Shown: positions 1-64,000 of the stretch, piece after piece
Position numbering within the stretch: position 1 is the first letter of the stretch
Layout: each line of letters starts with the position of its first letter
Assembly: GCA_016188455.1 (NCBI GenBank)
Contig: JACPHR010000010.1
Span: 3,655 to 67,654 of the forward strand
DNA length: 64,000 nt
Source of the DNA: Candidatus Tayloriibacteriota bacterium
GTDB taxonomy: Bacteria > Patescibacteriota > Minisyncoccia > Phycocordibacterales > SIBU01
Reading direction: 5' to 3'
The notes under the pieces: generated by a model
Seen by the model: the letters and a program-made list of their open reading frames with translations, nothing else
Database searches by the model: none
What the model was told of the DNA's origin: nothing
Position numbers and translations under genes: made by a program

Positions 1-96
1 ATTTAATTCACTTGCCAACGAGCATGCTCAATGCTATACTCTCCACATTAGGGCTTCGGCCTCCGAGGACCCCGCAGAAATGCGGGGTCCGATTTG

Positions 97-480
97 TTAT
101 AGTGATTTTATCCACACTTTTTTCAATTCATCAAACATGGCTTCATTGAGCACGCCGACTTTGCGCGATAATCTTTTGTTACTTATCACTCGCATTTGAG
201 TCAACTTCACCCAGGTAGTCTTATCTTCGGACTGAATTTTGTGATGGAAACGGTCATCTTTTGGTTTAGTAGTTAATGGTAAAATAACCATCGTCTCCTT
301 GTTATATACTTTCATGACAATAACCGGCCGTTCAAAACTTTCGTTTTTACCGTCAATCTCTGCTCCAAGGTTTACCCCAAGCGAACACCACCATATCTCT
401 CGCGGGTACGCATATTTTTGCGTTAAAGCTTTTTCGAGTTCTTTTTTATTTTCATTCCACTTATCAAAATTTTTAAGCAT
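97..480 (-). CDS. PemK/MazF-family mRNA-interferase-like toxin (solitary)
   Basis: 127 aa. Has the PemK/MazF pattern: IWW..LG....E..GK....RPV.V.. then a hydrophobic strand and PLTTK. ATG start confirmed. No antitoxin ORF upstream. Confidence 0.55.
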   Translation of the reverse strand: MLKNFDKWNENKKELEKALTQKYAYPREIWWCSLGVNLGAEIDGKNESFERPVIVMKVYNKETMVILPLTTKPKDDRFHHKIQSEDKTTWVKLTQMRVISNKRLSRKVGVLNEAMFDELKKVWIKSL

Positions 481-543
481 ATACCTTTTCTTTTCGATTA
501 ATAATTCAAAACCAAACTCTACTCATGTGCTCCATATTCCATG

Positions 544-2193
544 CTATGCGCTCTGTGTCCGATTGATATGCTCCCACTCGTAATTCCTAATGGCGCCGAC
601 TTTTTTGCCGGGGTTGAAAATGTTTAGGGGGTCAAAAATACGCTTGGTTTCTTCAAAAAGCTCGATTATCTCCGGAGAGTACATCAAAGGCAAAAAGGAG
701 CTGCGAATCAAGCCGTCGTTGTGCTCGCCACTAATGGTGCCTTTGAAATTTAAAACCAGCCGATAGACCTTGTCGGTAAGTTCTTTGATAATTGCCAGGC
801 TTTCCGGTTTGCTCAGGTTCATCAAGGGAATAATGTGGAAATTGCCGTCGCCCACGTGCCCCGCCACCGTGTAAGTGATTGGGTACTTGGAAAGGATGGC
901 GTTGAGCTTCGGCAGAAACTCCGGCAAAAATTCCGGCCGCACCACGAAGTCGTCAATGAAGGGCGCGGTGCGGAGATTCCTCATGTGCTGGCGCAGGAGA
1001 TTGAAACTCTCGCGCCTGAAAGTCCAGTATTTTTTGGCCTCGGCTTCGTCGCGGGCGATTTTGGTTTTCAGGCCGAAAGGCAAAAGGGATTCTTGGGCGG
1101 CGGCGGCCTTGGCCGCCGCCGCCTCTTGCGTGTCCGCCGTAAACTCGGCAATCAAAATGAGCTTGGGCACGCCGCCGGTAAGCGCCATAAAAAACTCCGG
1201 CAAAAATTGAATCGCCAGTTTGAGCAAACTGCCGTTTAATTTTTTGACAATGGCCGGAAAAAGCTTGAGCGCCACTTTGAGCGTGTGGTCGTCAAACGAT
1301 TCAAAACTTTCGGGCTGGAATTGAAGGACATGGTTGGTAATTTCGGCGAGCGGCCGCAGACTAGGCAAAAACATGATAAGCAAGGACGAGAAAGGCTTGG
1401 GCGCCACCAGCCGAAACTTCACTTCGGTAATGATGCCGAGAGTGCCCTGCGAGCCGACAATGAGCTTGGTCAGGTCAAAAAGGCCTTTTTCTTTGTCGTA
1501 AACGTTCCAAAGAAAGTAACCGGCCGAATTTTTTGAAACCGCCGGCTTGGCTTTTTTCAGAAGGTCGTAATTTTTAACGACCAGCTCAAACATTTGCCGG
1601 CAGACTTCGCCGAAAAAATCCCGCCGGCCGCGCGCTTTTTCCAATTCCGGAATAGTGAGTGGCTGAAAAACGTATTCCCCGCCGTCCGAGAGGACCGTCT
1701 TCACCTGCCGGACGTAATTTTCGGTTTTGCCGTAGGTCAGAGTTTTCTCGCCGCCGGCGTTATTGGCCACCATGCCTCCCACGGTGCAAAGGTCGCGCGA
1801 AGCCGGATAGGAAGGCATCCAAAGGCCGCGCTTCAAAGTTTCCCGCTCAAAATCGCGGTAGTAAACGCCCGGCTCGGTGACGGCGTAGCCCGCGCCCACT
1901 GCTTTGACGTGATTAAAATGCGGCAAAAAATCCACTACGATTGATTCGGTCAAAGGTCCGCCGGTCATATCGGTGCCGGCCGAGCGGACAGTGAGAGAAA
2001 TTTTCCCGCCCTCCCGCTTCTTTCTGGCGGCAAAGGCCACCAAGTTTTTAACGTCATAAACATCCCGCGGCGCCACGACCAGAGCCGGTTTGACTTCAAA
2101 AATACTGGCGTCGTGACTGGCTGCCGCGAGCGTTTTTTCGTCTGAGCGCACTTCGCCTTTGAAAAATTTTTTTATTTCAGGCGCGTAATCCAT
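544..2193 (-). CDS. FAD-linked oxidase (GlcD / D-lactate dehydrogenase family)
   Basis: PCMH-type FAD-binding region (SAGTDMTGG) and a C-terminal FAD-oxidase domain ending DP.NIFNPGK. The track ORF starts at a TTG (2226); the first ATG, at Met12, gives 2193. Confidence 0.8.
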   Translation of the reverse strand: MDYAPEIKKFFKGEVRSDEKTLAAASHDASIFEVKPALVVAPRDVYDVKNLVAFAARKKREGGKISLTVRSAGTDMTGGPLTESIVVDFLPHFNHVKAVGAGYAVTEPGVYYRDFERETLKRGLWMPSYPASRDLCTVGGMVANNAGGEKTLTYGKTENYVRQVKTVLSDGGEYVFQPLTIPELEKARGRRDFFGEVCRQMFELVVKNYDLLKKAKPAVSKNSAGYFLWNVYDKEKGLFDLTKLIVGSQGTLGIITEVKFRLVAPKPFSSLLIMFLPSLRPLAEITNHVLQFQPESFESFDDHTLKVALKLFPAIVKKLNGSLLKLAIQFLPEFFMALTGGVPKLILIAEFTADTQEAAAAKAAAAQESLLPFGLKTKIARDEAEAKKYWTFRRESFNLLRQHMRNLRTAPFIDDFVVRPEFLPEFLPKLNAILSKYPITYTVAGHVGDGNFHIIPLMNLSKPESLAIIKELTDKVYRLVLNFKGTISGEHNDGLIRSSFLPLMYSPEIIELFEETKRIFDPLNIFNPGKKVGAIRNYEWEHINRTQSA

Positions 2194-2307
2194 AAGGTAA
2201 ACATACCAATCTACTAATACATACAAATCTGCGAATAACTACGAATAAGAAAAGGCCGAATTAGCAGTTATTAGTAGTATTAGTATAATTCGTATATTAG
2301 TATGACG

Positions 2308-3060
2308 CTAGCTTATCATTTTGCTTATGGCGGCGAGAGTTTCTTCCGGGCCGGAAACTTGAAGGGTGTCGCACACGCCGATGACGGAGTCGTCATTGCC
2401 GCCGGAAAAAAGGGCGTCGCCTATATAGATGGAATCTTCAGTCTTCCAGCCGTAAAACTTCATGAGCTGGGAAATGTTATAGCCTTTATTTTTACCCCGA
2501 CGAAAATAGTCAAAGGATGTCGTGCCGCCGATTTTAACCTCGAGTGTCTTGGACGAAAAGGGAATTTTTTCAAGAATACTGGTGCGCAATTCCACCTTCG
2601 GGTCAAAACGCTCTTTGCGCGTCAGTTCCGCGTTGTGGCCGACAAGGCTGAAGGTAATCTGACAGCCACGGTCTTGAACAAGGTCGTGCTCGTCAACGTC
2701 AACGAACAATTCTTTGAATTGGCGGCGAATGAGGCCAATGTGCTCCATCATTTCTCTTTTTTCGCCCTCCGACAAATTGTTCCTCCATAAATCTTTGCGG
2801 TCCTTGGCCACGGCGTAATTGCCGTTTTGCGCCAACACAAAGACTTTACCGCTAAAATCAACGCCGACTTGCTTCCAAATTTGCTCAATCTGGGCGCCGG
2901 AAACCACGACCACGTCTTTGGTCGCGCACAACTTGAAAAGCGCCGCTTTCATTTGAGGCTCAATCAGCGTCCGGCTGCGGGTCAATGTTTTATCCACGTC
3001 AAAAAAAACATGCTTGTAAATTTTGCCTTGCGAATCCAAAACCGCGTTGAAGTTTTTCAT
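2308..3060 (-). CDS. HAD-superfamily hydrolase (Cof-like, HAD-IIB)
   Basis: N-terminal FFDVDKTLT (DxDxT) motif and a C-terminal GD....D motif. 250 aa. Confidence 0.7.
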   Translation of the reverse strand: MKNFNAVLDSQGKIYKHVFFDVDKTLTRSRTLIEPQMKAALFKLCATKDVVVVSGAQIEQIWKQVGVDFSGKVFVLAQNGNYAVAKDRKDLWRNNLSEGEKREMMEHIGLIRRQFKELFVDVDEHDLVQDRGCQITFSLVGHNAELTRKERFDPKVELRTSILEKIPFSSKTLEVKIGGTTSFDYFRRGKNKGYNISQLMKFYGWKTEDSIYIGDALFSGGNDDSVIGVCDTLQVSGPEETLAAISKMIS

Positions 3061-3346
3061 AATCTAAAGTATAGCAGAGGTATAGACTGCCACAAAACTG
3101 ATTACTCACCGTAAAAATTGCTTTAAAGTTGATTTTTCCAAAGTTGAAGTTTTCAACATATGCGGATTAAATAAACTTAGGAAAATGCGTTTCCCTATTC
3201 GTGTGTTTCTATTCGTTAAAACTATTCGCATGCCAATGTCTGAATTATTCGTGTGGGCGTATTTGTAACGCTATTCGCATGCCAAATTTTGACTCTGAAA
3301 CAACTTGCCGTATAATGCTATGACTTATCATAAAATTTCAACCGCC

Positions 3347-3583
3347 ATGCGTAGCGTAACAATTTACAGCACCCCCACCTGCCACTTCTGCCACCTGGCC
3401 AAGGATTTTTTCAAGCTAAACAACATCGCTTACACCGATAAAAACGCCGCGGCCGACCCGGTGGCCCGCAAAGAAGCCATCACCAAATCTGGCCAGATGG
3501 GCGTGCCGGTCATTGATATTGACGGCGCTATTGTGGTCGGTTTTGACGAGCCGAAATTACGCAAGCTTTTGGAAATAAATTAG
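3347..3583 (+). CDS. glutaredoxin-like (Grx/NrdH family) protein
   Basis: VTIYSTPTCHFC CxxC thioredoxin-fold motif. The track ORF begins at TTG 3305; in-frame ATGs lie at 3320 and 3347; a tataat box sits at 3310-3315. Confidence 0.7.
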   Translation: MRSVTIYSTPTCHFCHLAKDFFKLNNIAYTDKNAAADPVARKEAITKSGQMGVPVIDIDGAIVVGFDEPKLRKLLEIN

Positions 3584-3607
3584 AAACCTGCTGTTGCACG
3601 GCCACGA

Positions 3608-3644
3608 GAACCACTCCGTCCCGCACTGCGGGACGGAGTGGTTC
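3608..3644. terminator. GC-rich hairpin between convergent genes (bidirectional terminator candidate)
   Basis: gaaccactccgtcccgc-actgc-gggacggagtggttc, a 16-bp stem, followed by a T-rich run. Confidence 0.45.
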
Positions 3645-3685
3645 TGCTTTCCTAAATTCTGCCTATTCCCTAACCCCATCCTCTC

Positions 3686-6600
3686 CTACCGCGCTGTGGA
3701 GCTATTCAGTTGCTTCTGAAGTTCTTGGACGCGCTTGATGGCCTCATCAATTTGTTTCTCCAAAGCTTCCCGCGCCGCTTTTGAAGCGCTGGAAGCTCCT
3801 GCTGAAGTTTCCACCGTGGCGGCGGGCGCACTGGCCGCGCTCATCGCTTTGAGTTGAGCCCGGGTTTTAGGACCAACATCACCATAGCCGCTGTCTCCCG
3901 GATTGGCAATACCATATTTCACTTGGAATCGGCCGACTGCCCTTTGAGTGGCCGGGCCGAAGAAGCCGGTGGCATCGCCTTCAGGGTACAGCTCTTTGTC
4001 TGCCGAAAGGAATATCTGCAAAGCTTTCACGTCATCCCCTCTGGCGCCGCGAACGAGGCCCCGAGTGATGTTCGGCGCGCCGGCGGAGACTCCGGACGAT
4101 GGTGTCGGAGCGGCAGGAGGGGCCGCCGGAACTTGAGCGTTTTCCTTGAAGACTTCATTAATCTTTGCCCGAGTGGCCGGACCGAGTTTGCCCGCGCCAG
4201 CCGACTTTTCACTCTTGATTACTCCGTGCTTTAGCTGAAAGGCCTTAAGCGCTTTTTCAGTCAGAGGACCAAAGAAACCGGTTTGTTCAACGGCTATGAG
4301 AGCCTGCAGACGTTTGACATCCTCCCCTCGGGCTCCACGGGTCAGGTCTTTATTGAAGACCGGGGAAACCAAGCGGGCGGTCGCGGATGCTTGCGCTACT
4401 GACGCCGCCGGTACGGTAACGGCCGCCGGCGCCGGGGTTGAGGTTTTAAACTTCTTGTCAAGCTCCGCTATCTTGGCCGCCGCGCCGACTTCGTCAAGAT
4501 AGACTACCGTACCGTCAGGATAAATCTTTTGGGCGCGTGGGGCAGGAGCGCCAGTACCGCCGCCTCCGCCGCCGCCAGGGGCGGCATTGCCGGCGTTGGC
4601 CGACACCGTGGCGCTCACCGCGCTTGAGGCGGCTGATTCTGAGGCGCCGCTAGATTTGTAAGCCGAAATCTTGTAGTAGTAGGTGGTGCCGGCCGTTACT
4701 GACGTATTGGAATAACTAAGAGTGCTGCCTCCCGATATGTTGGCGAGAAGGGGGAACGAGCCGGTAGAGCTGGTGTCTCTGTAGATGTAGTAACCCTCGG
4801 CGGTGGAAACCGTTCCCCATGAAAGCGCAATGGGGCTGCCGTCCGTCACTCCGGCAGTGGCCGTGAGGCCGCCGGGCGTATCGGGCGGCGAAACGCCGAC
4901 TTGAGACGACAGAGCGTAGGCCGAGAAGTGGGTGCCTTGGGCGGCAAAGGTTACGGATGAGACATTGGAAAGGTCGGCGGAGGGCGACGCCACGGCGGCA
5001 CCGGTGGAATCTTTATAGGTCGGCACGGTAGAAAGCGTTTCCCAGTCTCCCTTGTCGGCGCTGTACGACATTACGGTAAGCTTGTTGACTGCGGTTGTGC
5101 TGGTAATGCTGGAAGAAGTAAGTTCCGCCTTGGTGTAGGTCAATTCAATATCGGCTTTCTTGCCGGTCTGGAGGTTCGTCACCTGACTGCCGCCCGAGAA
5201 GGCGCTGATATCCTTGGCTTTGCTCCCGATAATGTTGACACTGGAGGTGTTCGGATAGTTGCTGGTTTCCTTGGCCGTGATATAAGAGCTGTTGCCTGAA
5301 GCGCCCAAGGCGTTGGCGTCAAGATTGACCTTGGTGTTGACGGAAGCGTCAGAAAACGAACCGGCAGAAGTGTCCGTGAAAGTATTTGAGGTAGCAAGCT
5401 TGGACGAAAGCGAGGATGCCGTCGTGAGCGCCACATTGATGCCGGTTTGGGAACTGTTAACGGTAACCGGATTGGAAGCGGAAGCTCCTTCCGCATAGCC
5501 GTCGGCGGCGGCAAAGACTCTCCAGTTGCCCGGAGTGACGTTTAAGGTATAGGCGCCGCTAGTATCAGTTTGGGTAATCGCCTGGCCGCCGCCGATTTTA
5601 CCGGCGCGGACGAAGGAATTGGCCGCCGCCACGCCTCCGGCCGTGACCGTGCCGGAAATCGTAAGCGAGGATGCCGTCATAATGAAGTTTTGAGTGGTGG
5701 TGCCTGAAACCGTCACCGTTACGGGTGAAGCGACGTATTGGGGTTTGGATACCAGTACTTGGTAGGTGCCGTTCACGGCCTTAATGCTGTAACCGCCGGT
5801 GGAAGTGGCCTGGGCGCCGAACTGCACGCCATTCGTCTGGTCAACGAACTGAATCCAAGCGCCGTCAAGTTCGTTGCCGGCCGTGGCCGCTGTTTTGTAG
5901 ACCGTGCCCGCAATGTTGCTCAAGGCCGCGCCGGTGGACGAAGTGTTGACGGTAATTTTGACCGCTTCGGTGGCATGGCTAACGGAGAGATTGCCGCTTG
6001 ATACGGTGGTCTGCGCGCCGTCTGAGGCCACGGAAATGTTTGCCGGCGGAATACCTTGAATGTAGGCCCGGATGGAAGGCGTGGTGCTTGAAGCGATTAA
6101 GAGCGAGGTGGTTGAAGCGTTGGTAATTTCAATGTGGTTGCCCAAGCCGGTGGTTTTGTCAAAGAGGTCAACGAAGGCCTTGGAGACGACCAGCGGGTTG
6201 CCGTCTGAGTCCTTGATGGTGAAGTTGACGGTGCTCCGAACCGGTACGCGGATGTACTGATTGGTTGATGAAGCGCTGAGGTCAATGGTACCGATAGCCG
6301 TACCCGCGCTGTTATACGCCGCAAGCCTGCCGTAGGACGGCGAGAAGATGTCTCTGATGGTATAGCCACTGGCGGATGGCACGCGGATGGAGAAGGCTCC
6401 GTCAGCGCCTGAAACGCCTTCGTTGACGCTGGTGCTGTTGGAAAGACGGATGACGGCGCCGACAATGGCCTCGGTGGTGGTGGCGTACTTGTTGTTGTCA
6501 TCCAAATCCTCGTAGATATTGCCAGAGTAAATACTGAAACTTTGACTGGAGGAGGGGGCGAAGTTGATACTGGACTGGCTCGCGCCGGCAATGGTGACAG

Positions 6601-9600
6601 TTTGCTCGGCCATCGGTCCGAAACCGGGGATAAACGAGTTGACTTTCCAGGTGGTTGGATTGGCCGCAGTTCCATCCACATAAAGCGTGTAGTTGCCGGT
6701 GGAAGAATCAGTCATGGCATCGGCGCGGCCCGGGCCGTCGGTGCGATAGGCGAAGACCGGCGCGTTGCCCACTGGGTTAGTGCCGTCCGTCACTTGGCCG
6801 GTGATGGTGTACCCCGGCTTGACCATTTTAAGGATGAAAGGATTGGCGCCGCTTGAACCGGTGGAGGCGGTCGGAGAACCGTCAATATAGAATACGTCAG
6901 TTCCGGATGAGTCCATGACTACCGTTACTTTTTTGGATTCGCCGATACCGGGCGAGTAAGCGCCAACCACATAGGAACCGGCCACCACTTTAATGGAGAA
7001 CGTTCCTGAAGTTGAAGTTTGGGTGTTGCCGCCCAAACCGCCGCCGCTATCCGTGTTGGGCGAGAAAGCGAAGACCATGGCGTTCGCTATGGAATTGCCG
7101 CTGCCGTCTTTGAGCACGCCGGAGATGGTTTTATTGGCGGTGGAAATCGTAAAGGTATTTGATGTGGTCGCGAAGCTGTTAACGCTTGATACGCAAGCGC
7201 TTGGACAGCCGGTTACCGTCACATTTATCGCTTTTGGCATAGACCAATTCGGCATGGGAGGCGGGCCACTGAAGCCGCCAGATGTGCCTTTCGGCATGGC
7301 GGGTCCGATACCGATGCCCCAGCTGCCGTTAAACTGCGGAATGGGAATGACGGTCAGAGTTGAAGCCGTCAGAGCCGAAGCGCCGGGCGTAACGGTGCGC
7401 ACCACGAATTGTCCGGGACCGCCGGCGAAGACGTCCACATTTTCGGTCGCCGTAAAGGTATTGGCCGCCGCGGTCAGCCTGACCGTGAAGTTAATGGCGG
7501 ACGAGGTCGCCGTCAGCGCAAAGTTCCTGGTGATGATGGAAGAAGAGGTAGCCTGCACCGGCGTGGGCATGGTGTTGCCGAAGAAGGCGGTGGTAGTAGC
7601 GCCATCGGCATCGCTTACCCCGCTTACAAACGGGTCAGTAAAGAGCATGTAGTGGCTGCCGCCGCCGAAATTGTTCGTCAGAAACTGCGAACCGACAGGC
7701 AGGTTGGAGAAGGTGAAGAGGCCGGTTGAGTCAGTGACGGCGTCAATCGGTCCGGTCTGGGGAGACATTAGGTGAATGGTCGCTCCCGTCAAGTTGCCGC
7801 CGTTGCCCGAAACTGTGCCTCGGATAGTGGTCACCGCTCCGCCGCCGGCCGCGCCGCCGCCGATGTAGATGGGATTGCCGCTGAACGACTCAAGAAGCGT
7901 GCCGTCCGATTTCTTTGATTTAATGTCAAGCACATAGCCGGAGCTGTCCATGCCTTTCGGAATGGAAGGATTGACCATGTCCGCGAGCGAGAATTTAAGG
8001 AAATCATGTTCATCGTTGCCGCTCTTCCTGGTGCCGGTAATGCCGGAACCGGTGGCCTTGAGCGTCAAGGTGATGGTCTTGGCAGTCGAGCTCGTCGCGA
8101 TAGCACTGATGCCGATAGTGCCGTCGCTTGAGCCGTTGATATCGCTGTTGACGGAGGCGAGGAAGGGATTCTTGGCAGAAGTGGTGGCGACGCAACAAAG
8201 GCCAAAGTCGGAACTGGAAGGGAGGGTAATCACGATGCTGCCGCCGTCGTCAATCTGTTTGGCAACCGGAAGCTCAAAGGAATAGGTGGAAGAGGCGCTG
8301 ATGAAGCTGGTAGAAGGCCTGATTGAGACGGGGGGCATGAAGCCGATGCCCGAAGCGCTGAAATCCTTAATCTCGCCGAAGGTGGTGCCGGTAAAGCTTC
8401 CGGGGCCCACAAATCCGCCGGTGCCGCCGGCACCGGTGGCCGAAGAAACGGTGCAGGAACCGCTCATGGGCGCCGTAGTCGTCAAGTTCCCCGACATGTC
8501 CTTAATGTTTGTCGCCGATACCGTAACGGCGGCGCCGGAGGTAAGGCGGAGCCCCGAGAGTTTGGCTGTGCGGGTGCTTTCATCATAAGTAAGAGTGTGT
8601 CCCGCCAGCGCCGAAAGCGTCTGGGCTACTCCGCCCACCGTCAAGGTGTAGTTGGCAAGGGTGGTAGCGTCGGTTTTATTAACTGCTTCGCTGAAAGTCA
8701 CAGCGACCGTGAACTCGTCGGCGTTGACAAAGAGGATGGCCGGCCCGCTGATATCGCTGTTGGCCGCCTCAACCGTCCATGACCTGGTGACATTCGCGGC
8801 CAGAGCCGTGCCGGAAATATTTTTGAGCGCGCCGCCTTTGAGAGTCAGAACTATCGTTTGGCCGACAGGCAGCACGTTGCTTGCCGTGAAGTGGCCCTCT
8901 TTGGAAACCGGGTCGTAGCGAACGCTGCCGGGAAGGTTGGCCCCGCCGGAAATGCCCAGAGTGACGGCTCCGGAGGTGGCCGTGGCTGAGTCAATGTTGT
9001 CGTCAAAGGTGAAGACAAAGTCGTTGGTGTTTGCCGCGATGGTCGTGCTTGGAGTCGGCAATACGCCCACAATCGTCGGTGCCGTGGCATCCGTGCTGCC
9101 GCCAGTGGTAAAGGTGGTGGTGTATGCCGTTGACAGGGCAATGCCCTGGAGAGTGCGCACGCCGGTCCCGACAGTGAGAGTGTATTGGGTGTTAGCGGCC
9201 ACAGTCCCGCGAATGCCCGCTGAAAGGATATTTTTGCCGGTTGAAGTGCTAAAACTGAAACTGCCAAGCGTCAGGCCACCGGAGAGAAAAATGTTGGTGT
9301 TGGTGAAGGTCGTGGTGTCCATCGTTGACTGGTTGAACTCAATCGTGGTGGTGCCTATATTAGTCGGCACATTCTGCGAGCCGCGGAAAGGCGAAGCTCC
9401 CATGACCGCCGGCGGCGTCACGTTGGCCGAGGTAAAACCGGCCGCGCCGGTGGTAAAGGTCGCGGTATAAGACTGACTGCCCGGCGTAAAGCCGTCTTGG
9501 TCCAAAGCGTTGCCGGATAGGTCATAGACGTTTGAAGTAACGGTGAAAGTGTAGGAAGTATTGGCCGACAGAGAAGCGGTCAGGTTGCATTTGGCGGACG

Positions 9601-11113
9601 GCTCAAAGTTTGAAGGGAAGGGATTGTAGGTAACGGTGGTGCAGAGATTCCCCGTGCTGTCAGCGGTTTTTCGCAACACAACGGTCGTTGTCGCAGTTGA
9701 CGTATTCAACCAAATAATAGTGGTAGTGGAAACCGACTTGTTGAAACCAAAACCTAAAAAGGTCATGTCAATCGGCGCGTTGGTCATGCCGTTGCCCGGA
9801 AACGAGCCTTGCACTTGAAGGGTTGAAATGTCCGTGCCGCCGCCGCCGAAAGGAAACTCATGGGGACTGAAACTGTTCTGGGGATTAGCCGTTGTTTGCG
9901 CCACGAATTCGGTTTTGTTGAAATTCTTGTCAAAGCCGTTGCCTTTTGTGGAATCAACGCCGCCCGTGGCCATTGAGGCGGCAGTGGAGGTGGCAGAGGG
10001 ATAACCTGTTGCAAGACGCTCCAGCGATGAACCGTCTTCAGCGAGAGCGGTGGCGCACGGCGTAGAACTTGCCTCTCCGTTCTCGCAATTGCCAGTCTTT
10101 TGCGCTCCCCAGCCGACATAATCAATGGCCGTTGAAGTGGCGAAGGTGCCTAAACTGCTTGTGGCAATGGATACGCCGCCGTCCGCCAGGATAATGTTGA
10201 AACTGGAAGTGGCAAAGACCGCGTCAAGCGGCACCGAACCGCCGTAGCCGATCTGATTACCAATGAGAAAATAACCATACGACGGGATGACTTTTCTGTA
10301 ATAGGTCAGAGGTATGCCGGGCGTTGAACTGCCGGTGGTATAAAAGGAATGGAGCTGAAGACCTAAGTCGGAGAGGTTAATGTCCGCCTCGCCGGAGTTG
10401 TAAAGCTCCACGAACTCATCGCTGGCGTTCACGGCTGTACCCGACTTGACTTCGCTGATTTTAACCGTGGCGTTTTGATTGAGAGTAACTTTTTTATTTG
10501 AGGCCAGGGCCGTACCGACGACGCTCCCCCCAGCCGTGGTTGAAGCATAGCCCGTCTGGAGTTGCGCGTTGAACGCGTGGCCGTTGGTAATACCGGTTGT
10601 ACCAGTGGTGGATGCCACTAGATAGAAAGTGGTAGGGCTACTGCCAATACTTTCCGCGGTCGTCGGCGTAAGAACAATGAGAGTACTGTTCACAAGCGGG
10701 GTAGTAGAAGCCGCGCCAGCGATAAACGTATCGCTATCAAGCTGAAAACCAGGCTGGCCACCCGCCTCTTTCCAGAGCGAAACGCGAGATATCTCCCCTT
10801 GGGACATGGTGGTTGAAGCGACGATCTGGACTCCCACTTTGCTCAGGGTGTCATTGCCAGTAGACTGGACTAGTTGAAAGTTAAGCAGTGGAATAATCGC
10901 GCCGCCGCCAATGGTGGTAGACGCAAAGAAAGCATCCGTAGGCGGCGCCACTTCGGTAATGGCGGCCGAAGCGGTGGAAGCGCCGAGCGCCAAAAGCAAA
11001 GCGGCAGACAGAAAAATACACGCCTTAAGAGCGTGCTTTCTAACTCGCGACCCCAACCTAAAAGCTCTTGCCATTAAAATGCTCCCGGACCCGACATTGG
11101 AAATGAAAATCAT
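3686..11113 (-). CDS. giant (2475 aa) secreted cell-surface protein: signal peptide, LTD (lamin-tail) domain, Ig/FN3-like Thr/Ser-rich repeats, two C-terminal peptidoglycan-binding (PG_binding_1-like) domains
   Basis: N-terminal signal peptide (LLLALGASTASA). LTD motif SDEFVELYNSG. FN3-like segment (GYYIYRD..). Poly-Gly linker. Two C-terminal repeats of G.RG.DV..LQ..L....GFFGP.T..A...FQ..G. A coiled-coil tail. The start could also be Met14 (11074). Confidence 0.85.
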   Translation of the reverse strand: MIFISNVGSGSILMARAFRLGSRVRKHALKACIFLSAALLLALGASTASAAITEVAPPTDAFFASTTIGGGAIIPLLNFQLVQSTGNDTLSKVGVQIVASTTMSQGEISRVSLWKEAGGQPGFQLDSDTFIAGAASTTPLVNSTLIVLTPTTAESIGSSPTTFYLVASTTGTTGITNGHAFNAQLQTGYASTTAGGSVVGTALASNKKVTLNQNATVKISEVKSGTAVNASDEFVELYNSGEADINLSDLGLQLHSFYTTGSSTPGIPLTYYRKVIPSYGYFLIGNQIGYGGSVPLDAVFATSSFNIILADGGVSIATSSLGTFATSTAIDYVGWGAQKTGNCENGEASSTPCATALAEDGSSLERLATGYPSATSTAASMATGGVDSTKGNGFDKNFNKTEFVAQTTANPQNSFSPHEFPFGGGGTDISTLQVQGSFPGNGMTNAPIDMTFLGFGFNKSVSTTTIIWLNTSTATTTVVLRKTADSTGNLCTTVTYNPFPSNFEPSAKCNLTASLSANTSYTFTVTSNVYDLSGNALDQDGFTPGSQSYTATFTTGAAGFTSANVTPPAVMGASPFRGSQNVPTNIGTTTIEFNQSTMDTTTFTNTNIFLSGGLTLGSFSFSTSTGKNILSAGIRGTVAANTQYTLTVGTGVRTLQGIALSTAYTTTFTTGGSTDATAPTIVGVLPTPSTTIAANTNDFVFTFDDNIDSATATSGAVTLGISGGANLPGSVRYDPVSKEGHFTASNVLPVGQTIVLTLKGGALKNISGTALAANVTRSWTVEAANSDISGPAILFVNADEFTVAVTFSEAVNKTDATTLANYTLTVGGVAQTLSALAGHTLTYDESTRTAKLSGLRLTSGAAVTVSATNIKDMSGNLTTTAPMSGSCTVSSATGAGGTGGFVGPGSFTGTTFGEIKDFSASGIGFMPPVSIRPSTSFISASSTYSFELPVAKQIDDGGSIVITLPSSSDFGLCCVATTSAKNPFLASVNSDINGSSDGTIGISAIATSSTAKTITLTLKATGSGITGTRKSGNDEHDFLKFSLADMVNPSIPKGMDSSGYVLDIKSKKSDGTLLESFSGNPIYIGGGAAGGGAVTTIRGTVSGNGGNLTGATIHLMSPQTGPIDAVTDSTGLFTFSNLPVGSQFLTNNFGGGSHYMLFTDPFVSGVSDADGATTTAFFGNTMPTPVQATSSSIITRNFALTATSSAINFTVRLTAAANTFTATENVDVFAGGPGQFVVRTVTPGASALTASTLTVIPIPQFNGSWGIGIGPAMPKGTSGGFSGPPPMPNWSMPKAINVTVTGCPSACVSSVNSFATTSNTFTISTANKTISGVLKDGSGNSIANAMVFAFSPNTDSGGGLGGNTQTSTSGTFSIKVVAGSYVVGAYSPGIGESKKVTVVMDSSGTDVFYIDGSPTASTGSSGANPFILKMVKPGYTITGQVTDGTNPVGNAPVFAYRTDGPGRADAMTDSSTGNYTLYVDGTAANPTTWKVNSFIPGFGPMAEQTVTIAGASQSSINFAPSSSQSFSIYSGNIYEDLDDNNKYATTTEAIVGAVIRLSNSTSVNEGVSGADGAFSIRVPSASGYTIRDIFSPSYGRLAAYNSAGTAIGTIDLSASSTNQYIRVPVRSTVNFTIKDSDGNPLVVSKAFVDLFDKTTGLGNHIEITNASTTSLLIASSTTPSIRAYIQGIPPANISVASDGAQTTVSSGNLSVSHATEAVKITVNTSSTGAALSNIAGTVYKTAATAGNELDGAWIQFVDQTNGVQFGAQATSTGGYSIKAVNGTYQVLVSKPQYVASPVTVTVSGTTTQNFIMTASSLTISGTVTAGGVAAANSFVRAGKIGGGQAITQTDTSGAYTLNVTPGNWRVFAAADGYAEGASASNPVTVNSSQTGINVALTTASSLSSKLATSNTFTDTSAGSFSDASVNTKVNLDANALGASGNSSYITAKETSNYPNTSSVNIIGSKAKDISAFSGGSQVTNLQTGKKADIELTYTKAELTSSSITSTTAVNKLTVMSYSADKGDWETLSTVPTYKDSTGAAVASPSADLSNVSSVTFAAQGTHFSAYALSSQVGVSPPDTPGGLTATAGVTDGSPIALSWGTVSTAEGYYIYRDTSSTGSFPLLANISGGSTLSYSNTSVTAGTTYYYKISAYKSSGASESAASSAVSATVSANAGNAAPGGGGGGGTGAPAPRAQKIYPDGTVVYLDEVGAAAKIAELDKKFKTSTPAPAAVTVPAASVAQASATARLVSPVFNKDLTRGARGEDVKRLQALIAVEQTGFFGPLTEKALKAFQLKHGVIKSEKSAGAGKLGPATRAKINEVFKENAQVPAAPPAAPTPSSGVSAGAPNITRGLVRGARGDDVKALQIFLSADKELYPEGDATGFFGPATQRAVGRFQVKYGIANPGDSGYGDVGPKTRAQLKAMSAASAPAATVETSAGASSASKAAREALEKQIDEAIKRVQELQKQLNSSTAR

Positions 11114-11340
11114 TTTATAAAAAATTAAAATTATAATTCAAATAGAACCGAACGCTCTTTCTTCGACAAGAAAGAACGCGCGGTGAGAAAAATCTCACAA
11201 TGTGCCACTATATTATAAAACTTAGTCCGCCATAACTAAAGGGATGAGTGTGGATAACCCCGCAGCAGGTTTTCCTGTCGTTTTGATCACTCAAAATAAA
11301 AGAAAAGCCGGCTGGAAATCCAGACCGGCGTGGGACTGCC

Positions 11341-11571
11341 CTACTTGCCAACCATTTCAACCGTTCTGGCGACCAGCCAGCCGTGGCGCCAGTCGTCATA
11401 CAAAATGGAATCGCCCATAGCCGGTTTATACGCGGCCGGAAAAGCTTCCAAGGTGAGCCCCCTCTGATAGGCATCCCGACCGCTCTTGAAAGCTTCACTG
11501 CGCTCTCTTTTTGAATGACGAGTAGTCAAAGGACCGACGGGTCGGGCAAGCGGTTTTGAGCTGATAGGCAT
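11341..11571 (-). CDS. hypothetical small protein (76 aa)
   Basis: Only an ORF in the 700-bp gap upstream of the giant gene. No recognisable motif. Confidence 0.25.
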   Translation of the reverse strand: MPISSKPLARPVGPLTTRHSKRERSEAFKSGRDAYQRGLTLEAFPAAYKPAMGDSILYDDWRHGWLVARTVEMVGK

Positions 11572-11607
11572 AGTTATACTCTTTCTTTATTTTGTTGAAC
11601 TGTAATG

Positions 11608-11698
11608 TTTTCCTCCCCACTTCTCGCGAAGCGGGTAAAACAAAACGAGCTCTTTCCAGAGCTCGTTTCCAGCATCGTTTTATAGTGGGGAGTTTAAC
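11608..11698. terminator. nested inverted repeat (bidirectional terminator candidate downstream of the ftsQ-like gene)
   Basis: Outer stem ctccccact/agtggggag encloses a perfect inner stem aaacgagctc-tttccag-agctcgttt. Confidence 0.35.
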
Positions 11699-11815
11699 GA
11701 TAACAGAAATAAGCTCTGGAACTTTTCGTCCAAAAGCCAAAAAAGAAGAAGGTAAAATTGCTACCCGATTTCATAATTAATATCCTATACAAAGCCTCCA
11801 AAAAAGTCAACCAGG

Positions 11816-12592
11816 TTACTTGAACTTATAAAACACCTTGTTGCCGTATCGCAAGTCAATATAGTCCACCTTGGCCAAGCCGCCTGTCCCGCTAAAACCC
11901 GGGTCAGAAACAATGGTGTGAAAATTGTTGAGAACTGAGGCAAAATCGGCGGCTCGGCTGAAAATAAGCCGTTGGCCGGTAAGCAGTTTCGCTTCAAAAT
12001 CGCCGTCCGGCCGTTCGCGAAACAGAGAAGCCGTAAAACTGAGAGAGGCAAGGTTTTTGGCAAATACCGACAGCGCCCGAAAATCTTCGGCTGAGCCGTA
12101 TGTTTGCCCGACGGGATTTTCCTTGTAAACCGCGGAATAAAATCGGATAAAGGCGGGCGAGGTGCTGGCCGCGGCCGAAAACGGCGCGAAAATCAATCCG
12201 TTGTCGTCCAAAAGATAACACCGCTCTCCCCCGCTGGCCGCCAAGGTTAAGGCCAAGGCTTCGCCTTGGCACCACAGCGCCGAGACTCCGCGTTCAGCCA
12301 CTTCAAGGCCGATGGTATGAAAATTTTCAAAGCCGACGGCAACGCGTTCTATCCGTGGAAAAGTCCGGAGAATATCCGCTTCAATGGCGCTCTTCGGGTA
12401 GAAAAAAATGTTGGCCCGAGAGACGGTGAAAAAATACCGGCCGGCTAAAAATTTTTGAGCGGCCTTGGCGAGGTCGGAAGGCGAAACCGAGGTAGCGATG
12501 GAAACCAAAGCGAAAACCGTCCGACTGACGGCGGCCCTGCGCCGCCTGGCTCTGAGCCGCGCGGATTTGAAATTGTGCTTGCGACTAAGCAT
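11816..12592 (-). CDS. ftsQ: cell-division protein FtsQ/DivIB-like
   Basis: Basic N-terminus (RLRARRRR) followed by one TM helix and a POTRA-like segment. C-terminus YIDLRYGNKVFYKF matches the FtsQ tail. Abuts serS. Confidence 0.5.
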   Translation of the reverse strand: MLSRKHNFKSARLRARRRRAAVSRTVFALVSIATSVSPSDLAKAAQKFLAGRYFFTVSRANIFFYPKSAIEADILRTFPRIERVAVGFENFHTIGLEVAERGVSALWCQGEALALTLAASGGERCYLLDDNGLIFAPFSAAASTSPAFIRFYSAVYKENPVGQTYGSAEDFRALSVFAKNLASLSFTASLFRERPDGDFEAKLLTGQRLIFSRAADFASVLNNFHTIVSDPGFSGTGGLAKVDYIDLRYGNKVFYKFK

Positions 12593-13867
12593 TCAAGATT
12601 GGGAGTTTTTGGCAATCACCGCCTTGCCGAAATATTTTTGCAGCTCTTCGGGAATTGCCACGGAACCGTCGGCCTGCTGATTGTTTTCCACGATAGCCGC
12701 CAAAATGCGCGGCGTTGCCGCCGCCGTGCAGTTTAGCGAATGGGCGTAAAACTTTTTGCCGCCGGCGTTATAGCGAATATTAAAACGGCGGGTCTGAAAA
12801 TCATGGTAGTAGGAGGCGCTGGAAAGTTCTCTGTAGGCTTTCTGCGAGGGCATCCACACTTCGGTATCGTATTGTTTTACTTTGCTCAAAGAGAGCTCGC
12901 CGCCGCAAATCAAAAGCCGGCGGTACGGCAAGCGGAGCGATTCCAAAAATTCCTCAAAATTTCTGTTGATTTCCTCATGAAGTTTGACGGATTCGGCGTG
13001 GTCGGCGACTGAAAGAACGAGCTGTTCCAACTTAAAAAATTCGTGGACGCGAATCAAACCTTTGGTGTCTTTGCCGTAACTGCCCGCTTCCCGCCGGAAA
13101 CAGGGCGAAAAAGCCAGGTATCTTTTTGGCAGCTCCTCTGCTCTGAGAATCTCGTCTCCGTGATAGGCCATCATCGCCACTTCGGCCGTACCCGAAAGAT
13201 AACCGCCGTCTTGGGTGTAATATAAATCTTCCGCCTCTTTCGGCAGATGTCCGGTGGCGTAAAAAAATTCTTTTTTTACGACCGAAGGGGCGATAAAGGC
13301 GGTGAAATTTCTCTTGCCGAAAAATTCCCTGCCGTACTGCCACAGCGCCCAAGAAAGCTCCGCCCCGTCGCCTTTTAGAAAGTAGCCCCGAAAACCGTGC
13401 GTTTTCACGCCGCGCTCAAAATCAGCCATGTGAAGGGCGGTCATGAGTTCAATATGGTCCTTCGGTTCAAAAGCGAAGGCCGGCTTATCGCCCCATGTTT
13501 TGATTTCCGCGTTATCGGCCTCCGTCGCGCCCTCCGGCACCGACATGTCTGGCACATTGGGCACTTGGAGCATCAGGGTCTGCCAATCTTTCATCACCGC
13601 TTTGAGCTCCTCCTCCTCTTTTTGAAGGCTTTCTTTGAGGGCTTTCATGGTCACAATGAAAGCTTCGCGCTCGCCGGCAGTTCCCGCTTTGGCGATTTTG
13701 TCGTTAAAAGAGTTCTGCTCCGCCCGTTTTTTCTCGCTTGAAGTCATAAGCTCGCGCCGGCGGTCGTCAAGCCGCAAAAGCCCGTCAATGTCAACCGCCA
13801 GACGCTTTTTTTTGGCGCCCCGCTCTATGATTTCTTTATTGTCGCGGATAAACTTTATGTCCAACAT
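12593..13867 (-). CDS. serS: seryl-tRNA synthetase
   Basis: MLDIKFIRDN N-terminus with coiled-coil arm. Class II motifs (FRREAGS, GLIRVHEF). The track ORF (to 13990) carries a spurious 41-aa extension; the ATG at 13867 was confirmed. Confidence 0.9.
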   Translation of the reverse strand: MLDIKFIRDNKEIIERGAKKKRLAVDIDGLLRLDDRRRELMTSSEKKRAEQNSFNDKIAKAGTAGEREAFIVTMKALKESLQKEEEELKAVMKDWQTLMLQVPNVPDMSVPEGATEADNAEIKTWGDKPAFAFEPKDHIELMTALHMADFERGVKTHGFRGYFLKGDGAELSWALWQYGREFFGKRNFTAFIAPSVVKKEFFYATGHLPKEAEDLYYTQDGGYLSGTAEVAMMAYHGDEILRAEELPKRYLAFSPCFRREAGSYGKDTKGLIRVHEFFKLEQLVLSVADHAESVKLHEEINRNFEEFLESLRLPYRRLLICGGELSLSKVKQYDTEVWMPSQKAYRELSSASYYHDFQTRRFNIRYNAGGKKFYAHSLNCTAAATPRILAAIVENNQQADGSVAIPEELQKYFGKAVIAKNSQS

Positions 13868-14283
13868 AAGAATGTTGTACCGATACCAATATGCTAATGG
13901 TACTAATGATACGAATAACCACCAATGAATACCAAGAAGTATATCGTACTTGGAGAAAAGAAAAAAGCAGCGGATTAGACTGCTTCCCAAGCCTCATCAG
14001 CTATGGCCTTAACGCAAACGGCGATAATCCGGTCGGCCGCGGCATCGCCTAAAATCCGCTTGCCTATGCCGGCAATGCCGACAACATTTGAATCGCGAAA
14101 ATCGCCTCTGGCTTTCTTCAAGCCCAGAGTCAGGGCTGTTTGGAAATATTTCTCGGCTTCTTGCCGTTGCCGCGCCTTGACAAGAGTTAGAAGAGACAGC
14201 TGTAAATCCAACATTTCCATAAGACTTCCTTTGGGTTGATTGTGATTGGTACAAGCAAAAACCGTACATATGGTATAAAATGG

Positions 14284-15171
14284 ATGAGAAAAATGCAAAA
14301 AGTCCAAACGTCAAGTATCAGAAAACTTGACAGAAAAGATTTTCCCAGACGGCTTTTGGAAATACCCGACTGTCCTGAGAAATTATACATCCGAGGGCAA
14401 TTGCCGCCGGAGGAATATAAGTGGCTCTGCGTGGTCGGCTCGCGAAAGTATTCCGAATACGGCAGGCAGGCGGTGAAAAAAATGATTGGCGGCTTGCGCG
14501 GCTACCCCGTAGTTATCGTCTCTGGGCTGGCGCTTGGCATTGATTCAATCGCTCATCGCGCTGCTTTGGAGGCAGGCTTGCTTACTGTCGCCGTACCTGG
14601 CTCGGGTCTTGACCTAAAAGTTTTATATCCGGCGAGCCACCAGCAACTGGCGGAAAAAATCGTGGCCGCCGGCGGGGCGCTCCTCTCTGAGTTTGAACCG
14701 GCTTTCCAAGCCACGGCCTACAGCTTTCCCCAAAGAAATCGCATCATGGCCGGTCTCTCGGACGCGGCGCTCATCGCGGAAGCGGAACTGAAATCGGGCA
14801 CGCTTATCACTGCCAAATTCGCCGCCGATTACAACCGCGACGTCCTGACAATTCCCGGCTCAATCTTTTCGCAAACCGCCGCCGGACCCCACATGCTCAT
14901 CCGCCTGGGCGCCGCGCCCATTACCTCAAGCGCGGAACTTTTGGACGCTCTCGGTTTTGAACTAAAAACTAAAAACTCACAACTAACAACTGCTTATAAC
15001 GATTGTTCCCCAGATGAACTGAAAATCATCGCGCTTCTTCAAACGCCCCTGCCCCGCGACGAACTTATCCGGGCCATCGGCATGAATGCTCGAGACGCCA
15101 ACATTCTCCTCTCAATGATGGAGCTGAAGGGATTGATTAAAGAAATGATGGGAGAAATTCACTTGGTGTGA
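14284..15171 (+). CDS. dprA: DNA-processing protein DprA (Smf)
   Basis: Rossmann-like DprA core: GSRKYSEYG, SGLALGIDSIAHRAALEAG, FPQRNRIMAGLSDA. The track ORF starts at TTG 14236; the first ATG is at 14284. Confidence 0.85.
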   Translation: MRKMQKVQTSSIRKLDRKDFPRRLLEIPDCPEKLYIRGQLPPEEYKWLCVVGSRKYSEYGRQAVKKMIGGLRGYPVVIVSGLALGIDSIAHRAALEAGLLTVAVPGSGLDLKVLYPASHQQLAEKIVAAGGALLSEFEPAFQATAYSFPQRNRIMAGLSDAALIAEAELKSGTLITAKFAADYNRDVLTIPGSIFSQTAAGPHMLIRLGAAPITSSAELLDALGFELKTKNSQLTTAYNDCSPDELKIIALLQTPLPRDELIRAIGMNARDANILLSMMELKGLIKEMMGEIHLV

Positions 15172-15234
15172 TAAAAAAGCCGTTCCGAGAATGTCGGAAC
15201 GACTTGGGTATGGGGGCAATAGCAACTGGCTATC

Positions 15235-15759
15235 TCACCTCATCATCTCATGTTGGAACTCTTTGTAGCGTTTCCGCAAAAGATTCGCCACCTTGCGCGC
15301 GAAGTCGTTCAAGGCAGTCTTGGATAAAAGGTCCGCCGGCGTCAGAAGCAGGTCGGTTTTCTTCTGGCCGGAGCGAATCTTATCGCGATTGGTCGTAAGA
15401 TCAACGGTGACGATAACTTTTGTCCCGGCCAGTTTGAAATAACAGTCAACGCCCCAATGAATGTCTATGGGGGTGCCCAAGGCATTGCCCAGCTCGACCT
15501 GAATCAGAGGCTTGAGACGGAGCGCGTTTTGAACTGCCTGCTGTATTTCAAGCGCCGTGATGGTAGGCGGGCTACCGGGGTTCCAAGTGCCGGCGCGCAG
15601 TTTATTCGCGGCATTGGCTTCCGCCTGCGTTAAGCTATCGGCAAAAGAGAGTTGGGGTACCCGACCGGCCTGCTCTCTGGTGAGCGGGACCGTCTCGCCA
15701 AAAATCATCAACTCAAACCTTCGGCCGCGCGCCCTCACCATCGCGTTGTTAACTTTCAT
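15235..15759 (-). CDS. hypothetical protein (174 aa)
   Basis: ATG start. No recognisable motif. Confidence 0.4.
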   Translation of the reverse strand: MKVNNAMVRARGRRFELMIFGETVPLTREQAGRVPQLSFADSLTQAEANAANKLRAGTWNPGSPPTITALEIQQAVQNALRLKPLIQVELGNALGTPIDIHWGVDCYFKLAGTKVIVTVDLTTNRDKIRSGQKKTDLLLTPADLLSKTALNDFARKVANLLRKRYKEFQHEMMR

Positions 15760-16412
15760 GATTCACTTCACCCCCTTTCTTGTTTCTTTACTGCCTTCAT
15801 TTAAGCACCTCGGCCTTCAAAATGCAAACTCTTTGGCGACCTTACCGCTTATCCACTTTGTATGCACAGTTTTTCCCCTTGAGCAACCTTGCCAAAAAAA
15901 CCAGCCGTGTTACTCTGCCCACCGGAAGTAGTTCAAGCCAAGCACTAAATGAAGGACAGAAAAATCGCCATCGCGCTCGCCAAAAGCGCCGCCCGCGCTC
16001 GCGAGCTGGAACATCACCCCAAACTCAAGGGACAAACAATTCATTTCACCGTTGAATCAAGAACCGCGAAAGCGAGCGATTTGATAACTCGGCCAAACCG
16101 GTTCGCGTTGATTTGACCGCGGGATGCCCCGCCCCGTTCGCCGCGGCGAACGGGGCGGGGCGGAAGGTTCGCTTTCATTGTGCCACAATCAGTGGCACTT
16201 TTCTTTTGCGAAAATTTATCTCTTCGCTTTACATCTCGCCTTACAGCTTCACCCTTTCCTTCATACACCAATTATACACGGCCGTGTAGGATTGGTGTAT
16301 ACAACTTCACTGCGAGGTTTGCAAAAAATTTTGATTGCGCCGCGCCCTGTTAGATATTTTCAGTTCAGCTAAACTTGCCTCAAACGGCAATATGTGTAAA
16401 TCTTAATCAATC

Positions 16413-18683
16413 ATGAAATTATTGATCGTTGAATCGCCGGCGAAGGCGAAAACCATTTCAAAATATCTGGACGGCCTGCCTGCGCCTGCCGGCGCGAAAG
16501 CAGGCGGGCAGGCGGGCCGGTACATCGTCAAGGCTTCCGTCGGCCATGTCCGCGACCTGCCAAAGAGCAATAAAAACGCCATTGACATTGAGGGCGGCTT
16601 TGTGCCCCATTACGAAATTTCCAAAGGCAAGGAAAAGGTGGTCTCTGAGATAGAGGCTTTGGCCAGGAAGGCGGACACCGTGCTCTTGGCCACCGACCCC
16701 GACCGCGAGGGCGAGGCCATTGCTTGGCACTTATCCGAGCTTATAAAGGATAAGCTCGGAGAATCACGAATCAAGAATCACGAATCAAGAAGACCGATAC
16801 AGAGGGTGGTGTACCATGAAATAACGAGGGAGGCCATAAAAGAGGCTTTGGAGCATCCGCGAGACATTGACGAAAACTTGCGGCGCGCTCAGGAGGCGCG
16901 GCGGGTTTTAGACCGTCTCGTCGGCTACGACCTCTCCGGCCTGATTTGGAAAAAAGTGCGCTACGGCTTGTCCGCCGGCCGGGTTCAGTCTCCGGCTCTG
17001 CGCATTTTGGTGGAACGGGAGCGGGAAATTCGCGCCTTTAAGCCGGAAAAATTTTTCGTCATCAGCGCGGAAGTGGAAAGCAAAACCGGCGGTCGGTTCA
17101 TGCTTTTCTGCGTGGCAGAACCGCGCGACAAAGGGCTGGTGGAAAAAATCCTGGCGGCGGGCCGGCGCGAAGATTGGGTCGTTAAAGAGATTGCCGAAAC
17201 CGAAGCCAAGCGAACGCCGAAGGCGCCTTTCATCACCTCCACTCTCCAGCAAACCGCGAGCTCGCGGCTGGGATTCGCCCCCTCGCGCACCATGGGCATC
17301 GCCCAAAAACTTTACGAAGCGGGACTGATTACCTACATGCGCACCGACAGCACCACTTTGTCCGCCCACGCCCTGGCCCAAATCGGCCCGGCCATTCTGA
17401 AAAAATTCGGCGCCGGCCTCCACCAAAACCGGGTCTTCGCCAAAAAAAGCAAGAACGCCCAGGAAGCCCACGAAGCCATCCGCCCGACCAATCTTTCTCT
17501 GGAATCCGCCGGCGCGGGAAACGAGGCCCGCAAGCTCTACCGTTTGATTTGGCAGAGGACAATCGCCAGCCAAATGATTGACGCCAAAATTTTACGAAGC
17601 AAGATTACTGTCAGGGTCGGCACGGGCCCCTCGCCTGCGCTCGGGGCAAGCGAAATTCCGGACTTTGCCGTGGGCGGCTCGCGGTTGCTTTCCCCCGGCT
17701 GGCTCTTGGCCGACCCCGAAGCGCGGGGCGAGGATGTTGAACTGCCGAAAGTTTCCTTGAACGAAAAACTAACGCTCCTTCAACTGAAAACGGAAGAAAA
17801 AGCGACGGAGCCGCCGCCGCGCTACAGCGAAGCGGGTCTGGTCAAAGAGCTTGAGAAGCGCGGCATTGGCAGGCCCTCAACCTACGCCTCCATCCTCAAA
17901 ACCATTGAAGACCGGGGCTACGTGACCAAAGAAAACAAAGCCTTGAAACCGACGGATACCGGCGAAGTGGTCAGCGGCTTTCTGGAAGACAATTTTCCGA
18001 CTTACATTAGCGACAATTTTACCGCGGAGATGGAAGACAAACTTGACGATATCGCCGTAGGAGCGCGTCAGTACGAAAAAACTCTTGAGGAATTTTATAA
18101 ACCCTTCCATAAGGAAGTAAAAGCCAAGGAAAAGGCGGAAAAAGCCACCAACCTTGGAGAAGGCCCGAAAGAATTTTCCTGTCCGGTCTGCGACGGGCCC
18201 ATGATTATAAAACTCGGCAGGAGTGGAAGATTTTTAAGCTGCGCCAAATTCCCCGATTGCTTGGGCGCCCGCGCCATTGACGGCAAGGAACTTGAAGGGC
18301 CGAAAGAAACCGGCGAACTCTGTCCGGAATGTAAAACCGGCAAACTGGTTGAGCGCGACGGCAAGTTTGGCCGCTTTATCGCCTGCTCCAATTATCCGAA
18401 ATGCAAATATGTCAAGAAAGACGAGGCGCTGGAAAAGCAAAACTCAACCGGTGTCCTCTGCCCCGTCTGCAAGGAAGGCTTCATGACCGAGCGCCGCGGC
18501 CGATTCGGCCTTTTTTACAGCTGTTCCAACTATCCCAAATGCAAAAACGCCATCAAAGCCAAACCGACCGGAGCGCTCTGCCGCCTCTGCGGCGCGCTGA
18601 TGATGGAAGGCACGAAAACCATCCCCGAAAGATGCAGTAATAAAACTTGTGCCAACCATAACCCCCACAAACTCGCGAAGTAA
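16413..18683 (+). CDS. topA: DNA topoisomerase I with C-terminal zinc-ribbon repeats
   Basis: MKLLIVESPAKAKTISKYL Toprim N-terminus. Four Cys4 zinc ribbons at the C-terminus. An in-frame ~15-aa insert (LPAPAGAKAGGQAGR) is encoded by a GC-rich palindromic element. Confidence 0.95.
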   Translation: MKLLIVESPAKAKTISKYLDGLPAPAGAKAGGQAGRYIVKASVGHVRDLPKSNKNAIDIEGGFVPHYEISKGKEKVVSEIEALARKADTVLLATDPDREGEAIAWHLSELIKDKLGESRIKNHESRRPIQRVVYHEITREAIKEALEHPRDIDENLRRAQEARRVLDRLVGYDLSGLIWKKVRYGLSAGRVQSPALRILVEREREIRAFKPEKFFVISAEVESKTGGRFMLFCVAEPRDKGLVEKILAAGRREDWVVKEIAETEAKRTPKAPFITSTLQQTASSRLGFAPSRTMGIAQKLYEAGLITYMRTDSTTLSAHALAQIGPAILKKFGAGLHQNRVFAKKSKNAQEAHEAIRPTNLSLESAGAGNEARKLYRLIWQRTIASQMIDAKILRSKITVRVGTGPSPALGASEIPDFAVGGSRLLSPGWLLADPEARGEDVELPKVSLNEKLTLLQLKTEEKATEPPPRYSEAGLVKELEKRGIGRPSTYASILKTIEDRGYVTKENKALKPTDTGEVVSGFLEDNFPTYISDNFTAEMEDKLDDIAVGARQYEKTLEEFYKPFHKEVKAKEKAEKATNLGEGPKEFSCPVCDGPMIIKLGRSGRFLSCAKFPDCLGARAIDGKELEGPKETGELCPECKTGKLVERDGKFGRFIACSNYPKCKYVKKDEALEKQNSTGVLCPVCKEGFMTERRGRFGLFYSCSNYPKCKNAIKAKPTGALCRLCGALMMEGTKTIPERCSNKTCANHNPHKLAK
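16473..16518 (+). mobile_element. in-frame GC-rich palindromic mini-element (family E-like) inside topA
   Basis: ggcctgcctgcgcctgcc..gcaggcgggcaggcgggcc, an inverted repeat of the CCTGCC/GGCAGG type also seen at 23614 and 57688. It encodes an insertion absent from canonical TopA N-termini. Confidence 0.45.
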
Positions 18684-18821
18684 ATTTGGGAGCACGCAAC
18701 CTGCGTTGCGTGCGCAAGGGGTTTTCGTGAGGCGGAGTCATGTTTCGTCAGCGGACGAAACGGACGAGCCGGGGTCGCGAAAAATCCTGCTCGACGGAGC
18801 AGGGTTTATTTGTGACCGAAG
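18684..18821 (+). repeat. family A structured repeat unit (3 hairpins, 138 bp) inserted at the topA 3-prime end
   Basis: Homologous to the three tandem units after tRNA-Lys (40271-40676). Conserved linkers gcgcg.ggcggag and gacgagccggggtcg. Compensatory changes keep the hairpins intact. Confidence 0.6.
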
Positions 18822-18887
18822 ACGATTCCCGAACGTTGCTCCAACAAAACATGCGCAATGCACAACCCTCATAAACTCGCGAAGTAA
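18822..18887 (+). repeat. displaced duplicate of the last 66 nt of topA
   Basis: Translates to TIPERCSNKTCAMHNPHKLAK*, against the in-gene TIPERCSNKTCANHNPHKLAK*. About 80 percent nt identity; the differences are mostly synonymous. Confidence 0.6.
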
Positions 18888-18951
18888 TGAAAAAGCGTGG
18901 AGCCTGCTAATGAAGCCCCTTGCCCGAGATATCCCGTTGCAGTAGCATATA

Positions 18952-20460
18952 ATGAATATGGCAACCGTCAAAGACATCACCGACCTGATGCAAAATCCCT
19001 CGGCAGAGGACCTGACCGTCATCGCCAAAGCCTACGATTTCGCCGAGAAAGCCCATGCTGGTCAGCGGCGCGTTTCGGGAGAACCCTACTTCCTCCACCT
19101 CGTTGAAACGGCCAAAACTCTGGCCGAGCTCGGCATGGGTACCATGACTATTTCCGCCGGCCTGCTCCACGATTCAATTGAAGACGTAAACGTCAAACCG
19201 GAAAGCATTGAACGGGAGTTCGGCAAAGAAATCCGCTTTCTGGTGGAAGGGGTGACCAAACTGGGCAAACTTCACTACAGTGGTGCGGAACGTTATACCG
19301 AGAGTCTCCGCAAACTCTGCGTGGCCATGTCTAAAGACGTTCGGGTGCTGATTATCAAGCTGGCGGACCGGCTTCAGAACATGAAAACCCTTGAGGTGTT
19401 GCCGAAGGAAAAACGCGAACGCATCGCTTTGGAAACTCTGGAAATTTACGCCCCCTTGGCCTACCGCCTCGGCATCCGAAAGTTCAACCGTGAGTTGGAA
19501 GACCTGGCTTTTCCCCACGTGCATCCGGTCGAACACCGCAAAGTCAAAGAGTTGCTTAAAACAAAAAGCCGCGAGAAAGCGCGCCGTCTGGAAAAATTCC
19601 ACAAAGGAGTTTTGCGCCAGCTGGCCCGCGGAGGCGTCACCGAAATTCAGACCGGCTACCGGCTCAAAGGCTTATACAGCCTCTATCGCAAGCTCTTGAG
19701 AAAAAATTGGGACATTGAAAAAATCTACGACATTTCCGCTCTGAGGATTATCGTACCGACCGTTGGCGATTGCTATCGGGTGCTCGGTTTGATTCACAAC
19801 GTTTGGCGGCCGCTACCCGGCCGCATCAAAGACTACATCGCCTTCCCCAAGCCGAACAATTACCGGGGCATTCACACGACGATTTTTACCGGCGACGGCG
19901 GCATCATTGAAGTCCAAATCAGAACCCAGGAGATGCACCGGAAAACCGAGTACGGCATGCACTTTGAATACAAAGAAACCGCGGGCAATCCGAAACCGAA
20001 TTTCGCCGGCATTGAGTGGGTAAAGCGGTTCTTCCCGGCGTTCATACTCGGCAACAGGGAAATAAAAGAGGGGCAAAAAAATCCCGAGAGGACGCCGTCG
20101 TGGATTCAGGAGCTGGGCGAATACAACAAAGAGGTTTCGGGCGCCGAAGAGTTTGTTGAGGACGTCAAAAGCGATTTTTTCAGCGACAGGGTTTTCGTTT
20201 TTACGCCTAAAGGCGACGTGATTGATTTACCGACAGACTCAAGCCCTGTTGATTTTGCCTATGCCATTCACTCTGATATAGGCAATCACATGTCGGGAGC
20301 GAAGGTTAACGGCAAACTGGCGGCCCTGGAAACCAAGCTTCAAAATGGCGACATCGTGGAAATAGTGACCAAACCACCCGCTCGTCCAAGCCGAAAATGG
20401 CTGGCAATAACCAAAACCACCTTGGCCAAAAAACACATCAAGGCGGCGCTGGAAACGTAG
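18952..20460 (+). CDS. rel: bifunctional (p)ppGpp synthetase/hydrolase (RelA/SpoT family; HD + synthetase + TGS, no ACT)
   Basis: HD motif HLVETAKTL..LLHDSIED. Synthetase motifs YRGIHTTIF and IEVQIRTQEMH. TGS segment VFVFTPKGDVIDLP. Confidence 0.9.
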   Translation: MNMATVKDITDLMQNPSAEDLTVIAKAYDFAEKAHAGQRRVSGEPYFLHLVETAKTLAELGMGTMTISAGLLHDSIEDVNVKPESIEREFGKEIRFLVEGVTKLGKLHYSGAERYTESLRKLCVAMSKDVRVLIIKLADRLQNMKTLEVLPKEKRERIALETLEIYAPLAYRLGIRKFNRELEDLAFPHVHPVEHRKVKELLKTKSREKARRLEKFHKGVLRQLARGGVTEIQTGYRLKGLYSLYRKLLRKNWDIEKIYDISALRIIVPTVGDCYRVLGLIHNVWRPLPGRIKDYIAFPKPNNYRGIHTTIFTGDGGIIEVQIRTQEMHRKTEYGMHFEYKETAGNPKPNFAGIEWVKRFFPAFILGNREIKEGQKNPERTPSWIQELGEYNKEVSGAEEFVEDVKSDFFSDRVFVFTPKGDVIDLPTDSSPVDFAYAIHSDIGNHMSGAKVNGKLAALETKLQNGDIVEIVTKPPARPSRKWLAITKTTLAKKHIKAALET

Positions 20461-20851
20461 CAGTGAGAGCGCAAAACACAGTTCACAAAATCCAAACAAA
20501 ACACAAAACCACCAAACATACAAACAGTTCACTCCCCTTTTGGGTTTTGGGAAACTGTGCTTTGTTTACCTTGAATTACGAAACTCGGTTTCCGCGAAGA
20601 GCACTTCATCCCGCGCGCCTTATCCGGACTGAGGCAAGCCCCCGCACCAATTTCACCAAAGATGCGCGAGGGGTTTTGACGAGAGAGGCGGGTATAGACA
20701 CGCGACAATCACTGCATATCTGTTTTGTTAAATTGGTGTTGGGGCAAGCGGGAAGAAGTTCTCGAAACGCCAGTTCCGTAATTCAAGGTTTGTTTAGTTT
20801 TTGCCTGCCCGACTTCGCATGGACGAAGTTCGGGCGGGCGCCTGTTTTACC

Positions 20852-21814
20852 CTAGATACTGAAATTTTTGAGCGAATAGAGTTCTTCTTCGTTTTCGTCG
20901 GCTTGAATCTCATCCTTGGTCCTATCGTCAACCGGCGCTTCGGCGGCGGCCGCGGCGGCAATCGGCGCCGCTAAGCCGGCCGGCTTTCGGGCGTTTATCG
21001 TCTCCACCAAAGCATGAAGGTCGTCATCGGAAAAAAACTCAATGGTAATCTTGCCGCCCACTTCTTTCCGCTCAATCCGCACCCTGGTGCCGAGCGACTC
21101 CTTGAGCTTGGCCTCAATGGCCAAAAGCTCCGGGTCAACGTCGGCATTGTGAGCGCGGACGCGGTCAAGGGCAATCTTGCGGGCGATGACCTCCGCCTCC
21201 CGAACGGTAATTTTCCTAAAAATAATTTCCTTAAAAAGCGTCGCCTGCTCCGACGGCCGGTCAATGAGCATCAAAAGCGGCCGGGTGTGGCCTTCGGAGA
21301 TTTTGCCTTCCGAAAGGGCGATGAGCATCTCCTCCGGCAGGGCCAAAATGCGGAGAGTGTTTGAAACATAGACGCGGCTTTTGCCAACCTTGGCCGCAAT
21401 CTCGGCGTGCGTAAATCTAAATTCCGTGCTTAGCCGATAAAAAGCCCTCGCCCTGTCAACGGGGTTCAAATCTTCGCGCTGTAAATTTTCAATAATGGCC
21501 AGTTCCAGTTTTTCTCGGTCACTTTGCTCTGTTGAACGGATAATCACCGGCACTTGTTCAAGACCGGCCAGTTTGGAGGCCCGGAGCCGCCGCTCGCCGG
21601 AAATCAGCTCGTACTCCACCAAAAGCCCGCCGTCCTCTTTCATTCGTTCATGGCGGGTAACGACCAGCGGCTGAAGCACGCCGTACATGCGGATGGAGTC
21701 GGCCAAATCCCGAAGCTTCACCTCGTCAAACTCGTGCCGCGGCTGGTACGGGTTCGGATGAATCTTGTCAACCTCAATCCAAAATATGGCGTCGTTAAAA
21801 AATTGCGAGGGCAT
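20852..21814 (-). CDS. parB: ParB/Spo0J-family partition protein
   Basis: ParB N-domain (IHPNPYQPRHEFDE..LADSIRMYGVLQPLVV) plus an HTH. Acidic C-terminal tail. Confidence 0.85.
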   Translation of the reverse strand: MPSQFFNDAIFWIEVDKIHPNPYQPRHEFDEVKLRDLADSIRMYGVLQPLVVTRHERMKEDGGLLVEYELISGERRLRASKLAGLEQVPVIIRSTEQSDREKLELAIIENLQREDLNPVDRARAFYRLSTEFRFTHAEIAAKVGKSRVYVSNTLRILALPEEMLIALSEGKISEGHTRPLLMLIDRPSEQATLFKEIIFRKITVREAEVIARKIALDRVRAHNADVDPELLAIEAKLKESLGTRVRIERKEVGGKITIEFFSDDDLHALVETINARKPAGLAAPIAAAAAAEAPVDDRTKDEIQADENEEELYSLKNFSI

Positions 21815-21940
21815 AAAAAAGTTGAAAGTTACAAGTTTGTAAAGTTATAAAGTAAAAAGAATCACACCCACATGGTAACATACAAGAACGGCATGTGAAA
21901 TTGATTTTTGTGTATAATTTGATTAGACTGATAATTTAAA

Positions 21941-22025
21941 GCCAGAGTGATGAAATTGGCAAACATACTCGACTCAAAATCGAGCGCCGAAAGGCTTGTG
22001 GGTTCAAATCCCACCTCTGGCACCA
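21941..22025 (+). tRNA. tRNA-Leu (anticodon CAA), long variable arm, CCA encoded
   Basis: Acceptor GCCAGAG/CTCTGGC. Anticodon loop cTCAAaa, with positions 34-36 = CAA. 13-nt variable arm. T-arm GTGGG-TTCAAAT-CCCAC. Confidence 0.8.
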
Positions 22026-22224
22026 ACGCTCGTCAAGGCGACCCACCCAACTCGCTGCAGACGCATCTGCGTCGAAGCGGGCGGGAGTCAGGTAGGCAAA
22101 ATCACGCGGGGCAATCTATGAGAGTTTGATCCCCTCCTCGCCCACCACTTGTGCTAGATTTTCTCCCGCGTCACCATCCCCACGTGACTACTGCTCAGTT
22201 CACAAGCAAGATTAATTCCCCGCT

Positions 22225-22258
22225 CTTATATTCTAATTCGCGCGAATTAGAATATAAG
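22225..22258. promoter_or_regulatory. 34-bp perfect palindrome (ArsR-type operator copy / bidirectional terminator) downstream of arsR-like gene 1
   Basis: cttatattctaattcgcgcgaattagaatataag. Confidence 0.5.
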
Positions 22259-22268
22259 AAAAACAATG

Positions 22269-22529
22269 CTATAAAACCTTCAGCACTGATTGAATGACTG
22301 CGGGAGATTTGCCATTCAGAAAATAGTAAACCTCAAGAGCCTGCTGGCGCTTGTCCAGAATATCAGCGCGAGAGAGTATATTGAGATGCTTCGAGGTCGA
22401 GGTGAATGACAGTTTAATCTCATCGGCGATTTCTCCCACTGTTGCCTCATGTTCCTTTTTCAGAAATGCAACAATGGCAAGACGTCTGCGATTCGCCATG
22501 GCTTTCAATACTCGCTCATATTCTTTCAT
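22269..22529 (-). CDS. ArsR/SmtB-family winged-HTH transcriptional repressor (paralog 1)
   Basis: 86 aa. RLAIVAFL..TVGEIADEIKLSFTSTSKHLNIL motif. 69 percent identical to the paralog at 23659. Confidence 0.7.
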   Translation of the reverse strand: MKEYERVLKAMANRRRLAIVAFLKKEHEATVGEIADEIKLSFTSTSKHLNILSRADILDKRQQALEVYYFLNGKSPAVIQSVLKVL

Positions 22530-22553
22530 GGTACTATATATTATACCGGTACT

Positions 22554-22575
22554 TTCTAATTCGCGCGAATTAGAA
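22554..22575. promoter_or_regulatory. 22-bp perfect palindromic operator in the divergent arsR-like-1 / miaA promoter region
   Basis: ttctaattcgcgcgaattagaa, about 25 bp upstream of the arsR-like start. A tatatat -10-like sequence lies between. Confidence 0.55.
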
Positions 22576-22602
22576 AATGATGAATTTGTGGATAAGCATC
22601 AC

Positions 22603-23589
22603 ATGGAGGCGAGTTTTGAGAAATACATGAGAAGAGCTGATAAAATTATCATTATTGCTGGGCCGACGGCGGTCGGAAAAAGCACGCTCGCCGTTAAGAT
22701 TGCAAAGAAATTCGGCGGAGAGATTGTTTCAGCCGATTCGCGGCAGGTCTATCGCGGATTAAACATCGGCACGGGAAAAATTACCAAAAAAGAAATGTGC
22801 GGAGTACCGCATCATTTGCTTGACGTGGCGAGCCCGCGTCGCAGATTCAGCGTGGTGGAGTATCAAAAGCTCGCCCGACAAAAAATCAAGGATGTTTTGT
22901 CTATGGGCAAGCTCCCCATCATCTGCGGCGGGGCCGGTTTCTACATTGAAGCCGTCGCGGACAATGTGGCCCTGCCCGACGCGCCGCCGAATGAAAAACT
23001 CCGCGCTCGGCTCCGAAAAGAAACTCCTGAAACTCTGCTGAACCTGCTGATGAAACTTGACCCGGCCCGAGCCGAAAACATTGACCGAAAAAATCCCCGC
23101 CGGCTGATTCGGGCGATTGAGGTCGCCCGGTCTCTCGGCTCCGTTCCTTCTCCTCTTCCTCTTCAACATTCATACGTTCCCTGCCTTGCCGGCAGGCAGG
23201 CTAGGAATGTAGGAATGTCAAAGAAAGAATTCAACGTACTCTGGATCGGGCTTACCCTGCCTCCGGCGGAACTGAAAAGGAAAATTGCTATTCGCTTATT
23301 CGCGCGAATTAGAAAAGGTATGATACAAGAAGCCCGGCGGCTTCACAAAAACGGCCTCTCGTGGAAACGAATGGAGGAGCTGGGTCTTGAGTATCGCCAC
23401 CTCGCGCGCTACCTGCGAAATAAAACGTCAAAACTGGAAATGACTGATAAATTGCAGACAGAAATCTGGCGCTACGCCAAGCGCCAGCTAACCTGGTTCA
23501 AACGCAACCGGCGAATCAGGTGGTTCCAGCCAAACCAAACGGAAGAAATTAAAACGTTGGTTAAAAACTTCCTGTCAAAATCAAAATGA
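22603..23589 (+). CDS. miaA: tRNA dimethylallyltransferase
   Basis: P-loop IIIIAGPTAVGKST and the SADSRQVYRGLNIGTGK motif. The track ORF has a spurious N-terminal extension running antisense to the arsR-like gene. Carries a lineage-specific insert around 23165-23300 that includes palindrome-derived sequence. Confidence 0.85.
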   Translation: MEASFEKYMRRADKIIIIAGPTAVGKSTLAVKIAKKFGGEIVSADSRQVYRGLNIGTGKITKKEMCGVPHHLLDVASPRRRFSVVEYQKLARQKIKDVLSMGKLPIICGGAGFYIEAVADNVALPDAPPNEKLRARLRKETPETLLNLLMKLDPARAENIDRKNPRRLIRAIEVARSLGSVPSPLPLQHSYVPCLAGRQARNVGMSKKEFNVLWIGLTLPPAELKRKIAIRLFARIRKGMIQEARRLHKNGLSWKRMEELGLEYRHLARYLRNKTSKLEMTDKLQTEIWRYAKRQLTWFKRNRRIRWFQPNQTEEIKTLVKNFLSKSK

Positions 23590-23613
23590 CATCCCGCACT
23601 ATTCGCTTATTCG

Positions 23614-23652
23614 CCCGCCTGCCAAAGCCTGAGCTTGGCGATGGCGGGCAGG
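23614..23652. mobile_element. family E mini-element (TIRs only, 39 bp) inserted at the centre of an ArsR-type operator palindrome
   Basis: cccgcctgcc-aaagcctgagcttggcgat-ggcgggcagg, flanked by ttattcg | cgcgaattag. Removing it restores aattcgcgcgaatt. Confidence 0.5.
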
Positions 23653-23658
23653 CGCGAA

Positions 23659-23919
23659 TTAGAGAACAGAAATAAGATATTTAATAACAGGCACTTGTAA
23701 GTTGGTGATTTTATAAAACATTTGAAGGCTGACTTGCTCTTTTTCAAGAATTTCTGCGGCACTTAGAATAAGCAAATGTTTAGAAGTTGATGTGAAAGAA
23801 AGCTTGATGTTCTCTGCAACTGCACCAACTGACGCGACTTTCTTTTTCTTGAGGAAAGCCAGAATCGCTAACCGTCTTTTGTTCGCCACTGCCTTCAATT
23901 GTCTTTCGAGTTTTATCAT
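23659..23919 (-). CDS. ArsR/SmtB-family winged-HTH transcriptional repressor (paralog 2)
   Basis: 86 aa. RLAILAFL..SVGAVAENIKLSFTSTSKHLLIL. Confidence 0.7.
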   Translation of the reverse strand: MIKLERQLKAVANKRRLAILAFLKKKKVASVGAVAENIKLSFTSTSKHLLILSAAEILEKEQVSLQMFYKITNLQVPVIKYLISVL

Positions 23920-23937
23920 CCCTATTTTTTATTTATC

Positions 23938-23969
23938 TTATTGTCTAATTCGCGCGAATTAGACAATAA
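23938..23969. promoter_or_regulatory. 32-bp perfect palindromic operator upstream of arsR-like gene 2
   Basis: ttattgtctaattcgcgcgaattagacaataa, about 20 bp upstream of the start. Confidence 0.55.
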
Positions 23970-23992
23970 ATTAATTATTTTGAGGCATTTTC

Positions 23993-24154
23993 GGCGGGAG
24001 CTGGAGGAATCGGTCACAACTCTCGTTCTCCCGTCGGAGAACTCGGTCGCGACCCCGCCTCGTTCTCGCTCGGAACTCGCGAGATACTCCGGCTTCCGCT
24101 TCCTCTCGCGACCCAAGCAGTTGGCTCGCTCAACTCCCCATTCGGCCGCACTCA
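23993..24154 (-). repeat. family B element (~140 bp) plus 21-nt duplicate of the tRNA-Trp 3-prime end
   Basis: ggcgggagctggaggaatcgg at 23993-24013 repeats 24155-24175. The intervening sequence is ~70 percent identical to 28317-28442. Confidence 0.55.
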
Positions 24155-24228
24155 TGGCGGGAGCTGGAGGAATCGGACCTCCGACCGACGTTTTGGAGAC
24201 GTCCATTATGCCACTTAACTAAGCTCCC
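24155..24228 (-). tRNA. tRNA-Trp (anticodon CCA), CCA encoded
   Basis: Acceptor GGGAGCT/AGCTCCC. Anticodon arm GACGT-cTCCAaa-ACGTC. Atypical T-loop TCCGATT. Confidence 0.75.
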
Positions 24229-24290
24229 GGTGCGAGCAATATAGCACAAAAGGCGCGGGTTGCCAAAAAATAACCTCGCCCGGAGAGGGA

Positions 24291-24449
24291 TTATTTTTTG
24301 GCTTCTTTGTGCGGTGTCCGCGCGCGACACCATTTGCAAAATTTCTTGAGCTCTATCTTGCGCTCTACCTTCTTCTTGTTCTTTTCAGACCAATAGTTGG
24401 TGCGCTGACACTGGGAACAATTGAGCTTTATAAGTCGTTCCTGGCTCAT
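24291..24449 (-). CDS. rpmG: 50S ribosomal protein L33
   Basis: 52 aa, MSQERLIKLNCSQCQRTNYWSEKNKKKVERKIELKKFCKWCRARTPHKEAKK. Two CxxC pairs form the zinc ribbon. Under 60 aa, so absent from the ORF track. Next to tRNA-Trp, as in many bacteria. Confidence 0.75.
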   Translation of the reverse strand: MSQERLIKLNCSQCQRTNYWSEKNKKKVERKIELKKFCKWCRARTPHKEAKK

Positions 24450-24531
24450 ATGCTAGTTGGTAAGTTAATAACTTGGCACGTCTGTAAGTTTTAAGAGAAA
24501 CAGAATATAGCAGAAAACCACAGAAAAGAAA

Positions 24532-24561
24532 AGGCCTGAACTCGCAAGCGAGTTCAGGCCT
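24532..24561 (-). terminator. rho-independent terminator of the 24584 gene
   Basis: aggcctgaactcgc-aa-gcgagttcaggcct, followed by a T-run on the minus strand. Confidence 0.6.
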
Positions 24562-24583
24562 CACAAACACAACTTTAGCCTTT

Positions 24584-25711
24584 CTAGCCTTTTCCGGGAG
24601 TGGTGGTATTGTCCTCGGAGGGCACATGGTGCCGCTCACGATAATTGCGGCCGAAGTCGGGGTCTTCCCAATCATCCAAGATGATGTAGTAGAGTCCAGC
24701 ATCCAATTCCCCGGAAACCGGAGCGCTCTCGGAAGTGGAAAACTCTCCGAGAAAGCGACCCTTGCCATCAAGGAGCTGTCCTTTGCAGGCGTGAGTCAAA
24801 ATTTCAACCTGCCCGTTCACAAACCGATATCCCGTTGAAGGGAATATCGTCACTTTTAAACGTGCCGTGAACAGAACTGGCTGAACGAACTGCGGCGATG
24901 TTTCTTCTGCTTCGCCGCGGATTTCGCTCGGGTTCACAAGCAAGGGTCGGAAATTGGCGAAGGCGACGTTCGCCGTACCGCTGACCCGCTCCGGAGTAAC
25001 GAGTACTCCGCCGCGGAAGGTATCCTCGTGATATCCGTCCGAGTCCTGCACGAAGACCGAGAGCTCTCCGTAGCTATCCTCAAACTGGCCGCTGTCACGA
25101 TACTCCTCCACATTGCCGATGAGACCGACCGGGAACCTGATTTCTCCGTCAACGACGGGAATGTTTACTGTGCGGATGATGAAGCCTTCCTTCGTTTTCT
25201 GAACGAAGCGGGCCCACGAAGCGCCTTGGTAGGCGAAATAGACTTCGTCCACAATGCGCGGCTTGATCTTTCCCGCAACGAGGCGAAACCGACCCAATTC
25301 GGCCGGCACCACATACGCCGCCTCCGAGCCGTAAAAGAGCTGGCGCCCTTTTCGGTCAAAGAGGTTGAGGTACGCGTAGAGGCCATTCGTATCGGTGATA
25401 GCGAAGTCAAGCACGGCCGAGCCGAGCTTATCCGCAATTGTCTGGTGGTTCGCTCCGGTAACGTCCTGCGACAACAACACCTGCACATAGTTAGTGTTAT
25501 TGGAGTTTTCGGAGAGATTTTCCCCCCAGACCCCGACTTGACCCTGACTCGCCTGGTTAAGCGCCCACACCCAGAGCTGTTCAATATTCCGAATGGGCAA
25601 CTGGCTGGGCGCGCCTCCTCCCCCGCCGCCTCCGCCGGAACTTGAGGTTTGAGCGCTGGCCGCAAAGGCGATGCACATCGCCGACACGACTACTGATAAT
25701 ATGGTCTTCAT
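24584..25711 (-). CDS. secreted hypothetical protein (375 aa) with signal peptide and poly-Gly linker
   Basis: MKTILSVVVSAMCIAFAASAQTS signal peptide, then GGGGGGGG. No known catalytic motif. Confidence 0.6.
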   Translation of the reverse strand: MKTILSVVVSAMCIAFAASAQTSSSGGGGGGGGAPSQLPIRNIEQLWVWALNQASQGQVGVWGENLSENSNNTNYVQVLLSQDVTGANHQTIADKLGSAVLDFAITDTNGLYAYLNLFDRKGRQLFYGSEAAYVVPAELGRFRLVAGKIKPRIVDEVYFAYQGASWARFVQKTKEGFIIRTVNIPVVDGEIRFPVGLIGNVEEYRDSGQFEDSYGELSVFVQDSDGYHEDTFRGGVLVTPERVSGTANVAFANFRPLLVNPSEIRGEAEETSPQFVQPVLFTARLKVTIFPSTGYRFVNGQVEILTHACKGQLLDGKGRFLGEFSTSESAPVSGELDAGLYYIILDDWEDPDFGRNYRERHHVPSEDNTTTPGKG

Positions 25712-25758
25712 TTTCTACTTTCCTTTCTTTCCTTTGTTTTTGGTTTACGGTTTTTGGT

Positions 25759-26016
25759 TTAGGGCTGTTTACGACTCGGCACCAACGACACAGATACTCC
25801 CTCCATGCGGACATGGTAGAGACCGTCGTTTGTCCCGACCGTGTTGGTTTTGGTTTCCGCGACGGGCTCGAAAACCGGGCTTTCAGCCAATGACCGAATC
25901 GTAACCGACTCGGTCGGAGGCGAGTGAACCGCTTGAGGTTGAGGTTGTTGAGATTTTTCTGTCAGTATTGCTAAAGACAGAGTCACAAATATAAGGCAAC
26001 CGAGGAGCTTCTTCAT
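25759..26016 (-). CDS. small secreted protein (85 aa)
   Basis: Signal peptide MKKLLGCLIFVTLSLAIL. Likely co-transcribed with the 24584 gene. Confidence 0.45.
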   Translation of the reverse strand: MKKLLGCLIFVTLSLAILTEKSQQPQPQAVHSPPTESVTIRSLAESPVFEPVAETKTNTVGTNDGLYHVRMEGVSVSLVPSRKQP

Positions 26017-26145
26017 TTGGTTTAGGACTTAGGTAGTTATTTAACTGTCGAACAACGAAGGCAATTTTCCAAAACTGCCAATAAAAATAAGGGTTTTCAC
26101 CCTCACTTTTTTCCGGTGCTATTGTAAGCTATAACTCTTAGTCTG

Positions 26146-27342
26146 TCAAGTGAAGATTCTTTTGATGAGAGGGTTGATACGGGTGACAATTTCATAACAT
26201 GACGAGTCGGTGAGAGCGCCCAGCTCCTCTGCGGTAATTTTTTTGCCCATGATAGTAACTTCGTCGTGAAGGGATACGCCTTTTATATCAGTAACGTCAA
26301 TCGTAATCATATCCATGCTGACGCGGCCTATGACCTTTGCCTGCCCGCCGACCTGCCCGTTCGCGGAACGCAGGCGGGAGCCGTTTCGGCGCAGGCGGGA
26401 CATTTGACCTTGAACAATAACCCGGCCAATTGAAGAGAGAGCGCGTGGATAACCATGCCAGTAACCGACGGGCACGATGGCCACTTTGCTTTCCTTGTCC
26501 AAGGTTTCGGCAAGGTCGTAGCCGATGCGGCTTCCCTTTGGTAATTTTTTTATTTCAGTAATAATTGATTTCCAGACCAACGCCGGCTCGAGCGAAATCT
26601 TTTTCTTTAGAAATTCTTTTACTTCAGCGGCCGGCCAAAGACCGTAAAGGCCGATGCCGATGCGCACCATGTCAAAGTGAGACTCGGGAAGAAGCATGCA
26701 GCCTGCGGTGGCGGCGGCGTGCGCCATCGGCCGCATCCCTTCTTTTTGAAAGGCCGCTATCCATTTCTTAAATTCCGCGAGCTGGGCAAGCGTGTCTTTC
26801 GGGAAGGCGGGATTTTTCGCGCTGGCAAAATGCGTGTAGAGTCCCTCAACAACTATTTTTGCATTTTGAGTTTTGATTTTTGATATCAGGGTTTTTTGCT
26901 GCCGCAGCAAAAAACCCTGGCGGTGCATACCGGTGTCCACTTTGATGTGAACGCGTAGGGGCTTGGAAAAGTTTTTACTGTTTGCCGCGATATATCGTAT
27001 TATTTCAAAAGAGGAAACCGTAATAGAAATGTCATTTGCCGAAGCCGCCGCGACCATTTCGGGCAGAGTGTAGCCAAGTATCAAAATGGGCAGTTTGATT
27101 CCCTCTCGCCTTAAAGCCAGGCCTTCCGTGACCGAATCAACGCCGAGAAAATCCGCCCCGAGTTTTTCCATCTCGCGCGAAAAATCAATAAGCCCGTGGC
27201 CGTAGCCGTTGCTTTTGACCACCGCCATCAACTTGGTTCGCTTCGCAATGAGCTTCTCAAAAACGTTAAAATTGTGCTTGACGGCCTTTCGGTCAACTTC
27301 AATCCAGGTGCGCAAACCTTTGTGGGCGGTTTTGCTTCGCAT
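26146..27342 (-). CDS. alr: alanine racemase
   Basis: PLP site VVKSNGYGHG. C-terminal GRVSMDMITIDV. Start taken at Met13 (ATG 27342). Carries a GC-rich in-frame insert (GQMSRLRRNGSRLRSANGQVGGQ) with a duplicated cgcaggcggga. Confidence 0.85.
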   Translation of the reverse strand: MRSKTAHKGLRTWIEVDRKAVKHNFNVFEKLIAKRTKLMAVVKSNGYGHGLIDFSREMEKLGADFLGVDSVTEGLALRREGIKLPILILGYTLPEMVAAASANDISITVSSFEIIRYIAANSKNFSKPLRVHIKVDTGMHRQGFLLRQQKTLISKIKTQNAKIVVEGLYTHFASAKNPAFPKDTLAQLAEFKKWIAAFQKEGMRPMAHAAATAGCMLLPESHFDMVRIGIGLYGLWPAAEVKEFLKKKISLEPALVWKSIITEIKKLPKGSRIGYDLAETLDKESKVAIVPVGYWHGYPRALSSIGRVIVQGQMSRLRRNGSRLRSANGQVGGQAKVIGRVSMDMITIDVTDIKGVSLHDEVTIMGKKITAEELGALTDSSCYEIVTRINPLIKRIFT

Positions 27343-27398
27343 GAGGATAATATTATCTAAAATGAAAAAAAACGCCAATGGAAAACTCTCATTAGTGT

Positions 27399-27436
27399 TA
27401 TTCTACCATCTTGGCGATCGCCAAGATGGTAGAATA
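27399..27436. promoter_or_regulatory. 38-bp perfect palindrome (family G) downstream of the wHTH/Cas2-like gene
   Basis: tattctaccatcttggcgatcgccaagatggtagaata. Confidence 0.5.
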
Positions 27437-27457
27437 GCGTTTCAACCTTCTTCAAAT

Positions 27458-28057
27458 TCAAATGACGGGCCGAAGAGTTCCAGTTTGGCCAACCTGAAAA
27501 ATTTCAACGCACTTTATGAGGCGCAATCTGTATAAATCGTCAAGAAATTCCTGGGGAATTTTAACTCTTCCCATCCAAAAACTTTTTTGCACCATCTTCA
27601 GACCCAAATGCTTAAGCGCCTCGCGCAACCAGTCACGCTTTCTTTTCTCCTTTTGTGGGACGTCAAAAGCCACGATGGTTAAATGCTCACCCGACTGCCG
27701 TGGATACTCTATCAAAGGAAACCGGGCTGAAATTTGCAACTTCAGTCTGCGTTCGGCGTCTTTTCCGCGAGCAGTGATTGATAACAGTGTTTTATCGGCA
27801 TTTTTGCTTATGGCAATCAAACCGTCATGCTTTAACTTTGAAATCAATTTCTGGTATCTCAGTACAAGCTCTTTCTCTCCTACTGGAAGAGGGCGTTTAT
27901 TACTCCTCTTCTTCTGCCTTTCTCTGAGAACATAGCGGATTCTTCCCGGCGACGCGCCGTATCCGGCAATAAGAATGGCTTCGCACAGTTCTAGAGATTC
28001 TACTGCCATTTTACCGAGTGTCTGAAGAATATAAAGTGTAATGTGTCCTTTTTTCAT
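27458..28057 (-). CDS. winged-HTH + Cas2/VapD-like-fold C-terminal domain protein (PaaX-like architecture), paralog 1
   Basis: C-terminus HLTIVAFDVPQKEKRKRDWLREALKHLGLKMVQKSFW follows the Cas2 pattern (b-strand ..YDV, R..L...L...G..Q.SV.). N-terminal wHTH-like region. The paralog at 56238 shares IV.FD.PQK....RD.LRE.L..L....LQKS. ATG start, with a tataat box immediately upstream. Confidence 0.45.
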   Translation of the reverse strand: MKKGHITLYILQTLGKMAVESLELCEAILIAGYGASPGRIRYVLRERQKKRSNKRPLPVGEKELVLRYQKLISKLKHDGLIAISKNADKTLLSITARGKDAERRLKLQISARFPLIEYPRQSGEHLTIVAFDVPQKEKRKRDWLREALKHLGLKMVQKSFWMGRVKIPQEFLDDLYRLRLIKCVEIFQVGQTGTLRPVI

Positions 28058-28074
28058 TATAGTATTTTGTTATA

Positions 28075-28108
28075 TTCTACTAAAAAGGCGATCGCTAAGA
28101 TAGTAGAA
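28075..28108. promoter_or_regulatory. family G palindrome (imperfect copy) in the promoter region of the wHTH/Cas2-like gene
   Basis: ttctactaaaaaggcgatcgctaagatagtagaa, 18 bp upstream of the start codon. Confidence 0.45.
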
Positions 28109-28168
28109 AAACACTTTAGCGAGGGAAAAGTGGAACATTTTAAGTACTGCTCGCCATCTCAAATTTTG

Positions 28169-28252
28169 TGCCGAGGGTGGGACTCGAACCCACACGGTCT
28201 AAACGACCCCGAGATTTTAAGTCTCGTACGGCTACCATTACGTCACCTCGGC
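28169..28252 (-). tRNA. tRNA-Leu (anticodon TAA), long variable arm
   Basis: Acceptor GCCGAGG/CCTCGGC. Anticodon loop cTTAAaa. Variable stem GGTC/GACC. Canonical T-arm GTGGG-TTCGAGT-CCCAC. Confidence 0.85.
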
Positions 28253-28297
28253 AAAAAACTTGGAAGGACAAACGCATCTCCTGATTCCGCTTGCATG

Positions 28298-28442
28298 AGG
28301 CCACGGTGGGACTTGGTTACAGCTCTCGTCGCGCCGTCGCGCTCCTCGGCCGCGACCCCGCCTCGCTGCCGCTCTGAAACTCGCGGCGTGCTCCGGCTTG
28401 CAATTCCACACGCACGCAAAGCAGTTTGCGTGCTCGTCGCCT
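28298..28442 (-). repeat. family B element (~126 bp) plus 19-nt duplicate of the tRNA-Cys 3-prime end
   Basis: gaggccacggtgggacttg at 28298-28316 repeats 28444-28462. The insert is homologous to 24014-24154. Confidence 0.55.
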
Positions 28443-28518
28443 TGGAGGCCACGGTGGGACTTGCACCCACGTATAACGGTTTTGCAGACCGCTGCGTTGC
28501 TATCTTCGCCACGTGGCC
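28443..28518 (-). tRNA. tRNA-Cys (anticodon GCA), CCA encoded
   Basis: Acceptor GGCCACG/CGTGGCC. Anticodon arm GCGGT-cTGCAaa-ACCGT. Atypical T-loop TGCAAGT. Confidence 0.75.
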
Positions 28519-28525
28519 TTGGATT

Positions 28526-28849
28526 TTACTTCTGAGACAATACGTCAATCTTCTGTCTGTTCTTCTCGCCTAAGTCTATCTCAAAATCCACAAAGGGCAA
28601 CTGGAAAAGTTTGCTTTCCTCTTTGAGAAATTCTCTGAAATCGGAGCGCTTGCGTTTGGCGAAATCCATTACCCCCTTTTCTTTTTCGCTCGGATAAACG
28701 GTCAAAAATATCAAGGCCTTTTTACCTTTGGCCAGAAGCTTGACGTCGGTAACGGTAATCAAAGCCTGGCCGCTGGATTCTCTCTCCAAAAATGCGGAAG
28801 CCTTTTGGCGAACAATTGCCTTTACTCGCTCATTTTTAATGTCGCTCAT
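28526..28849 (-). CDS. rbfA: ribosome-binding factor A
   Basis: 107 aa KH-like protein (RVKAIVRQKASAFL..ALITVTDVKL). Conserved position immediately downstream of infB. Confidence 0.7.
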   Translation of the reverse strand: MSDIKNERVKAIVRQKASAFLERESSGQALITVTDVKLLAKGKKALIFLTVYPSEKEKGVMDFAKRKRSDFREFLKEESKLFQLPFVDFEIDLGEKNRQKIDVLSQK

Positions 28850-28915
28850 TAGGATTTAAGAATCAGTCGGGCCCCACCCCGCCCGCCGCGGGCGGGGTGG
28901 GGCCGCCAGTCTTGT

Positions 28916-30466
28916 TTACTTTTTGACGATGACAAACGACTCAATAACATCCCCGGGGGCGATTTCAATCCGGGCTTCGGCCATGGCTCCAAACTCGCGG
29001 TCTTTGACCACTTCGTCCGTTTTCACTTTTTGCTGCTGCAATTCGCGGATTTTGCCGGTGCCGACTTCGGCGCCGCGGCGGATGATTTTAAATTCATCGC
29101 CGGTTCTGACTAAACCTTCAATCACCTTTCCACCGATGACTTGCCGGTCTTTGACAACGCTAAACAGCCTTATGATTTTAGCCTTGCCTCTGGTTTCAAC
29201 CACTTCGATTTTCGGGGTACGTTCAAGGAGAATCTCTCGCGCCCGCTCCACCAGTTTATAAATCACCTCAAAGATTTGGACCTCTATGCCGTCCCGTTCA
29301 GAGAGACTTTTTGCCGCGTTGTCAATTTTCACATTGAAACCGAGAATGTGCGCGCCGGTGCCGCTCGAGGCGATTTTAACGTCCGATTCGTTGACGTCAC
29401 CGGTCCCGGTATGGATGATTTTCGGGAAAACTTTATCGGTCGCCAGTTTTCGCAGTTCATACTCTATGGCTTCAAGCGAGCCCGACACATCCGTCTTAAC
29501 GACAATCGGCACCGCTATCCGCTCTTCGGACCGATTTTTCGTCATGTGCGGCCGCTTCGGCGGCACCGCCCGCGCCGCCGCCAAGTATTTTTCGGCTTCT
29601 TTTTTGGTGGCGAACGAAAGAAAAGGACTACCAGTCTCAGGCATGCTGTCCCAACCCAAGACGGCCACCGGCGTGCCCGGACCGGCCGAAGAAATTTCTT
29701 CGCCTAAAAAATTTTGCATCACCCGAAGCGAGGAGACGGCCTCCCCAGCCACGATGGCCATACCTTTTTTGAGCGTGCCGTCTTTGACGATGAGCGTCGC
29801 CGAAAGGCCTTTTTCTTTTGACCGCGCGGCTTCCAGCACCACGCCTTCGGCCGGCTTATCTTTGCGACCGCAAATATTTTCCACGTCCGCCACCAGAAGA
29901 ATCATGTCAAGCAAGTCGCCAACGCCCGCGCCGGAGAGCCCCGAAACTGGCACGCTGGGAATCTCGCCGCCGTAGCCTTCAATGTATATTTCGTGTTCCA
30001 GCAAACTTTGTTTGGCCCTTTCAATGTTGGCGGCTGGCTTGTCAATTTTGGTCAGGGCGACGATGAAAGGTGTTTTGCTTTCCTTGATAAACTTCAAAGC
30101 CTCGAGAGTTTGCGGTTTAACACCGTCCTCGGCGGAGACAACCAGGACTCCAATATCGGCGATGCGGGCGCCTCGCGAGCGAATGCCGGCAAAAGCTTCG
30201 TGTCCGGGAGTGTCAAGAAAAGTGATTAGTTTGATTTTACCTTCAGCCGTTGTGCGGCTGACTTCATAGGCCGAAACATGCTGGGTGATGCCGCCGGCCT
30301 CGCCCGCCGCCGCGTTCCGGTGCCTTTTTTCGGCACTGATGGCGCAACATTGCCGAATGTAATCAAGCAAAGTGGTTTTGCCGTGGTCAATATGGCCCAT
30401 CACCGCCACCACCGGCGGGCGCGGCGTAACCGCTTCTTTTACTGTTTTTTTGTGCAATGCGTTCAT
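28916..30466 (-). CDS. infB: translation initiation factor IF-2 (short form)
   Basis: G-domain VVAVMGHIDHGKTTLLD and DTPGHEAF, plus the IF-2 C-terminal domains. Start moved to Met23 (ATG 30466); the track extension reads through a CA-rich repeat. Confidence 0.9.
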   Translation of the reverse strand: MNALHKKTVKEAVTPRPPVVAVMGHIDHGKTTLLDYIRQCCAISAEKRHRNAAAGEAGGITQHVSAYEVSRTTAEGKIKLITFLDTPGHEAFAGIRSRGARIADIGVLVVSAEDGVKPQTLEALKFIKESKTPFIVALTKIDKPAANIERAKQSLLEHEIYIEGYGGEIPSVPVSGLSGAGVGDLLDMILLVADVENICGRKDKPAEGVVLEAARSKEKGLSATLIVKDGTLKKGMAIVAGEAVSSLRVMQNFLGEEISSAGPGTPVAVLGWDSMPETGSPFLSFATKKEAEKYLAAARAVPPKRPHMTKNRSEERIAVPIVVKTDVSGSLEAIEYELRKLATDKVFPKIIHTGTGDVNESDVKIASSGTGAHILGFNVKIDNAAKSLSERDGIEVQIFEVIYKLVERAREILLERTPKIEVVETRGKAKIIRLFSVVKDRQVIGGKVIEGLVRTGDEFKIIRRGAEVGTGKIRELQQQKVKTDEVVKDREFGAMAEARIEIAPGDVIESFVIVKK

Positions 30467-30634
30467 AATTTTTGCAGTGTCCGGTCGCGGCGGAAATTCC
30501 AAATCACAAATACCAAACCCCAAACAATGCACAAATTCAAATGATCAAAATTGGGAACCGCGCCGAGGGGCAGTTGCGGTTTTGAATTTAAATATTTGAA
30601 TTTGTTTAGGATTTCGAATTTCGTGCTTCGGATT

Positions 30635-31102
30635 TTAGGCACGAAGTGTTTGTCTGGCCTTTTCTATCGCTTCCCGTTCCTCTTTCGTAAGCTCGTACGC
30701 CGATTTGAAATTATTGATTGGCTTGGCAAAGACGCTTACGCGGTCACGGGAGTAAAGGCTGGAGATGGCGACGCCGCCTTTCTCATTGAGGAAACTGGCG
30801 GCGAAACTCTGGTTGCCGCCCTCACCTTTGCCTTTGAACGGATTGAAACGTACCGTGCCGACTCCCCGCACGCTCTGGCAGAGCCGCTGCTCCACGGTTT
30901 CCAAATACCGCTCAATCTCTTCACGGAACTGTTTGAACCGCTTAATATCCGAGACGTTGCCGGCAATTACCGCTTCAAGGTCTTTGCCGGTTTTGCCGCG
31001 AAGCAGTCGGTTAAGGCGAAACTCCAGGTGAATGACAAGAGTGATGAGAATCGCGATAACGATTGCCGAGCCCACAATGATTTCTTGGATGTACGGCTCC
31101 AT
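30635..31102 (-). CDS. DUF4446-family membrane protein
   Basis: N-terminal TM helix followed by a coiled coil, then VRFNPFKG....SFA..FLNEKG.GV..SSLYSR..VSVFAKPI. Start at Met21 (ATG); the track start is GTG. Confidence 0.5.
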   Translation of the reverse strand: MEPYIQEIIVGSAIVIAILITLVIHLEFRLNRLLRGKTGKDLEAVIAGNVSDIKRFKQFREEIERYLETVEQRLCQSVRGVGTVRFNPFKGKGEGGNQSFAASFLNEKGGVAISSLYSRDRVSVFAKPINNFKSAYELTKEEREAIEKARQTLRA

Positions 31103-31212
31103 GACCTTGGGATTATACGTCAAGTTGAAACTTTTTTCCAGCGAAGATAAAAAGGCCAGCACATGCTGGCTGATGGAGCTATAGAATCATTGCTTGTTCG
31201 GCACAATCTCTG

Positions 31213-31587
31213 TCAGTCGTGCGTCCCGCTGTCTTTCCTTTCTTTGCGACGACGGATAAAATTTTCGAACAATTTAACAACAGCAGGAGGTGGTTGATTC
31301 TTTAATTTCTCAAAAGTTCTGTCGCTGGTGTAGCCCCCTCTTTCGTCGGGCCAGTGTACCCATATAATCGGGTTCCCATCTATACCGTCATACAGTGTTA
31401 CCACTTTCCCCCGATAGAGGGTGCCATACGCTCTTCCCTGTTCTACCACTTCATCTCCGAGAGATACTTTGAATCCACTCTCATCTTGAATGCTTATCAC
31501 CGTATGGTCTGTTTGCACTTCTACAATGAAACCGCGGGTGTTTTGCCTTTTCGTTGTGTCTGTTCTTTCGCTGTTTGACGTATTCAT
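31213..31587 (-). CDS. hypothetical protein (124 aa)
   Basis: ATG start. No recognisable motif. Confidence 0.4.
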   Translation of the reverse strand: MNTSNSERTDTTKRQNTRGFIVEVQTDHTVISIQDESGFKVSLGDEVVEQGRAYGTLYRGKVVTLYDGIDGNPIIWVHWPDERGGYTSDRTFEKLKNQPPPAVVKLFENFIRRRKERKDSGTHD

Positions 31588-31650
31588 TTTGTGTCTCCCA
31601 TAGAAGATTCTTGAGTGTTTCTGTAAGAATGATAGTATTCCTTCGTATAC

Positions 31651-32925
31651 ATGTCAAACAAGCGAATTTATCTCGATTGCGCCGCCACAACTCCGCTTGA
31701 CCAGCGGGTTTTGAAAGTTATGCTGCCCTATTTCGGGAAAAAGTTCGGTAATCCAAGTTCGATTCACGCCGAAGGGGTAGATGCGAAGAAAGCGCTTGAA
31801 GCGGCGCGCAAGAGTGTCGGGGGAATTCTCCGCGCCCGAGCCGACGAAATGATTTTTACCTCCGGCGGCACCGAGTCAAACAACCTTGCCATCCATGGCG
31901 TTCTGAACGCCATCACGGATATACGCAGATTGGACGCAAACAAACGCGGATTGAATATCAGCGTGCATCAGCGTAGTCATCAGCGTGCATCCGCGGAAAA
32001 ATTGCATATGGTGACGACTAACATTGAACACTCGTCCGTGCTGGAGCCGATACGGGCGCTCGAGCGGCGCGGCGTGGCCGTAACCTACGTGCCGATTGAG
32101 CCAAACGGTATCGTGGACCCTAAAAAAATCGCCGCCGCTTTGCGTCCGGAAACAGTTTTGGTTTCGGTCGGCTACGCCAATAATGAAATCGGCACCATAC
32201 AACCGATTTCTAAAATTGCCCGCGAGATTCGCATTTTTAGAAATCGGCTGAAAGCACAAATCACAAATCCCAAATTCAAACTTTCAAATTTCCAAACCCC
32301 GATTTTCCATACGGATGCTTGCCAAGCTCCCTTGTATCTAGATTGCAACATGGACAAGCTCGGCGTTGACCTTTTGACGCTCGACGGCCACAAAATGTAC
32401 GGGCCCAAGGGGGTCGGCGCCCTCTACATAAGGCACGGCACCCCTATTGCGCCAATGCTTTTTGGCGGCGGCCAGGAAAGCAGTCTTCGTTCAACAACGG
32501 AAAATGTGGCGGCTATCGTCGGTTTCGCTCGGGCGCTTGAGATGGCCGCGTCAAAACGCGACAAAGAATCCGCGCGTCTCACGAAGCTCCGCGACTTCTG
32601 TCATTCCAACATTCTTGAGAATGTTGGAATGACAGAAGTGATAATTAATGGCGATATGAAAGAACGGCTGCCGAATAACCTAAACCTCTCCTTCCCGGGC
32701 ATTGATACCGAAATGCTTCTGCTGCGGCTTGACGCTTTGGGCATCGCCTGCTCCACAAAAAGTTCCTGTCTGCGAGATGAGCCGGGTTCCTATGTCGTCC
32801 TGGCCTTGGGCGGCGGTGAAGCTCGGGCAAAATCAACTCTTCGCTTCAGCTTCGGCCGCGAAACGACCAAAAAAGATATTGATTATCTAATTATCCAACT
32901 TGTCCGCGTTATACAGCAATCTTGA
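31651..32925 (+). CDS. cysteine desulfurase (class V aminotransferase, IscS/NifS-like) with two lineage-specific inserts
   Basis: LDCAATTPLD N-terminus and the PLP-lysine region GHKMYGPKGVGALYIR. Inserts at ~31915-31990 (with direct repeats) and ~32225-32290 (CA-rich). Confidence 0.85.
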   Translation: MSNKRIYLDCAATTPLDQRVLKVMLPYFGKKFGNPSSIHAEGVDAKKALEAARKSVGGILRARADEMIFTSGGTESNNLAIHGVLNAITDIRRLDANKRGLNISVHQRSHQRASAEKLHMVTTNIEHSSVLEPIRALERRGVAVTYVPIEPNGIVDPKKIAAALRPETVLVSVGYANNEIGTIQPISKIAREIRIFRNRLKAQITNPKFKLSNFQTPIFHTDACQAPLYLDCNMDKLGVDLLTLDGHKMYGPKGVGALYIRHGTPIAPMLFGGGQESSLRSTTENVAAIVGFARALEMAASKRDKESARLTKLRDFCHSNILENVGMTEVIINGDMKERLPNNLNLSFPGIDTEMLLLRLDALGIACSTKSSCLRDEPGSYVVLALGGGEARAKSTLRFSFGRETTKKDIDYLIIQLVRVIQQS

Positions 32926-33116
32926 TTTTTTACCGCACACATTAACTTTTCACTATAGTGAAAAGTTAATGTGTGCGGTAATCTTGTATAAGTTAATGCT
33001 TGCTTTTTCTAACTTCAGAACTTTTTCCGTCTTGCCAAACCTGTGAAGCGGAACAAACCGGCAACTCCCTCAAAAATGTCTTGCATTTTTCACGGAGCTG
33101 ATTTATTATTCGACAC

Positions 33117-43765: not shown

Positions 43766-43865
43766 GCACCATTTTCACTAAATCAAAATTGCCGCTAAAT
43801 GGCAGGTTGTTTTTCAACCATTCAATAATTTTATGAATTGCTGTTCGGCAAAAATGGTGCTGGGG

Positions 43866-43930
43866 TAAACGCCCACAGAATATCCACCGCTTGGGGTGGT
43901 AATTCTGTGGCTTGCGGATAATAACCCCTG
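43866..43930. repeat. family C structured repeat, copy 3
   Basis: cacagaatatccaccgc-ttgg-ggtggtaattctgtg followed by gcttgcggataataacccctgc. The stem sequence differs from copy 2 but pairing is preserved. Confidence 0.5.
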
Positions 43931-44154
43931 CCTGACGGCAGGCAGGCCGCACCAATCCTAGGGCGAGCGCGTGTCCCGAATAGGGACATCCCTTGTTGGG
44001 CGAAGCGAGAGCATGTATGCCCTCTGGTGCTGGGGTTATTTCCGGCCGTGAAATACCGGCCGCTCACGATCTCAAGACCTCTCCTTAACTATGACTATAA
44101 TGTTTACGGCTCACTTAAAGCTTTCCACACAGAATCTTTTCTCTATTTTGCCGT

Positions 44155-44190
44155 CCAACTTTAAGATTGCTATAGCAATCTTAAAGTTGG
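44155..44190. repeat. 36-bp perfect palindrome
   Basis: ccaactttaagattgcta|tagcaatcttaaagttgg. Confidence 0.5.
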
Positions 44191-44251
44191 ATAACATTTT
44201 TAGGGTCACGCACGAATCTTTCCGTTTAATATCATCGTTAGCCATTAGAGA

Positions 44252-44509
44252 CTACTTTATGATTGAGTATTCAAACGTAAAAGGTGATTCGATCTCTGTT
44301 GGTTTTTCTTGAAGCTGAACATTAAACGCGGAAAAAATAGCGTCTCGTATTTGAGATTCTATTTCAATAGATGTCGGATTGGGGTTAGTGTTGGAAGAGA
44401 TAATGCCAGGCACTTCGTTGCATACGGCAGTCCACCCCTCTTCATCAAAATTAACCTTAAATGAAAGTCCGCCGATATTTTCTATCTGTTTGCCCACTCG
44501 CAACTGCAA
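44252..44509 (-). CDS. small HicB-like (UPF0150-type antitoxin-like) protein, TTG start
   Basis: 85 aa. FKVNFDEEGWTAVCNEVPGIIS....T..E..IRDAI fits the HicB N-domain pattern. The start codon lies inside a 50-bp palindrome. Confidence 0.3.
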   Translation of the reverse strand: MQLRVGKQIENIGGLSFKVNFDEEGWTAVCNEVPGIISSNTNPNPTSIEIESQIRDAIFSAFNVQLQEKPTEIESPFTFEYSIIK

Positions 44510-44555
44510 ATATACAGGTCAGACCTATATATATAGGTCTGACCTGTATATTTGC
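44506..44555. promoter_or_regulatory. 50-bp near-perfect palindrome overlapping the start of the HicB-like gene
   Basis: gcaaatatacaggtcagacctatat|atataggtctgacctgtatatttgc. Confidence 0.5.
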
Positions 44556-44565
44556 GATAAACTAT

Positions 44566-45021
44566 TCAAAACTTCATACTAACCTCATTCTGCCGAGGTT
44601 TTCTCAAAACAAGGAGTAGAAGAAGTCCGAGAATCAAAGTGGAGACTGCCTCCACCAAAAACAGCCCGTGATTGTAATTTGTTTGAGACGGGCCAACAAG
44701 CGCCCTGCCTCCCCCGCCGGTTTTTGGCAGTTGCGGCGTGGGTGTCGTGGCCGTCGGCGTAGAGGAAAAAGCGCTCGCGACCGAAGCCGCCTGGGCGGCC
44801 CTTAAAGGAACGGCGGCTCTTTGAGGAGCGACTGCCACTGGTCTTCGCGCCGACACGACAGTTCTTGGACCTTGACTTACGGCCAGCCGGGCGGCGCCGT
44901 ATTGGTAGGTAGTCGGGCTGTAAGAAACGATGCTCTTGATATATGTTTGCGCCGATGAGCTTGCGGGTGAAAGCGAAAGAAGCGCAAAAAGCGCGAGGGT
45001 TGAGAGGGTTTTTTTATCCAT
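44566..45021 (-). CDS. secreted Pro/Ala-rich protein with C-terminal LPKTG sortase-type sorting signal
   Basis: Signal peptide, then QLPKTGGGG, a hydrophobic stretch LILGLLLLLVL and a basic tail RKPRQ. Confidence 0.5.
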   Translation of the reverse strand: MDKKTLSTLALFALLSLSPASSSAQTYIKSIVSYSPTTYQYGAARLAVSQGPRTVVSARRPVAVAPQRAAVPLRAAQAASVASAFSSTPTATTPTPQLPKTGGGGRALVGPSQTNYNHGLFLVEAVSTLILGLLLLLVLRKPRQNEVSMKF

Positions 45022-45022
45022 A

Positions 45023-45373
45023 TTAGAGTGTCGTGGCGGTATTTTTGATGATAGTCACCAAGGCCGCGGCCGCAATCATGACGGTCATGCCGACTATGCC
45101 CCAAATCATCTGCCGGGCCCCCTTCCCCCGAGCTTCCGGGTCATCAGCAGAAGTGACAAAACCTTGAACGCCCCAAATAAATACCAGGGTGGCCAAGGCA
45201 AACATCAAAAACATCAGCGGCTTTAAGATGAAAGTGCTGATATTATTGACGAGCTTGTTAACTTCCGTTATACCCTCGGCAAAACCGAAAGCCGGCAGAA
45301 AGCTAAAAGCGGCAAAAATTAGCTTTTTCACAATTAAACGAACGCCAGTCACTTTTGCATTCTTACTCAACAT
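45023..45373 (-). CDS. T4SS-pilin-like (VirB2/TrbC-like) small membrane protein, paralog 1
   Basis: Signal peptide followed by two TM helices separated by ADDPEARGKGARQ, then IWGIVG. This pattern is shared by six genes in the array. Confidence 0.5.
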   Translation of the reverse strand: MLSKNAKVTGVRLIVKKLIFAAFSFLPAFGFAEGITEVNKLVNNISTFILKPLMFLMFALATLVFIWGVQGFVTSADDPEARGKGARQMIWGIVGMTVMIAAAALVTIIKNTATTL

Positions 45374-45770
45374 TTATATCTCCAGGAACAGTTGGAACCG
45401 TGACACCAGAAATGTCCTTGCTAAGATTTAACGAATTCTCCAGAATAGTCACCAACCCCCAAACCGAGAGCATGATGAAAATGCCGATGATTCCCCAAAT
45501 AATAAATTGCTTGGCGTTGGCCCGAGCTTCTTCGTCGGCGGCATTGCTGATGAAGCTAAAGACTCCGTAGATGACAACGAGGACAGCAAGACCGATAAGA
45601 AACGGAATGATGTAGTTTATAATCCGGTTGAGAGCGGTAATAAGACCGCCGATACCTGAGATATCAAACCCCACAGTTTTTTCAACAACTGGTGCAGGTT
45701 GGGCCGCCGCGACCTGGGCAAAACCGAGAAGAGCGGTGCCGAAAGAAGAACCCAAAATAAGCTTTTTCAT
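45363..45770 (-). CDS. T4SS-pilin-like small membrane protein, paralog 2
   Basis: Signal peptide (AQVAAAQP). IIPFLIGLAVLVVIYGV..ISNAADEEARANAKQFIIWGIIGIFIMLSVWGLV. Confidence 0.5.
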   Translation of the reverse strand: MKKLILGSSFGTALLGFAQVAAAQPAPVVEKTVGFDISGIGGLITALNRIINYIIPFLIGLAVLVVIYGVFSFISNAADEEARANAKQFIIWGIIGIFIMLSVWGLVTILENSLNLSKDISGVTVPTVPGDINVE

Positions 45771-46020
45771 TGTTAAAATTTGATTATTATGAACGACCTT
45801 TTAATAATAAAGACTTTCTCATAGTATACCCCTCCTAATCCGAATGGCAAGCGGGGTGTGGATAGCGGTATGCGAACAGCCTTGGCGAATAGGCACATGC
45901 GAATTAAGAAAGGTATGCGAATCCCAGTAGCAGAACAAGGCTCGCTACGGGACAGGTAGCCTTAACGAAACGAATAGGCACATGCGGATAAGCATGCGAA
46001 TCGCGAAATTCCCCCCCCCC

Positions 46021-46758
46021 TCAGCCGGATTGCCGGTCAGGCGTTGCCTCCGTTACCGGCAAGTTCGGCAAGTCAGGAATGGTCGGCCCCACCTTATCCA
46101 GCTCAAAACTTTTGACTAAGATGTTCACCAGACCCCAGATGGAAAGCATAATAAAAATACTGATAATGCCCCAGATAATGAACCGCCGTCCCTCGGCGCG
46201 CTTTTCTTCGTTATCCCCCTGACGAATGTAATTGATGATGCCGAAAAGGACGATGAAAACGCCAATGCCGACAAGAAACGGTATGACATGACTGCCGATG
46301 GCGATGGCCCGGTCAATGAATTCCGGTACCGTGGTGGGCACTTCCAGGTCGGAAACGTCAACCGGCTGGCCGTAAATATCCGTTACGACAGTAGTTGAAG
46401 TGTCAAGGTTGAAGCTGTTGACCAAAATAACCACGAAGCCCCAGACGGATAGCATGGCAAACACCCCGAGCACGCCCCACATGATGAAGTCCCGCGCTTG
46501 TTTGCGCTTTTCCTCATCCGCGGCCGAGGAAATGTAACCAAGAATGCCGTAGATGATGATAAACACCGCCAAACCGACAAGGAACGGGATAATGACATTG
46601 AGTATATTTTCAATTTGAACGATAAAATCGGCAATGCCGCCGTCCACCGCGTAGACAAAAACAGGAAGGATGACAAACAAACCTGAAAAAACGGCTCGCG
46701 GAAAAAGATTGGCCGCGCCGGCAATGAAGTGGTTACGGGAGTTTGAAAATAATGCCAT
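46021..46758 (-). CDS. tandem-duplicated T4SS-pilin-like protein (two pilin-like domains fused), paralog 3
   Basis: Two successive copies of IIPFLVGLAVF..YGI..YISSAADEEKRKQARDFIMWGVLGVF..LSVWGFV. Confidence 0.5.
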   Translation of the reverse strand: MALFSNSRNHFIAGAANLFPRAVFSGLFVILPVFVYAVDGGIADFIVQIENILNVIIPFLVGLAVFIIIYGILGYISSAADEEKRKQARDFIMWGVLGVFAMLSVWGFVVILVNSFNLDTSTTVVTDIYGQPVDVSDLEVPTTVPEFIDRAIAIGSHVIPFLVGIGVFIVLFGIINYIRQGDNEEKRAEGRRFIIWGIISIFIMLSIWGLVNILVKSFELDKVGPTIPDLPNLPVTEATPDRQSG

Positions 46759-46788
46759 GGATAACTTTAGTTAATGGGGAGTGGCTGA

Positions 46789-47466
46789 CTATAAAGCATT
46801 CTGAAAAGCTTGGCTGGCGGCTGTTTTTGCCGCGTTCAAGGTCGTCATCAGAGCCGCTTTATCAAGGTTAAATTTAGCAATAAGAGCTTTGAGGTCGGTT
46901 TGCTGTCTTGTCTGGGCGGCCTTGACGACGTCTTTATAAACCTTGTAGGCCGCATCAATTCTTGTTTTGGCAACGGTAAAATTGTCGGTTAACCTCCTCT
47001 TCTCCGTATTGAAGGTGCCAGTAGGACCAACTTTAGCGGCGTTAAAGACGCCCTTGGCCGCTGTGTCGGCGGTTTTTTTAGCGGTGACAGCGGCGGTTTT
47101 GGCAACACTGAGGTTAGTTTCAGTTTGGCGTCTAGCGTTTGCCTTAGCCACTGTGTCCGTCATGGCGTTGACCCTGGCAATGGCGGTATTATAAGCATTC
47201 TGGGCCGCGAGCAAAGCCGCGTCATAAGCAGTTTTGGCTCTTGTGAGAGCGGCTATGTAGGCATCGGCGGCGGGCTTGAGCGCGTTGTCCAGAGCGGTCT
47301 TGGCGGCTTTTATGCCGGCATCCCTTGTGGCTGTGAGGTCTTTAACGGCAGAGGCGTAAATCTGCTCGCCTGTCCTTGCCGTCTGGGCCTGTACGACAGC
47401 AAGGCCAAACGAGAGCGCTAAGGCGCTCGCGGCGATAACGGCCAAAAATATTTTTTGTTTTAACAT
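46789..47466 (-). CDS. secreted Ala/Thr/Lys-rich helical-repeat protein
   Basis: Signal peptide. 225 aa of low-complexity repeats of the form AKTA..A..AL. Confidence 0.5.
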   Translation of the reverse strand: MLKQKIFLAVIAASALALSFGLAVVQAQTARTGEQIYASAVKDLTATRDAGIKAAKTALDNALKPAADAYIAALTRAKTAYDAALLAAQNAYNTAIARVNAMTDTVAKANARRQTETNLSVAKTAAVTAKKTADTAAKGVFNAAKVGPTGTFNTEKRRLTDNFTVAKTRIDAAYKVYKDVVKAAQTRQQTDLKALIAKFNLDKAALMTTLNAAKTAASQAFQNAL

Positions 47467-47643
47467 GTTTTTTAATAATTTACTTGTAAATCTAGCTAAA
47501 GCTATTATAGCACGATTTCATTCTTGTTCATCCCCCCGTCCCGAGGTTCAACCTTTCTCCCGATTTAAGGTTGAATCTCGGGATTTCCTTTTTGCTATTT
47601 TCTACTATCTATTATCTATTTCTACCTATCTATTATCTATTTT

Positions 47644-47973
47644 CTATACTCCCAAATAGGTTTTAGCCAAAATCCTGGCAAGGCCCCAAAAGGAAAAGAT
47701 GACTAGCATGCCGACAAGGCCGTAAACGATGAGCTGTTTGGCTTTGCCCAAACGTTCTTCATCGCCGCCCGCGCCGACATATTTCAAAACGCCGGTGAAG
47801 AGACCAAAGAAACCAAAGAGGGCGAGGAACGCCACCACCGGATTGAGGATGGCAATAAAATTGTGGACGAAGTCGGTCAAATTTTCCGGCCTGCCGTCCG
47901 CGGTCATGGCAGAAACCGTAATTGGTAGATACGAACATGCGAATGTTACAAACCATACTAACATTACGAACAT
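47644..47973 (-). CDS. T4SS-pilin-like small membrane protein, paralog 4
   Basis: Start at Met34 gives the signal peptide MFVMLVWFVTFACSYLPITVSA. ..GAGGDEERLGKAKQLIVYGLVGMLVIFSFWGL. The track ORF extends to 48072 through promoter-like repeats. Confidence 0.45.
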   Translation of the reverse strand: MFVMLVWFVTFACSYLPITVSAMTADGRPENLTDFVHNFIAILNPVVAFLALFGFFGLFTGVLKYVGAGGDEERLGKAKQLIVYGLVGMLVIFSFWGLARILAKTYLGV

Positions 47974-48104
47974 TGTACGAAAATACAAAAAAATATGAAC
48001 GCCATAGCGGTATTTGCAAAGTTCTCGTATGCGTTCGTATAGTGCGTATGAAGTTCGTAATGTTCGTATCATTTGTATAGTTGGTATGTTGGTATGGCTT
48101 TAGC

Positions 48105-48512
48105 CTAGGGTGTTGGACAGGTAAGGCCCGCGGTGCCCAACTGCTCGATGGTGCCGCAAACGACGGCGGAAAGCACTTTGGCGCCGAGAAGGATGGCAAT
48201 GCCGATAACCGTCCAGAGAAGGGCGGTTTTGGCTTCGCTTAACTTGTCTTCGTTGCCGCCGGCCATAACCATTTTGAAGCCCGAGTAAATCAGGAAAAAA
48301 ATCGCCACCACGCTGGCAATCGGGAAAACGGTGTCAAGCAACAAAGTGATAAACTTGAAAAGGGTGTCGTTTTCGCGGCCGAGAGGATTGGGAATGGTGG
48401 CTGACGTGTTGGTGACTATGTCGTGGTTGGTAGCCAAAACTAAAGCCCGCGGAAGGTAAAAAAGAAAGCCGGCGGCAACCCAAAAAAACTTTTTACTTCT
48501 TTTTATAAACAT
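48105..48512 (-). CDS. T4SS-pilin-like small membrane protein, paralog 5
   Basis: Signal peptide. VFPIASVVAIFFLIYSGFKMVMAGGNEDKLSEAKTALLWTVIGIAILLGA. Confidence 0.5.
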   Translation of the reverse strand: MFIKRSKKFFWVAAGFLFYLPRALVLATNHDIVTNTSATIPNPLGRENDTLFKFITLLLDTVFPIASVVAIFFLIYSGFKMVMAGGNEDKLSEAKTALLWTVIGIAILLGAKVLSAVVCGTIEQLGTAGLTCPTP

Positions 48513-48532
48513 GATAGATTTTGTTAGCTAGC

Positions 48533-48979
48533 TTAAGGTGTGGTCGGAGTCAACAACGACTTGAACTGGCTGTCTTTGATGAAACCGGCCTCAATGGCGT
48601 GAACGATAAGCCAAGCGGAGAGCATAATGAGAAAGCCGATAAGCACTTTGCCGAAAATTGACTTGGCCTGCTCTATTTTACTCATTTCGCCGCCAGCCGT
48701 CATCATCAGGAAACCGGCCCAGCCGAAAGCCACCGCCGAGAAGGCGGCCCCGAGAATGATGAGATAGTTGGTAATGTTCCCCACCAGCTTAACCAGGTCG
48801 GCCCAGCCGCAGTCATGCTTGAAGGCCGCGTTTATCGGCTGACCTTGTGCGTCAACCGCGTTCGAAGCGTAACCGCAAGGCACAATGGGCGACTGGGCCG
48901 CCGCCACGAGGGGCGCCGCCGCAAACAGACTAAAAACGATAGCTATGGCGCCGACAAAAATTGTTCCTCTCTGCAACAT
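48533..48979 (-). CDS. T4SS-pilin-like small membrane protein, paralog 6
   Basis: Signal peptide (AAAPLVAAAQSP). ..AGFLMMTAGGEMSKIEQAKSIFGKVLIGFLIMLSAWLIV. Confidence 0.5.
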   Translation of the reverse strand: MLQRGTIFVGAIAIVFSLFAAAPLVAAAQSPIVPCGYASNAVDAQGQPINAAFKHDCGWADLVKLVGNITNYLIILGAAFSAVAFGWAGFLMMTAGGEMSKIEQAKSIFGKVLIGFLIMLSAWLIVHAIEAGFIKDSQFKSLLTPTTP

Positions 48980-49020
48980 TGATTTTTACTTTTTACTTTT
49001 TCCCCAATTCTTACTGTATT

Positions 49021-49053
<33 letters not shown>

Positions 49054-49058
49054 GACTC

Positions 49059-50339
49059 CTAAAGTCCCCTCGACAAACCAATTAAATTTTGCCCCGCGAC
49101 GCTGATGGCCCGGCCGACCTCAAGCTCCCCGCCCGTCACGGATTCTATCATACTTTGAAAAACAGCCTGCGAGGCCGCGGGATTGGGGTCAAGCCAAGCG
49201 CGCGCTCTGACGGCCGAGTTGTAAAAAATGGTTTGATAAGGGTCATTGGGGCTCGGCGCGAGCATCGCCCGCCTGACCGGCGGCAGGCCGGTGGCTTGGC
49301 TCAAACGGCCGAGGGGGCCGGGGCCGGTGATGGCGACGGCCGCTTGGAGGGCGCCGACGGCGTTTCCGGAATTTTTGAGCACCGCCAGACCCTGCATCCG
49401 CCCAAAAGTAAGAGCCACCGAGGCGCCTTTGGGCTGAGGGAAGAAAGTGACGTCAAAATTGAGGTTGGGATTTTTATCGCGAATCTTGGCAATCTCCGAA
49501 GCAAAGCCGAAATAAAAAGCCAAGTCGCCGGCGGTAAACATCTCTCGGGAATTGCTAAGCGCCCGGTTCCAGGCGTAATCCGGCTTGACCGGATTGGCAA
49601 AATCGGTATAAAAATTGAGGGCGCCGACGGTGCCGAGAGTGGGCGGGGTGAGCTTGACCTCAAGGCCGGCCGGGCCGTAGGCGGTGATGGGGTTGCCGGT
49701 CTGCATCAGGAGGGCGGCGATAATCTCTTTAGCGTTGGTGATATTGCGGAACTCGCCCAAAGCCACGGCGCTTTTCAAGATATTGAGATTCTTGTCTTTG
49801 ACGGTAAGCTTTGGCGCGAGAGCGATAAACTCGTTCCAAAACGCCGGCGGCAGGGACAAGCCGGCGTTTATAAGCAGATCGCGATTCCAATACATCACCA
49901 GCGGGTCAACGGCGAAAGGCAGGGCGATAATGCCGGCGTCGTCCAAATAGAGCTCCGCTTCCTGAATGAAAGTATTTTTGAACGTCGGCAGCGACATTGA
50001 GCTGTAAGACAAAGGCAAAACCTTGCCGCGGTATCTCATAATCAAGTCCTGCGGCAGCAGAATGGCGTCCGGCCCGACGCCCGAGGCCAGCGCTTCTATC
50101 AACCCCTGGTCAAAACTTTCCGGCTTCTTCTCAATGTAGGTGAGTTTCAAACCGGCCTTGCCCTGCTTGAGGTCGGCGACGGCGTTGTTAAACTCCGCGA
50201 CGGGCATTGTGCCCCAGATGACGACGGGGAAACTATTGCCGCGATTGGCGCTTTTAGTGGTGGCAAGCACAATCACGCCGGCGATAATCGCCAGAGCGAA
50301 AACGGCGAGAGTGATGGCTTGGAAAGGGGTAATCTTCAT
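49059..50339 (-). CDS. membrane-anchored extracellular solute-binding-protein-like (SBP family 1 fold) protein
   Basis: N-terminal TM anchor, then a periplasmic-binding-protein-like domain. No permease or ATPase genes are adjacent. Confidence 0.55.
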   Translation of the reverse strand: MKITPFQAITLAVFALAIIAGVIVLATTKSANRGNSFPVVIWGTMPVAEFNNAVADLKQGKAGLKLTYIEKKPESFDQGLIEALASGVGPDAILLPQDLIMRYRGKVLPLSYSSMSLPTFKNTFIQEAELYLDDAGIIALPFAVDPLVMYWNRDLLINAGLSLPPAFWNEFIALAPKLTVKDKNLNILKSAVALGEFRNITNAKEIIAALLMQTGNPITAYGPAGLEVKLTPPTLGTVGALNFYTDFANPVKPDYAWNRALSNSREMFTAGDLAFYFGFASEIAKIRDKNPNLNFDVTFFPQPKGASVALTFGRMQGLAVLKNSGNAVGALQAAVAITGPGPLGRLSQATGLPPVRRAMLAPSPNDPYQTIFYNSAVRARAWLDPNPAASQAVFQSMIESVTGGELEVGRAISVAGQNLIGLSRGL

Positions 50340-50447
50340 ATGTAGCGATGCTAATCTACGAATTCATGCGAATGATACGAATAAAATGGTGTAACGATAT
50401 TGTACCAACATTCGCGTTATTCGCATACATTCGCGGGTTCGCATCGG

Positions 50448-50972
50448 TTATCTTCTAAAGATAAGCCCGTAGTGATGCTCTCCCGCTTTGATGCCACGCT
50501 CAAAATCAAAACCGGCTTTTTCAAACAGAGAGCGAGCGTCCTCTTCAGAGAAAACATGCTCGGGTTGCGGACCTAAACCGCCAAAAGATTCTTTCCAGTC
50601 AACCACAAGCACTCGGCCCCCGGGCTTAAGGATTCTTTTGACTTCAAGAGGGAAATCATTTTTGCGCTCAAGCTGAAAAAGAGTGTTGCAGACAAGCGCT
50701 GAGTCCACCGAAGCATCGGCCAGCCTGGTGCCGCCAAGCTTTTCAATGTCGCCCCAGAGAGCTTCAATGTTCGGCAAGCCGCTCCGCTGGGCTTCGTTTT
50801 TAATTTTTTGGAGCATCTCTTTCAAAGCGTCAATGGCATATACCCGGCCGAGCTTGCCCACCGCCCGGGCGGCGGCCATGGTATAAAAACCGGCGCCTGA
50901 ACCGAGGTCGGCGACATGGGAGCCGGGCGCTAGGCTAAATTGCTCTATGTTTTTTTGAGGGTCGGAGAACAT
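50448..50972 (-). CDS. class I SAM-dependent methyltransferase
   Basis: Motif I VADLGSGAGFYTMAAA and motif post-I RVYAIDA. Confidence 0.7.
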   Translation of the reverse strand: MFSDPQKNIEQFSLAPGSHVADLGSGAGFYTMAAARAVGKLGRVYAIDALKEMLQKIKNEAQRSGLPNIEALWGDIEKLGGTRLADASVDSALVCNTLFQLERKNDFPLEVKRILKPGGRVLVVDWKESFGGLGPQPEHVFSEEDARSLFEKAGFDFERGIKAGEHHYGLIFRR

Positions 50973-50974
50973 GC

Positions 50975-51090
50975 CAAAATGAAAATTGAAAAATCAAAAT
51001 GGAAAATGACAATGTAAAATCTTAAAATTTTTAATTTTGCATTGTCATTTTGATTTTTGATATTTACATTTTACATTATTATAGCCTAGT
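50975..51090. repeat. family D AT-rich repeat, empty-site copy
   Basis: ggaaaatgacaatgtaaaat ... ttttgcattgtcattttga tttttga|tatttacattttacatt. Shares 20-mer and 16-mer words with 57611-57808. Confidence 0.55.
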
Positions 51091-51130
51091 TAGCAGCAAA
51101 TAAAAAGTCAGAATATCTTATATCACTTGG

Positions 51131-53608
51131 CTAAAGACATGTTAGAGACGCAATAGCGTCCCCTTCGCGCAACTTCATGACGCGCACCCCTTGAGTCTGG
51201 CGGCCGATAATCGGAATCTCTTTGACATCAACCCGGATCACCTGGCTCTTTTTGGAAATGGCGATGACTTCTTCGGTTTCCGTTTCGTCAACAACTTTTG
51301 AGGCCATGAGCTTGCCGGTCTTGGCGGTAATTTTGACCGTCTTAATGCCGGAGCCGCCGCGCTTCTGGGTCTTGTATTCCTTAAGCAAGGTCTTTTTGCC
51401 GTAGCCGTTTTCCATAATGACGAGCAGGGTCGGATTTTTCTGGCCTTTCTTGATGACGTCGGCGCCGACCAGGGTGTCGGCCTTTTTTAGGCGGACAACC
51501 CGCACGCCGCCGGCGCTTCGGCCCATTTCGCGGATATCGCTTTCTTGGAAACGGATGGCTTGGCCGTTTCTCGTGACTACAATGCAGTCGTCGCCTTTCT
51601 CCGCGAACGAAGCCGAAATCAGCTGGTCGTTTGGCTTAAGCTTGATGGCAATCAAGCCGGAACGGCGCACGTCATGAAAACTTTTGGCGGCCACTTTTTT
51701 ACCGACGCCGTTTTTGGTCACCATCAAAAGCGACAGGCTTGACTGCTTCACCGCCTTGGGCATGGCCAAAATGCCGGTGACTTTTTCGTCGTCGGCAAGC
51801 GGGATGAAATTGACGATTGACTTGCCGCGCGTCGCCCGCCGGCCTTCCGGCATTTCATACATCTTGATTTGGTAGGCCTTGCCTTTGTCGCTGAAAAATA
51901 AGAGGTCGCTGTGGGTGGTGGTGGTGAGAAAGGTGGTGACAAAATCTTCTTCTTTGGTGTCAAGGTCAACGACGCCGACGCCGCCGCGTTTTTGCTTGCG
52001 GTATTCTTCCGGGTCGGTGCGCTTGATATAGCCGCCTTTGGTGAGCACCAAGACGCTCTCGGTGTCCGGAATCAAATCTTCCTCGGAAAAAGCGCCCACA
52101 CCCTGTTTGATGATTTTGGTGCGACGCTCGTCCCCGTATTTGGCTTTGATTTCTTTCAGTTCGTCCTTGATGATGGCAAGAATTTTTTTCGGGCTGGCCA
52201 AAATTTCCTTAAGGGTTTTGATGAGGGTTTGAGTGACTTTGAGCTCGTCTTCAATTTTCTGCCGTTCAAGGGAAGCCAAGCGCGAGAGTTTCATTTCCAA
52301 AATGGCTACGGCTTGTTTATCGGAGAACTTGAATTGCTTCATTAGGTTGGCCTTGGCCTCATCCGTATCTTTTGACCTCTTGATGAGCTTAATGATTTCG
52401 TCGATGCGGTCAAGGGCCTTTTTGAGACCGATCAAAATGTGCTCCCGCTCTTCCGCTTTTTTAAGGTCAAACTCAGTCCGGCGCCGGACGACGCTCACCC
52501 GATGGGCCACAAACTCTTCAAGCAGGGCTTTGAGCGGCAAGGTCTGGGGGACGCCGTCCACGAGCGCCACCACGTTGAAGTGAAAGGTCTCCTCGAGCTG
52601 GGTGTGTTTGTACAGGAAATTCAAAACTTTCTCCGGATAGGCTCCCTGCTTCAGGTCTACGACGACGCGGATATCCTTGGACGATTCGTCGCGCAGGCCC
52701 TTAATACCTTCAACTTTTTTCTCCCTGACTAAATCGGCAATCCGCATGATGAGTTCGGCTTTGTTGACCCGATACGGAATAGAAGAGATGACAATCTGCG
52801 TCATGCCGGCTTTGCCTTCTGTGATTTCAGCCACGCCGCGTGTTACGACGCCGCCGCGGCCCGAGCCGTAGGCGTGCTGGAGGTCTTTGGCGCCAAAGAC
52901 GATGCCGCCGGTCGGAAAATCAGGCCCTTTGATGAACTGGAACAGGTCTTCAGTGGTGGCGTTTTTGTCGTCAATCAAGTGAACCGTCGCATCCACAACC
53001 TCGTCTAAGTTGTGAGGCGGAATGTTGGTAGCCATACCGACGGCAATACCGAGCGTGCCGTTCAAAAGCAGATTGGGGACAGCAGCCGGTAAAACTGTCG
53101 GCTCTTTCCTCGTACCTTCGTAATTGGGCCGCCAGTCCACCGTCTCCCGGTCTATGTCTCGAAGCATTTCTTGCGCCATGCGGGACATTTTGGCTTCCGT
53201 ATATCTGTCAGCGGCGGCATTATCGCCGTCAATCGAACCGAAGTTTCCCTGACCAATGACAAGGGGATAACGCATGCGAAAATCTTGGGCCATGTTGACC
53301 ATTGAATCATAGACAGCTACGGTGCCGTGGGGATGATAGTTACCGGTAACATCTCCGACAATTTTGGCGGATTTTCTGGTTTTAGCATTGGCAGTAAGAC
53401 CTAATTCGTGGAGCGTATACAAAATCCGCCGGTGTACCGGCTTCAAACCGTCGCGCACGTCCGGGAGGGCGCGGGCGGTGATGACCGACATAGCGTAGTC
53501 CAGATAAGACTCCTTCATTTCGGCCGAAATGTTGCGGGTAATAACATTCACATGCGGGCCTATTTCAGGCCTTTTTTCGGGCTTTTTGTCGTCCTTTCGG
53601 TCGGGCAT
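51131..53608 (-). CDS. gyrA: DNA gyrase subunit A
   Basis: [17 protein letters not shown], an active-site Tyr region, and GyrA-box-like QKRGGVG in the C-terminal beta-pinwheel. Confidence 0.9.
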
Positions 53609-53755
53609 AGTGCTGTAATTCTAGCAAAAATAGAGGCCTTTGGCCATACCAATCTACTAATGAATACGAATCTGCGAATAACTACCAATGTGATATGCGT
53701 GGGGGTATTATTCGTAGTTATTGGCGGTATTGGCAACATTCGTATATTGGTATAT

Positions 53756-54013
53756 TCATTTGTATCCGAAAATGTCGGCGCTGATTTTTTTGACCGAATC
53801 AATGAAACTGACAATGTTCGTTTTGACTTCATCAATCGGCCGCAACTGTTTCGCCAAGGCCGCGCTGTCTGCGTCGCTGACCTTCAGATTCAAATCAAAG
53901 GTGGAAAGCCACACAATAAAAATGACGCCCGTAATAACAGCGGTGGTAAAAAGCAAAACCCGTTTTCTGTAAGCCAACGGCTTTTTCCGGAGCTGTTCCA
54001 AGTAGTTAAACAT
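53756..54013 (-). CDS. small single-TM membrane protein (85 aa)
   Basis: Basic N-terminus followed by a TM helix LLFTTAVITGVIFIVWL. Confidence 0.4.
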   Translation of the reverse strand: MFNYLEQLRKKPLAYRKRVLLFTTAVITGVIFIVWLSTFDLNLKVSDADSAALAKQLRPIDEVKTNIVSFIDSVKKISADIFGYK

Positions 54014-54109
54014 ACTAATATACTATACTGCTAATAACTGCGAATACTCCCGGTAGACAACATTAAGTAGTTATTCGCAGATTCGTACTAATTCGTATAT
54101 TGGTATCGG

Positions 54110-54754
54110 TTATTGCGCCAGCAATACGACCACCTCTCCCTCCTTTCCCTCCAAATCTTTTTTCTTGAGAGTCAACTTGTCAACGGGCTTGGTTTCCTCT
54201 TCCCCCGCTTCCTTGAGAAAAACTTTGAGAGCTTTATCACCCACGCCGCCGTAGTGCATCGGAATTATCAATCGAGGCTCAAGCTTGACCGAGAGTTCAT
54301 AGGCGGCCGCGGGCGACAGTACGCCGCCGCCCACCGGCACGAACAAAATATCAATATCGTCAAGCGCCTCTTTGGTTTCAGCCGGCAAATCTTTTGAATC
54401 AAGCGCGCCGAGAAAACAGAGGTTCATGCCTTCGAGCGAAACGTTGTAAATAGTGTTGATGCGAGAATCTTTCGAGCCCGCCTCTAGTCCGTAACGCGAC
54501 TCTCCCTTGAAACCTTTTATAAAAATACCTTTTATCTCATACTCGCCCGGACCGCTAATGACAAACGGCGCCCGCTCGCCGTGGGTGACGTTCTCCACGC
54601 CGTTAAAATCCTTGTCGTTGAGACTGACCAAGGCGATATCGGCGCCGAAGCGGGCGCCCTTGTGTTTTGATTCTTTGGCAATGGGGTTAAAAGCGATAAC
54701 CGTGTCGCCGAATTGGATTTTGAATGCTTCAAGCCCAAGGTAGGTGATAATCAT
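54110..54754 (-). CDS. MBL-fold metallo-hydrolase (UlaG-like, Lactamase_B_3)
   Basis: MIITYLGLEAFKIQFGDTVIAFNP and a C-terminal HYGG motif. Confidence 0.7.
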   Translation of the reverse strand: MIITYLGLEAFKIQFGDTVIAFNPIAKESKHKGARFGADIALVSLNDKDFNGVENVTHGERAPFVISGPGEYEIKGIFIKGFKGESRYGLEAGSKDSRINTIYNVSLEGMNLCFLGALDSKDLPAETKEALDDIDILFVPVGGGVLSPAAAYELSVKLEPRLIIPMHYGGVGDKALKVFLKEAGEEETKPVDKLTLKKKDLEGKEGEVVVLLAQ

Positions 54755-54959
54755 AGGGAGAATAGTAAATAGAAAATAGAAAATAGTAAAGAGTTTTGCC
54801 TATTTTCTGTTGGGACGTTTGCTATGTTCGGGTTGTTATGTATAATATCCCGCATGCCTGTCTGCCCTCTCATTTTGGCGGTTTGCTAACGCAAAGGCCA
54901 TTAATAAAACGCGCCGGGGTTAACCTTGCGGACATGGGTTCGTAAACCCCCGGCCGCCA

Positions 54960-56168
54960 TTGATAATGAAAAAAAACGATACTGCGGCAACCGCTCTCAA
55001 AGAAGCCACTGACTTAGTAAACAGTCTACGGGGGTCGGCTAGGTCAACCGGACTAACCCAAAAAGACAGCAACGGCAAAACGGCGGAAGAGGAAAAAGAA
55101 AAAAAGGAAAGCCTGATGAGCAGGCTCCTGAAAGAGAGCGGCAATCCGCCTGCCGTTGGCGACTTGATTGAAGGTGGGGTTCTAAACATTGAGAAGGCTA
55201 GGGTGTTCGTTGACCTGCCGCCTTACGGCACGGGCGTCATCTACGGCCGCGAGTATATCAACGCCCGCGACGTCATCAAGAAAATTTCAATCGGCGACAA
55301 AATCACCGCCAAAGTCGTTGACGTGGAAAACGAAGACGGCTACATTGAGCTGTCGCTTCGCGAGGCCCGCCAAGCCATGATCTGGAGCGAGGCCGAGACG
55401 GCCATCCGCGACAAGAAAATCCTGGACCTCACGGTCAAAGAGGCCAACAAGGGCGGACTGATTCTTGAGTGGCAGAGCATCGCGGGTTTTCTGCCCGCCT
55501 CCCAGCTCAAAGCCGAACACTACCCGCGCGTGGCCGACGGCGACAAGGATAAAATTCTTGAGGAACTGCGAAAACTGGTCGGCGAGCGAGTTTTGGTGTC
55601 GGTCATTTCCGCCATTCCCAAGGAGGGTAAACTGATTTTCTCCGAAAAAAGCCCCGAGTCAAAAGACAAGAAAAAGATTGTCGGCAAGTACACTGTGGGC
55701 GACGAAGTGGCGGGTGAAGTGACCGGCACCGTGGACTTCGGCGTATTCGTAAAGCTGGAAGAAGGCCTGGAGGGCTTGGTGCACATTTCGGAAATTGATT
55801 GGGCGCTCGTTGAAGACCCGAGACTGCTTTTCAAGGTCGGCCAGAAGGTAAAGGTAAAAATCATTGAAATCAAAGACGGCAAGATTTCCCTCTCCATCAA
55901 GGCTCTCAAACCAAACCCTTGGATTGAAGCAGCCAAGAAATACAAGAAAGATGACGTGGTCAAAGCCGTCATCATTAAATTCAACAAACACGGCGCGCTG
56001 GCCTCAATTGAAGAAGGGGTGGCCGGCCTTGTCCACATTTCCGAATTCGGCACCGAGGATAAACTGCGTGCCAATCTTGAGCTCGGTAAAACCTATACCT
56101 TCAAAATCACCTTCTTTGACCCTAAGGAGCAAAAAATGGCGCTCTCCTTCGTGGCTGATAAAAAATAA
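54960..56168 (+). CDS. rpsA: 30S ribosomal protein S1 (four S1 domains)
   Basis: Four repeated S1 OB-fold motifs (G..V.G.V..I....VFVDL.. ; GLVHISEI). Confidence 0.85.
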   Translation: MIMKKNDTAATALKEATDLVNSLRGSARSTGLTQKDSNGKTAEEEKEKKESLMSRLLKESGNPPAVGDLIEGGVLNIEKARVFVDLPPYGTGVIYGREYINARDVIKKISIGDKITAKVVDVENEDGYIELSLREARQAMIWSEAETAIRDKKILDLTVKEANKGGLILEWQSIAGFLPASQLKAEHYPRVADGDKDKILEELRKLVGERVLVSVISAIPKEGKLIFSEKSPESKDKKKIVGKYTVGDEVAGEVTGTVDFGVFVKLEEGLEGLVHISEIDWALVEDPRLLFKVGQKVKVKIIEIKDGKISLSIKALKPNPWIEAAKKYKKDDVVKAVIIKFNKHGALASIEEGVAGLVHISEFGTEDKLRANLELGKTYTFKITFFDPKEQKMALSFVADKK

Positions 56169-56187
56169 ATGAACCCTCCTTTATCTC

Positions 56188-56227
56188 ATATAGATACGAT
56201 GGTAATTATATGAGATAAATGATAAAA
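56188..56227. promoter_or_regulatory. palindrome (13-bp arms, 14-nt spacer) immediately upstream of wHTH/Cas2-like paralog 2
   Basis: tttatctcatata-gatacgatggtaat-tatatgagataaa. Confidence 0.45.
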
Positions 56228-56237
56228 TTCCGAGTAA

Positions 56238-56813
56238 ATGGGGGAAAAACCTAAAAGCGTGAAAAGACTTCGGGTCGGCACTACCCAAAAACAAATTCTT
56301 CTCTTGTTGCTTGCCGGAACGGCAATGGGGCTGTCAGGGTCGCCAAAAACCTTTTTCAAAATACTTTCTTCTCTGCCGGAAGCTTTAAGAGAAATAGAAG
56401 AAAAAAATGTTCGCCGAGCGATTCAAAACCTCTATAGATCGCGCCTGGCGGAAAAACAAGAACACCCTGACGGCACCATGACACTGGCGCTGACTGATGA
56501 AGGAAAGCGCGTGGCTCTACGCTACGACATCAACAAGATGAAGGTGGTAAAACCTCGGAAATGGGACGAGAAGTGGCGAATCGTGACGTTCGATATTCCT
56601 CAAAAAGCCAGGTGGATTCGCGACAGTCTCCGAGAGCATCTGCGGCAACTTCAATTTTATGAACTGCAGAAATCGGTCTTCGTTCATCCGTTTGATTGTA
56701 AAAATGAAATTGACTATATCGTTGAATTCTACAACATTCGCCGCCACGTGCGTTTCATTATCGCCGACTCAATCGACAATGAGCTGCACATCATGCATTG
56801 CTTAGGGCTCTAA
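56238..56813 (+). CDS. winged-HTH + Cas2/VapD-like-fold C-terminal domain protein, paralog 2
   Basis: WRIVTFDIPQKARWIRDSLREHLRQLQFYELQKSVFVHPFDCKNEIDYIVEFYNIRRHVRFI, Cas2-like. Paralog of the gene at 27458. Confidence 0.45.
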   Translation: MGEKPKSVKRLRVGTTQKQILLLLLAGTAMGLSGSPKTFFKILSSLPEALREIEEKNVRRAIQNLYRSRLAEKQEHPDGTMTLALTDEGKRVALRYDINKMKVVKPRKWDEKWRIVTFDIPQKARWIRDSLREHLRQLQFYELQKSVFVHPFDCKNEIDYIVEFYNIRRHVRFIIADSIDNELHIMHCLGL

Positions 56814-57000
56814 AAACATCCCTTTCCTTCTTGCTCGTATACCAACGATGGTTGTTATGTGAGCCAAAAGTAACGTCAGTAACGTAACGTGGTTCACCGA
56901 AGGTGATTTAAAAGTGATTCAAAAGTCATTCACCGGCAGCTTTCCTTACCTTAATTAAAACGCGAGTCAAGCACGCGGCAAGGCCAGGCCATGATATTTC

Positions 57001-57591
57001 TCATATGTATTGCCGGCTCATCGCCTTCTCACGGCCGTCAACGACGAGCGACTTGAGGGCTTCGGCGATTTTGGGGGAAAGTTTTTTGAGCGCGGCGAGC
57101 TCCACGGGCGAAAATTCGCCGAGTATGTGTTTGTCCACCGCCGCGTCGCCACGCGGTTTTTTTAACTTACCGGAAGGCGTTGCGGGAGAAATGCCCACCC
57201 GAAGACGCAGAAAGGCTTGAGTTTTCAAAGCTTTGATGATTGATGCCACTCCGCGGTGGCCGCCCGAGCTTTTGTTGAAAGAAATTTTGAATTTCCCGAG
57301 GGGGATATCAAGGTCGTCGTGAATCACCACCAGATGCTCCACGGCCTTCTTGCTTTTTATAAGCGGTGCGACAGAAATCCCTGATTGATTCATAAAAGTT
57401 TCCGGTTCAACGAGCGTGACTGCCTCTCTCCCCAATTTTCCTGAAGAAGACAGTGCTTTGATTTTTGCGCTCAACTGCCAAGCGGGCAATTTTTCGGCTA
57501 TGCGAAAGGTTTCCAGGACCATTCGTCCCGTGTTGTGGCGAGTATCTTTATATTCATTACCCGGGTTACCGAGTCCCACGACAATATACAT
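57001..57591 (-). CDS. pth: peptidyl-tRNA hydrolase
   Basis: YIVVGLGNPGNEYKDTRHNTGRMVL. Start at Met22 (ATG 57591); the track extension is spurious. Confidence 0.85.
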   Translation of the reverse strand: MYIVVGLGNPGNEYKDTRHNTGRMVLETFRIAEKLPAWQLSAKIKALSSSGKLGREAVTLVEPETFMNQSGISVAPLIKSKKAVEHLVVIHDDLDIPLGKFKISFNKSSGGHRGVASIIKALKTQAFLRLRVGISPATPSGKLKKPRGDAAVDKHILGEFSPVELAALKKLSPKIAEALKSLVVDGREKAMSRQYI

Positions 57592-57810
57592 AAAAGTTAA
57601 AAAATTAAAGTGGAAAATGACAATGTAAAATTCAAAATTATCTGATTCGGCCAATTTTACACTTTAAACTGTCATTTTAGATTTTGACCCGCCTGCCTTC
57701 GCCTAAAGCTAACTCTCATTGCTCAACAAGTTGTAAAATTTTCTTTGCTTTTCATTAATCAAATAATCCGGCTCAGGCTTTGGCGGGCAGGTATTTACAT
57801 TTTACATTGA
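57592..57810. repeat. family D AT-rich repeat, filled-site copy (contains E3)
   Basis: tggaaaatgacaatgtaaaatt ... gtcattttagattttga | E3 | tatttacattttacatt. Confidence 0.55.
57688..57791. mobile_element. family E MITE-like element (104 bp) with 21-bp terminal inverted repeats, nested inside a family D repeat
   Basis: cccgcctgccttcgcctaaagc ... gctcaggctttggcgggcagg. The TIR 21-mer cccgcctgccaaagcctgagc also forms element E2 at 23614. The homologous site at 51058 is uninterrupted. Confidence 0.6.
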
Positions 57811-57918
57811 TAGACACGGAAGTCCACTCGCCAAAATTCAAAAATTTTAGGTAGTAAGTAGTGCGACATACTTAAAGACCTTGCGTCAACCGACTTCTGG
57901 TACTAAAATTGAAAACAA

Positions 57919-58563
57919 ATGAACGGAGAAAAAGAAAAGTCTCTCGGACAATCCGCAGAAAATAATTTTTCTCAAGAACCGCAACTTCAAAAAAGTCCCG
58001 ACACCGACCCGAAGCAAGAATCCTGGTGGGACATCGTCAAATTTGCCCTCATCACCGCGGCCATTGTCCTGCCCATCAGATTTTTTATCGCCCAACCGTT
58101 CATGGTTTCCGGACCTTCAATGGAACCGACATTCAGCAACCATGATTATCTTATCGTGGATGAAATAAGCTACCGTTTTGAGAAACCGAAACGGGGCGAG
58201 GTCATTATCTTCAACCGGCCGGAAGAAAAAAAGTATCTGATAAAAAGAATTATAGGGCTGCCGGGTGAAACCTTGGAGCTTGAGGGCGACACTATTACCG
58301 TCAAAAACGCCGAGCGCCCCGAAGGTTTTACGCTTGACCAAACATTCGTCGTCAACAAAAAATCGGAACCGAAATTAACCGTTATCCTGGACAATGAACA
58401 CTACTTCGTCTTGGGAGACAATCGTTCCGTTAGCTACGATTCCCGCGGCTGGGGGCCGCTTGACGCGAAAAATATCGTCGGCCGGGCACTTTTGAGGCTC
58501 TACCCCTTCACAGCGCTGGCAGTTTTTCCGGGAGACGCCAGCAAAATACTGAATAACCAATAA
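57919..58563 (+). CDS. lepB: signal peptidase I
   Basis: MVSGPSMEPTF (catalytic Ser), DYLIVD and GDNRSVSYDSRGWG boxes. Confidence 0.85.
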   Translation: MNGEKEKSLGQSAENNFSQEPQLQKSPDTDPKQESWWDIVKFALITAAIVLPIRFFIAQPFMVSGPSMEPTFSNHDYLIVDEISYRFEKPKRGEVIIFNRPEEKKYLIKRIIGLPGETLELEGDTITVKNAERPEGFTLDQTFVVNKKSEPKLTVILDNEHYFVLGDNRSVSYDSRGWGPLDAKNIVGRALLRLYPFTALAVFPGDASKILNNQ

Positions 58564-58657
58564 CGTACAACTGAATCAGTGAATAACATCGGTCTAAAGG
58601 GTTTTTGTCATTCAGTTATAAGTAATTCAGTTATTTGTTTATCAACAACGCACGTCA

Positions 58658-59953
58658 ATGTCTCACGCTCTCAAAGAAAAACCTATGAGAACTGTCCACG
58701 CCCATACAGAGCGAAGGCGGGAATATTGGTACAAAAACCTTGACCGGCCGGCCGAAGTGGCGCTTTATTACGGTTTTAATCCCATGGAAACGCCGGTCGT
58801 CACCAAAGAGGACGCCAGAAAAGCCAGAGCGCTCTGCGAAACCGAACTGCGAAAAGACGCTCCCGATTCGCCCGGCCGATTCGCCATTGAAGAAAAAATC
58901 GCGGTGCTGCGCCTCTACGAAGAACGAAATATGCAAAACTGGCCGCAACCGGTGATGCTCTATTTTGGAAAACCGATTCTCCGACAAGACGGCTCGAAAA
59001 AAAGCCTCGGCAAACCCGCCCGTACCGAACGTGGTTCGGCGCCTACCCGACTACATTCAGGCGGGCATTCGGGCGGGGAGCGGACCGTGATTCTTGAAGC
59101 TTTAGGCACGTCAAATAGCATCGCCGAAGCCCTCCTTATTAAGACCGCCCTGGAAATTTTGAAAGAAGAGGAATTTGAAAATCTTTCCGTTCATATCAAC
59201 AGTGTCGGCGACCGCGACACCGTATGGCGCTTCGCCCGCGAGCTTTCCGCCTATTACCGCAAGAACATTGAAACTCTCCCCGCCCATTGCCGACAACTGC
59301 TGAAAAAGGACGTTTTTGACCTGCTTTCGTGCAAAAATGAAAAGTGCCGCATCATCAAAGAAAGCGCGCCTAAGTCCATGAGCTTTCTTTCGGAACCGAG
59401 CAGGCAGCATTTCAAAGAAGTTTTGGAATATCTTGAGTTTCTTGAAATCCCTTATGAGATTGACCATTTTCTGGTGGGCAATCGGGCATTCGCCTGTCAA
59501 ACGCTTTTTGAAATCTACGACCCCGAAAGCCGCGAGCTCTGCCGGCCGCTAGCCGTCGGCGTCCGCTATGCGAACCTTGGAAAAAAAATCGGGCTGAAGA
59601 AAGACATCCCGGGCGTCGGCGCGCGCTTGGTTTTTAAAGAAAAAAATCCGAGCAAGAATCTTAAATTTCTTAAACCGAAAATTTACTTCATCCAGCTCGG
59701 CTTTGAAGCGAAGCTGAAAAGTTTGAAAATCATAGAAATCCTCCGTCAGGCCAAAATTCCGATGTATCACGGCATTTCACGAGATAAGCTCACGAGCCAA
59801 ATCTCCGCGGCGGAAAATATGAAAATTCCCTATACCGTCATCATGGGCCAAAAAGAGGCGCTTGAAAACACTGTCATCGTGCGGCACATGACCGACCGCT
59901 CTCAAGAGAGCGTCAGAATTGAAAATTTGCCGCAGTATTTCAAAAAGCTCTGA
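58658..59953 (+). CDS. divergent class II aminoacyl-tRNA synthetase, HisRS-like (HGTP anticodon-binding domain) with insert
   Basis: C-terminal HGTP_anticodon-like domain (IYFIQLGFEAKL..IPYTVIMGQKE..TVIVRHM). The N-terminal catalytic core is divergent and carries a basic, Gly-rich insert (KKSLGKPARTERGSAPTRLHSGGHSGG). Confidence 0.5.
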   Translation: MSHALKEKPMRTVHAHTERRREYWYKNLDRPAEVALYYGFNPMETPVVTKEDARKARALCETELRKDAPDSPGRFAIEEKIAVLRLYEERNMQNWPQPVMLYFGKPILRQDGSKKSLGKPARTERGSAPTRLHSGGHSGGERTVILEALGTSNSIAEALLIKTALEILKEEEFENLSVHINSVGDRDTVWRFARELSAYYRKNIETLPAHCRQLLKKDVFDLLSCKNEKCRIIKESAPKSMSFLSEPSRQHFKEVLEYLEFLEIPYEIDHFLVGNRAFACQTLFEIYDPESRELCRPLAVGVRYANLGKKIGLKKDIPGVGARLVFKEKNPSKNLKFLKPKIYFIQLGFEAKLKSLKIIEILRQAKIPMYHGISRDKLTSQISAAENMKIPYTVIMGQKEALENTVIVRHMTDRSQESVRIENLPQYFKKL

Positions 59954-60083
59954 AATATGAAATGCAAATCGGCACAAAGTTACAAATAAAGACTCCGTTT
60001 TAATTTGTAATTTGTATATTCGTATTTATTTGTATTTCGTATTTAATTTGCGAAAAAAGTTTTCTGTGCTATTATAGCGGCTT

Positions 60084-60320
60084 ATGGCCATCAATGTTGA
60101 AGTGGCAAAAACCGGCACGGAAAGCGGCGTGAGCCTCTTGCGGCGCTTTACCAAGCGCGTCCAGGGCGCGGGCATTTTGCCGCGGGTGCGCTCCCTGCGC
60201 TACAAAGACCGAAATAAATCCCCCGGCACGCGCAAAAAAATGACTTTGAAGAAATTGGCCCGGCGAAAAGAAGTAGACCGGCTCATCAAGCTGGGCAAAG
60301 CAGTTGAAAAGACCCGCTAG
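60084..60320 (+). CDS. rpsU: 30S ribosomal protein S21
   Basis: Basic 78-aa protein (LLRRFTKRVQGAGIL..R....KK.ARRKE). Confidence 0.75.
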   Translation: MAINVEVAKTGTESGVSLLRRFTKRVQGAGILPRVRSLRYKDRNKSPGTRKKMTLKKLARRKEVDRLIKLGKAVEKTR

Positions 60321-60325
60321 AGAGC

Positions 60326-60721
60326 ATGCTTCCGAAAACCGGAAAAAACTTGTCGGTTACAAACCTCACCAAAGGCAAACTCCCCCGCTTGCCTTTTATG
60401 GCCGTGAAGGAGGCGATACTGGGCAAGGGCTACGATTTGAGTGTGGTCTTCGCTTCGCGGGCGACGCTCCGGAAGCTCAACCGCGCCTACCGCTTAAAGG
60501 ACAAAGCGACCGACATTTTGAGTTTTCCCCTGGGTAAAATCCGGGGTGAAATTTTCATCAGTCCGGAGGAAGCGCGGAAAGAATCAAAAAAGTTCGGGCG
60601 AAATTTTGAAAATTTCCTTGGTTTCCTGTTTATCCACGGTTTGGCGCATTTGAAAGGATTACGGCATGGTAGTAAAATGGAGGAACAAGAAATCAAATTC
60701 CGCAGGCGTTTCGGAATTTAA
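60326..60721 (+). CDS. ybeY: rRNA maturation endoribonuclease YbeY
   Basis: FIHGLAHLKGLRHG, matching the HGxLHLxGYDH zinc motif. Confidence 0.8.
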   Translation: MLPKTGKNLSVTNLTKGKLPRLPFMAVKEAILGKGYDLSVVFASRATLRKLNRAYRLKDKATDILSFPLGKIRGEIFISPEEARKESKKFGRNFENFLGFLFIHGLAHLKGLRHGSKMEEQEIKFRRRFGI

Positions 60722-60807
60722 TTTCTACTTTTGACTCTTAATTATTAACTCTTGACCTGTGATTCTTCAGTTAATGGTTAACGGTTAATGGTTAATAGTC
60801 TTTCTCA

Positions 60808-61986
60808 ATGTCCCGTAACATTTCAGTCGGCATAGATATCGGTTCCTACCAAATCAAAGTGGTGGTGGCCTTAAGGGCGCGCGAAAAAGAAAGAGCTTTT
60901 CCGAAAATCACAGGCTTCGGCTATGCGGAATCTCGCGGCCTGCGCCACGGCTACATCCTCAATCAAGAGGAGGTGGCCAAGAATTTGCGTCTGGCTCTTG
61001 ACCAGGCGGAGAAAGCCGCGGCGGTGAAAATTAAAAAGGCTTTCGTTTCAATCGGCGGCGTGGGCCTGTCCGGCGTCACCGTAAACGGCAGCGTTATCAT
61101 CTCGCGGGCGGACGGAGAAATTACCGACCTTGACGTCAAAAAAGCCGTGGACGCCAGCCAGTCTGAAATCCCCCAGTCATTCTCGCTCAACCGGCGAATC
61201 ATTCACACGGTGCCGATCCAATTCAAAGTTGACGGCAAACCGGTTTACGGCAGACCCGCCGGCATGAAAGGCACAAAGCTTGAAGCCAAAACGCTTTTTA
61301 TCACCTGCCTCGAACACCATTTCAACGACCTGGTGGAAACTCTCGGTGAAGCCGGCGTGGAAGTGGAAGACGTGGTGGCCGCGCCGATAGCGGCCTCTCT
61401 GGTCACGCTTTCTAAAGCCCAAAAAATCGCCGGCTGCGTCCTGGCGAACATCGGCTCCGAAACGGTTGCCATCGCGGTGTTTGAAAATAACATGCCAATA
61501 TCTTTGGAAGTTTTTCCCTTGGGCGGCAACGACATCACCAACGACATCGCTCTGGGCTTGAAAATTCCGCTTGAGGAAGCCGAGGACTTAAAGCGCGGCG
61601 CGATTGTGGGCGTTACCTATCCGCGGAAAAAACTGGAAGAAATCATCGCCGCCAGGCTTTCGGATATCTTTGACCTGATTGAAGCCCACTTGAAAAAAAT
61701 CGGCCGCAGCGGCTTGCTGCCCGCCGGCATCGTGCTCACCGGCGGCAGCTCGGGCATAGAAACCATTGATGACTTGGCCAAGGCGGCCCTGCGCCTGCCA
61801 TCACGCATCGCGAGCATCAATTTCGGCGAGGGCAGCAAAGGCCAGATTAAAGACGCTTCCTGGTCCGTGGCTTTCGGCCTCTGTATTTTAGGCCTAAGCG
61901 AAGAGGACGACGGTTTGAGTGGCATTAAGCTCGCCAAGCGGGCGAAAAACGATATTGTGGGCTGGCTGAAGCAATTTTTGCCGTAA
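60808..61986 (+). CDS. ftsA: cell-division protein FtsA
   Basis: ISVGIDIGSYQIKVVVA actin-fold N-terminus and LTGGSSGI. Confidence 0.9.
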   Translation: MSRNISVGIDIGSYQIKVVVALRAREKERAFPKITGFGYAESRGLRHGYILNQEEVAKNLRLALDQAEKAAAVKIKKAFVSIGGVGLSGVTVNGSVIISRADGEITDLDVKKAVDASQSEIPQSFSLNRRIIHTVPIQFKVDGKPVYGRPAGMKGTKLEAKTLFITCLEHHFNDLVETLGEAGVEVEDVVAAPIAASLVTLSKAQKIAGCVLANIGSETVAIAVFENNMPISLEVFPLGGNDITNDIALGLKIPLEEAEDLKRGAIVGVTYPRKKLEEIIAARLSDIFDLIEAHLKKIGRSGLLPAGIVLTGGSSGIETIDDLAKAALRLPSRIASINFGEGSKGQIKDASWSVAFGLCILGLSEEDDGLSGIKLAKRAKNDIVGWLKQFLP

Positions 61987-62161
61987 CACGACACCAATTT
62001 ACGAATGAGCGCGAATGACACGAATAGAGAAGTTGTGCGGAATTAGAAATTATGAATTAGTAATGAAGCCCAGCCCCAGAAATTTTGCCGCAAAATTTCT
62101 GGGCTGTTTTGTGCTTAAATCTATTCTTAAATTCTCAAGAATGCCAGAATAGAATTTGAAT

Positions 62162-62190
62162 AAAAAAAAGCGGGAGGTTAATTCCCCCGC
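62162..62190 (-). terminator. rho-independent terminator of the 62178 gene
   Basis: Minus strand reads gcggggg-aattaacc-tcccgc followed by tttttttt. The stop codon lies in the hairpin loop. Confidence 0.55.
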
Positions 62191-62510
62191 CGCAATTTTT
62201 CCAACCTTGCAACTCGCAATTGTTTCAGATGAGCATTCATCGCCTCACTTGAACCGGACTTCTGCAACTCAACTTCGTCTTCCGGTTCCAACCGAACGAT
62301 AGTCCCGGCATGGCTTCCCCACACCATCACGGCGTTGCCCTTTTCGGATTGGTCTTCTGCCAATTTAAGGCAAGTTACATTAAAACCTAGCAAACCGTGC
62401 TCTTCAACCGCGTTGGTATTAAAGATGTCTCCCGGACGAAGTTTTTTAAATGTTTCCGGCAAAAATCGGTCTTCAAACTGCCGCGCCAAAGGCCTAATGG
62501 TTGCTGGCAT
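62178..62510 (-). CDS. hypothetical protein (110 aa) encoded on the opposite strand between ftsA and ftsZ
   Basis: ATG start and its own terminator. No recognisable motif. Confidence 0.45.
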   Translation of the reverse strand: MPATIRPLARQFEDRFLPETFKKLRPGDIFNTNAVEEHGLLGFNVTCLKLAEDQSEKGNAVMVWGSHAGTIVRLEPEDEVELQKSGSSEAMNAHLKQLRVARLEKLRRGN

Positions 62511-62720
62511 CTTTTATTCCTTTCAAATCTGACGATTTTTTACTGGATACTTTATACTTAATACTTAATTAAAAGTCAACCCTTGTATTTATTTTGGCCT
62601 TTAGCTATGATAGGATTCTACGAAAATGGCTTATAAGGCTTATGCTTTATTCCGCCTTTGTTCTTGGTTTTTTAGGATTTATTTTTCATTTTTACTTTTT
62701 AATATTTTAATCTCTCTATC

Positions 62721-63860
62721 ATGCCCCAAGTATCACCAGAGGTTGAAACTTTCGCTCGCATCAAAGTTTTAGGCGTGGGCGGCTCAGGCAAAAACGCCAT
62801 CAACCACATGATCAACTCCAAAGTGAAGGGGGTTGAATTCGTGGCGGTCAACACCGACGCGCAGGATTTGCACCACACCCTCTCCAAGAAAAAAATCCAC
62901 ATCGGCAAAAATCTCACTCGTGGCCTCGGCACCGGCATGAATGTTGAGCTCGGCAAGCGGGCCGTGGAAGAAACCAAAGAGGAAATCCAGGAAGCCGTCA
63001 AGGGCGCGGATATGGTCTTTATCGCCGGCGGCATGGGCGGCGGCACCTGCACGGGCGCGGCACCGGTGGTGGCCAAAACGGCTAAAGAAATCGGCGCCCT
63101 GACCGTGGCTGTGGTTACCAAACCGTTCTTTTTTGAAGGCGCCCAGAGAATGCGTTTGGCTGAACAGGGCTTGGAAGAGCTGCGAAAATCGGTTGACGCC
63201 ATCATCGTTATTCCCAATGACCGTTTGCTTAGTACGGTCAGCAAAGAAACTACGGCCCGGGCCGCTTTCGCCATGTGCGACGAGATTTTGAAACAAGCGG
63301 TTGAAGGCATCTCCGACCTCATCACCACCCCGGGCATCATCAATATTGATTTCGCCGACATCCGCTCCGTCATGGAAAACGCCGGCAGCGCTCTCATGGG
63401 CATCGGCAACGCCTCGGGTGAAAAACGCGCCGAGGAAGCGGCCAAAAACGCCATCAACTCTCCCCTGTTGGAACTTTCCATCCACGGCGCCAAGGGCGTG
63501 CTGTTCTCCATTGCCGGCGGCGACGACCTCACCATGTTTGAAATCCAGGATGCGGCCAAGGTCATTACGGAATCAATTGACTCCAACGCCAAGGTCATTT
63601 TCGGCACCGTCCGCGACGAAAAACTAAAGAAGGGCGAGGTCAGAATTACCGTTATTGCGTCGGGTTTTCCCGAAAACGTGGTCAAACGGAGTCTCTTCCA
63701 CCTTGATACGGGGGATGACAAAAAAGCCAAGCCCCATGGGGCCATAGGCGGTCAAGCCGCGACGAAAGAAGTTTCAAAAGCCGAAGAAAAGAAGGCGGCG
63801 GAAGAAGCCGACGATGATTGGAGCGCGGTGCCCGCTTTTTTGCGCCGAGCGAAAAAATAG
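62721..63860 (+). CDS. ftsZ: cell-division protein FtsZ
   Basis: GVGGSGKNAINHMI and the tubulin signature FIAGGMGGGTCTGAAPVVA. Acidic C-terminal tail. Confidence 0.95.
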   Translation: MPQVSPEVETFARIKVLGVGGSGKNAINHMINSKVKGVEFVAVNTDAQDLHHTLSKKKIHIGKNLTRGLGTGMNVELGKRAVEETKEEIQEAVKGADMVFIAGGMGGGTCTGAAPVVAKTAKEIGALTVAVVTKPFFFEGAQRMRLAEQGLEELRKSVDAIIVIPNDRLLSTVSKETTARAAFAMCDEILKQAVEGISDLITTPGIINIDFADIRSVMENAGSALMGIGNASGEKRAEEAAKNAINSPLLELSIHGAKGVLFSIAGGDDLTMFEIQDAAKVITESIDSNAKVIFGTVRDEKLKKGEVRITVIASGFPENVVKRSLFHLDTGDDKKAKPHGAIGGQAATKEVSKAEEKKAAEEADDDWSAVPAFLRRAKK

Positions 63861-63894
63861 CATCACGAATCAAGAATCTTGAATCAAGAATGAG

Positions 63895-63920
63895 ACCCGC
63901 GGGAGCGGGTTTAATTCTTT
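63895..63920 (+). terminator. terminator after ftsZ
   Basis: acccgc-ggga-gcgggt followed by ttaattctttc. Confidence 0.5.
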
Positions 63921-64000
63921 CTATAAAAAAGTGTGCCGGTAAAACATTTTTGTTATAATTAACCTTATGAGTAAGCAAAAAGTTTTTTATTCATAATTCC

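Follow-up and report, generated by a model that had tools for sequence, protein, structure and literature searches.

A compact, structured, ORF-less insertion cassette behind topA and tRNA genes in Patescibacteria

Results

The topA locus

The window (the whole 64-kb stretch of DNA analysed here) carries topA, a type IA DNA topoisomerase gene whose last 70 nt are present twice. Its homologues have Toprim, Topoisom_bac, and Zn_ribbon_Top1 domains and are named Candidatus Taylorbacteria; an exact look-up of the window protein itself returned no record. The final 70 nt of the gene (18614-18683) have a second copy at 18818-18887, and a 134-nt structured unit lies between the two gene ends. The features of the locus are as follows.

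16413-18683, forward strand: topA (756 amino acids), an open reading frame (ORF) with its last 70 nt cassette-borne
18614-18683, forward strand: copy 1, the topA 3′ end in use with its stop codon; cassette 5′ segment, of foreign origin
18692-18713, forward strand: hairpin P1, GCACGCAAC-CTGC-GTTGCGTGC
18720-18726, forward strand: “anti” strand GGTTTTC, by sequence and helix analysis the reverse complement of the seven nucleotides that open the cassette
18727-18817, forward strand: conserved ~90-nt core of the topA unit (model R1, 82.8 bits, E = 9e-18)
18818-18887, forward strand: copy 2, the ancestral, displaced topA 3′ end (88-91% identity to the ends that L003 and L001 use)
18888-18920, forward strand: P1 hairpin remnant of an older cassette, GTGGAGCCTGC, aligning with “catggagcCTGCgctcca” of L001 and L003

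The initial annotation described this duplication as two 66-nt segments differing mainly at synonymous sites. The segments do align on re-inspection. A direct-repeat search of the window recovers a 71-nt repeat with 76% identity (18613-18683 and 18817-18887). The exact junctions fall between C18613 and G18614 and between C18817 and G18818; the repeat therefore begins 4 nt further upstream than first annotated. Copy 1 translates to TIPERCSNKTCANHNPHKLAK and copy 2 to TIPERCSNKTCAMHNPHKLAK, each followed by a stop. The copies differ at 16/66 nt, spread over 12 codons, and 11 of these 12 changes are synonymous, the sole replacement being N>M. The synonymous swaps include AGT>TCC (Ser, 3 nt) and AGA>CGT (Arg, 2 nt). 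Sixteen random substitutions produce a mean of 10.5 amino acid changes, and at most one change without a stop was seen in 0 of 20,000 trials. The second-best match to the 66-mer anywhere in the window is 31/66. GC3 gives no signal, with values of 0.57 for both copies and 0.66 for topA (sd 0.11).

The insert has a folding energy of −74.6 kcal/mol, which is far below that of shuffled sequences (z = −6.5). The first seven nucleotides of copy 1, GAAAACC, pair perfectly with 18720-18726. Pairing of the same strand with copy 2 (GAAGACG) is imperfect, with one G.T wobble and a terminal mismatch. The P1 loop, CTGC, is common to the topA, tRNA-Trp, tRNA-Cys, and tRNA-Lys units and to many further loci.

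Origin of the two topA ends

Copy 2 and the sequence downstream of it are 88-91% identical to the topA ends of L003 and L001, whereas copy 1 is only 62-71% identical to them. Against L003, the remainder of topA is 82-83% identical, with 89% just 5′ of the junction and 71% for copy 1. Judged by these identities, copy 2 and its downstream sequence are the orthologue of the topA end that the closest relatives use. Copy 1 clusters with topA ends that are linked to cassettes in less closely related genomes (84% for L126; 78% for L127, L032, and L012), and the topA unit is 86% identical to that of L127 although the two topA genes share only 72%. This phylogenetic incongruence, in which the switch of origin can be placed only to a ~20-nt stretch identical in the window and L003, indicates that copy 1 and the unit entered together, horizontally, from another Taylorbacteria lineage. 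With copy 2 orthologous and copy 1 foreign, the element brought in the present C-terminus of topA and displaced the original one, as the initial annotation had proposed.

Relatives with an empty site, which the initial annotation advised looking for, do exist: the topA sites of L124, L125, L128, and L129 have no unit, and that of L003 has a hairpin remnant only. Both L001 and L003 carry “catggagcCTGCgctcca” directly 3′ of the topA stop codon, and in L001 this hairpin is the P1 of an intact unit. An earlier cassette had already replaced the topA end once, leaving its remnant behind copy 2 and an intact counterpart in L001. topA is a recurrent site, occupied in the window, L001, L012, L032, L047, L079, L119, L126, and L127. 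Second copies are often damaged: that of L127 has an in-frame TAA, that of L032 is frameshifted, and many tRNA second copies are degraded. Metagenome scans returned no match to the empty-site allele of the window species, and the only CAMH-type topA ends in them were again those on the contigs of L001 and L003. tRNA-Trp could not serve for another comparison with an empty site, because the tRNA-Trp of the relatives is a different gene on the other strand.

Other copies in the window

The repeat family has exactly six copies in the window (covariance-model E-values of 2e-18 to 6e-8), the next match having E = 0.05. This agrees with the initial reading of the topA insert as a member of a structured family that also sits behind tRNA-Lys, where it forms three head-to-tail units; units behind tRNA-Trp and tRNA-Cys are added here. 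The copies outside topA are as follows.

24012-24154, reverse strand: cassette body behind tRNA-Trp (24155-24228, reverse strand); core 24012-24097, 53.5 bits
23993-24011, reverse strand: exact 19-nt second copy of tRNA-Trp positions 57-75, GATTCCTCCAGCTCCCGCC
28315-28442, reverse strand: cassette body behind tRNA-Cys (28443-28518, reverse strand); core 28315-28401, 40.9 bits
28297-28314, reverse strand: exact 18-nt second copy of the tRNA-Cys 3′ end, AAGTCCCACCGTGGCCTC
40272-40674, forward strand: three head-to-tail cassettes fused to the tRNA-Lys 3′ end (40198-40271); cores 40315-40405, 40451-40541, and 40586-40674
40675-40775, forward strand: decayed remnants of older insertions, including ...CTTGTGAC, AAATCCAAC, and GAATCCAACTGGGC

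The tRNA-Cys core ends in GTAACC. Among the remnants behind tRNA-Lys, GAATCCAACTGGGC at 40751-40764 duplicates the T-arm and the acceptor 3′ strand of tRNA-Lys. tRNA-Lys units 1 and 2 have an identical 45-nt P1 module and cores that are ~72% identical (estimated by eye), a combination at odds with simple whole-cassette inheritance. The window holds four loci with six units, and the other loci examined have ~1 extra copy per 23 kb.

Cassette architecture and conserved core

From 5′ to 3′, a cassette consists of a copy of the target 3′ end, the variable hairpin P1, an internal strand that is the complement of the 7-20 nt at the start of the same cassette, and the ~90-nt core. The cassette bodies in the window are ~130-145 nt long, the carried target-end copy being extra. 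This copy comprises the last 70 nt of topA with the stop codon or, for tRNAs, positions 57-76 or the last few nucleotides only. The core is made up of GNRRG, a 3-bp helix, a tandem G.A internal loop, hairpin P2, CGAGNC, the long hairpin P3 with its GACG loop, and a terminal ...GTGACC. The family was gathered by sequence pattern, so the “invariant” CGGAG, CGAG, GGGTCG, and TGACC are partly fixed by the collection. The fold is borne out by 91% paired cells, compared with 70% in shuffles and 27-47% in slid controls, and by a covariation score of 0.49 versus 0.16; one pair occurs as AU (42), CG (39), GC (36), and UA (6). G.T exceeds A.C by 2.6-2.8 to 1, and a tandem G.A motif is present.

The internal strand complementary to the cassette 5′ end is absent from the initial annotation. 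In L001 and L032, as in the window, it is complementary to the cassette's own 5′ end, and where the copies differ in these three it fits copy 1 and not copy 2. It also stays complementary in units whose copy 2 has decayed.

At the junctions, ..ACC is followed by GAWTCC, ACA, or GAARAC. The flanking repeats are target-specific and range from ~3 to >70 nt, with a fixed left edge. The cassette is placed exactly before the resident homologous sequence, and thus the gene ends in the cassette-borne copy; the resident gene end is pushed downstream and decays there.

A search of Rfam 15 at gathering thresholds returned tRNAs only, and a search at E-values up to 10 across 40150-40900 returned nothing credible. 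On inspection by eye, the core matched neither a hammerhead nor an HDV-like, bulge-helix-bulge, or k-turn motif. A kissing interaction between the P1 and P2 loops (CUGC with GCAG) finds no support, as the P2 loop is unchanged in units with other P1 loops.

Distribution across Patescibacteria

The topA insert is a single member of a family of compact, structured insertion cassettes that contain no ORF and are widespread in Patescibacteria (CPR). We detected at least 120 loci with the same architecture across this group. Among the matches listed, the targets comprise 35 tRNA anticodons, topA repeatedly, and rplL once. The upstream-tRNA count used the 114 units among these matches with enough flanking sequence: a same-strand tRNA lies within 200 nt upstream in 81/114, representing 35 anticodons. 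Also among the matches listed, 37 units have an intact copy of tRNA positions 57-75 directly after ..ACC, ~20 have a decayed second copy, and 16 are fused to the tRNA end. The cassette is always co-oriented with the upstream gene, lying on the sense strand.

There is no ORF inside the cassette, and none fits in 134 nt. Clustering of the ORFs within 2.5 kb of ~120-125 units gave no enriched neighbour family; the only recurring neighbours are topA itself, relA, and assorted housekeeping genes. A Pfam scan of 20 window ORFs, all of them housekeeping, found no recombinase, HUH nuclease, or reverse transcriptase. A scan of 2.9 million viral contigs with the family pattern gave 0 matches. An apparent “long” version, L040, in which tRNA-Ser lies 2.7 kb 5′ of the unit, proved to be interrupted by two secondary IS3-family insertion sequences. 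The literature searched does not describe such a cassette. Group I introns have been reported in CPR tRNA genes (PMC13011429).

Discussion

A compact mobile cassette that moves by conservative strand exchange at ...ACC^N, with an enzyme supplied in trans, is in our view the probable joint explanation of these observations. The chemical mechanism of its movement is purely something we infer. Our best guess, by analogy with attC sites and the CTX phage, is that strand exchange at ...ACC^ takes place on a folded single strand and is carried out by a trans-acting enzyme. Exchange would occur between the target and a free form of the cassette, probably circular and single-stranded. In this form, the cassette 5′ end would pair with the internal complementary strand and stack on P3, so that the two cassette ends meet and the resulting helix mimics the target duplex. 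In a circle or tandem array of the topA cassette, the junction would read ...TTATTTGTGACC + GAAAACCATCCCC..., and the empty topA site would read GGAAGGCAC + GAAGACGATTCCC. Targets would be chosen through homology or base pairing to the carried copy rather than by a fixed motif, which would account for the specificity of cassette lineages for conserved sequences, among them tRNA 3′ halves, topA, and rplL. Repeated insertion at one gene builds arrays, as at tRNA-Lys.

The initial annotation saw in the duplication the pattern of site-specific integration. The topology agrees with that proposal, and integration here names the topology rather than a mechanism, as no integrase or att-type enzyme was found: the ~120-125 unit neighbourhoods and the 20 window ORFs yielded no recombinase, nuclease, or reverse transcriptase linked to the family. 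Further points tell against the preferred explanation. If every cassette carries its own target copy, the origin of 35 tRNA specificities is left unexplained, and the identical P1 modules but dissimilar cores of tRNA-Lys units 1 and 2 speak against simple inheritance of whole cassettes.

In a less orthodox version, the mobile cassette would be protein-free yet look autonomous. The element would be a homing folded RNA or single-stranded DNA whose internal strand serves as a programmable guide, and would represent an undescribed nucleic-acid-guided class of mobile element, one that rewrites essential genes at their 3′ ends throughout the CPR. The internal strand would align the cassette 3′ end (..ACC) with the target phosphodiester. 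The 90-nt three-way-junction core would be either a new catalytic RNA (cleaving and ligating, or circularising) or a recognition module for a host enzyme that is universal. We consider this version unlikely.

A rather slim chance falls to the idea that the unit acts chiefly as an RNA, functional or catalytic, that is transcribed together with the gene before it, the DNA pattern being a by-product. It might be a module that processes or stabilises 3′ ends, or an intron-like or circularising ribozyme that spreads by reverse splicing and reverse transcription. The strong covariation, the conserved unpaired nucleotides and loops, the tandem G.A, and the excess of G.T over A.C all speak for RNA, as does the constant sense orientation of the unit immediately 3′ of genes with high expression. 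The geometry also sets the 3′ end (..ACC) beside the nucleotide paired with the guide-like strand. Tandem G.A, the G.T excess, and constant co-orientation would fit RNA-level function and RNA-level mobility equally well. Against an RNA of this kind, Rfam gave no match, ribozymes and introns included, and a host-beneficial RNA does not explain a foreign copy 1. Copy 1 is intact in every case whereas second copies decay, and the gene can therefore do without splicing to copy 2. A self-splicing RNA of 90 nt would, to our knowledge, be unprecedented. Furthermore, no reverse transcriptase was seen near any of the ~120-125 units, and Patescibacteria reportedly lack group II introns (PMC13011429).

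Homing by double-strand break strikes us as doubtful. An endonuclease encoded elsewhere, or since lost, would cut the uninterrupted target, and repair from a cassette-bearing allele acquired by transformation would copy in the cassette with its recoded gene end, the structured core being cargo or a leftover. The same outcome is seen in the atp6, cox2, and nad3 hybrids of fungal mitochondria (PMC3630166). Insertion appears to occur at a precise point, and target conservation is high. DNA uptake is plausible, given that DprA adjoins topA. The recoding of topA copy 1 relative to copy 2 would also protect it against re-cutting. tRNA cassettes, however, cannot be recoded, so their copy 1 would stay cleavable. 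Moreover, an endonuclease ORF lies in or near 0 of ~125 units, and homing leaves the conserved core and the internal complementary strand unexplained.

The initial annotation also offered the scar of a larger element, such as a prophage, ICE, or CIME that an integrase had inserted and that was subsequently lost by deletion. A tRNA 3′ end repeated directly from the T-loop onwards is the classic tyrosine-integrase signature (PMC1762012). Even so, we hold this origin to be very improbable, as at least 120 compact, ORF-less loci share a ~90-nt core with both junctions precise and no integrase nearby. The 35 tRNA targets among the matches listed, together with topA and rplL, the absence of matches in the viral contigs, and the secondary nature of the L040 interruption point the same way. 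Finally, diversity-generating retroelements (DGRs) are common in CPR, and two similar copies at a gene 3′ end might suggest a DGR template/variable repeat pair or a local tandem duplication followed by drift, yet both are ruled out by the substitution pattern and have next to no probability: drift would not yield 11/12 synonymous changed codons, copy 1 is phylogenetically foreign, the differences involve all base types with A in either copy at only 2-4/16, and no reverse transcriptase occurs among the window ORFs scanned.

Significance

Patescibacteria have among the smallest bacterial genomes, and yet the element sits at many of their tRNA loci. The cassette shows that selfish DNA can enter essential, highly conserved genes free of cost if it supplies a replacement for the gene end. 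In the process, lineages exchange the last 21-23 residues of topoisomerase I. If the guide-like internal strand does set the target, the cassette would be a tiny insertion device of natural origin that can be retargeted; if the core is RNA, it would be a widespread unclassified structured RNA. For annotation, second tRNA 3′ ends or gene ends in CPR genomes are to be read as cassette relics and not as assembly errors.

Comparison with known systems

As in retron non-coding RNAs, a helix closes the fold of the cassette and its core begins with a G, the latter fixed by our search pattern, but no reverse transcriptase adjoins any unit. MITEs, REP/BIME, and IS200/IS605-derived palindromic elements are likewise short, non-coding, hairpin-rich, and multicopy, with no transposase of their own. 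Unlike them, cassettes have no common terminal inverted repeats and no fixed duplication length, and the foreign topA copy 1 is not a target duplication made at insertion. Cassettes are also strict in position and orientation behind gene 3′ ends.

Tyrosine-integrase elements resemble the cassette in their topology. Mycobacteriophage Ms6 represents the T-loop class of such elements at tRNA 3′ ends (PMC1762012). In both, the direct repeat starts at the T-loop, the element supplies the gene part in use, and repeated insertions produce arrays; as in attL/attR, the cassette repeats contain the target 3′ end and the gene is reconstituted. These elements, however, span kilobases, encode their own integrase, and use one attB, whereas the cassette has a ~130-145-nt body without an ORF and many targets. 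With no ORF in 134 nt, no enriched neighbour at ~120 loci, and 20 housekeeping ORFs in the window, an integrase of the tyrosine or serine type is lacking from its surroundings. The conserved folded core and the internal strand complementary to the cassette 5′ end also set the cassette apart.

Gene hybrids made by mobile ORFs are described from fungal mitochondria (Allomyces atp6; Glomus atp6, atp9, cox2, and nad3; PMC3630166). In the atp6, cox2, and nad3 hybrids, the native end is ~91% identical to that of a relative, and the duplicates are ~64% identical with mostly synonymous differences. The cassette presents the same identity pattern, with a foreign C-terminal copy in use and the native one displaced. 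The mitochondrial hybrids carry a LAGLIDADG or GIY-YIG homing endonuclease gene, in contrast to the ORF-less cassette with its mostly tRNA targets.

In CTX-phi and other Xer-exploiting elements (PMC3442271, PMC3089051), two inverted target-like copies ~90 nt apart can fold within a single strand into a target-mimicking duplex, as we propose for the cassette. CTX-phi uses a host enzyme in trans, and the same is proposed here. The cassette is ~50 times smaller and not a phage, and the variation of its targets from lineage to lineage speaks against one dif-like site with XerC/XerD arms.

Integrons have IntI, attI, and the GTTRRRY core site, none of which was found here: the cassette junctions have the sequences given above, and no IntI-like ORF occurs among the window ORFs scanned. 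The cassette core is conserved in sequence and attC is not, the strand that apparently folds is the sense strand, and the cargo is a gene end rather than a gene. Nonetheless, integron cassettes with their attC sites (PMC2727003, PMC3458562) are also small promoterless units in tandem arrays of one direction. The topology of attC is similar as well: a single strand, defined as a site mainly by its structure, folds, and the first bases of the cassette pair with a box that precedes the structured part. Crossover at attC takes place at the edge of the outer helix, and the cassette junction is likewise placed.

Two diverged copies of the topA 3′ end flank a structured insert

The end of topA occurs a second time downstream of the gene, beyond a stretch of strongly folded sequence.

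16413-18683, topA
18614-18683, last 70 nt of topA (copy 1, the end in use)
18818-18887, second occurrence of that end (copy 2, the displaced end)

A repeat search of the window returned the pair as a 71-nt repeat with 76% identity; the runner-up 66-mer match within the window reached 31/66. The copies translate as TIPERCSNKTCANHNPHKLAK and TIPERCSNKTCAMHNPHKLAK, each followed by a stop codon, and differ at 16 of 66 nucleotides spread over 12 codons. Eleven of these 12 codons are changed synonymously, with a three-base switch at Ser (AGT/TCC) and a two-base switch at Arg (AGA/CGT). When 16 substitutions were placed at random, amino-acid changes averaged 10.5, and none of 20,000 trials gave one change or fewer. 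Both copies have thus been shaped as coding sequence during evolution, and neither can have arisen from the other by drift. The initial annotation had described this duplication as differing mainly at synonymous sites, and its 66-nt segments do align on re-inspection. The intervening sequence folds at -74.6 kcal/mol (z = -6.5 against shuffles).

The topA end in use is foreign and the displaced end is native-like

We compared topA with loci from other genomes. Its homologues place the window in Candidatus Taylorbacteria (Parcubacteria/Patescibacteria), and one protein, from an NCBI metagenome-assembled contig, is 100% identical. Against L003, the gene is 82% identical overall and 89% in the two 66-nt bins that precede the repeat; copy 1 is only 71% identical, and copy 2 is 88% identical to the L003 in-use end. 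Over the 45-nt KTIPERCS..H segment, used for copy comparison across loci, identity to the topA ends that L003 and L001 use is 89-91% for copy 2 and only 62-67% for copy 1. Copy 1 is 84% identical to its counterpart in L126 and 78% to those in L127, L032, and L012. These values support the earlier proposal that topA was rebuilt by an element-borne end, with the original displaced downstream. In the 450 nt upstream, identity to the window is 83% for L003, 79% for L001, and 72% for L127. The unit itself (an insert without open reading frames, also called cassette here) is 86% identical to the L127 unit and only 70% to the L001 unit; the non-coding insert is therefore better conserved between the window and L127 than the adjoining coding sequence. 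Relative to L003, native sequence gives way to foreign sequence within a ~20-nt stretch identical in both, ending at the C18613/G18614 boundary. On the right side, native sequence begins at the fourth base of copy 2.

Immediately 3′ of copy 2, GTGGAGCCTGC aligns with post-stop topA sequence in L001 and L003. Its L001 counterpart is the hairpin P1 of an intact unit, followed by an older diverged copy, KTIPERCSDKICPNHNPQKF.... From these alignments we infer that the ancestor of the window, L001, and L003 would have gained a cassette with a CAMH-type end, displacing a CPNH-type end; that most of this first cassette was probably lost later in the L003 and window lineages; and that the window lineage would then have gained a second cassette, whose CANH-type end is now in use. 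Aligned topA 3′ ends from relatives include empty sites without a unit (L124, L125, L128, and L129). L126 and L127 carry a unit and a decaying second copy, that of L127 with an in-frame TAA, and the L032 second copy is frameshifted.

A short repeat, AGAATCACGAATCAAGAATC, lies at 16760-16805 in the topA variable loop and again at 63859-63890 near ftsZ. It probably explains the length of topA, 756 amino acids against ~735 in relatives.

Six units in the window lie behind topA and tRNA genes

A covariance model recovers exactly six units in the window (E from 2e-18 to 6e-8; next match E = 0.05): one at topA, three arranged head-to-tail behind tRNA-Lys, and one each at tRNA-Trp and tRNA-Cys, both on the minus strand. 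The tRNA-Trp unit ends ...GTGACC, and the 19 nt directly after it repeat tRNA positions 57-75 exactly; the tRNA-Cys unit ends ...GTAACC, and the next 18 nt duplicate the 3′ end of its tRNA exactly. The general pattern is thus gene 3′ end, unit, and second copy of that 3′ end, with topA as its protein-gene version.

Decayed pieces of older units follow the three tRNA-Lys units, together with GAATCCAACTGGGC, a copy of the tRNA-Lys T-arm and acceptor 3′ strand. The locus records at least five successive insertions at two positions, the T-loop (56/57) and the acceptor end (72/73). Units 1 and 2 (40272-40541) share an identical 45-nt P1 module, but their cores, judged by eye, are only ~72% identical and show compensatory changes in the stems; the histories of the P1 and core modules seem to differ. 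In positions 40675-40775, the decayed older-unit pieces are accompanied by two degenerate repeats of the 3′ strand of the tRNA-Lys T-arm.

The cassette-bearing tRNA-Trp (24155-24228, minus strand) occupies the miaA-rpmG position, where the tRNA-Trp of relatives is found (L001 7970-8042; L003 14875-14947). It lies on the opposite strand, differs in sequence, and is not their orthologue, which points to replacement of the tRNA gene itself.

Other features of the window were recorded as follows.

22224, 22547, 23286, 23936 (span 22224-23969), four copies of the 34-nt palindrome TCTAATTCGCGCGAATTAGA, which may be operator or terminator sites, surrounding miaA and a small ORF
~23650-23920, minus strand, that small ORF, ArsR-like (HTH) when read by eye
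2184-2303, 13882, 48052, 53645-53753, 54063 (first list) and 26854, 36549, 50972-51082, 57583-57684, 62677 (second list), intergenic sites of two recurring AT-rich short-period repeat families, CATACCAATCTACTAAT... and ATTTTACATTTTGATATTT...
27458-28057, minus strand, 199-aa protein with a Cas2-like/PaaX_M domain, adjoining tRNA-Leu(taa); no CRISPR array was seen in the vicinity
3686-11113, minus strand, a single ORF of 2475 aa

The family is widespread in the Candidate Phyla Radiation

The family was collected from species-representative genomes with a degenerate pattern built from conserved motifs; because loci were gathered in this way, CGGAG, CGAG, GGGTCG, and TGACC are fixed in the set by ascertainment. 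At least 120 loci matched, and essentially all of the matches listed are Patescibacteria. The same listed matches include 114 units with enough flanking sequence for analysis, 81 of which lie no more than 200 nt downstream of a tRNA gene on the same strand; these tRNA genes represent at least 35 different anticodons. An intact tRNA 3′-end copy (at least 15 nt) directly follows ..ACC in 37 of these 81. Among the units listed, ~20 retain only the first 5-6 nt (GAWTCC) of a decayed second copy, and 16 are joined directly to the last bases of the tRNA, with AC(A) next. Applied to the first 100 loci, the core covariance model found ~30 more copies missed by the pattern, roughly one extra per 23 kb, and several loci have 3-5 units within 8 kb. 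The family is CPR-wide and mainly targets tRNA genes. The initial annotation, which had correctly placed it behind tRNA-Lys as well as topA, saw only part of this range.

A repeatedly used non-tRNA site is topA (window, L001, L012, L032, L047, L079, L119, L126, and L127), where second copies always begin (G/T)AARAC, encoding KT of GTKTIPERC. One listed unit (L090) lies at the 3′ end of rplL. At ~6900-7110 of that locus, the unit follows an L7/L12-like gene ending ...AGAKVTLK and stop, and the last codons reappear in degenerate form after ..TGACC, making this a second protein-coding target besides topA.

The cassette carries a gene end and a strand complementary to it

The ~90-nt core comprises, in order, G-N-R-R, a 3-bp helix (G-N-C with G-N'-C), an internal loop in which tandem G.A pairs are possible, hairpin P2 (loop commonly AGCA or AGTA), CGAGNC, and hairpin P3, which is long, with GGTCGNG and YGTGACC at its base and usually a GACG loop at its tip. 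The middle pair of the 3-bp helix covaries perfectly (AU 42, CG 39, GC 36, UA 6). Across 127 sequences, 91% of cells in the core pair, compared with 70% in shuffles and 27-47% in slid controls, and the covariation score is 0.49 vs 0.16. Hairpin P1, upstream of the core, is variable, and its loop is often CTGC. The strand immediately 5′ of the core is complementary to the sequence after ..ACC, where the duplicated segment starts; this outer helix spans 6 to ~20 bp, some variants having a G.A/G.A step at the junction. G.T pairs outnumber A.C pairs both in core helices (125:48) and in the outer helix (84:30), suggesting that the sense strand folds, as RNA or single-stranded DNA.

In the window, the internal strand GGTTTTC is fully complementary to copy 1 (GAAAACC) and pairs with copy 2 (GAAGACG) only through a wobble and a mismatch; the internal strands of L001 and L032 likewise prefer copy 1. 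In tRNA cassettes with a decayed second copy (n = 20), the internal strand keeps its capacity to pair with segment 57-70 of the tRNA itself at a median of 10.5 of 14 positions, equal to cassettes with intact second copies. Given this fit to the carried copy, even where the second has decayed, the inherited unit is copy 1, P1, complementary strand, and core, and copy 2 is a relic. The first 5-6 nt after ..ACC are kept in otherwise decayed second copies. The core starts with GTGAG in all topA cassettes, GAAAG in most T-loop cassettes, and GCGAG or GTGAG in tRNA-end cassettes, which fits target-specific cassette lineages.

Mechanism and relationship to known elements

Our comparisons show that the cassette is inserted in front of resident homologous sequence, that it is imported horizontally together with its gene-end copy, that the same sites receive insertions repeatedly, and that displaced copies decay. 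For its movement we favour a model in which the target and a free cassette would undergo conservative exchange at ..ACC^N. When free, the cassette would have its 5′ end paired with the internal strand and stacked on P3, thereby juxtaposing the cassette ends in a helix that would resemble the target duplex. A novel kind of mechanism is a real, if fairly improbable, possibility. We give low probability to each of two rivals, an RNA-level activity of the core and homing in which a nuclease acting in trans would trigger break repair; the latter would produce the same outcome as the gene hybrids that endonucleases drive in fungal mitochondria (PMC3630166). Had general homologous recombination occurred with a donor like L127, copy 2 should be donor-type as well, and the L127 copy 2 is only 64% identical to that of the window.

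The family had no match to described RNA families in an Rfam search, was not found in viral contigs, and is not described in the literature searched. No protein gene recurs beside the units listed, and the window neighbours are housekeeping genes. The family is not a MITE: it is without common terminal repeats, its flanking repeat ranges from ~3 to >70 nt, and topA copy 1 is foreign. A DGR is rejected because the copy differences are not adenine-specific. Between the two origins offered in the initial annotation, a miniature non-autonomous cassette stands, and the scar of a larger element is rejected by precise ends in >120 loci. The sole long interruption, in L040, consists of two IS3-family elements that inserted secondarily. 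These insertion sequences (1190-3910; OrfA/OrfB, rve-like core) lie between tRNA-Ser(tga) and the cassette core, leaving the tRNA and its second copy 2.7 kb apart.

We rate the cassette as belonging with 3′-end-replacing integrative or homing elements; its core is conserved and covaries, and it has an internal strand that matches the target and is complementary to the cassette itself. The proposed logic of exchange through a folded single-strand site is like that of integron attC (PMC2727003, PMC3458562) and of the CTX-phi attP hairpin (PMC3442271, PMC3089051), both of which rely on a trans-acting enzyme and resolution by replication.

Follow-up and report, generated by a model that had tools for sequence, protein, structure and literature searches.

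Introduction

REPs are GC-rich imperfect hairpins of 20–40 nt which carry an unpaired GTAG or CGTC tag and are mostly extragenic (PMC3733652). In the 64-kb stretch of Patescibacteria DNA analysed here (the window), we found a 39-nt member of a hairpin family with a similar build, namely a GC hairpin with an unpaired tetranucleotide tag, whose copies are mostly extragenic, sometimes intragenic, and combine with one another. However, the tag is CCTG instead of GTAG or CGTC, the minimal unit is only 19 nt, and no RAYT is known for this family. The locus also resembles the REP-RAYT-REP arrangement in that an arsR gene is flanked by palindromes (PMC3733652). Here, in contrast, the flanked gene encodes an 86-aa winged-helix protein and not a RAYT transposase, the flanking repeat is an AT-rich site and not a GC hairpin, and the hot spot for the hairpins lies inside another palindrome.

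Insertion into palindromes has been described for full-length elements. IS1397 inserts in the loops of PUs. ISPpu9/10, ISPa11, ISPsy8 and ISRm19/22 insert into REPs at the central part of the palindrome (PMC1525189). Similarly, the DNA at our locus was inserted specifically into the central part of a short chromosomal palindrome, but those insertion sequences are full-length and carry transposases, whereas the inserts here measure 19–104 nt, are non-coding, and have a presumed transcription-factor site as their target. Classical MITEs make target duplications. The hairpins resemble MITEs in being non-autonomous and hairpin-forming, in their imperfect terminal inverted repeats, and in the existence of both filled and empty sites (orthologous empty sites at the loci L001, L003 and L006 of related genomes, and a paralogous one at 51040-51077 in the window), but no target-site duplication was found here. 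IS200/IS605 elements have a fixed target of four or five nucleotides, on the 3′ side of which they insert, and make no target-site duplication either. The lack of a duplication is thus shared with IS200/IS605 (PATE) elements and would also fit IS110-like chemistry; however, no single target motif fits the hairpin insertions at hand, and we know of no parent IS for this family. Rickettsia palindromic elements are comparable in that they form in-frame genic units, as seen here in miaA and in an IscS-like gene, but the present elements have another sequence, occur in another phylum and are much shorter, and the 39-mer itself is intergenic.

Operators of the ArsR/SmtB family (HlyU, NolR, CzrA and SmtB) are inverted repeats of the 12-2-12 type. 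The regulators at our locus likewise belong to a small dimeric winged-helix family, and a dyad site of about 28 bp with four half-sites lies over the regulator's own promoter. They differ in that metal- and thiol-sensing residues are missing, a second site lies systematically at the stop codon, and sites also occur in coding DNA and dispersed through the genome.

Patescibacteria have tiny genomes with few recognised mobile elements, and to our knowledge almost no regulation has been characterised in this group. The locus links a widespread ArsR-like family to a sharply defined 28-bp site and thereby offers a candidate regulator–site pair. The hairpin family is REP/MITE-like, widespread and apparently undescribed; our literature search found no description of the 28-bp site, the 86-aa regulator family or the hairpins in Patescibacteria. 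Its 19-nt form is, as far as we know, among the smallest insertion units. The site preference of the hairpins offers a route to the insertion mechanism, and the split sites would show that selfish DNA can rewire or disable transcription-factor sites.

A 39-nt hairpin splits the palindrome at the stop codon of arsR2

The region from 21941 to 24228 reads tRNA-Leu, site, arsR1, site, miaA, split site, arsR2, site and tRNA-Trp, with miaA convergent to arsR2 and divergent from arsR1 (Table 1). ArsR2 is 56% identical to ArsR1 and 100% identical to an NCBI winged-helix regulator from a 'Candidatus Taylorbacteria' MAG, and the two paralogues have the recognition helix KLSFTSTSKHL in common. ArsR1 scores 66.3 against a cut-off of 55 for NCBIfam NF033788, a threshold which ArsR2 does not reach. 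An Rfam search of 21800-24400 returned the two tRNAs alone and no further RNA family, which ruled out a known RNA family for the region.

Table 1. Palindromic sites, genes and hairpin elements in the window, ordered by position (a caret marks an insertion junction)
Feature	Position	Strand	Remarks
Related GC hairpin with CCTGCCCGCC	16475-16520		Inside topA-like coding region
tRNA-Leu	21941-22025	+	
Site 3′ of arsR1, intact	22224-22259		36-bp perfect palindrome; 20-mer at 22232-22251
arsR1, 86-aa ArsR-like paralogue	22269-22529	-	Pfam HTH_20 and HTH_5 above cut-off
Intact site in divergent arsR1/miaA promoter region	22553-22576		20-mer at 22555-22574
miaA (tRNA isopentenyltransferase)	22603-23589	+	Pfam IPPT, E = 9e-64; alignment with orthologues
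Second split palindrome, in miaA	23168-23216		Family 2; central CCTGCCTTGCCGGCAGGCAGG hairpin
Full 28-bp site within miaA coding sequence	23290-23317		ATTC GCTT ATTC GCGC GAAT TAGA AAAG; encodes IRLFARIRK
Split site, left half ATTCGCTTATTCG	23601-23613		Contiguous with right half in L003
39-nt GC-rich hairpin mini-element	23614-23652	-	Unique 39-mer; absent from orthologous sites
Split site, right half CGCGAATTAGAGAAC	23653-23667		Holds arsR2 stop TAA, 23659-23661 (- strand)
arsR2, 86-aa ArsR/SmtB-type winged-helix protein	23659-23919	-	Pfam HTH_20/HTH_5 below curated cut-offs
Intact site 5′ of arsR2	23938-23969		32-bp perfect palindrome; 20-mer at 23944-23963; position kept in relatives
tRNA-Trp	24155-24228	-	
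Related intergenic hairpin CCTGCCTGACGGCAGGCAGG	43927-43946		
Empty-site copy of AT-rich repeat	51040-51077		…TTTTGA^TATTTACATTTTACAT…
104-nt relative of the 39-mer	57688-57791	-	Termini CCCGCCTGCC...GGCGGGCAGG; lies in AT-rich repeat

The initial annotation, made from the window sequence, had reported three intact palindromes close to the split one, and we recovered all of them as exact copies of the 20-mer TCTAATTCGCGCGAATTAGA, together with a fourth copy carrying 2 mismatches inside miaA (23294-23313). For comparison, 100 shuffles gave 0 matches to this 20-mer. Perfect palindromes reach 36, 24 and 32 bp at the sites starting at 22232, 22555 and 23944, respectively. All five sites of this palindrome family (family 1) cluster around the two arsR genes, at a distance of no more than 1.8 kb, and the other 62 kb of the window contain none. 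The outer arms vary among the copies, yet the symmetry stays perfect over 32–36 bp, which is longer than protein sites usually need. Arms that differ but remain symmetric hint that the hairpin or cruciform form of the palindrome matters too, either through selection on it or through a mechanism that works via this structure.

The insert CCCGCCTGCCAAAGCCTGAGCTTGGCGATGGCGGGCAGG is unique in the 64-kb window even when up to 3 mismatches are allowed. Its removal restores CTATTCGCTTATTCGCGCGAATTAGA, which agrees with the perfect palindrome in 18 of 20 positions, and with the copy inside miaA (23288-23313) in every base of a 26-nt stretch. The insert itself bears no relation to its flanks. A discrete 39-bp element that splits a palindrome, as first proposed from the window sequence, was borne out by the relatives described below. 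Read on the minus strand, the element is CCTG CCCGCC ATC GCCAAGC TCAG GCTTTGGC A GGCGGG, and its interior forms a second stem. The 39-nt hairpin alone folds at -23 kcal/mol and qualifies as an imperfect palindrome of 20–40 bp; half-sites and insert together form one continuous stem-loop of -37.5 kcal/mol on the plus strand and -39.2 kcal/mol on the minus strand (z ~ -4).

The insert had been placed exactly at the centre of the palindrome. It does lie inside the CG core, flanked by CG/CG within a (CG)3 run, but the position carries an ambiguity of 1 nt: the junction can be written as TTC^GCGCGAA, TTCG^CGCGAA or TTCGC^GCGAA, and the ends of the element family define it as TTCG^CGCGAA, 1 nt off the dyad. 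No target-site duplication is required at 23613/23653, and a 2-bp GC duplication remains compatible with the junction.

The initial annotation had called for a comparison with related strains. Orthologous loci were found in three groups (L001/L002, L003-L005 and L006), with arsR2 homologues that are 77-86% identical and the gene order alr - murL - mur ligase ... arsR - miaA - (sigma factor) - parB - relA/spoT - topA. In all of them, nothing interrupts the site over the stop codon of arsR, and alignment with the window leaves a clean 39-nt gap. In L003, the site is TCTAATTCGCGCGAATAAGCGAACAG, which equals the window sequence minus 39 nt, bar one flanking base. The empty site in three groups of relatives shows that a pre-existing palindrome was split by 39 bp.

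The insertion is real, it is part of a recurrent family which leaves no target duplication, and the site that received it is tightly tied to a gene family. Our preferred reading of the locus, which we regard as likely, is a lineage-specific insertion of a tiny non-autonomous hairpin into the (CG)3 core of a probable ArsR-like binding site. The element would have been mobilised in trans by an enzyme that prefers palindrome centres and hairpin apices; single-stranded DNA may present such targets as hairpins, or the bound regulator may distort them.

Predicted consequences for arsR2 and miaA

What the insertion has split is the copy over the stop codon of arsR2, between the convergent arsR2 and miaA genes; the promoter sites of arsR2 (23944-23963) and of arsR1/miaA (22555-22574) are intact. 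With the insert in place, the spacing of the inner half-sites would grow from 4 to 43 bp. This should weaken the auxiliary site at the 3′ end of arsR2, or inactivate it, and leave the other sites unaffected. Since the promoter site of arsR2 is intact, a loss of autoregulation is unlikely, and we expect that at most the auxiliary site has been lost or retuned. Of the earlier proposal that the insertion could abolish or retune regulation at this locus, abolition is therefore improbable, whereas the milder outcome may hold for the auxiliary site.

In the miaA and arsR2 transcripts, the insertion is also predicted to make the short convergent spacer a single long stem-loop with a folding energy of roughly -37 to -39 kcal/mol. 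This composite structure could have a stabilising effect on the 3′ ends of the mRNAs, or impede read-through. The stem lacks a U-tract after it on both strands; the stem-loop is therefore not a canonical terminator, and an intrinsic terminator was rejected as the primary reading. Nevertheless, the hairpin might have been kept because it serves as a bidirectional terminator, a roadblock or an mRNA-stabilising stem between the convergent genes, a view which is compatible with insertion. Without the insert, only ~30 bp separate miaA and arsR2; the composite stem-loop folds very stably from either strand; and REPs lie mostly 3′ of coding regions and are probably RNA elements (PMC3733652). Against this stand the lack of a U-tract and the finding that split sites elsewhere occur in every gene configuration, divergent ones included. 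We consider such a useful role of the hairpin possible, though somewhat unlikely.

The palindrome is a candidate cognate site of a widespread ArsR-like family

A search with the family profile identified 393 relatives among GTDB species genomes, and the best 80 of the 393, nearly all labelled as Patescibacteria lineages, were used as loci. The site consensus TCTCTAATTCGCGCGAATAGGCGAATAG can be written as ATTC-N4-ATTC-GCGC-GAAT-N4-GAAT and covers 28 bp, with the 20-bp palindrome as its core. The site was found within 140 nt upstream of the ArsR-like gene in 77 of the 80 species loci, at the stop codon or within 100 nt after it in 70, and on both sides in 68. Moreover, 167 of 218 intact sites lay within 120 nt of an ArsR-like gene, a space that amounts to 8% of the sequence searched, which corresponds to an enrichment of about tenfold beside these genes. 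Away from arsR genes, sites occurred about once per 17 kb in the sampled loci. In many loci the site lies just upstream of a TATAAT; at arsR1, for instance, the 20-mer is 9 nt upstream of the TATAAT at 22545-22540 (minus strand).

The recognition helix is nearly invariant in the family (SF[KT][AS]TSKHL). A GTAC core was found in 8 of 17 loci with an S-type helix vs 1 of 62 loci with an A-type helix (Fisher p = 7e-6, with phylogeny not corrected for), and S-type helices occur with the GCGC core as well. The family profile matched the solved structures of HlyU, NolR and CzrA at E = 1e-14 to 1e-8, and the nearest solved relatives are HlyU, Lmo1102, NolR, CzrA, PagR and YgaV. These matches, together with HTH_5/HTH_20 and NF033788, identify an ArsR-type winged helix-turn-helix. 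The residues of metal or ligand sensing (alpha3N Cys, alpha5 His/Asp/Glu) were absent from ArsR1 and ArsR2; the two proteins have no Cys and a single His each, in KHL, and are therefore not metal sensors.

In these loci, a dyad site lies over the regulator's own promoter and is conserved along with the regulator. The sites are nearly base-for-base conserved between genomes whose MiaA proteins are only ~65% identical, and the miaA-internal site, which is present in the window, L003 and L006, is kept at the nucleotide level in the latter two despite MiaA identities of only 61-67%. Position, enrichment, the association of helix and core, and conservation between genomes suggest that the palindrome is most likely the candidate cognate site of the ArsR-like proteins, and its position over promoters fits autoregulation. 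The palindrome had been named an ArsR-type operator at the outset. By the counts given above (77/80, 70/80 and 167/218) it does behave like a cognate site; however, because copies are found inside miaA and at a distance from arsR genes as well, acting as an operator may not be its sole role.

Could the palindrome instead be a selfish or structural repeat of the REP/RPE kind, with site-arsR-site as a mobile cassette comparable to REP-RAYT-REP and with the 39-mer nested in it to no regulatory consequence? The palindrome does stand on both sides of both arsR genes, as it does for 68 of the 80 homologues, and at the corresponding position of L001 and L003, between miaA and tRNA-Leu, there is no arsR1 cassette. 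Dispersed sites in intergenic DNA and within miaA, the sister palindromes of ATTC-N4-ATTC layout which lie in frame in miaA and in the IscS-like gene, and the outer arms that vary yet stay perfectly palindromic would all be expected from such a repeat. However, the 86-aa winged-helix protein has no catalytic domain, the family-1 sites of the window keep to the neighbourhood of the arsR genes, and the sites are enriched about tenfold beside these genes and placed over promoters. In addition, helix and core co-vary (at the p value given above, likewise uncorrected for phylogeny), and the sites are conserved far above the neutral level at these MiaA identities. We therefore consider the cassette reading unlikely.

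Related hairpins occur at several other places in the window

Of the hairpins in the window, 3 are of the CCTGCCCGCC type and 2 more are related to them. The initial annotation had grouped hairpins of the pattern CCTGCC...GGCAGG as its Family E; the group is real, with 5 pattern matches at 4 loci vs 0.12 expected, but it is heterogeneous. The 104-nt copy has the same orientation as the 39-mer and 14 nt in common with it (GCCAAAGCCTGAGC), and the imperfect terminal inverted repeats CCCGCCTGCC...GGCGGGCAGG are present in both. Once joined, the flanks of the 104-nt copy align across the junction with the AT-rich repeat copy at 50985-51084, and by this pair of filled and empty sites there is no target duplication at 57687/57792. 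Since the 104-nt copy does not sit at a hairpin apex, apex targeting can be a preference at most, and strict targeting of hairpin apices was rejected.

A second palindrome family (ATTC-N4-RTTC ... GAAT-N4-GAAT, family 2) has intact copies at 32603-32630 and 62123-62150. In miaA, a family-2 palindrome together with its central hairpin forms a composite of ~51 nt with flanking bases, which is an in-frame insertion (…HSYVPCLAGRQARNVGM…) absent from three orthologues. Another family-2 palindrome lies in frame in the IscS-like gene (32594-32639). The family-2 palindrome in miaA is split at its centre too, which indicates that GC hairpins repeatedly reach the centres of ATTC/GAAT-type palindromes. 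In-frame elements of this kind in housekeeping genes are relevant to the annotation and the protein models of Patescibacteria genomes.

The same element family splits the same core in other Patescibacteria

In the genome loci, an unbiased scan looked for pairs of half-sites with GC-rich DNA between them. Besides the window, split sites were identified in L013 (twice), L024, L073 and L079, and every one of the inserts is GC-rich and contains CCTGCC(C/T)GCC, with which the inserts start directly behind the CG run at the centre. L034 came from a motif search, as did L058, where the same module lies in a degenerate site. Family members thus lie in the CG core at 6 places in 5 other genome loci (L013 twice, L024, L034, L073 and L079), and the split site of L024 is the promoter-side one. 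Only ~3-4% of the sites in the genome loci are split.

A metagenome scan was seeded with the family's own junction (ATTCGCGCG+CCTGCCCGCC) and returned at least 121 matches, a design that shows recurrence and not exclusivity of the target. Among the matches listed, about 70 are true split sites, 62 of them distinct, in AT-rich Patescibacteria-like contigs, and the remaining ones listed are chance matches in high-GC genomes. Only 1 of 59 split sites among the listed matches lay within 150 nt of an arsR-like gene. Taken together, what had first been noticed at a single locus proved to be an element family that enters the same core in many other Patescibacteria.

The architecture of the family is an unpaired CCTG tag followed by CCCGCC, a variable interior and GG(C/A)GGG, with lengths from 19 to at least 62 nt. 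The commonest form is 19 nt long (for example CCTGCCCGCCTCTGGCGGG), and the inserts group into classes of 19-20, 28-31, 38-42 and 50-62 nt, the third of which includes the 39-mer of the window as a regular member. Elements are also nested: in L129 and L160 the apical loop of one copy encloses another complete copy, and in L165, L202 and L203 the loop contains a hairpin of the form CCTGCCTGCC..GGCAGG. In L073 and L034, modules on both strands flank CGCGCG. The usual junction is CGCGCG^AAT, one CG repeat later than the CGCG^CGAAT of the window; the 104-nt copy entered TTTGA^TATTT and the nested copies entered hairpin loops, and no common target sequence emerges across these junctions.

Several origins were considered and rejected. 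An autonomous parent was not found, as no long insert with the family termini occupied the CG-core position among the metagenome matches listed. A phage origin was dismissed because viral contigs contain neither the junction motif nor the intact site; the lone match there was a chance match in a contig of 62% GC. Tyrosine-recombinase integration of the att type does not apply either, since the CGCGCG core is present once and not at both junctions.

A wider reading would treat these elements as nested mini-elements of the whole phylum, in which a tagged hairpin of 19 nt minimum (CCTG-CCCGCC-loop-GGCGGG) enters specifically the CG core, the 86-aa protein is more than a repressor and serves hairpin insertion, or the mobility of the cassette, as a targeting or partner factor, and in-frame units remodel essential genes such as miaA, the IscS-like gene and topA. 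We regard this as quite unlikely. As a separate observation, the gene of the 86-aa protein is bracketed by the palindrome in a layout like that of REP-RAYT.

The recurrence of the family also bears on whether the GC-rich centre was transposed at all. Instead, a 'long allele' of the site could have spread by gene conversion, or the centre could have expanded locally at a fragile palindrome through hairpin nicking or template switching. The identity over 26 nt between the restored site and the miaA-internal site 310 bp away suggests conversion between sites, and the missing target duplication, the lack of a transposase-bearing parent among the metagenome matches listed, and insert length classes made of repeated sub-units are consistent with such a process. 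However, CCTG-CCCGCC...GG(C/A)GGG recurs in sites with different arms in unrelated genomes, a 104-nt relative with the same termini lies in an unrelated AT-rich repeat, and arms of 12-14 bp are very short for homologous conversion. Moreover, an insert unrelated to its flanks argues against local templating. Conversion or expansion thus appears distinctly improbable as the source of the insert, and insertion of a mobile hairpin remains our preferred reading.

The split form probably arose by gain

MiaA identities among the four genomes range from 61 to 67%, which gives a star-like tree with the window not as an outgroup, so that one gain of the hairpin is more parsimonious than two or more losses. 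It is very unlikely that the split form is ancestral here and that a precise deletion between the CG repeats on either side removed the hairpin from the relatives: the CG/CG flanks within the (CG)3 core and the strong hairpin would favour slippage deletion, but all three groups of relatives are intact, the window is not an outgroup, split sites are rare in the genome loci, and the interior of the 39-mer is unique.

Sites and the arsR1 cassette in syntenic relatives

We compared the palindromic sites around the two ArsR-like genes with the syntenic loci L001, L003 and L006. When the 39-mer, a GC-rich hairpin mini-element, is removed from the split site at the arsR2 stop codon, the remaining sequence and the site inside miaA, which lies 310 bp away, agree at every base for 26 nt, 8 nt of which lie outside the palindrome. 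The arsR2-stop site and the miaA-internal site are not identical to each other in either L003 or L006. The sequence comparison thus suggests that the split site and the miaA-internal site may have been homogenised recently, by gene conversion.

In L001, the corresponding interval from tRNA-Leu to the miaA start lacks the site-arsR1-site cassette entirely, and L003 carries a sigma-70 gene in the cassette's place; the cassette is therefore variably present. Beside the arsR2 upstream site, the final 21 nt of tRNA-Trp (CCGATTCCTCCAGCTCCCGCC, - strand) are present twice, and the copies are separated by ~144 nt of GC-rich non-coding DNA. L001, L003 and L006 lack this stretch, and in all three the tRNA directly adjoins the site upstream of arsR2. 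The duplicated end with its ~144 nt resembles the remnant of a small integration at the 3' end of the tRNA.

Coordinates of the sites, insertions and palindromic units (in the window unless a locus is named)
Feature	Locus	Position
GC-rich hairpin, topoisomerase I-like ORF		16475-16520
site-arsR1-site cassette		22224-22576
Equivalent position without cassette	L001	7225-7431
miaA composite		23168-23216
miaA-internal site		23288-23313
Split site minus insert		23598-23613 + 23653-23662
tRNA-Trp end duplication		23991-24176
IscS/NifS-like ORF		31651-32925
Second-family palindrome in this ORF		32594-32639
Third-family copies		43693-43761; 43870-43925
CCTGCCTGACGGCAGGCAGG hairpin		43927-43946
AT-rich hairpin repeat, empty site		51040-51077
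104-nt element		57688-57791
Second-family motif	L013	780-820
Stretch with intact and split sites	L013	900-1000; 3540-3570; 3954-3983; 4268-4316
Second ArsR-like paralogue	L007	1017-1283

Related elements and palindromic families in the window

A 104-nt element with the termini of the 39-mer has inserted into an AT-rich hairpin repeat without duplicating its target, and a second copy of the repeat provides the empty site. Its interior, ~60 nt of AT-rich DNA, occupies the apical region of a 39-mer-like hairpin.

Palindromic units were also found inside coding genes. The miaA gene carries a composite in-frame insertion of ~51 nt (…HSYVPCLAGRQARNVGM…). This insertion consists of a palindrome of the second family (CATTC-N4-GTTC ... 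GAAT-N4-GAATG) interrupted by a CCTGCCTTGCCGGCAGGCAGG hairpin, and it is missing from all three MiaA orthologues compared. A 46-bp palindrome of the second family (centre CATTCCAACATTCTTGAGAATGTTGGAATG; 22-nt arms 100% complementary, 2-nt spacer) is in frame in the cysteine-desulfurase-like IscS/NifS-like ORF, where it encodes the peptide CHSNILENVGM. Its motif recurs in many Patescibacteria contigs, including L013, L124, L163 and L189, and such an in-frame, recurring palindrome recalls the Rickettsia palindromic elements. A GC-rich hairpin, GGCCTGCCTGCGCCTGCCGGCGCGAAAGCAGGCGGGCAGGCGGGCCGG, close to the N-terminus of a topoisomerase I-like ORF (…LDGLPAPAGAKAGGQAGRYIVKASVGHVRDLP…) is probably a further in-frame insertion.

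The third palindromic family consists of CCCACAGAAT, a GC-rich hairpin that differs between its two copies, and ATTCTGTGG, followed by CTTGCG(A/G)ATAATAA, and adjoins the CCTGCCTGACGGCAGGCAGG hairpin. The layout is again a variable GC-rich centre within AT-rich arms.

ArsR-like genes and sites in other loci

In L013 (the contig of L180), three intact and two split sites were identified within one 5-kb stretch, together with an ArsR-like gene and mobile-element-like genes (Fic, PRiA4_ORF3, Pif1 helicase). Both split sites there carry an identical 18-19-nt module, yet different arms. The second ArsR-like paralogue in L007 is flanked on both sides by the non-palindromic motif TCT[T/A]ATTCGCTACAATAGG[A/G]GGATA, which replaces the GCGC-core palindrome, and may have diverged in specificity. 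In the database proteins P0002, P0004, P0021 and P0023, the ArsR-like ORF was called through the palindrome, so that one terminus, N or C, carries an extra …SNSRE… peptide. The extension is an annotation artefact, because the palindromic site overlaps the ends of the ArsR-like genes.

Follow-up and report, generated by a model that had tools for sequence, protein, structure and literature searches.

Two tRNA genes on the minus strand of the window (the whole 64-kb stretch of DNA that was analysed) are each followed, on their own strand, by related segments of about 130 nt. The first gene encodes tRNA-Trp(CCA) (24155..24228), which was found by ARAGORN and scored 57.4 bits with Rfam; its CCA is encoded and its T-loop reads UCCGAUU, with C55 instead of U55. 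The second, tRNA-Cys(GCA) (28443..28518), was located by ARAGORN and Rfam and compared with its relatives; it has the T-loop UGCAAGU (G55) and a D-loop without G18G19. A promoter-like site is present at 24266-24238, on the strand of tRNA-Trp. When Rfam 15 was run on the window, the gathering score was reached by seven tRNAs only. The two segments, named family B in the first-pass annotation, are confirmed, and so is their similarity: between 24013-24154 and 28316-28442 (minus strand) the mean column identity of the alignment is 80%, and both contain AAGCCGGAG, CGAGGCGGGGTCGCG and GAGAGyTGTrAC.

On the tRNA strand, the elements consist of a hairpin with a CUGC loop (hp1), an antisense guide, a three-way junction and a copy of the tRNA 3′ end, in this order. 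In the element behind tRNA-Trp (24013..24154, minus strand), an anti-acceptor segment (24131-24138), hp1 (24108-24129, CUGC loop) and the guide (24095-24107) are followed by AGCCGGAG (24087-24094), hp2 (24065-24083), CGAGGCGGG (24054-24062), the 5′ strand of helix P3 (24046-24053), hp3 (24025-24042) and the 3′ end GUUGUGAC (24013-24020). The element behind tRNA-Cys (28316..28442, minus strand) is composed of an anti-acceptor segment (28435-28441), hp1 (28412-28433, CUGC loop), a guide (28399-28411), AGCCGGAG (28391-28398), hp2 (28368-28387), CGAGGCGGG (28357-28365), the P3 5′ strand (28349-28356), hp3 (28331-28342) and the 3′ end GCUGUAAC (28316-28323).

Directly behind each element lies an exact copy of the end of its tRNA, also on the minus strand. 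Nucleotides 56-75 of tRNA-Trp are repeated at 23993..24012; the repeat is 21 nt long (23993-24013 equals 24156-24176, 21/21, tRNA nt 55-75) when C24013, corresponding to C55, is included, and 20 nt otherwise. Its first nine or so nucleotides form the 3′ strand of helix P1. Nucleotides 56-74 of tRNA-Cys are found again at 28297..28315 (19/19 with 28445-28463). By simple arithmetic, an exact direct repeat of 19-21 nt within 170 nt has a probability of about 170 x 4^-19 and is not expected by chance. The duplication had been described as the last ~20 nt of the tRNA; the exact copies of 19-21 nt stand, while their start is not arbitrary but lies at C56 throughout the family. Indeed, among 64 loci with an exact repeat of at least 12 nt, the copy started at the T-loop C56 in 47 and ended within −2 to +3 nt of the tRNA end in 38. 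Exact repeats in this group reach 64 nt, and many loci keep only 7-11 nt. Where the gene lacks CCA the copy lacks it as well, which indicates that the copies derive from DNA or a precursor and not from mature tRNA.

R1 is a covariance model derived from 51 B-type copies, of which other genomes supplied 49. R1 matched the Trp element at 23999-24110 (E = 8e-23) and the Cys element at 28302-28414 (E = 4e-19). It also detected all four family A copies of the window, giving six element copies in the 64 kb (two B and four A). Since a model built from B finds A, the relationship is real and the two form one superfamily, in line with the earlier proposal that B is a diverged relative of A. Three of the A copies lie in tandem behind tRNA-Lys(CUU) (40272..40674, plus strand; R1 matches 40301-40418, 40436-40554 and 40577-40683, E = 7e-12 to 5e-10), with the acceptor 3′ end as insertion point (GGGCG|CAC). 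The fourth (18684..18816, plus strand; R1 match 18714-18830, E = 2e-16; fold z-score −5.3) is located near the 3′ end of the topoisomerase I gene topA. This insertion site is T-loop-like (GGCA|CGAAAACC), and the guide GGGGUUUUCG matches the upstream copy at 8/8 positions. A displaced second copy of the last 23 topA codons follows (18817..18887, plus strand; first copy 18613-18683). Between the two copies, 12 codons differ synonymously, one non-synonymously and 10 are identical, which fits an element that would have brought its own replacement 3′ end.

Behind tRNA-Tyr, the repeat search revealed a further element, 'family C' (39648..39784, plus strand), with a weak R1 match (E = 0.16). As in B, a hairpin precedes the guide (GGGAUUCGAA), but the hairpin loop is GGGU instead of CUGC and the core is different, ending in ..CUGUACUGAAGCGGUACGC. 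A copy of tRNA-Tyr nt 54-72 follows this element at 39765-39784. The same core type was found at three other loci (L036, L084 and L123).

Outside the window, the element family was found at no fewer than 120 metagenome loci and in one Saccharibacteria genome. These loci were drawn with an exact 23-nt core pattern, so the sample is biased towards intact copies. A same-strand tRNA lies directly upstream in 95 of 121 contexts, eight more are cut by the contig end and several of the remainder are tRNAs with group I introns. In total 19 tRNA isotypes carry the element, always oriented along the tRNA strand. All 16 pattern matches in viral contigs were false. No description of the element was found by Rfam comparison and literature search, and Rfam 15 gave no match to the elements up to E = 10, with self-cleaving ribozymes, group I and II introns, IS605-orfB motifs and tRNA-like RNAs included. 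The family is a widespread, undescribed and non-coding one in Patescibacteria.

The core consensus reads GAAAGCCGGAG-hp2-CGAGGCGGG-GUCGCG-hp3-YGUGAC. The guide, 10-20 nt long, is complementary to nt 54-65 of the tRNA in front of it, with the match reaching nt 74 in some subfamilies, and it forms helix P1 with the downstream copy. In P2 the GCC/GGC stem is invariant and the internal loop is GGA/GA, P3 is formed by GUCGCG...YGUGAC with a fixed G-U pair, and the tRNA copy (C56 to the 3′ end) begins directly after ...GUGAC. The 5′ region of the element is variable. In the alignment, 92.8% of cells were paired, compared to 79.1% in shuffles and 32-41% with slid partners, and double-sided changes numbered 210 compared to 72.5 in shuffles. 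This covariation supports the predicted fold. Moreover, a G74-U111 wobble is present in 51/51 sequences, and conserved G-U pairs indicate that the folded strand is the sense strand. The guide covaries with every isotype. It does so for nt 54-55 too, two positions that the downstream copy does not include (TT/AA 72, TC/GA 4 and TG/CA 3).

Comparison with relatives revealed empty sites. The orthologous tRNA-Cys sites in L144, L146, L148 and L153 lack the element, by gain or loss, and L144 contains a decayed element remnant. Behind tRNA-Lys, the window has three copies, L146 two and L148 one, and the tRNA-Leu(tag) site is occupied in L148 and empty in the window. The same-strain contigs L150-L152 are identical to the window. 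Tandem arrays are present in L006, L114, L118, L096 and L054, and the duplicated terminators of L102 and L111 show most of their differences in the loop. The empty orthologous sites contradict the idea that the duplicates are conserved tRNA processing signals shared by all relatives.

We also searched the neighbourhoods of the other loci for mobility genes. The 148 ORFs nearest to them gave no recurrent integrase, reverse transcriptase or transposase among their 25 commonest listed Pfam families, and all-against-all clustering yielded no recurrent mobility protein. Large serine recombinases accounted for 2-3 of the 148 ORFs. No TnpA (Y1 HUH) was seen among these ORFs, the data being the 64-kb window and short loci. 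The ORFs of the window, eight of which were scanned against Pfam, showed no recognisable integrase, reverse transcriptase or transposase.

Taken together, the B segments are best explained, with moderate confidence, as members of a non-coding, non-autonomous, site-specific family of mobile elements of Patescibacteria that resides in the 3′ trailer of tRNA genes. On the best reading of the sequences, the guide would target the 55|56 bond of the T-loop. Mobility is supported by the empty orthologous sites, the varying copy number, the tandem arrays, the six copies in the window, the decayed remnant and the off-target copy in topA with its matching guide. The lack of a recurrent mobility protein near the loci argues for non-autonomy, and the codon differences in topA and the terminator loops of L102 and L111 argue for a horizontal component. 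Several observations count against this reading: closely related cores lie behind different tRNAs, each with its own matching guide, a retargeting that the reading does not explain; the guides of both B elements in the window nevertheless have 2-3 mismatches to their own tRNAs and the duplicates are perfect; core and guide are intact at many loci where most of the copy is gone; and no near-identical genome pair differing by one insertion was found.

The mechanism is inferred from the anatomy. The element would pair its guide with the sense strand of the tRNA gene across the 55|56 bond. The inserting form is probably single-stranded, either co-transcribed with the tRNA locus or copied from it, and its ...GUGAC 3′ end would be joined to C56. 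The second copy of nt 56-76 upstream would either arise by fill-in of a staggered break that ends a little beyond the gene or come with the element. In this way the tRNA would stay intact, and an insertion would survive only if its duplicate extends to the end of the gene. The displaced 3′ fragment would remain downstream and act as the 3′ strand of P1. Because insertion would regenerate the target, repeated insertion could give rise to tandem arrays. Transfer to the same gene of another genome could then use this gene and its displaced copy as homology arms, which would explain why the copies on the two sides of the element differ at selectively neutral positions alone. The element encodes no catalyst; candidates are a single-strand transposase or recombinase acting in trans, an enzyme of the host, and the RNA. 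More tentatively, the elements might represent a new class, in which an RNA/ssDNA module of about 100 nt with a programmable guide of 10-20 nt inserts at 55|56 of a matching tRNA gene or T-loop-like sequence and the duplicated 3′ end keeps the gene intact; such a module may be RNA-catalysed or use a small host or trans factor in the reduced CPR genomes.

Alternatively, though we consider this unlikely, the element may be a resident tRNA-linked guide RNA that is kept by the host and binds the neighbouring tRNA, or the precursor of this tRNA, at the T-loop and T-stem (nt 54-65). It might, for instance, guide the modification or processing of U54/U55/C56, or regulate how the tRNA folds; the copy downstream would then be a cis competitor that keeps the guide closed, and the apparent mobility would result from recombination and loss. 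At roughly half of the loci the copy is reduced to its first 7-12 nt, with the core and guide intact; P1 is likewise retained and still complementary at sites where the remainder of the copy is lost. Such retention points to purifying selection that has acted on the RNA over the long term, as would be expected of a host-useful RNA and of a selfish one alike. The covariation of the guide with nt 54-55 also agrees with a resident RNA, as do the end of the guide at exactly the universally modified positions 54-56 and the conserved GGA/GA internal loop of P2, which is of a kind bound by proteins. In Pyrobaculum, C56 is methylated by a C/D guide RNA. In bacteria, however, U54 and U55 are modified by stand-alone enzymes. 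Box C/D-like guided systems in CPR bacteria have been raised as a possibility (PMC12045711). On the other hand, only some tRNAs per genome carry the element and it is absent at the same tRNA in close relatives; tandem triplicates, a copy inside the topA end and a decayed remnant also speak against a resident RNA, and C/D or H/ACA boxes and an Rfam match are missing.

A SINE-like retroelement, of which the RNA is copied into a nicked T-loop by target-primed reverse transcription and a second nick past the tRNA end creates a duplication of variable length, seems very unlikely. It would account for the fixed end of the duplicate abutting the element 3′ end and the variable end abutting the 5′ end, for the structured, RNA-like core and for the variable 5′ region. 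However, no reverse-transcriptase family is among the 25 commonest Pfam families listed for the 148 neighbouring ORFs, there is no A-rich or other priming tail, and the divergence in topA and the terminator loops would need an extra recombination step. A survey of 95 complete Patescibacteria genomes detected no group II introns (PMC13011429), and the consequent lack of their reverse transcriptases weighs against a retro-mechanism.

The least probable reading is that a tyrosine integrase moved the segments, either as miniature integrative elements or as larger islands of which deletion scars remain; the duplicate would then be the attL/attR identity block of a T-loop crossover. A direct repeat from the T-loop to the 3′ end is the classical signature of tRNA-targeting integrases and is present here, the topA copy acts like a supplier of a replacement 3′ end, and the few large serine recombinases are in favour as well. 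Yet the same core lies behind 19 isotypes and topA instead of one lineage per att site, which argues against a protein integrase with one att specificity, and no integrase was seen linked to the loci or, with eight ORFs scanned against Pfam, in the window. To the left of the junction, ..YGUGAC is unlike the T-stem half-site needed for a symmetric core site. Arm-type sites leave the covarying, strand-specific structure and its antisense guide unexplained, nor does the integrase model predict that this guide covers nt 54-55, outside the duplicate; the false matches in viral contigs also speak against it. From the suggestion of integrase-mediated mini-elements or their scars, we therefore retain one element type with independent tRNA targets, but the integrase and the scars are not supported, the elements being conserved and not degraded; a recombinase that acts in trans may still take part.

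Box C/D or H/ACA guide RNAs and TIGR arrays, the latter consisting of tandem 36-nt units beside a Nop-domain gene (PMC12045711), do not fit: the element consensus has no C/D boxes (RUGAUGA, CUGA) or ACA box at a fixed distance from the guide, and the neighbouring ORFs gave no Nop-domain protein among their 25 commonest listed Pfam families. With MITEs and SINEs the element shares being small, non-coding, multi-copy, non-autonomous and flanked by a target duplication. It is not a MITE, since its ends (hp1 or the trailer and ..YGUGAC) are not inverted repeats and the duplication has no fixed length, and not a SINE, since it has no tRNA-derived promoter head, 3′ tail or partner retroelement.

Like tRNA-targeting integrative elements (tyrosine-integrase islands, CIME-type), it inserts at the 3′ part of tRNA genes, generates a T-loop-to-3′-end repeat and keeps the gene intact through a second 3′ end, and upstream and downstream copies may come from different lineages, as for topA. 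It differs from these in its ~130 nt, one core for 19 isotypes, an antisense guide with a strand-specific fold, and in having no linked integrase or symmetric core-type sites. IS200/IS605 elements and the derived PATE are strand-specific, have hairpins close to both ends and insert 3′ of a short motif; hairpins and strand specificity are present here too, the junction follows N54N55, and the cleavage site would likewise be read by internal pairing (AA-T54T55 and GUC-terminal GAC). However, their pairing covers 4 nt and the guide pairing here 10-20 nt, the target copy that follows the element is atypical, and neither TnpA/TnpB among the 148 neighbouring ORFs nor an Rfam IS605-orfB match was seen. 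In group II intron homing (EBS/IBS) and IS110 bridge RNAs, the target is also chosen by pairing across the insertion point, with the orientation fixed relative to the target strand. Here, in contrast, intron domains, an intron-encoded protein and a recombinase gene are lacking, the pairing is almost wholly 3′ of the junction and the 3′ part of the target is duplicated.

To our knowledge, mobile elements are almost unknown in Patescibacteria. If the guide selects the site, the element would be a new, very small programmable system for site-specific DNA insertion that is protein-free in cis and repairs its own target. The defined junction GUGAC|C56, the defined guide and natural variants provide an experimental handle. 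Even on a modest reading, an abundant conserved RNA structure is missing from Rfam. The element accounts for GC-rich blocks and pseudo-3′-ends behind Patescibacteria tRNA genes, it affects tRNA annotation and assembly, and it is a possible cause of rearrangements and of tRNA gene replacement in such reduced genomes.

The window harbours seven tRNA genes. Directly 3′ of two of these, tRNA-Trp (24155-24228) and tRNA-Cys (28443-28518), both on the minus strand, we found GC-rich segments on the tRNA strand (24013-24154 and 28316-28442, respectively), here called B elements. Each is followed by an exact duplication of the 3′ part of its tRNA (23993-24013 equals 24156-24176, 21/21; 28297-28315 equals 28445-28463, 19/19). 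The first-pass annotation had described two related segments with such duplicates, and this was correct: their mean column identity in the alignment was 80%. The same arrangement was found at other tRNAs of the window, with one segment behind tRNA-Tyr and three tandem family A units behind tRNA-Lys. The gene for topoisomerase I, topA, also has a family A element within its 3′ end (18613-18887, plus strand, including both flanking copies). A covariance model built from 51 B-type copies finds six copies in the window, namely the two B elements, the one at the topA end and the three behind tRNA-Lys. The model thus recovers all four A copies, which bears out the earlier suggestion that A and B are related; they are one superfamily.

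Further features were seen around tRNAs of the window. Beyond the three A units of tRNA-Lys, additional element remnants (40675-40770, plus strand; ..CTTAGTAACTTGTGAC|TCTAAAATCCAAC), with an incomplete repeat of the tRNA-Lys T-arm plus acceptor at 40751-40764 (GAATCCAACTGGGC), look like an accretion of old insertions. The GC-rich segment behind tRNA-Leu(CAA) (22026-22147, plus strand) terminates in an acceptor/T-arm that resembles a tRNA, CCA included (about 22079-22147, GGGCGGG...GAGTTTGATCCCCTCCTCGCCCACCA). Neither ARAGORN nor Rfam gave a call for it, and it could represent a pseudo-tRNA or some further type of element. A palindrome of about 34 nt (TCTACnATCnTGnCGATCGCCnnGATnGTAGA) occurs in three copies: two (27401-27434 and 28075-28108) lie on either side of a PaaX-like gene (27458-28057) that has a Cas2-like domain, and the third (39804-39835) lies just beyond the tRNA-Tyr copy. 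A near-identical pair of palindromes (..CTAATTCGCGCGAATTAG..; 22225-22258 and 23938-23969) is located upstream of paralogous 86-aa ArsR-type HTH genes (22269-22529 and 23659-23919), each just downstream of a tRNA and its trailing element.

Metagenomes were scanned with the pattern AAGCCGGAG-N(15-45)-GAGGCGGGGTCGCG, which yielded at least 120 loci; loci and contigs from other sequences carry L-numbers. In 95 of 121 contexts among the matches listed, a tRNA lies directly upstream on the same strand, and a contig end cuts 8 more. Several of the remaining contexts among these matches are tRNAs with group I introns; because such introns interrupt them, several element-bearing tRNAs are missed by ARAGORN. 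Interruption of element-bearing tRNAs by group I intron-like sequence was seen in L029, L049 and L112. In total, at least 19 tRNA isotypes carry the element. By its RbfA homologues, the window comes from a bacterium of the Parcubacteria/Paceibacteria type. An exact-pattern scan of species-representative genomes gave one true relative, which follows tRNA-Val in a Saccharibacteria MAG and has a duplicate of 34 nt; the other four of the five matches, in GC-rich genomes, had neither a tRNA nor a model match and were discarded as chance. A looser pattern gave 16 matches in viral contigs, none of which adjoins a tRNA or is a model match; as all 16 are false, they provide no evidence for phage carriage.

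With their invariant blocks as anchors, all copies share one order of parts on the tRNA strand. It runs from a hairpin (hp1, loop usually CUGC) through an antisense stretch, the guide, to (G)AAA, GCC-GGA-GCG...hp2...CGC-GA-GGC, GG, GUCGCG...hp3...YGUGAC and finally the tRNA copy from C56, hp2 and hp3 being further hairpins. The guide is the reverse complement of the T-loop and the 3′ T-stem strand of the adjacent tRNA. The subfamily including both window copies has a second antisense block upstream of hp1, complementary to the acceptor 3′ strand; other subfamilies have a contiguous guide of 14-20 nt. The family C element behind tRNA-Tyr (39648-39784, plus strand; a segment of about 118 nt, then a 19-20-nt copy) shares the hairpin-then-guide order of B but has a different core, ending in ..CUGUACUGAA-N-GUA-N, and its copy begins at U54. 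This type was also found in L036, L084 and L123, in the latter two in tandem with a B copy.

For an anchor-based alignment of 88 non-redundant copies among the matches listed, RNAalifold predicted a three-way junction, in which P1 pairs the guide with the first 9-10 nt of the tRNA copy, P2 comprises the invariant GCC/GGC stem and a 3x2 GGA/GA internal loop, and P3 closes hp3 and pairs the last six nt of the element. The P3 strands of family A are GUCGGG/CCUGAC, which differ from those of B by a compensatory change. When 51 copies were aligned with MAFFT, the proportion of paired cells was 92.8%, compared to 79.1% in shuffles and 32-41% with slid partners, and there were 210 double-sided changes compared to 72.5 in shuffles; in the same alignment, P1 positions alternate between AU, UA, CG and GC according to isotype. 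The wobble pairs G74-U111 (51/51) and G76-U109 (39/51) would be C-A mismatches on the opposite strand, so the tRNA-sense strand is the one that folds. Single-sequence folds of the two window copies were only weakly better than shuffles, and the case for a structure is built on covariation rather than folding energy.

Among the matches listed, 64 loci have an exact repeat of 12 nt or longer, and their junctions were compared. The copy begins at C56 in 47 of these loci; in 38 it stops between -2 and +3 nt from the 3′ end of the tRNA. Repeats of greater length are tandem arrays (L006, L114, L118 and L096) or span the tRNA trailer and terminator (L004, L035, L102 and L111). A second class of sites, at the acceptor end, has a matching guide (GGGUC|CAC.. 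in L032, L047 and L062; GGGCG|CAC at tRNA-Lys). CCA is present in copies only where the gene has CCA, so that the copies derive from DNA or a precursor; together with the weakest pairing being in the 3′-terminal part of the guide, this pattern rules out an origin of the copy from a primer-binding site or mature tRNA.

Between P1 and AGCCGGAG stand two nucleotides complementary to positions 55 and 54 of the tRNA, two positions that the downstream copy does not include; there, C56 is preceded by ..AC. Among the matches listed, the combinations of positions 54-55 and guide were TT/AA in 72 loci, TC/GA in 4 and TG/CA in 3. The window tRNA-Trp, with C55, is an exception scored in this tally; tRNA-Cys, with G55 and a guide ending in GCA, is another by direct reading of its sequence. 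What the guide reads is the tRNA itself, across the junction. Its complementarity to the tRNA is at least as long as that to the copy in 87 of 92 loci among the matches listed, an ordering that neutral decay alone predicts. In about half of the loci listed, the copy is unrecognisable past its first 7-12 nt and guide and core are intact, indicating that guide, core and P1 are constrained and the distal copy is not. The window guides have 2-3 mismatches to their tRNAs although the duplicates are perfect, and a UGCAAUU loop, like that of tRNA-Met in L012, suits the tRNA-Cys guide better than its own UGCAAGU does; such mismatches suggest that elements may jump to near-cognate T-arms. Two origins of the guide were considered. 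Derivation from a pseudo-tRNA with an insertion was ruled out, as non-palindromic T-loops show the reverse complement and not a direct copy. Fold-back synthesis came into question through L148, where hp1 can be continuous with the guide-tRNA pairing, but is not general, since hp1 interrupts the guide in other subfamilies.

At topA, the element sits between two copies of the last 23 codons. Its junction, GGCA|CGAAAACC, is T-loop-like, and its guide GGGGUUUUCG matches the upstream copy 8/8. Over the 78-nt window compared, the two copies differ mostly at third positions (12 synonymous and 1 non-synonymous codon differences) and encode the same peptide but for one residue. Both copies must thus have been under selection on the protein, each in a different genome, from which it follows that recombination brought in the upstream copy along with the element. 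L102 and L111 have duplicated terminators that bear this signature too, most of the differences lying in the hairpin loop. The window tRNA-Cys (G55, no G18G19) resembles the element-bearing tRNA-Cys of L078 and not the canonical tRNA-Cys of the closest, element-free relatives, which points the same way and would agree with joint arrival by recombination. Other element-bearing tRNAs with a UGCAAnU T-loop (L012, L078 and L095) likewise have a D-loop without G18G19, a pattern suggestive of co-variation at the tRNA elbow.

Relatives have conserved the rbfA-tRNA-Cys-tRNA-Leu(taa) locus, with a variable spacer between the two tRNAs. It measures 190 nt in the window, with the B element and copy; the orthologous sites of L146 (33 nt), L153 (35 nt), L148 (58 nt) and L144 (80 nt) are empty, and L142 (265 nt) carries an unrelated insert. 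In L153, a LAGLIDADG-type ORF (1982-2700) lies between rbfA and tRNA-Cys. Behind tRNA-Lys(CUU) there are three copies in the window, two in L146 and one in L148; tRNA-Leu(tag) carries an element in L148, whereas its site is empty in L146 and the window. L144, which lacks any intact copy, has a decayed 3′ remnant behind tRNA-Trp (8540-8600; ..CGACGAGTATTGTGAC|CAATCCCGC), evidence that copies also decay. The same-strain contigs L150-L152 are identical to the window and thus caught no very recent polymorphism; the window strain is present in groundwater samples, for example SRR12113419/22/31. Between L144 and the window, gene order is rearranged between the tRNA-Cys/Leu cluster and tRNA-Trp/L33: L33, a 381-aa gene and alanine racemase are inverted, and miaA adjoins rbfA. 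An exact-protein search with the L33 of the window found no entry. Element-bearing tRNA clusters may be rearrangement breakpoints.

We also searched for a linked enzyme. All-against-all clustering of 2,667 ORFs from all loci among the matches listed yielded nothing beyond housekeeping families and sporadic ORFs of LAGLIDADG and HTH type. In Pfam scans, the 148 nearest ORFs among these matches showed no recurrent integrase, transposase or reverse transcriptase, 2-3 of them being large serine recombinases, and none of these enzymes was recognised among the ORFs of the window, eight of which were scanned against Pfam. At tRNA-Trp, a promoter-like site lies upstream and no terminator-like site separates gene and element, which makes their co-transcription plausible. 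The PaaX/Cas2-like gene beside the window tRNA cluster was rejected as a partner, as such a gene is near elements at 1 of 120 loci elsewhere among the matches listed. Rfam 15 gave no match to the element, either at its gathering threshold or with the limit relaxed to E = 10. Compared by eye, the core showed no recognisable match to hammerhead, twister, HDV-like or group II domain V motifs. A full-text literature search returned no description of such an element; the nearest papers concern group I introns in Patescibacteria tRNAs (PMC13011429) and TIGR-Tas guide arrays (PMC12045711), the latter of a different architecture. We rate the element as probably outside the known kinds, its proposed mechanism being inferred from sequence.

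On balance, we lean towards a non-autonomous, site-specific mobile element whose target would be set by its internal antisense guide across the 55|56 bond. The main rival, a guide RNA maintained by the host and acting on the T-loop of its own tRNA, seems unlikely to us. The integrase-mediated mini-elements or scars proposed in the first-pass annotation account for the duplicate but leave the guide, the covarying fold, at least 19 isotypes (among the matches listed) and the lack of an integrase in cis (window ORFs, eight of them scanned against Pfam, and 148 neighbouring ORFs) unexplained, and this reading is highly improbable.

If the element is mobile and guided in this way, its 3′ end would be joined to C56, with RNA or single-stranded DNA as the intermediate and the upstream copy either filled in or carried along. 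The second copy of nt 56-76 would keep the gene intact and regenerate the target, allowing the repeated insertion from which the tandem arrays would result. That the duplicate usually ends at the gene end, at tRNAs and topA, could mean that selection keeps only gene-restoring insertions, or that orthologous copies align only where they are constrained. The displaced copy would act as a built-in right homology arm, by which the element could spread into the same gene of other genomes.

What the first reader, a model, noticed from the sequence alone, without database searches (positions are those of the whole stretch)
27399..28108. Paralogous wHTH + Cas2-like-domain proteins, one bracketed by long family G palindromes, with no CRISPR array or cas1
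ORFs at 27458..28057 and 56238..56813 share an N-terminal winged-helix-like region and a C-terminal domain with the Cas2/VapD pattern: b1 IV.FD.P, then R..LRE.L..L, then LQKS.F. This architecture resembles PaaX-type regulators but in a minimal ~190-200-aa form. Paralog 1 is flanked by a perfect 38-bp palindrome (27399-27436) and a related promoter-proximal copy (28075-28108). A third copy of that palindrome lies at 39802-39836 in the tRNA island. Paralog 2 has its own distinct palindrome at 56188-56227. The function of a Cas2-like nuclease fold fused to a DNA-binding domain is unclear. It could be a regulator, a toxin-like module or a defence component.
Basis: partly seen in the sequence, partly recalled or inferred. 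Interest (0 to 1): 0.6.

Follow-up and report, generated by a model that had tools for sequence, protein, structure and literature searches.

The report
Self-bracketed Cas2-like DNA-binding regulators
Two small genes annotated as "Cas2" or hypothetical most likely encode DNA-binding regulators of a large family in ultra-small (Patescibacteria) bacteria; each gene sits between two copies of its own ~38-bp palindromic binding site, and the Cas2-like domain appears to read the centre of that site.

Summary
Both ORFs (27458-28057 minus, 56238-56813 plus) combine a PadR-like winged helix with a PaaX_M/Cas2-like domain. BOTH are bracketed by two copies of a cognate palindrome. The window has no CRISPR array, and none of the 20 ORFs I scanned is cas1.

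The family is large: 725 clusters at 50% identity with E<=1e-30. In 73 homologous loci, such sites are about 100-fold enriched in the gene flanks. Each site has locus-specific arms around a universal core, CGATCG or CGGCCG.

Protein and site co-vary:
- The Q-x-S residue (K158) is K/R in 47/48 CGATCG loci and Q/G/H in 10/10 CGGCCG loci.
- Residue 138 (R or K) tracks core-flanking base 4 (A or G). An independent metagenome set reproduced this.
- Recognition-helix residue 74 tracks arm base 11.

Asymmetric positions show no G·U or strand bias, so the target is duplex DNA rather than an RNA hairpin.

Best reading: minimal PaaX-like dimeric autorepressors in which the Cas2-like dimer reads the operator core. 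Why both gene ends carry a site is unresolved. A nuclease or recombination role is not excluded.

The parts
27458..28057 (-). Paralogue 1 gene, 199 aa: PadR-like winged helix (res ~1-110) plus Cas2-like/PaaX_M domain (res ~121-197). Key residues: K74, D132, K138, R141, R145, Q157-K158-S159.
   Evidence: Identical to an NCBI entry named 'CRISPR-associated endonuclease Cas2 [Candidatus Taylorbacteria bacterium]'.
27399..27436 (.). Site P1: perfect 38-bp palindrome. Its centre lies 40 bp downstream of the paralogue 1 stop codon, upstream of alr. Half-sites TTCTACC, core GCGATCGC.
28073..28110 (.). Site P2: imperfect copy. Its centre lies 34 bp upstream of the paralogue 1 start codon. Arms and core are kept and the spacer differs. 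It is followed by TATAAC/TATAAT-like hexamers before the ATG.
39800..39838 (.). Site P3: solo third copy in the tRNA island, between a duplicated tRNA-Tyr 3' end and tRNA-Lys. No family gene is adjacent.
56238..56813 (+). Paralogue 2 gene, 191 aa. Same two-domain architecture (FDIP at 118, QKS at 144). It belongs to a more conserved 184-aa subfamily.
56180..56219 (.). Paralogue 2 upstream site: TTTATCTCATATA-N14-TATATGAGATAAA with central ACGATGGT. Centre 38 bp from the ATG.
56834..56863 (.). Paralogue 2 downstream site: CTCGTATACCAACGATGGTTGTTATGTGAG. Same arms and same asymmetric core in the same orientation. Centre 36 bp after the stop codon.

Best explanation
Both genes most likely encode minimal PaaX-like, homodimeric, sequence-specific double-stranded-DNA-binding proteins, most likely autorepressors.

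Proposed binding mode. The Cas2-like domains dimerise and sit on the dyad of a ~38-bp palindrome, where they read the 8-bp core N-CG(AT/GC)CG-N. The residue at the tip of the beta2-beta3 hairpin (K158, in the Q-x-S motif) reads the central dinucleotide. Residue 138, at the N-terminus of helix alpha1, reads the base flanking the core. The two PadR-like winged helices reach out to 7-bp half-sites 11-17 bp either side of the centre. This wide-spaced geometry resembles the E. coli PaaX operator TGATTC-N27-GAATCA.

Proposed function. The upstream site overlaps the gene's own -10-like promoter element, so binding there would shut off transcription (negative autoregulation). The downstream site, ~25-60 bp past the stop codon, is bound by the same protein. 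I infer that it either loops with the upstream site or acts as a roadblock or terminator that insulates the tiny gene from neighbouring transcription. A few extra solo sites per genome, such as 39800-39838 here, would extend control to other loci.

What is shown: the domain folds, the site anatomy, the family-wide bracketing, the protein-DNA covariation, and the DNA (not RNA) nature of the target.

What is inferred: dimerisation, repression, and looping or insulation.
For: (1) Fold. PF20803 PaaX_M is hit above threshold in both proteins. The AlphaFold2 model has pLDDT 82.9. Foldseek's top hits are PaaX-type 3L09/8A39, PadR wHTH chains (probability ~1.0) and Cas2 chains.

(2) Bracketing is family-wide.
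- In 73 loci from GTDB genomes and assemblies, sites with an exact CG(AT|GC)CG core and >=14/22 symmetric flanking positions occur at 2.1 per kb in gene flanks and 0.021 per kb elsewhere.
- 40/70 loci have an upstream site, 47/71 a downstream site, 30/68 both, and 15/68 neither.
- Within a locus, the upstream and downstream half-sites are 91% identical, against 32% between loci.
- Four orthologues of paralogue 2 carry related sites; three of them carry their own upstream/downstream pair, and the fourth has only an upstream palindrome within the flanks examined.

(3) Protein-site signature. Symmetry is 0.92-1.00 at positions 11-17, 0.75-0.89 at positions 5-10, and at background beyond position 20. 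Position 4 is A in 125/176 half-sites.

(4) Covariation.
- Q-x-S residue: K/R in 47/48 CGATCG loci, Q/G/H in 10/10 CGGCCG loci. These fall in >=8 separate lineages whose nearest relatives are K + AT. Fisher p = 2e-10.
- In a separate metagenome set, 18 of 20 distinct proteins next to CGATCG sites could be scored, and all have K/R.
- Residue 138: R goes with A4 and K with G4, p = 3.5e-5. This was reproduced in the metagenome set: R-A 10/10 and K-G 6/7.
- Recognition-helix residue 74: K goes with C11 and R with A11, p = 2e-7.

(5) The target is DNA, not RNA. Asymmetric pairs show no G·T excess on the sense strand (18 vs 21 upstream, 17 vs 18 downstream), and more than half are transversion-type.

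(6) Promoter overlap. A -10-like hexamer lies 11-30 bp gene-proximal to the upstream site centre in 25/40 loci, against 24/94 for the other three orientations (p = 7.6e-5).

(7) The wide-spaced inverted-repeat operator and autorepression are known properties of PaaX (PMC9493321).

(8) An unrelated ArsR-type regulator in the same window (22269-22529) is bracketed the same way, with site centres ~35 bp from the start and ~27 bp from the stop. Bracketing therefore looks like a regulator-gene design in this genome rather than a Cas2-specific trait.
Against: - No binding, dimerisation or expression data exist; the function is inferred.
- The downstream site is not explained by regulation of the next gene. 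The next gene is convergent in 23 cases and co-directional in 23.
- At least 30 solo sites found in metagenomes lie in convergent, divergent and tandem intergenic regions, next to unrelated housekeeping genes. They do not define an obvious regulon or a promoter-only location.
- The spacer (positions 5-10) is more symmetric and more alike between the two copies (80%) than a simple two-half-site operator requires.
- The Cas2-type aspartate (D132) is invariant, although DNA binding alone does not obviously require it.
- The covariation tests treat loci as independent, so phylogeny inflates the p-values. This applies least to the Q-x-S pair.
- 15/68 loci show no site under the strict rule.
- The simple promoter scan finds nothing convincing at the two window genes.
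Confidence: 0.6

Rival explanations
1. Sequence-specific roadblock, insulator or architectural protein. The protein binds the palindromes as described, but its main job is not promoter repression. Bound sites at gene ends would stop read-through or antisense transcription, or organise DNA loops, in a compact genome. The two sites around its own gene are simply the best-conserved instance.
For: - Downstream sites occur equally with convergent and co-directional neighbours, 23 vs 23.
- Many solo sites sit 3-35 bp after stop codons, including between convergent genes.
- T-runs flank downstream sites in 30-47% of cases, against 10% on the gene-proximal side of upstream sites.
- The ArsR-type gene in the window shows the same bracketing geometry.
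Against: - Solo sites also occur in divergent regions and directly upstream of genes.
- Upstream sites are enriched for -10-like elements, which fits classical promoter occlusion.
- There are few solo sites per gene, roughly one to two in the metagenome sample. That is too few for a genome-wide termination system.
Confidence: 0.18
2. The Cas2-like domain is an active nuclease or recombinase that cuts or exchanges strands at the CG(AT/GC)CG core. The unit palindrome-gene-palindrome would then be a selfish, excisable or invertible cassette. It would be analogous to RAYT genes flanked by their REP palindromes, or to a gene between two lox/dif-like sites. Solo sites would be empty or relic sites.
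For: - The gene is tightly bracketed by two near-identical sites whatever its neighbours are.
- The site layout (arms plus a 6-bp symmetric core with a palindromic central dinucleotide) resembles recombinase crossover sites. This comparison rests on my own knowledge.
- D132, equivalent to the Cas2 metal-binding Asp, together with R141, R145, Q157 and S159, is invariant. These residues lie on the same face as the two core-reading residues.
- One solo site (L100) is adjacent to a 52-bp relic of the gene's 3' end.
- Several paralogues occur per genome, each with its own site class.
Against: - No empty/occupied polymorphism was found among 49 solo and ~110 occupied loci.
- Paralogues within a genome are old (about 30% identity), not recent copies.
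- Close relatives L003 and L004 are syntenic.
- Solo copies are few, not REP-like in number.
- The family is absent from IMG/VR contigs.
- No nucleophile is conserved across both subfamilies. The conserved linker Tyr (Y118 of paralogue 1) aligns with Lys in paralogue 2.
- K158 is replaced by Q/G/H, so it sets specificity and is not catalytic.
- An ArsR-type gene without any Cas2 domain is bracketed in the same way.
Confidence: 0.1
3. The palindromes act as RNA (or single-stranded DNA) hairpins in the 5' and 3' untranslated regions. The protein would bind the hairpin as a monomer, with the winged helix on the stem and the RRM-like Cas2 domain on the apical loop, and would control mRNA stability, termination or translation.
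For: - Symmetry extends through the whole 38 bp, including the spacer.
- Several sites abut or overlap the stop codon, or lie within ~10 bp of the start codon.
- Cas2 and VapD relatives include RNases (own knowledge).
- The central-dinucleotide covariation could equally reflect loop reading.
Against: - Asymmetric pairs show no G·U enrichment and no strand bias, and most are non-wobble mismatches.
- Symmetry is strongest at positions 11-17 rather than uniform along the stem.
- Solo sites occur in either orientation context.
- PaaX relatives and PadR winged helices bind duplex DNA (own knowledge).
Confidence: 0.07
4. A genuine Cas2 of a degenerate or distant CRISPR-Cas system, or a VapD-like toxin or defence component.
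For: - NCBI and JGI name many members 'Cas2'.
- Paralogue 1 passes the TIGR01573 and PF09827 thresholds marginally.
- PADLOC Cas2 models match residues 126-166.
Against: - Only ~40 of ~90 Cas2 model positions match.
- PaaX_M scores higher.
- The domain is fused to a winged helix.
- No cas1, CRISPR array or partner gene is present in the window or in annotated neighbourhoods.
- Paralogue 2 falls below both Cas2 thresholds.
- There is no conserved neighbour that could serve as an antitoxin.
Confidence: 0.03

Closest known systems
PaaX, the phenylacetyl-CoA-responsive repressor of E. coli/Pseudomonas (PDB 8A39; relative 3L09)
   Same: - N-terminal winged helix followed by a Cas2-like middle domain (Pfam PF20803 hit; best Foldseek matches).
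- Dimeric repressor that autoregulates.
- Operator made of two short half-sites set very far apart (TGATTC-N27-GAATCA, PMC9493321), as here (7-bp half-sites 20 bp apart).
   Different: - No PaaX_C ligand-binding domain, so no obvious effector pocket.
- No hit to the PaaX N-terminal model.
- TIGR02277 scores 31 bits against a cutoff of 264.
- No paa genes nearby.
- Here the spacer contains a conserved core that co-varies with residues of the Cas2-like domain. No such contact has been described for PaaX in what I could find.
- The gene is bracketed by two sites.
- The Cas2-type FD(I/V)P and Q-x-S motifs are retained.
Cas2 (CRISPR adaptation protein; TIGR01573 / PF09827)
   Same: - Ferredoxin-like beta1-alpha1-beta2 start with the Asp at the end of beta1 and a Q-x-S-(V/F) strand.
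- Foldseek matches to Cas2 chains 6JHZ, 8IA4, 5ZYF, 3EXC and 2IVY.
- Cas2 is a dimer that lies along duplex DNA in the Cas1-Cas2 complex (own knowledge).
   Different: - Fused to a DNA-binding domain.
- No cas1 or CRISPR array.
- Appears to read a specific sequence rather than the backbone.
- Several divergent paralogues per genome.
PadR-family winged-helix regulators
   Same: The N-terminal ~110 residues superpose on PadR-type proteins (5ZI8, 4ESF, 1XMA; Foldseek probability ~1.0, TM to target ~0.6). The helix with the 'Y..L..L..DGLI' pattern precedes the wing.
   Different: - Dimerisation here is expected through the Cas2-like domain rather than a C-terminal helix.
- A basic insertion of ~12 residues precedes the recognition helix.
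- The operator is far longer.
RAYT transposase genes flanked by their REP palindromes
   Same: - A single-copy gene bracketed by two copies of a cognate palindrome.
- Additional intergenic copies elsewhere.
- Different gene classes in one genome, each with its own palindrome class.
   Different: - No HUH/Y1 domain.
- Only about one to two solo copies per gene rather than hundreds.
- No evidence of movement.

Membership tests
PaaX family (TIGR02277; Pfam PaaX N-terminal + PaaX_M + PaaX_C) | Central Cas2-like domain (PF20803 PaaX_M) | tested here: met
   38.7 bits (paralogue 1) and 78.3 bits (paralogue 2) against a cutoff of 24. All homologues listed carry PF20803.
PaaX family (TIGR02277; Pfam PaaX N-terminal + PaaX_M + PaaX_C) | C-terminal helical effector domain (PaaX_C) and a full-length equivalog score | tested here: not met
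   The proteins end right after the Cas2-like domain (199 and 191 aa). There is no PaaX_C hit at E<=1. TIGR02277 scores 31.4 bits against a cutoff of 264.55, for paralogue 2 only.
PaaX family (TIGR02277; Pfam PaaX N-terminal + PaaX_M + PaaX_C) | PaaX-type N-terminal winged helix | tested here: inconclusive
   No hit to the Pfam PaaX N-terminal model. Whole-chain Foldseek does align to 3L09 and 8A39 over 173-195 columns, but with weak E-values (8e-3 to 3e-2). The domain resembles PadR more closely.
PaaX family (TIGR02277; Pfam PaaX N-terminal + PaaX_M + PaaX_C) | Widely spaced inverted-repeat operator and autoregulation | tested here: inconclusive
   The site geometry is compatible (half-sites at +/-11-17), and the upstream site overlaps -10-like elements. 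Binding and repression were not measured.
PaaX family (TIGR02277; Pfam PaaX N-terminal + PaaX_M + PaaX_C) | Control of phenylacetate catabolism / response to phenylacetyl-CoA | tested here: not met
   No paa genes among the 20 window ORFs scanned with Pfam or in the Pfam-annotated neighbourhoods of seven homologues. Ligand response is not testable here.
Cas2 (TIGR01573 / PF09827) | Score above the curated threshold over the Cas2 model | tested here: inconclusive
   Paralogue 1: 31 vs 24.5 bits (TIGR01573) and 24.1 vs 23.8 bits (PF09827), covering only model positions ~2-43. Paralogue 2 is below both thresholds, at 22.2 and 21.6 bits.
Cas2 (TIGR01573 / PF09827) | Encoded with cas1 next to a CRISPR array | tested here: not met
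   No spaced-repeat array in the window. No Cas1 among 20 scanned ORFs. None in the annotated neighbourhoods of 7 homologues.
Cas2 (TIGR01573 / PF09827) | Stand-alone ~90-100-aa protein | tested here: not met
   The domain is the C-terminal half of a 190-200-aa fusion in all ~260 homologues listed.
VapD-type toxin | Sequence or profile similarity to VapD and a partner antitoxin gene | tested here: not met
   No VapD family appears among the Pfam, NCBIfam or PADLOC hits. No conserved neighbour gene.
RAYT/REP-like selfish palindrome system | Gene flanked by cognate palindromes | tested here: met
RAYT/REP-like selfish palindrome system | HUH/Y1 transposase domain and high-copy dispersed palindromes | tested here: not met
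   No Y1_Tnp hit. One solo copy in 64 kb of the window. About 30-49 solo sites against ~36 gene-adjacent loci in the metagenome scan.

The most novel reading that the evidence does not exclude
The Cas2-like dimer is catalytically active at the palindromic core, using the invariant Cas2-type Asp132 on the same face as the two core-reading residues. Palindrome-gene-palindrome would then be a new kind of minimal self-mobilising, excisable or invertible DNA cassette. Equivalently, it would be a sequence-specific Cas2-fold endonuclease, and a living example of a Cas2-fold protein that recognises palindromic repeats on its own.
Probability: 0.1. Interest if true: 0.9.

Novelty: new variant of a known kind. 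Interest (0 to 1): 0.6.

Why it matters
Gene regulation in Patescibacteria (the Candidate Phyla Radiation) is, to my knowledge, almost uncharted. I found no paper that links PaaX-like proteins to these organisms.

What this work adds:
- It defines a large family: 725 to 1,731 clusters at 50% identity. Public records label members 'Cas2', 'PaaX' or 'hypothetical'.
- It gives the family a binding-site model and a small, directly testable recognition code. K/R at Q-x-S goes with CGATCG, and Q/G/H with CGGCCG. R138 goes with A and K138 with G next to the core.
- It suggests a new role for the Cas2 fold as a sequence-reading head on the operator dyad.

Practical consequences:
- 'Cas2' annotations in CRISPR-poor lineages can be corrected.
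- Sites and regulons can be predicted from sequence in uncultivated bacteria.

Open question: both this family and an unrelated ArsR-type regulator in the same genome are bracketed by their own sites, and the reason is unknown.

Tried and rejected
- phmmer of both paralogues against all window ORFs found no third copy.
- Sequence searches of the PDB with either family profile reached only marginal Cas2 and MarR hits. PaaX structures were not reached, so I could not check residue by residue whether true PaaX keeps the Asp or the Q-x-S motif.
- The first alignment was too diverse for the locus scan. A narrower one was used, so paralogue counts per genome are underestimates.
- The IMG/VR scan returned no relatives.
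- Simple promoter and terminator scans at both genes were uninformative.
- A test for empty versus occupied sites, blasting solo-site flanks against gene-bearing loci, found no polymorphism. It found only a truncated-contig duplicate (L110 = L140) and one 52-bp gene relic (L100).
- Neighbours of solo sites were clustered to look for a common regulon. They are diverse housekeeping genes (PBP, DnaN, IleRS, cysteine desulfurase, RecR, GAPDH and others) with no theme.
- The tRNA search inside that script returned nothing and may have failed to parse, so tRNA adjacency of solo sites is untested.
- An Rfam search and RNA folding of the tRNA-island region near P3 found nothing beyond tRNAs.
- Literature searches for PaaX + Cas2-like, PaaX + CPR or Patescibacteria, and CGATCG palindromes returned nothing relevant except cyanobacterial HIP1 papers. 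I rejected a link to HIP1 or a restriction-modification system because the protein itself co-varies with the core.
Full report
**1. What is in the window**

The two ORFs exist as described. One is 27458..28057 on the minus strand (199 aa). The other is 56238..56813 on the plus strand (191 aa). They are distant paralogues, 30% identical over 114 aa with E 3e-9. phmmer against all window ORFs finds no third copy.

The palindromes around paralogue 1 are also real.
- The sequence at 27399-27436 is a perfect 38-bp palindrome, TATTCTACCATCTTGGCGATCGCCAAGATGGTAGAATA.
- 28073-28110 and 39800-39838 are imperfect copies that keep the outer arms and the GCGATCGC core.
- All three match TCTACYA-N6-CGATCG-N6-TRGTAGA exactly, with none found in shuffled sequence.

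An inverted repeat lies at 56180-56219, 38 bp (centre) from the ATG. A related copy lies at 56834-56863, 36 bp after the stop codon. Both have the same asymmetric centre, ACGATGGT, in the same orientation.

The window is ordinary housekeeping chromosome. It encodes SerRS, DprA, ParB, MiaA, Alr, IF2, RbfA, a cysteine desulfurase, TruD, ClpB, S1, Pth, signal peptidase, HisRS, FtsA and FtsZ. It has no CRISPR-like array, and none of the 20 ORFs scanned with Pfam is Cas1. Paralogue 1 is 100% identical to an NCBI protein of a Candidatus Taylorbacteria MAG that is named 'CRISPR-associated endonuclease Cas2'.

**2. What the proteins are**

- Both hit Pfam PF20803, 'PaaX central Cas2-like domain', clearly above threshold (38.7 and 78.3 bits against 24).
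- Both hit Cas2 models only over the first ~40 positions. Paralogue 1 is marginally above the TIGR01573 and PF09827 cutoffs, and paralogue 2 is below both.
- There is no PaaX_C domain. The PaaX equivalog model is far below threshold (31 against 264 bits).
- An AlphaFold2 model of paralogue 1, built on 33 homologues, has pLDDT 82.9. It shows an N-terminal winged helix: helices 2-15, 20-30, 36-48 and 61-76, and a wing at 80-93. [quoted passage not shown]
- Foldseek against the PDB puts PaaX-type structures (3L09, 8A39, 3KFW) first. PadR-family winged helices follow for the N-terminal half, and Cas2 chains for the C-terminal half. Whole-chain E-values are weak (8e-3 upward), as expected for two mobile domains.

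**3. The family**

- Each paralogue has its own subfamily of 184-200-aa proteins. The named source records are almost all Patescibacteria (Parcubacteria/Paceibacteria lineages), plus two MAGs labelled Gammaproteobacteria. Sources call members Cas2, PaaX, PadR or hypothetical.
- A profile search of 1.84 billion representatives finds 725 clusters at E<=1e-30 and 1,731 at E<=1e-10.
- Residues invariant within paralogue 1's subfamily include D132, P134, R141, W143, L144, R145 and S159. Q157 is usually Q but sometimes H. The D-x-P, R...R and Q-x-S motifs also recur in paralogue 2's subfamily.
- Several genomes carry two or three members, even with a narrow search pattern.
- None was found in IMG/VR viral contigs.

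**4. Bracketing by cognate palindromes is the rule**

I examined 73 loci: 70 from one-genome-per-species GTDB contigs and three from assemblies. In most of them, long zero-loop palindromes sit just upstream and just downstream of the gene.
- A strict rule was applied: an exact core CG(AT|GC)CG plus >=14 of 22 symmetric flanking positions. Under it, 88 sites fall in 41.6 kb of gene flanks, against 8 in 373 kb elsewhere. That is about a 100-fold enrichment.
- 40/70 loci have an upstream site, 47/71 a downstream site, 30/68 both, and 15/68 neither.
- Site centres lie a median of 40 bp from the start codon and 43.5 bp from the stop codon.
- The arms differ from locus to locus. Within a locus the two copies match: 91% identity at positions 11-17 and 80% at positions 5-10, falling to 38% just outside. 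Between loci the figure is about 32%.
- Four orthologues of paralogue 2 were also checked. Three carry their own upstream and downstream pair. The fourth has only an upstream palindrome within the flanks examined. Their centres are GCTATCGC, GCTGGAGC, GCGATCGC and GCTATAGC.

**5. Anatomy of the site**

I aligned 176 half-sites on the centre.
- Positions 1-3 are the core.
- Position 4 is A in 125 of 176 half-sites.
- Symmetry between the two arms is 0.75-0.89 at positions 5-10, 0.92-1.00 at positions 11-17, and at background from position 20.
- The arms are G-poor when read towards the centre.

This is the pattern of a protein site: two 7-bp half-sites 20 bp apart plus a central 8-bp element. 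It is not the pattern of a uniformly paired stem. The three copies in the window behave the same way: TTCTACY-AT and GCGATCGC are kept while the spacer varies. The E. coli PaaX operator is likewise two hexamers 27 bp apart, and PaaX represses its own promoter (PMC9493321).

**6. Protein and site co-vary**

This is the key result, and it comes in three pairs.

(a) The residue x of the Q-x-S motif is K158 in paralogue 1. In the model it sits in the turn between strands 153-156 and 159-164.
- It is K or R in 47 of 48 loci with a CGATCG core, and Q, G or H in all 10 loci with CGGCCG.
- Mutual information is 0.663 bit, essentially the maximum possible for this split.
- The ten CGGCCG loci fall into at least eight groups whose nearest relatives all have K and CGATCG. 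Fisher p = 2e-10.
- The only exception is L072, which has QLS with CGATCG.
- In paralogue 2's subfamily, the orthologue with QES has the centre CTGGAG, while QKS members have a central AT.

(b) Residue 138, near the N-terminus of helix alpha1, tracks the base next to the core.
- R goes with A (37 of 45) and K with G (8 of 13). On the A/G cases alone, p = 3.5e-5.

(c) Residue 74, in the helix that precedes the wing, tracks arm position 11.
- K goes with C (13 of 17) and R with A (15 of 20). On the C/A cases alone, p = 2e-7. The two states are interspersed among near relatives.

An independent sample came from a metagenome scan for the window's own site pattern, which returned 80 loci.
- Of the 20 distinct family proteins next to CGATCG sites, 18 could be scored and all have K/R at Q-x-S.
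- R138 goes with A in 10/10 and K138 with G in 6/7.

The p-values ignore phylogeny and are upper bounds on significance. Pairs (a) and (b), however, rest on repeated switches or on replication.

From the topology of the fold I infer that four elements lie at one end of the Cas2-like domain: the beta1-alpha1 loop (D132-x-P), the start of alpha1 (residue 138), the Arg pair, and the beta2-beta3 turn (Q157-K158-S159). That end would face the dyad. I could not inspect coordinates or model a dimer on DNA.

**7. Duplex DNA or RNA hairpin?**

If the palindromes worked as RNA hairpins, broken pairs should be enriched for G·U on the transcribed strand. They are not.
- G/T-type against A/C-type mismatches are 18 vs 21 at upstream sites and 17 vs 18 at downstream sites.
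- More than half of all mismatches are transversion-type.
- The mismatches cluster at positions 5-10 and 18-19.

This favours recognition of duplex DNA by a two-fold symmetric protein.

**8. What the sites do**

Upstream sites:
- They are enriched for a -10-like hexamer 11-30 bp from the centre on the gene side. It is present in 25/40 loci, against 24/94 for the other orientations (p = 7.6e-5).
- Most genes lack a Shine-Dalgarno sequence and have short A/T-rich leaders.
- This fits promoter occlusion, that is, negative autoregulation.

Downstream sites cannot be operators of the next gene.
- The next gene is convergent in 23 loci and co-directional in 23.
- T-runs flank downstream sites in 30-47% of cases, against 10% on the gene side of upstream sites. 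Some may therefore double as terminators.

Solo sites:
- At least 30 genuine solo sites of the window's site type exist in metagenomes.
- All are intergenic, often 3-35 bp past a stop codon.
- They occur in tandem, convergent and divergent settings, next to unrelated housekeeping genes.
- The ratio of solo to gene-adjacent sites suggests only one or two solo sites per gene.

ArsR parallel:
- An ArsR-type regulator gene in the same window (22269-22529, minus strand) is bracketed in the same way by its own palindrome family, TTCTAATTCGCGCGAATTAGAA.
- Its site centres lie ~27 bp past the stop and ~35 bp before the start. A second ArsR paralogue (23659-23919) has a copy upstream.

Bracketing therefore looks like a general design of small regulator genes in this genome. 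That argues for a regulatory or insulating role rather than a Cas2-specific enzymatic one.

**9. Mobility**

I found no positive evidence for movement.
- L003 and L004 (80% identical proteins) are syntenic.
- Paralogues within a genome are old.
- Blasting the flanks of 49 solo sites against all gene-bearing loci found no empty/occupied pair. One solo site (L100) has a 52-bp relic of the gene's 3' end beside it.

The sample is small and the genomes are divergent. The nuclease/recombination reading is therefore disfavoured but not excluded. The invariant Cas2-type Asp remains unexplained by simple binding, although it could read the invariant cytosines of the core.

**10. Comparison and verdict**

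- The closest known relatives are PaaX-type repressors (same two N-terminal domains, same wide operator logic, autoregulation). More distantly, the closest are Cas2 (same fold and motifs) and PadR regulators (the winged helix).
- These proteins are not PaaX. They lack the effector domain, fail the equivalog model and have no paa genes nearby.
- They are not CRISPR Cas2. They have no cas1 or array, they are fused, and the model match is only partial.
- In arrangement they resemble RAYT/REP, but they lack its enzyme and its copy number.
- I found no paper on this family.

I rate it a new variant of a known kind. It is a large, unstudied family of minimal PaaX-like DNA-binding proteins with three features that appear to be undescribed: a Cas2-like domain that reads the operator centre, a simple recognition code, and bracketing of the gene by its own sites.

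Confidence that these are sequence-specific duplex-DNA binders is high. Confidence that their main role is autorepression with self-insulation is moderate, at 0.6.

Noticed in passing
window 22224-22259, 22547-22580, 23930-23977 (also 23286-23319); genes 22269-22529(-) and 23659-23919(-): Two 86-aa ArsR-type (HTH_20/HTH_5) paralogues have their own palindrome family, TTCTAATTCGCGCGAATTAGAA. The first gene is bracketed by two copies at about the same distances from its start and stop as in the Cas2-like family. Bracketing of regulator genes by their own sites may be a general feature of this genome.
   Followed up: partly
window 32594-32639, 32930-32981, 44154-44191, 44506-44555, 39434-39469, 16126-16161, 28870-28904: The window holds many other long perfect palindromes (36-52 bp, zero or tiny loop) in intergenic regions, with unrelated sequences. 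Two different ones flank an 85-aa ORF at 44252-44509. One follows the cysteine desulfurase gene directly. Their readers and roles are unknown.
   Followed up: no
window 39563-39647 and 39767-39789; also L078 ~9700-9930: The 3' end of tRNA-Tyr (TTCGAATCCTGCCCGACGCACCA) is duplicated ~140 bp downstream, just before solo site P3. In L078 a tRNA is likewise followed by a duplicated, interrupted T-arm/acceptor end just before that locus's upstream site. This could be an att-like scar or a tRNA-derived element. Rfam finds nothing.
   Followed up: partly
window 40269-40675: Three tandem ~136-bp units (79% and 66% identity to the first) follow tRNA-Lys directly. Each begins with a hairpin, CCAGAAAAATCTTCA-N4-TGAAGATTTTTCTGG. 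There is no Rfam match above threshold.
   Followed up: partly
L001, L005, L006, L008, L011, L013, L020, L024, L034; window 28168-28252 and 40777-40863: Nine orthologues of paralogue 1 have tRNA-Leu(tag) within ~100-400 bp, mostly downstream and convergent. In the window the gene is next to tRNA-Leu(taa) instead, and tRNA-Leu(tag) lies ~950 bp from the solo site P3.
   Followed up: partly
window 24006-24075 and 28309-28378: A 70-bp G+C-rich repeat (74% identity) occurs beside tRNA-Trp and again between tRNA-Leu and tRNA-Cys. It is unusual in an otherwise A/T-rich intergenic background.
   Followed up: no
window 2184-2303, 13882-13926, 53645-53753, 54066-54106: Repeated A/T-rich blocks carry a short periodic motif (CATACCAATCTACTAAT... 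and ...ATTCGTATATTGGTAT). They lie in several intergenic regions upstream of genes and may be shared promoter or UP-like elements.
   Followed up: no
L100 ~1990-2045; L004 5940-5980: In L100, a solo site is followed by a 52-bp stretch 94% identical to the 3' end of a family gene in L131/L146, a relic of a lost copy. In L004, a third copy of the locus palindrome follows the MFS transporter gene downstream of the regulator, so that gene is bracketed as well.
   Followed up: partly
public annotation of P0001, P0027, P0089, P0147, P0158: NCBI's pipeline names many members 'CRISPR-associated endonuclease Cas2', presumably through the marginal TIGR01573 hit. This would inflate Cas2 counts in lineages that largely lack CRISPR-Cas.
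   Followed up: partly
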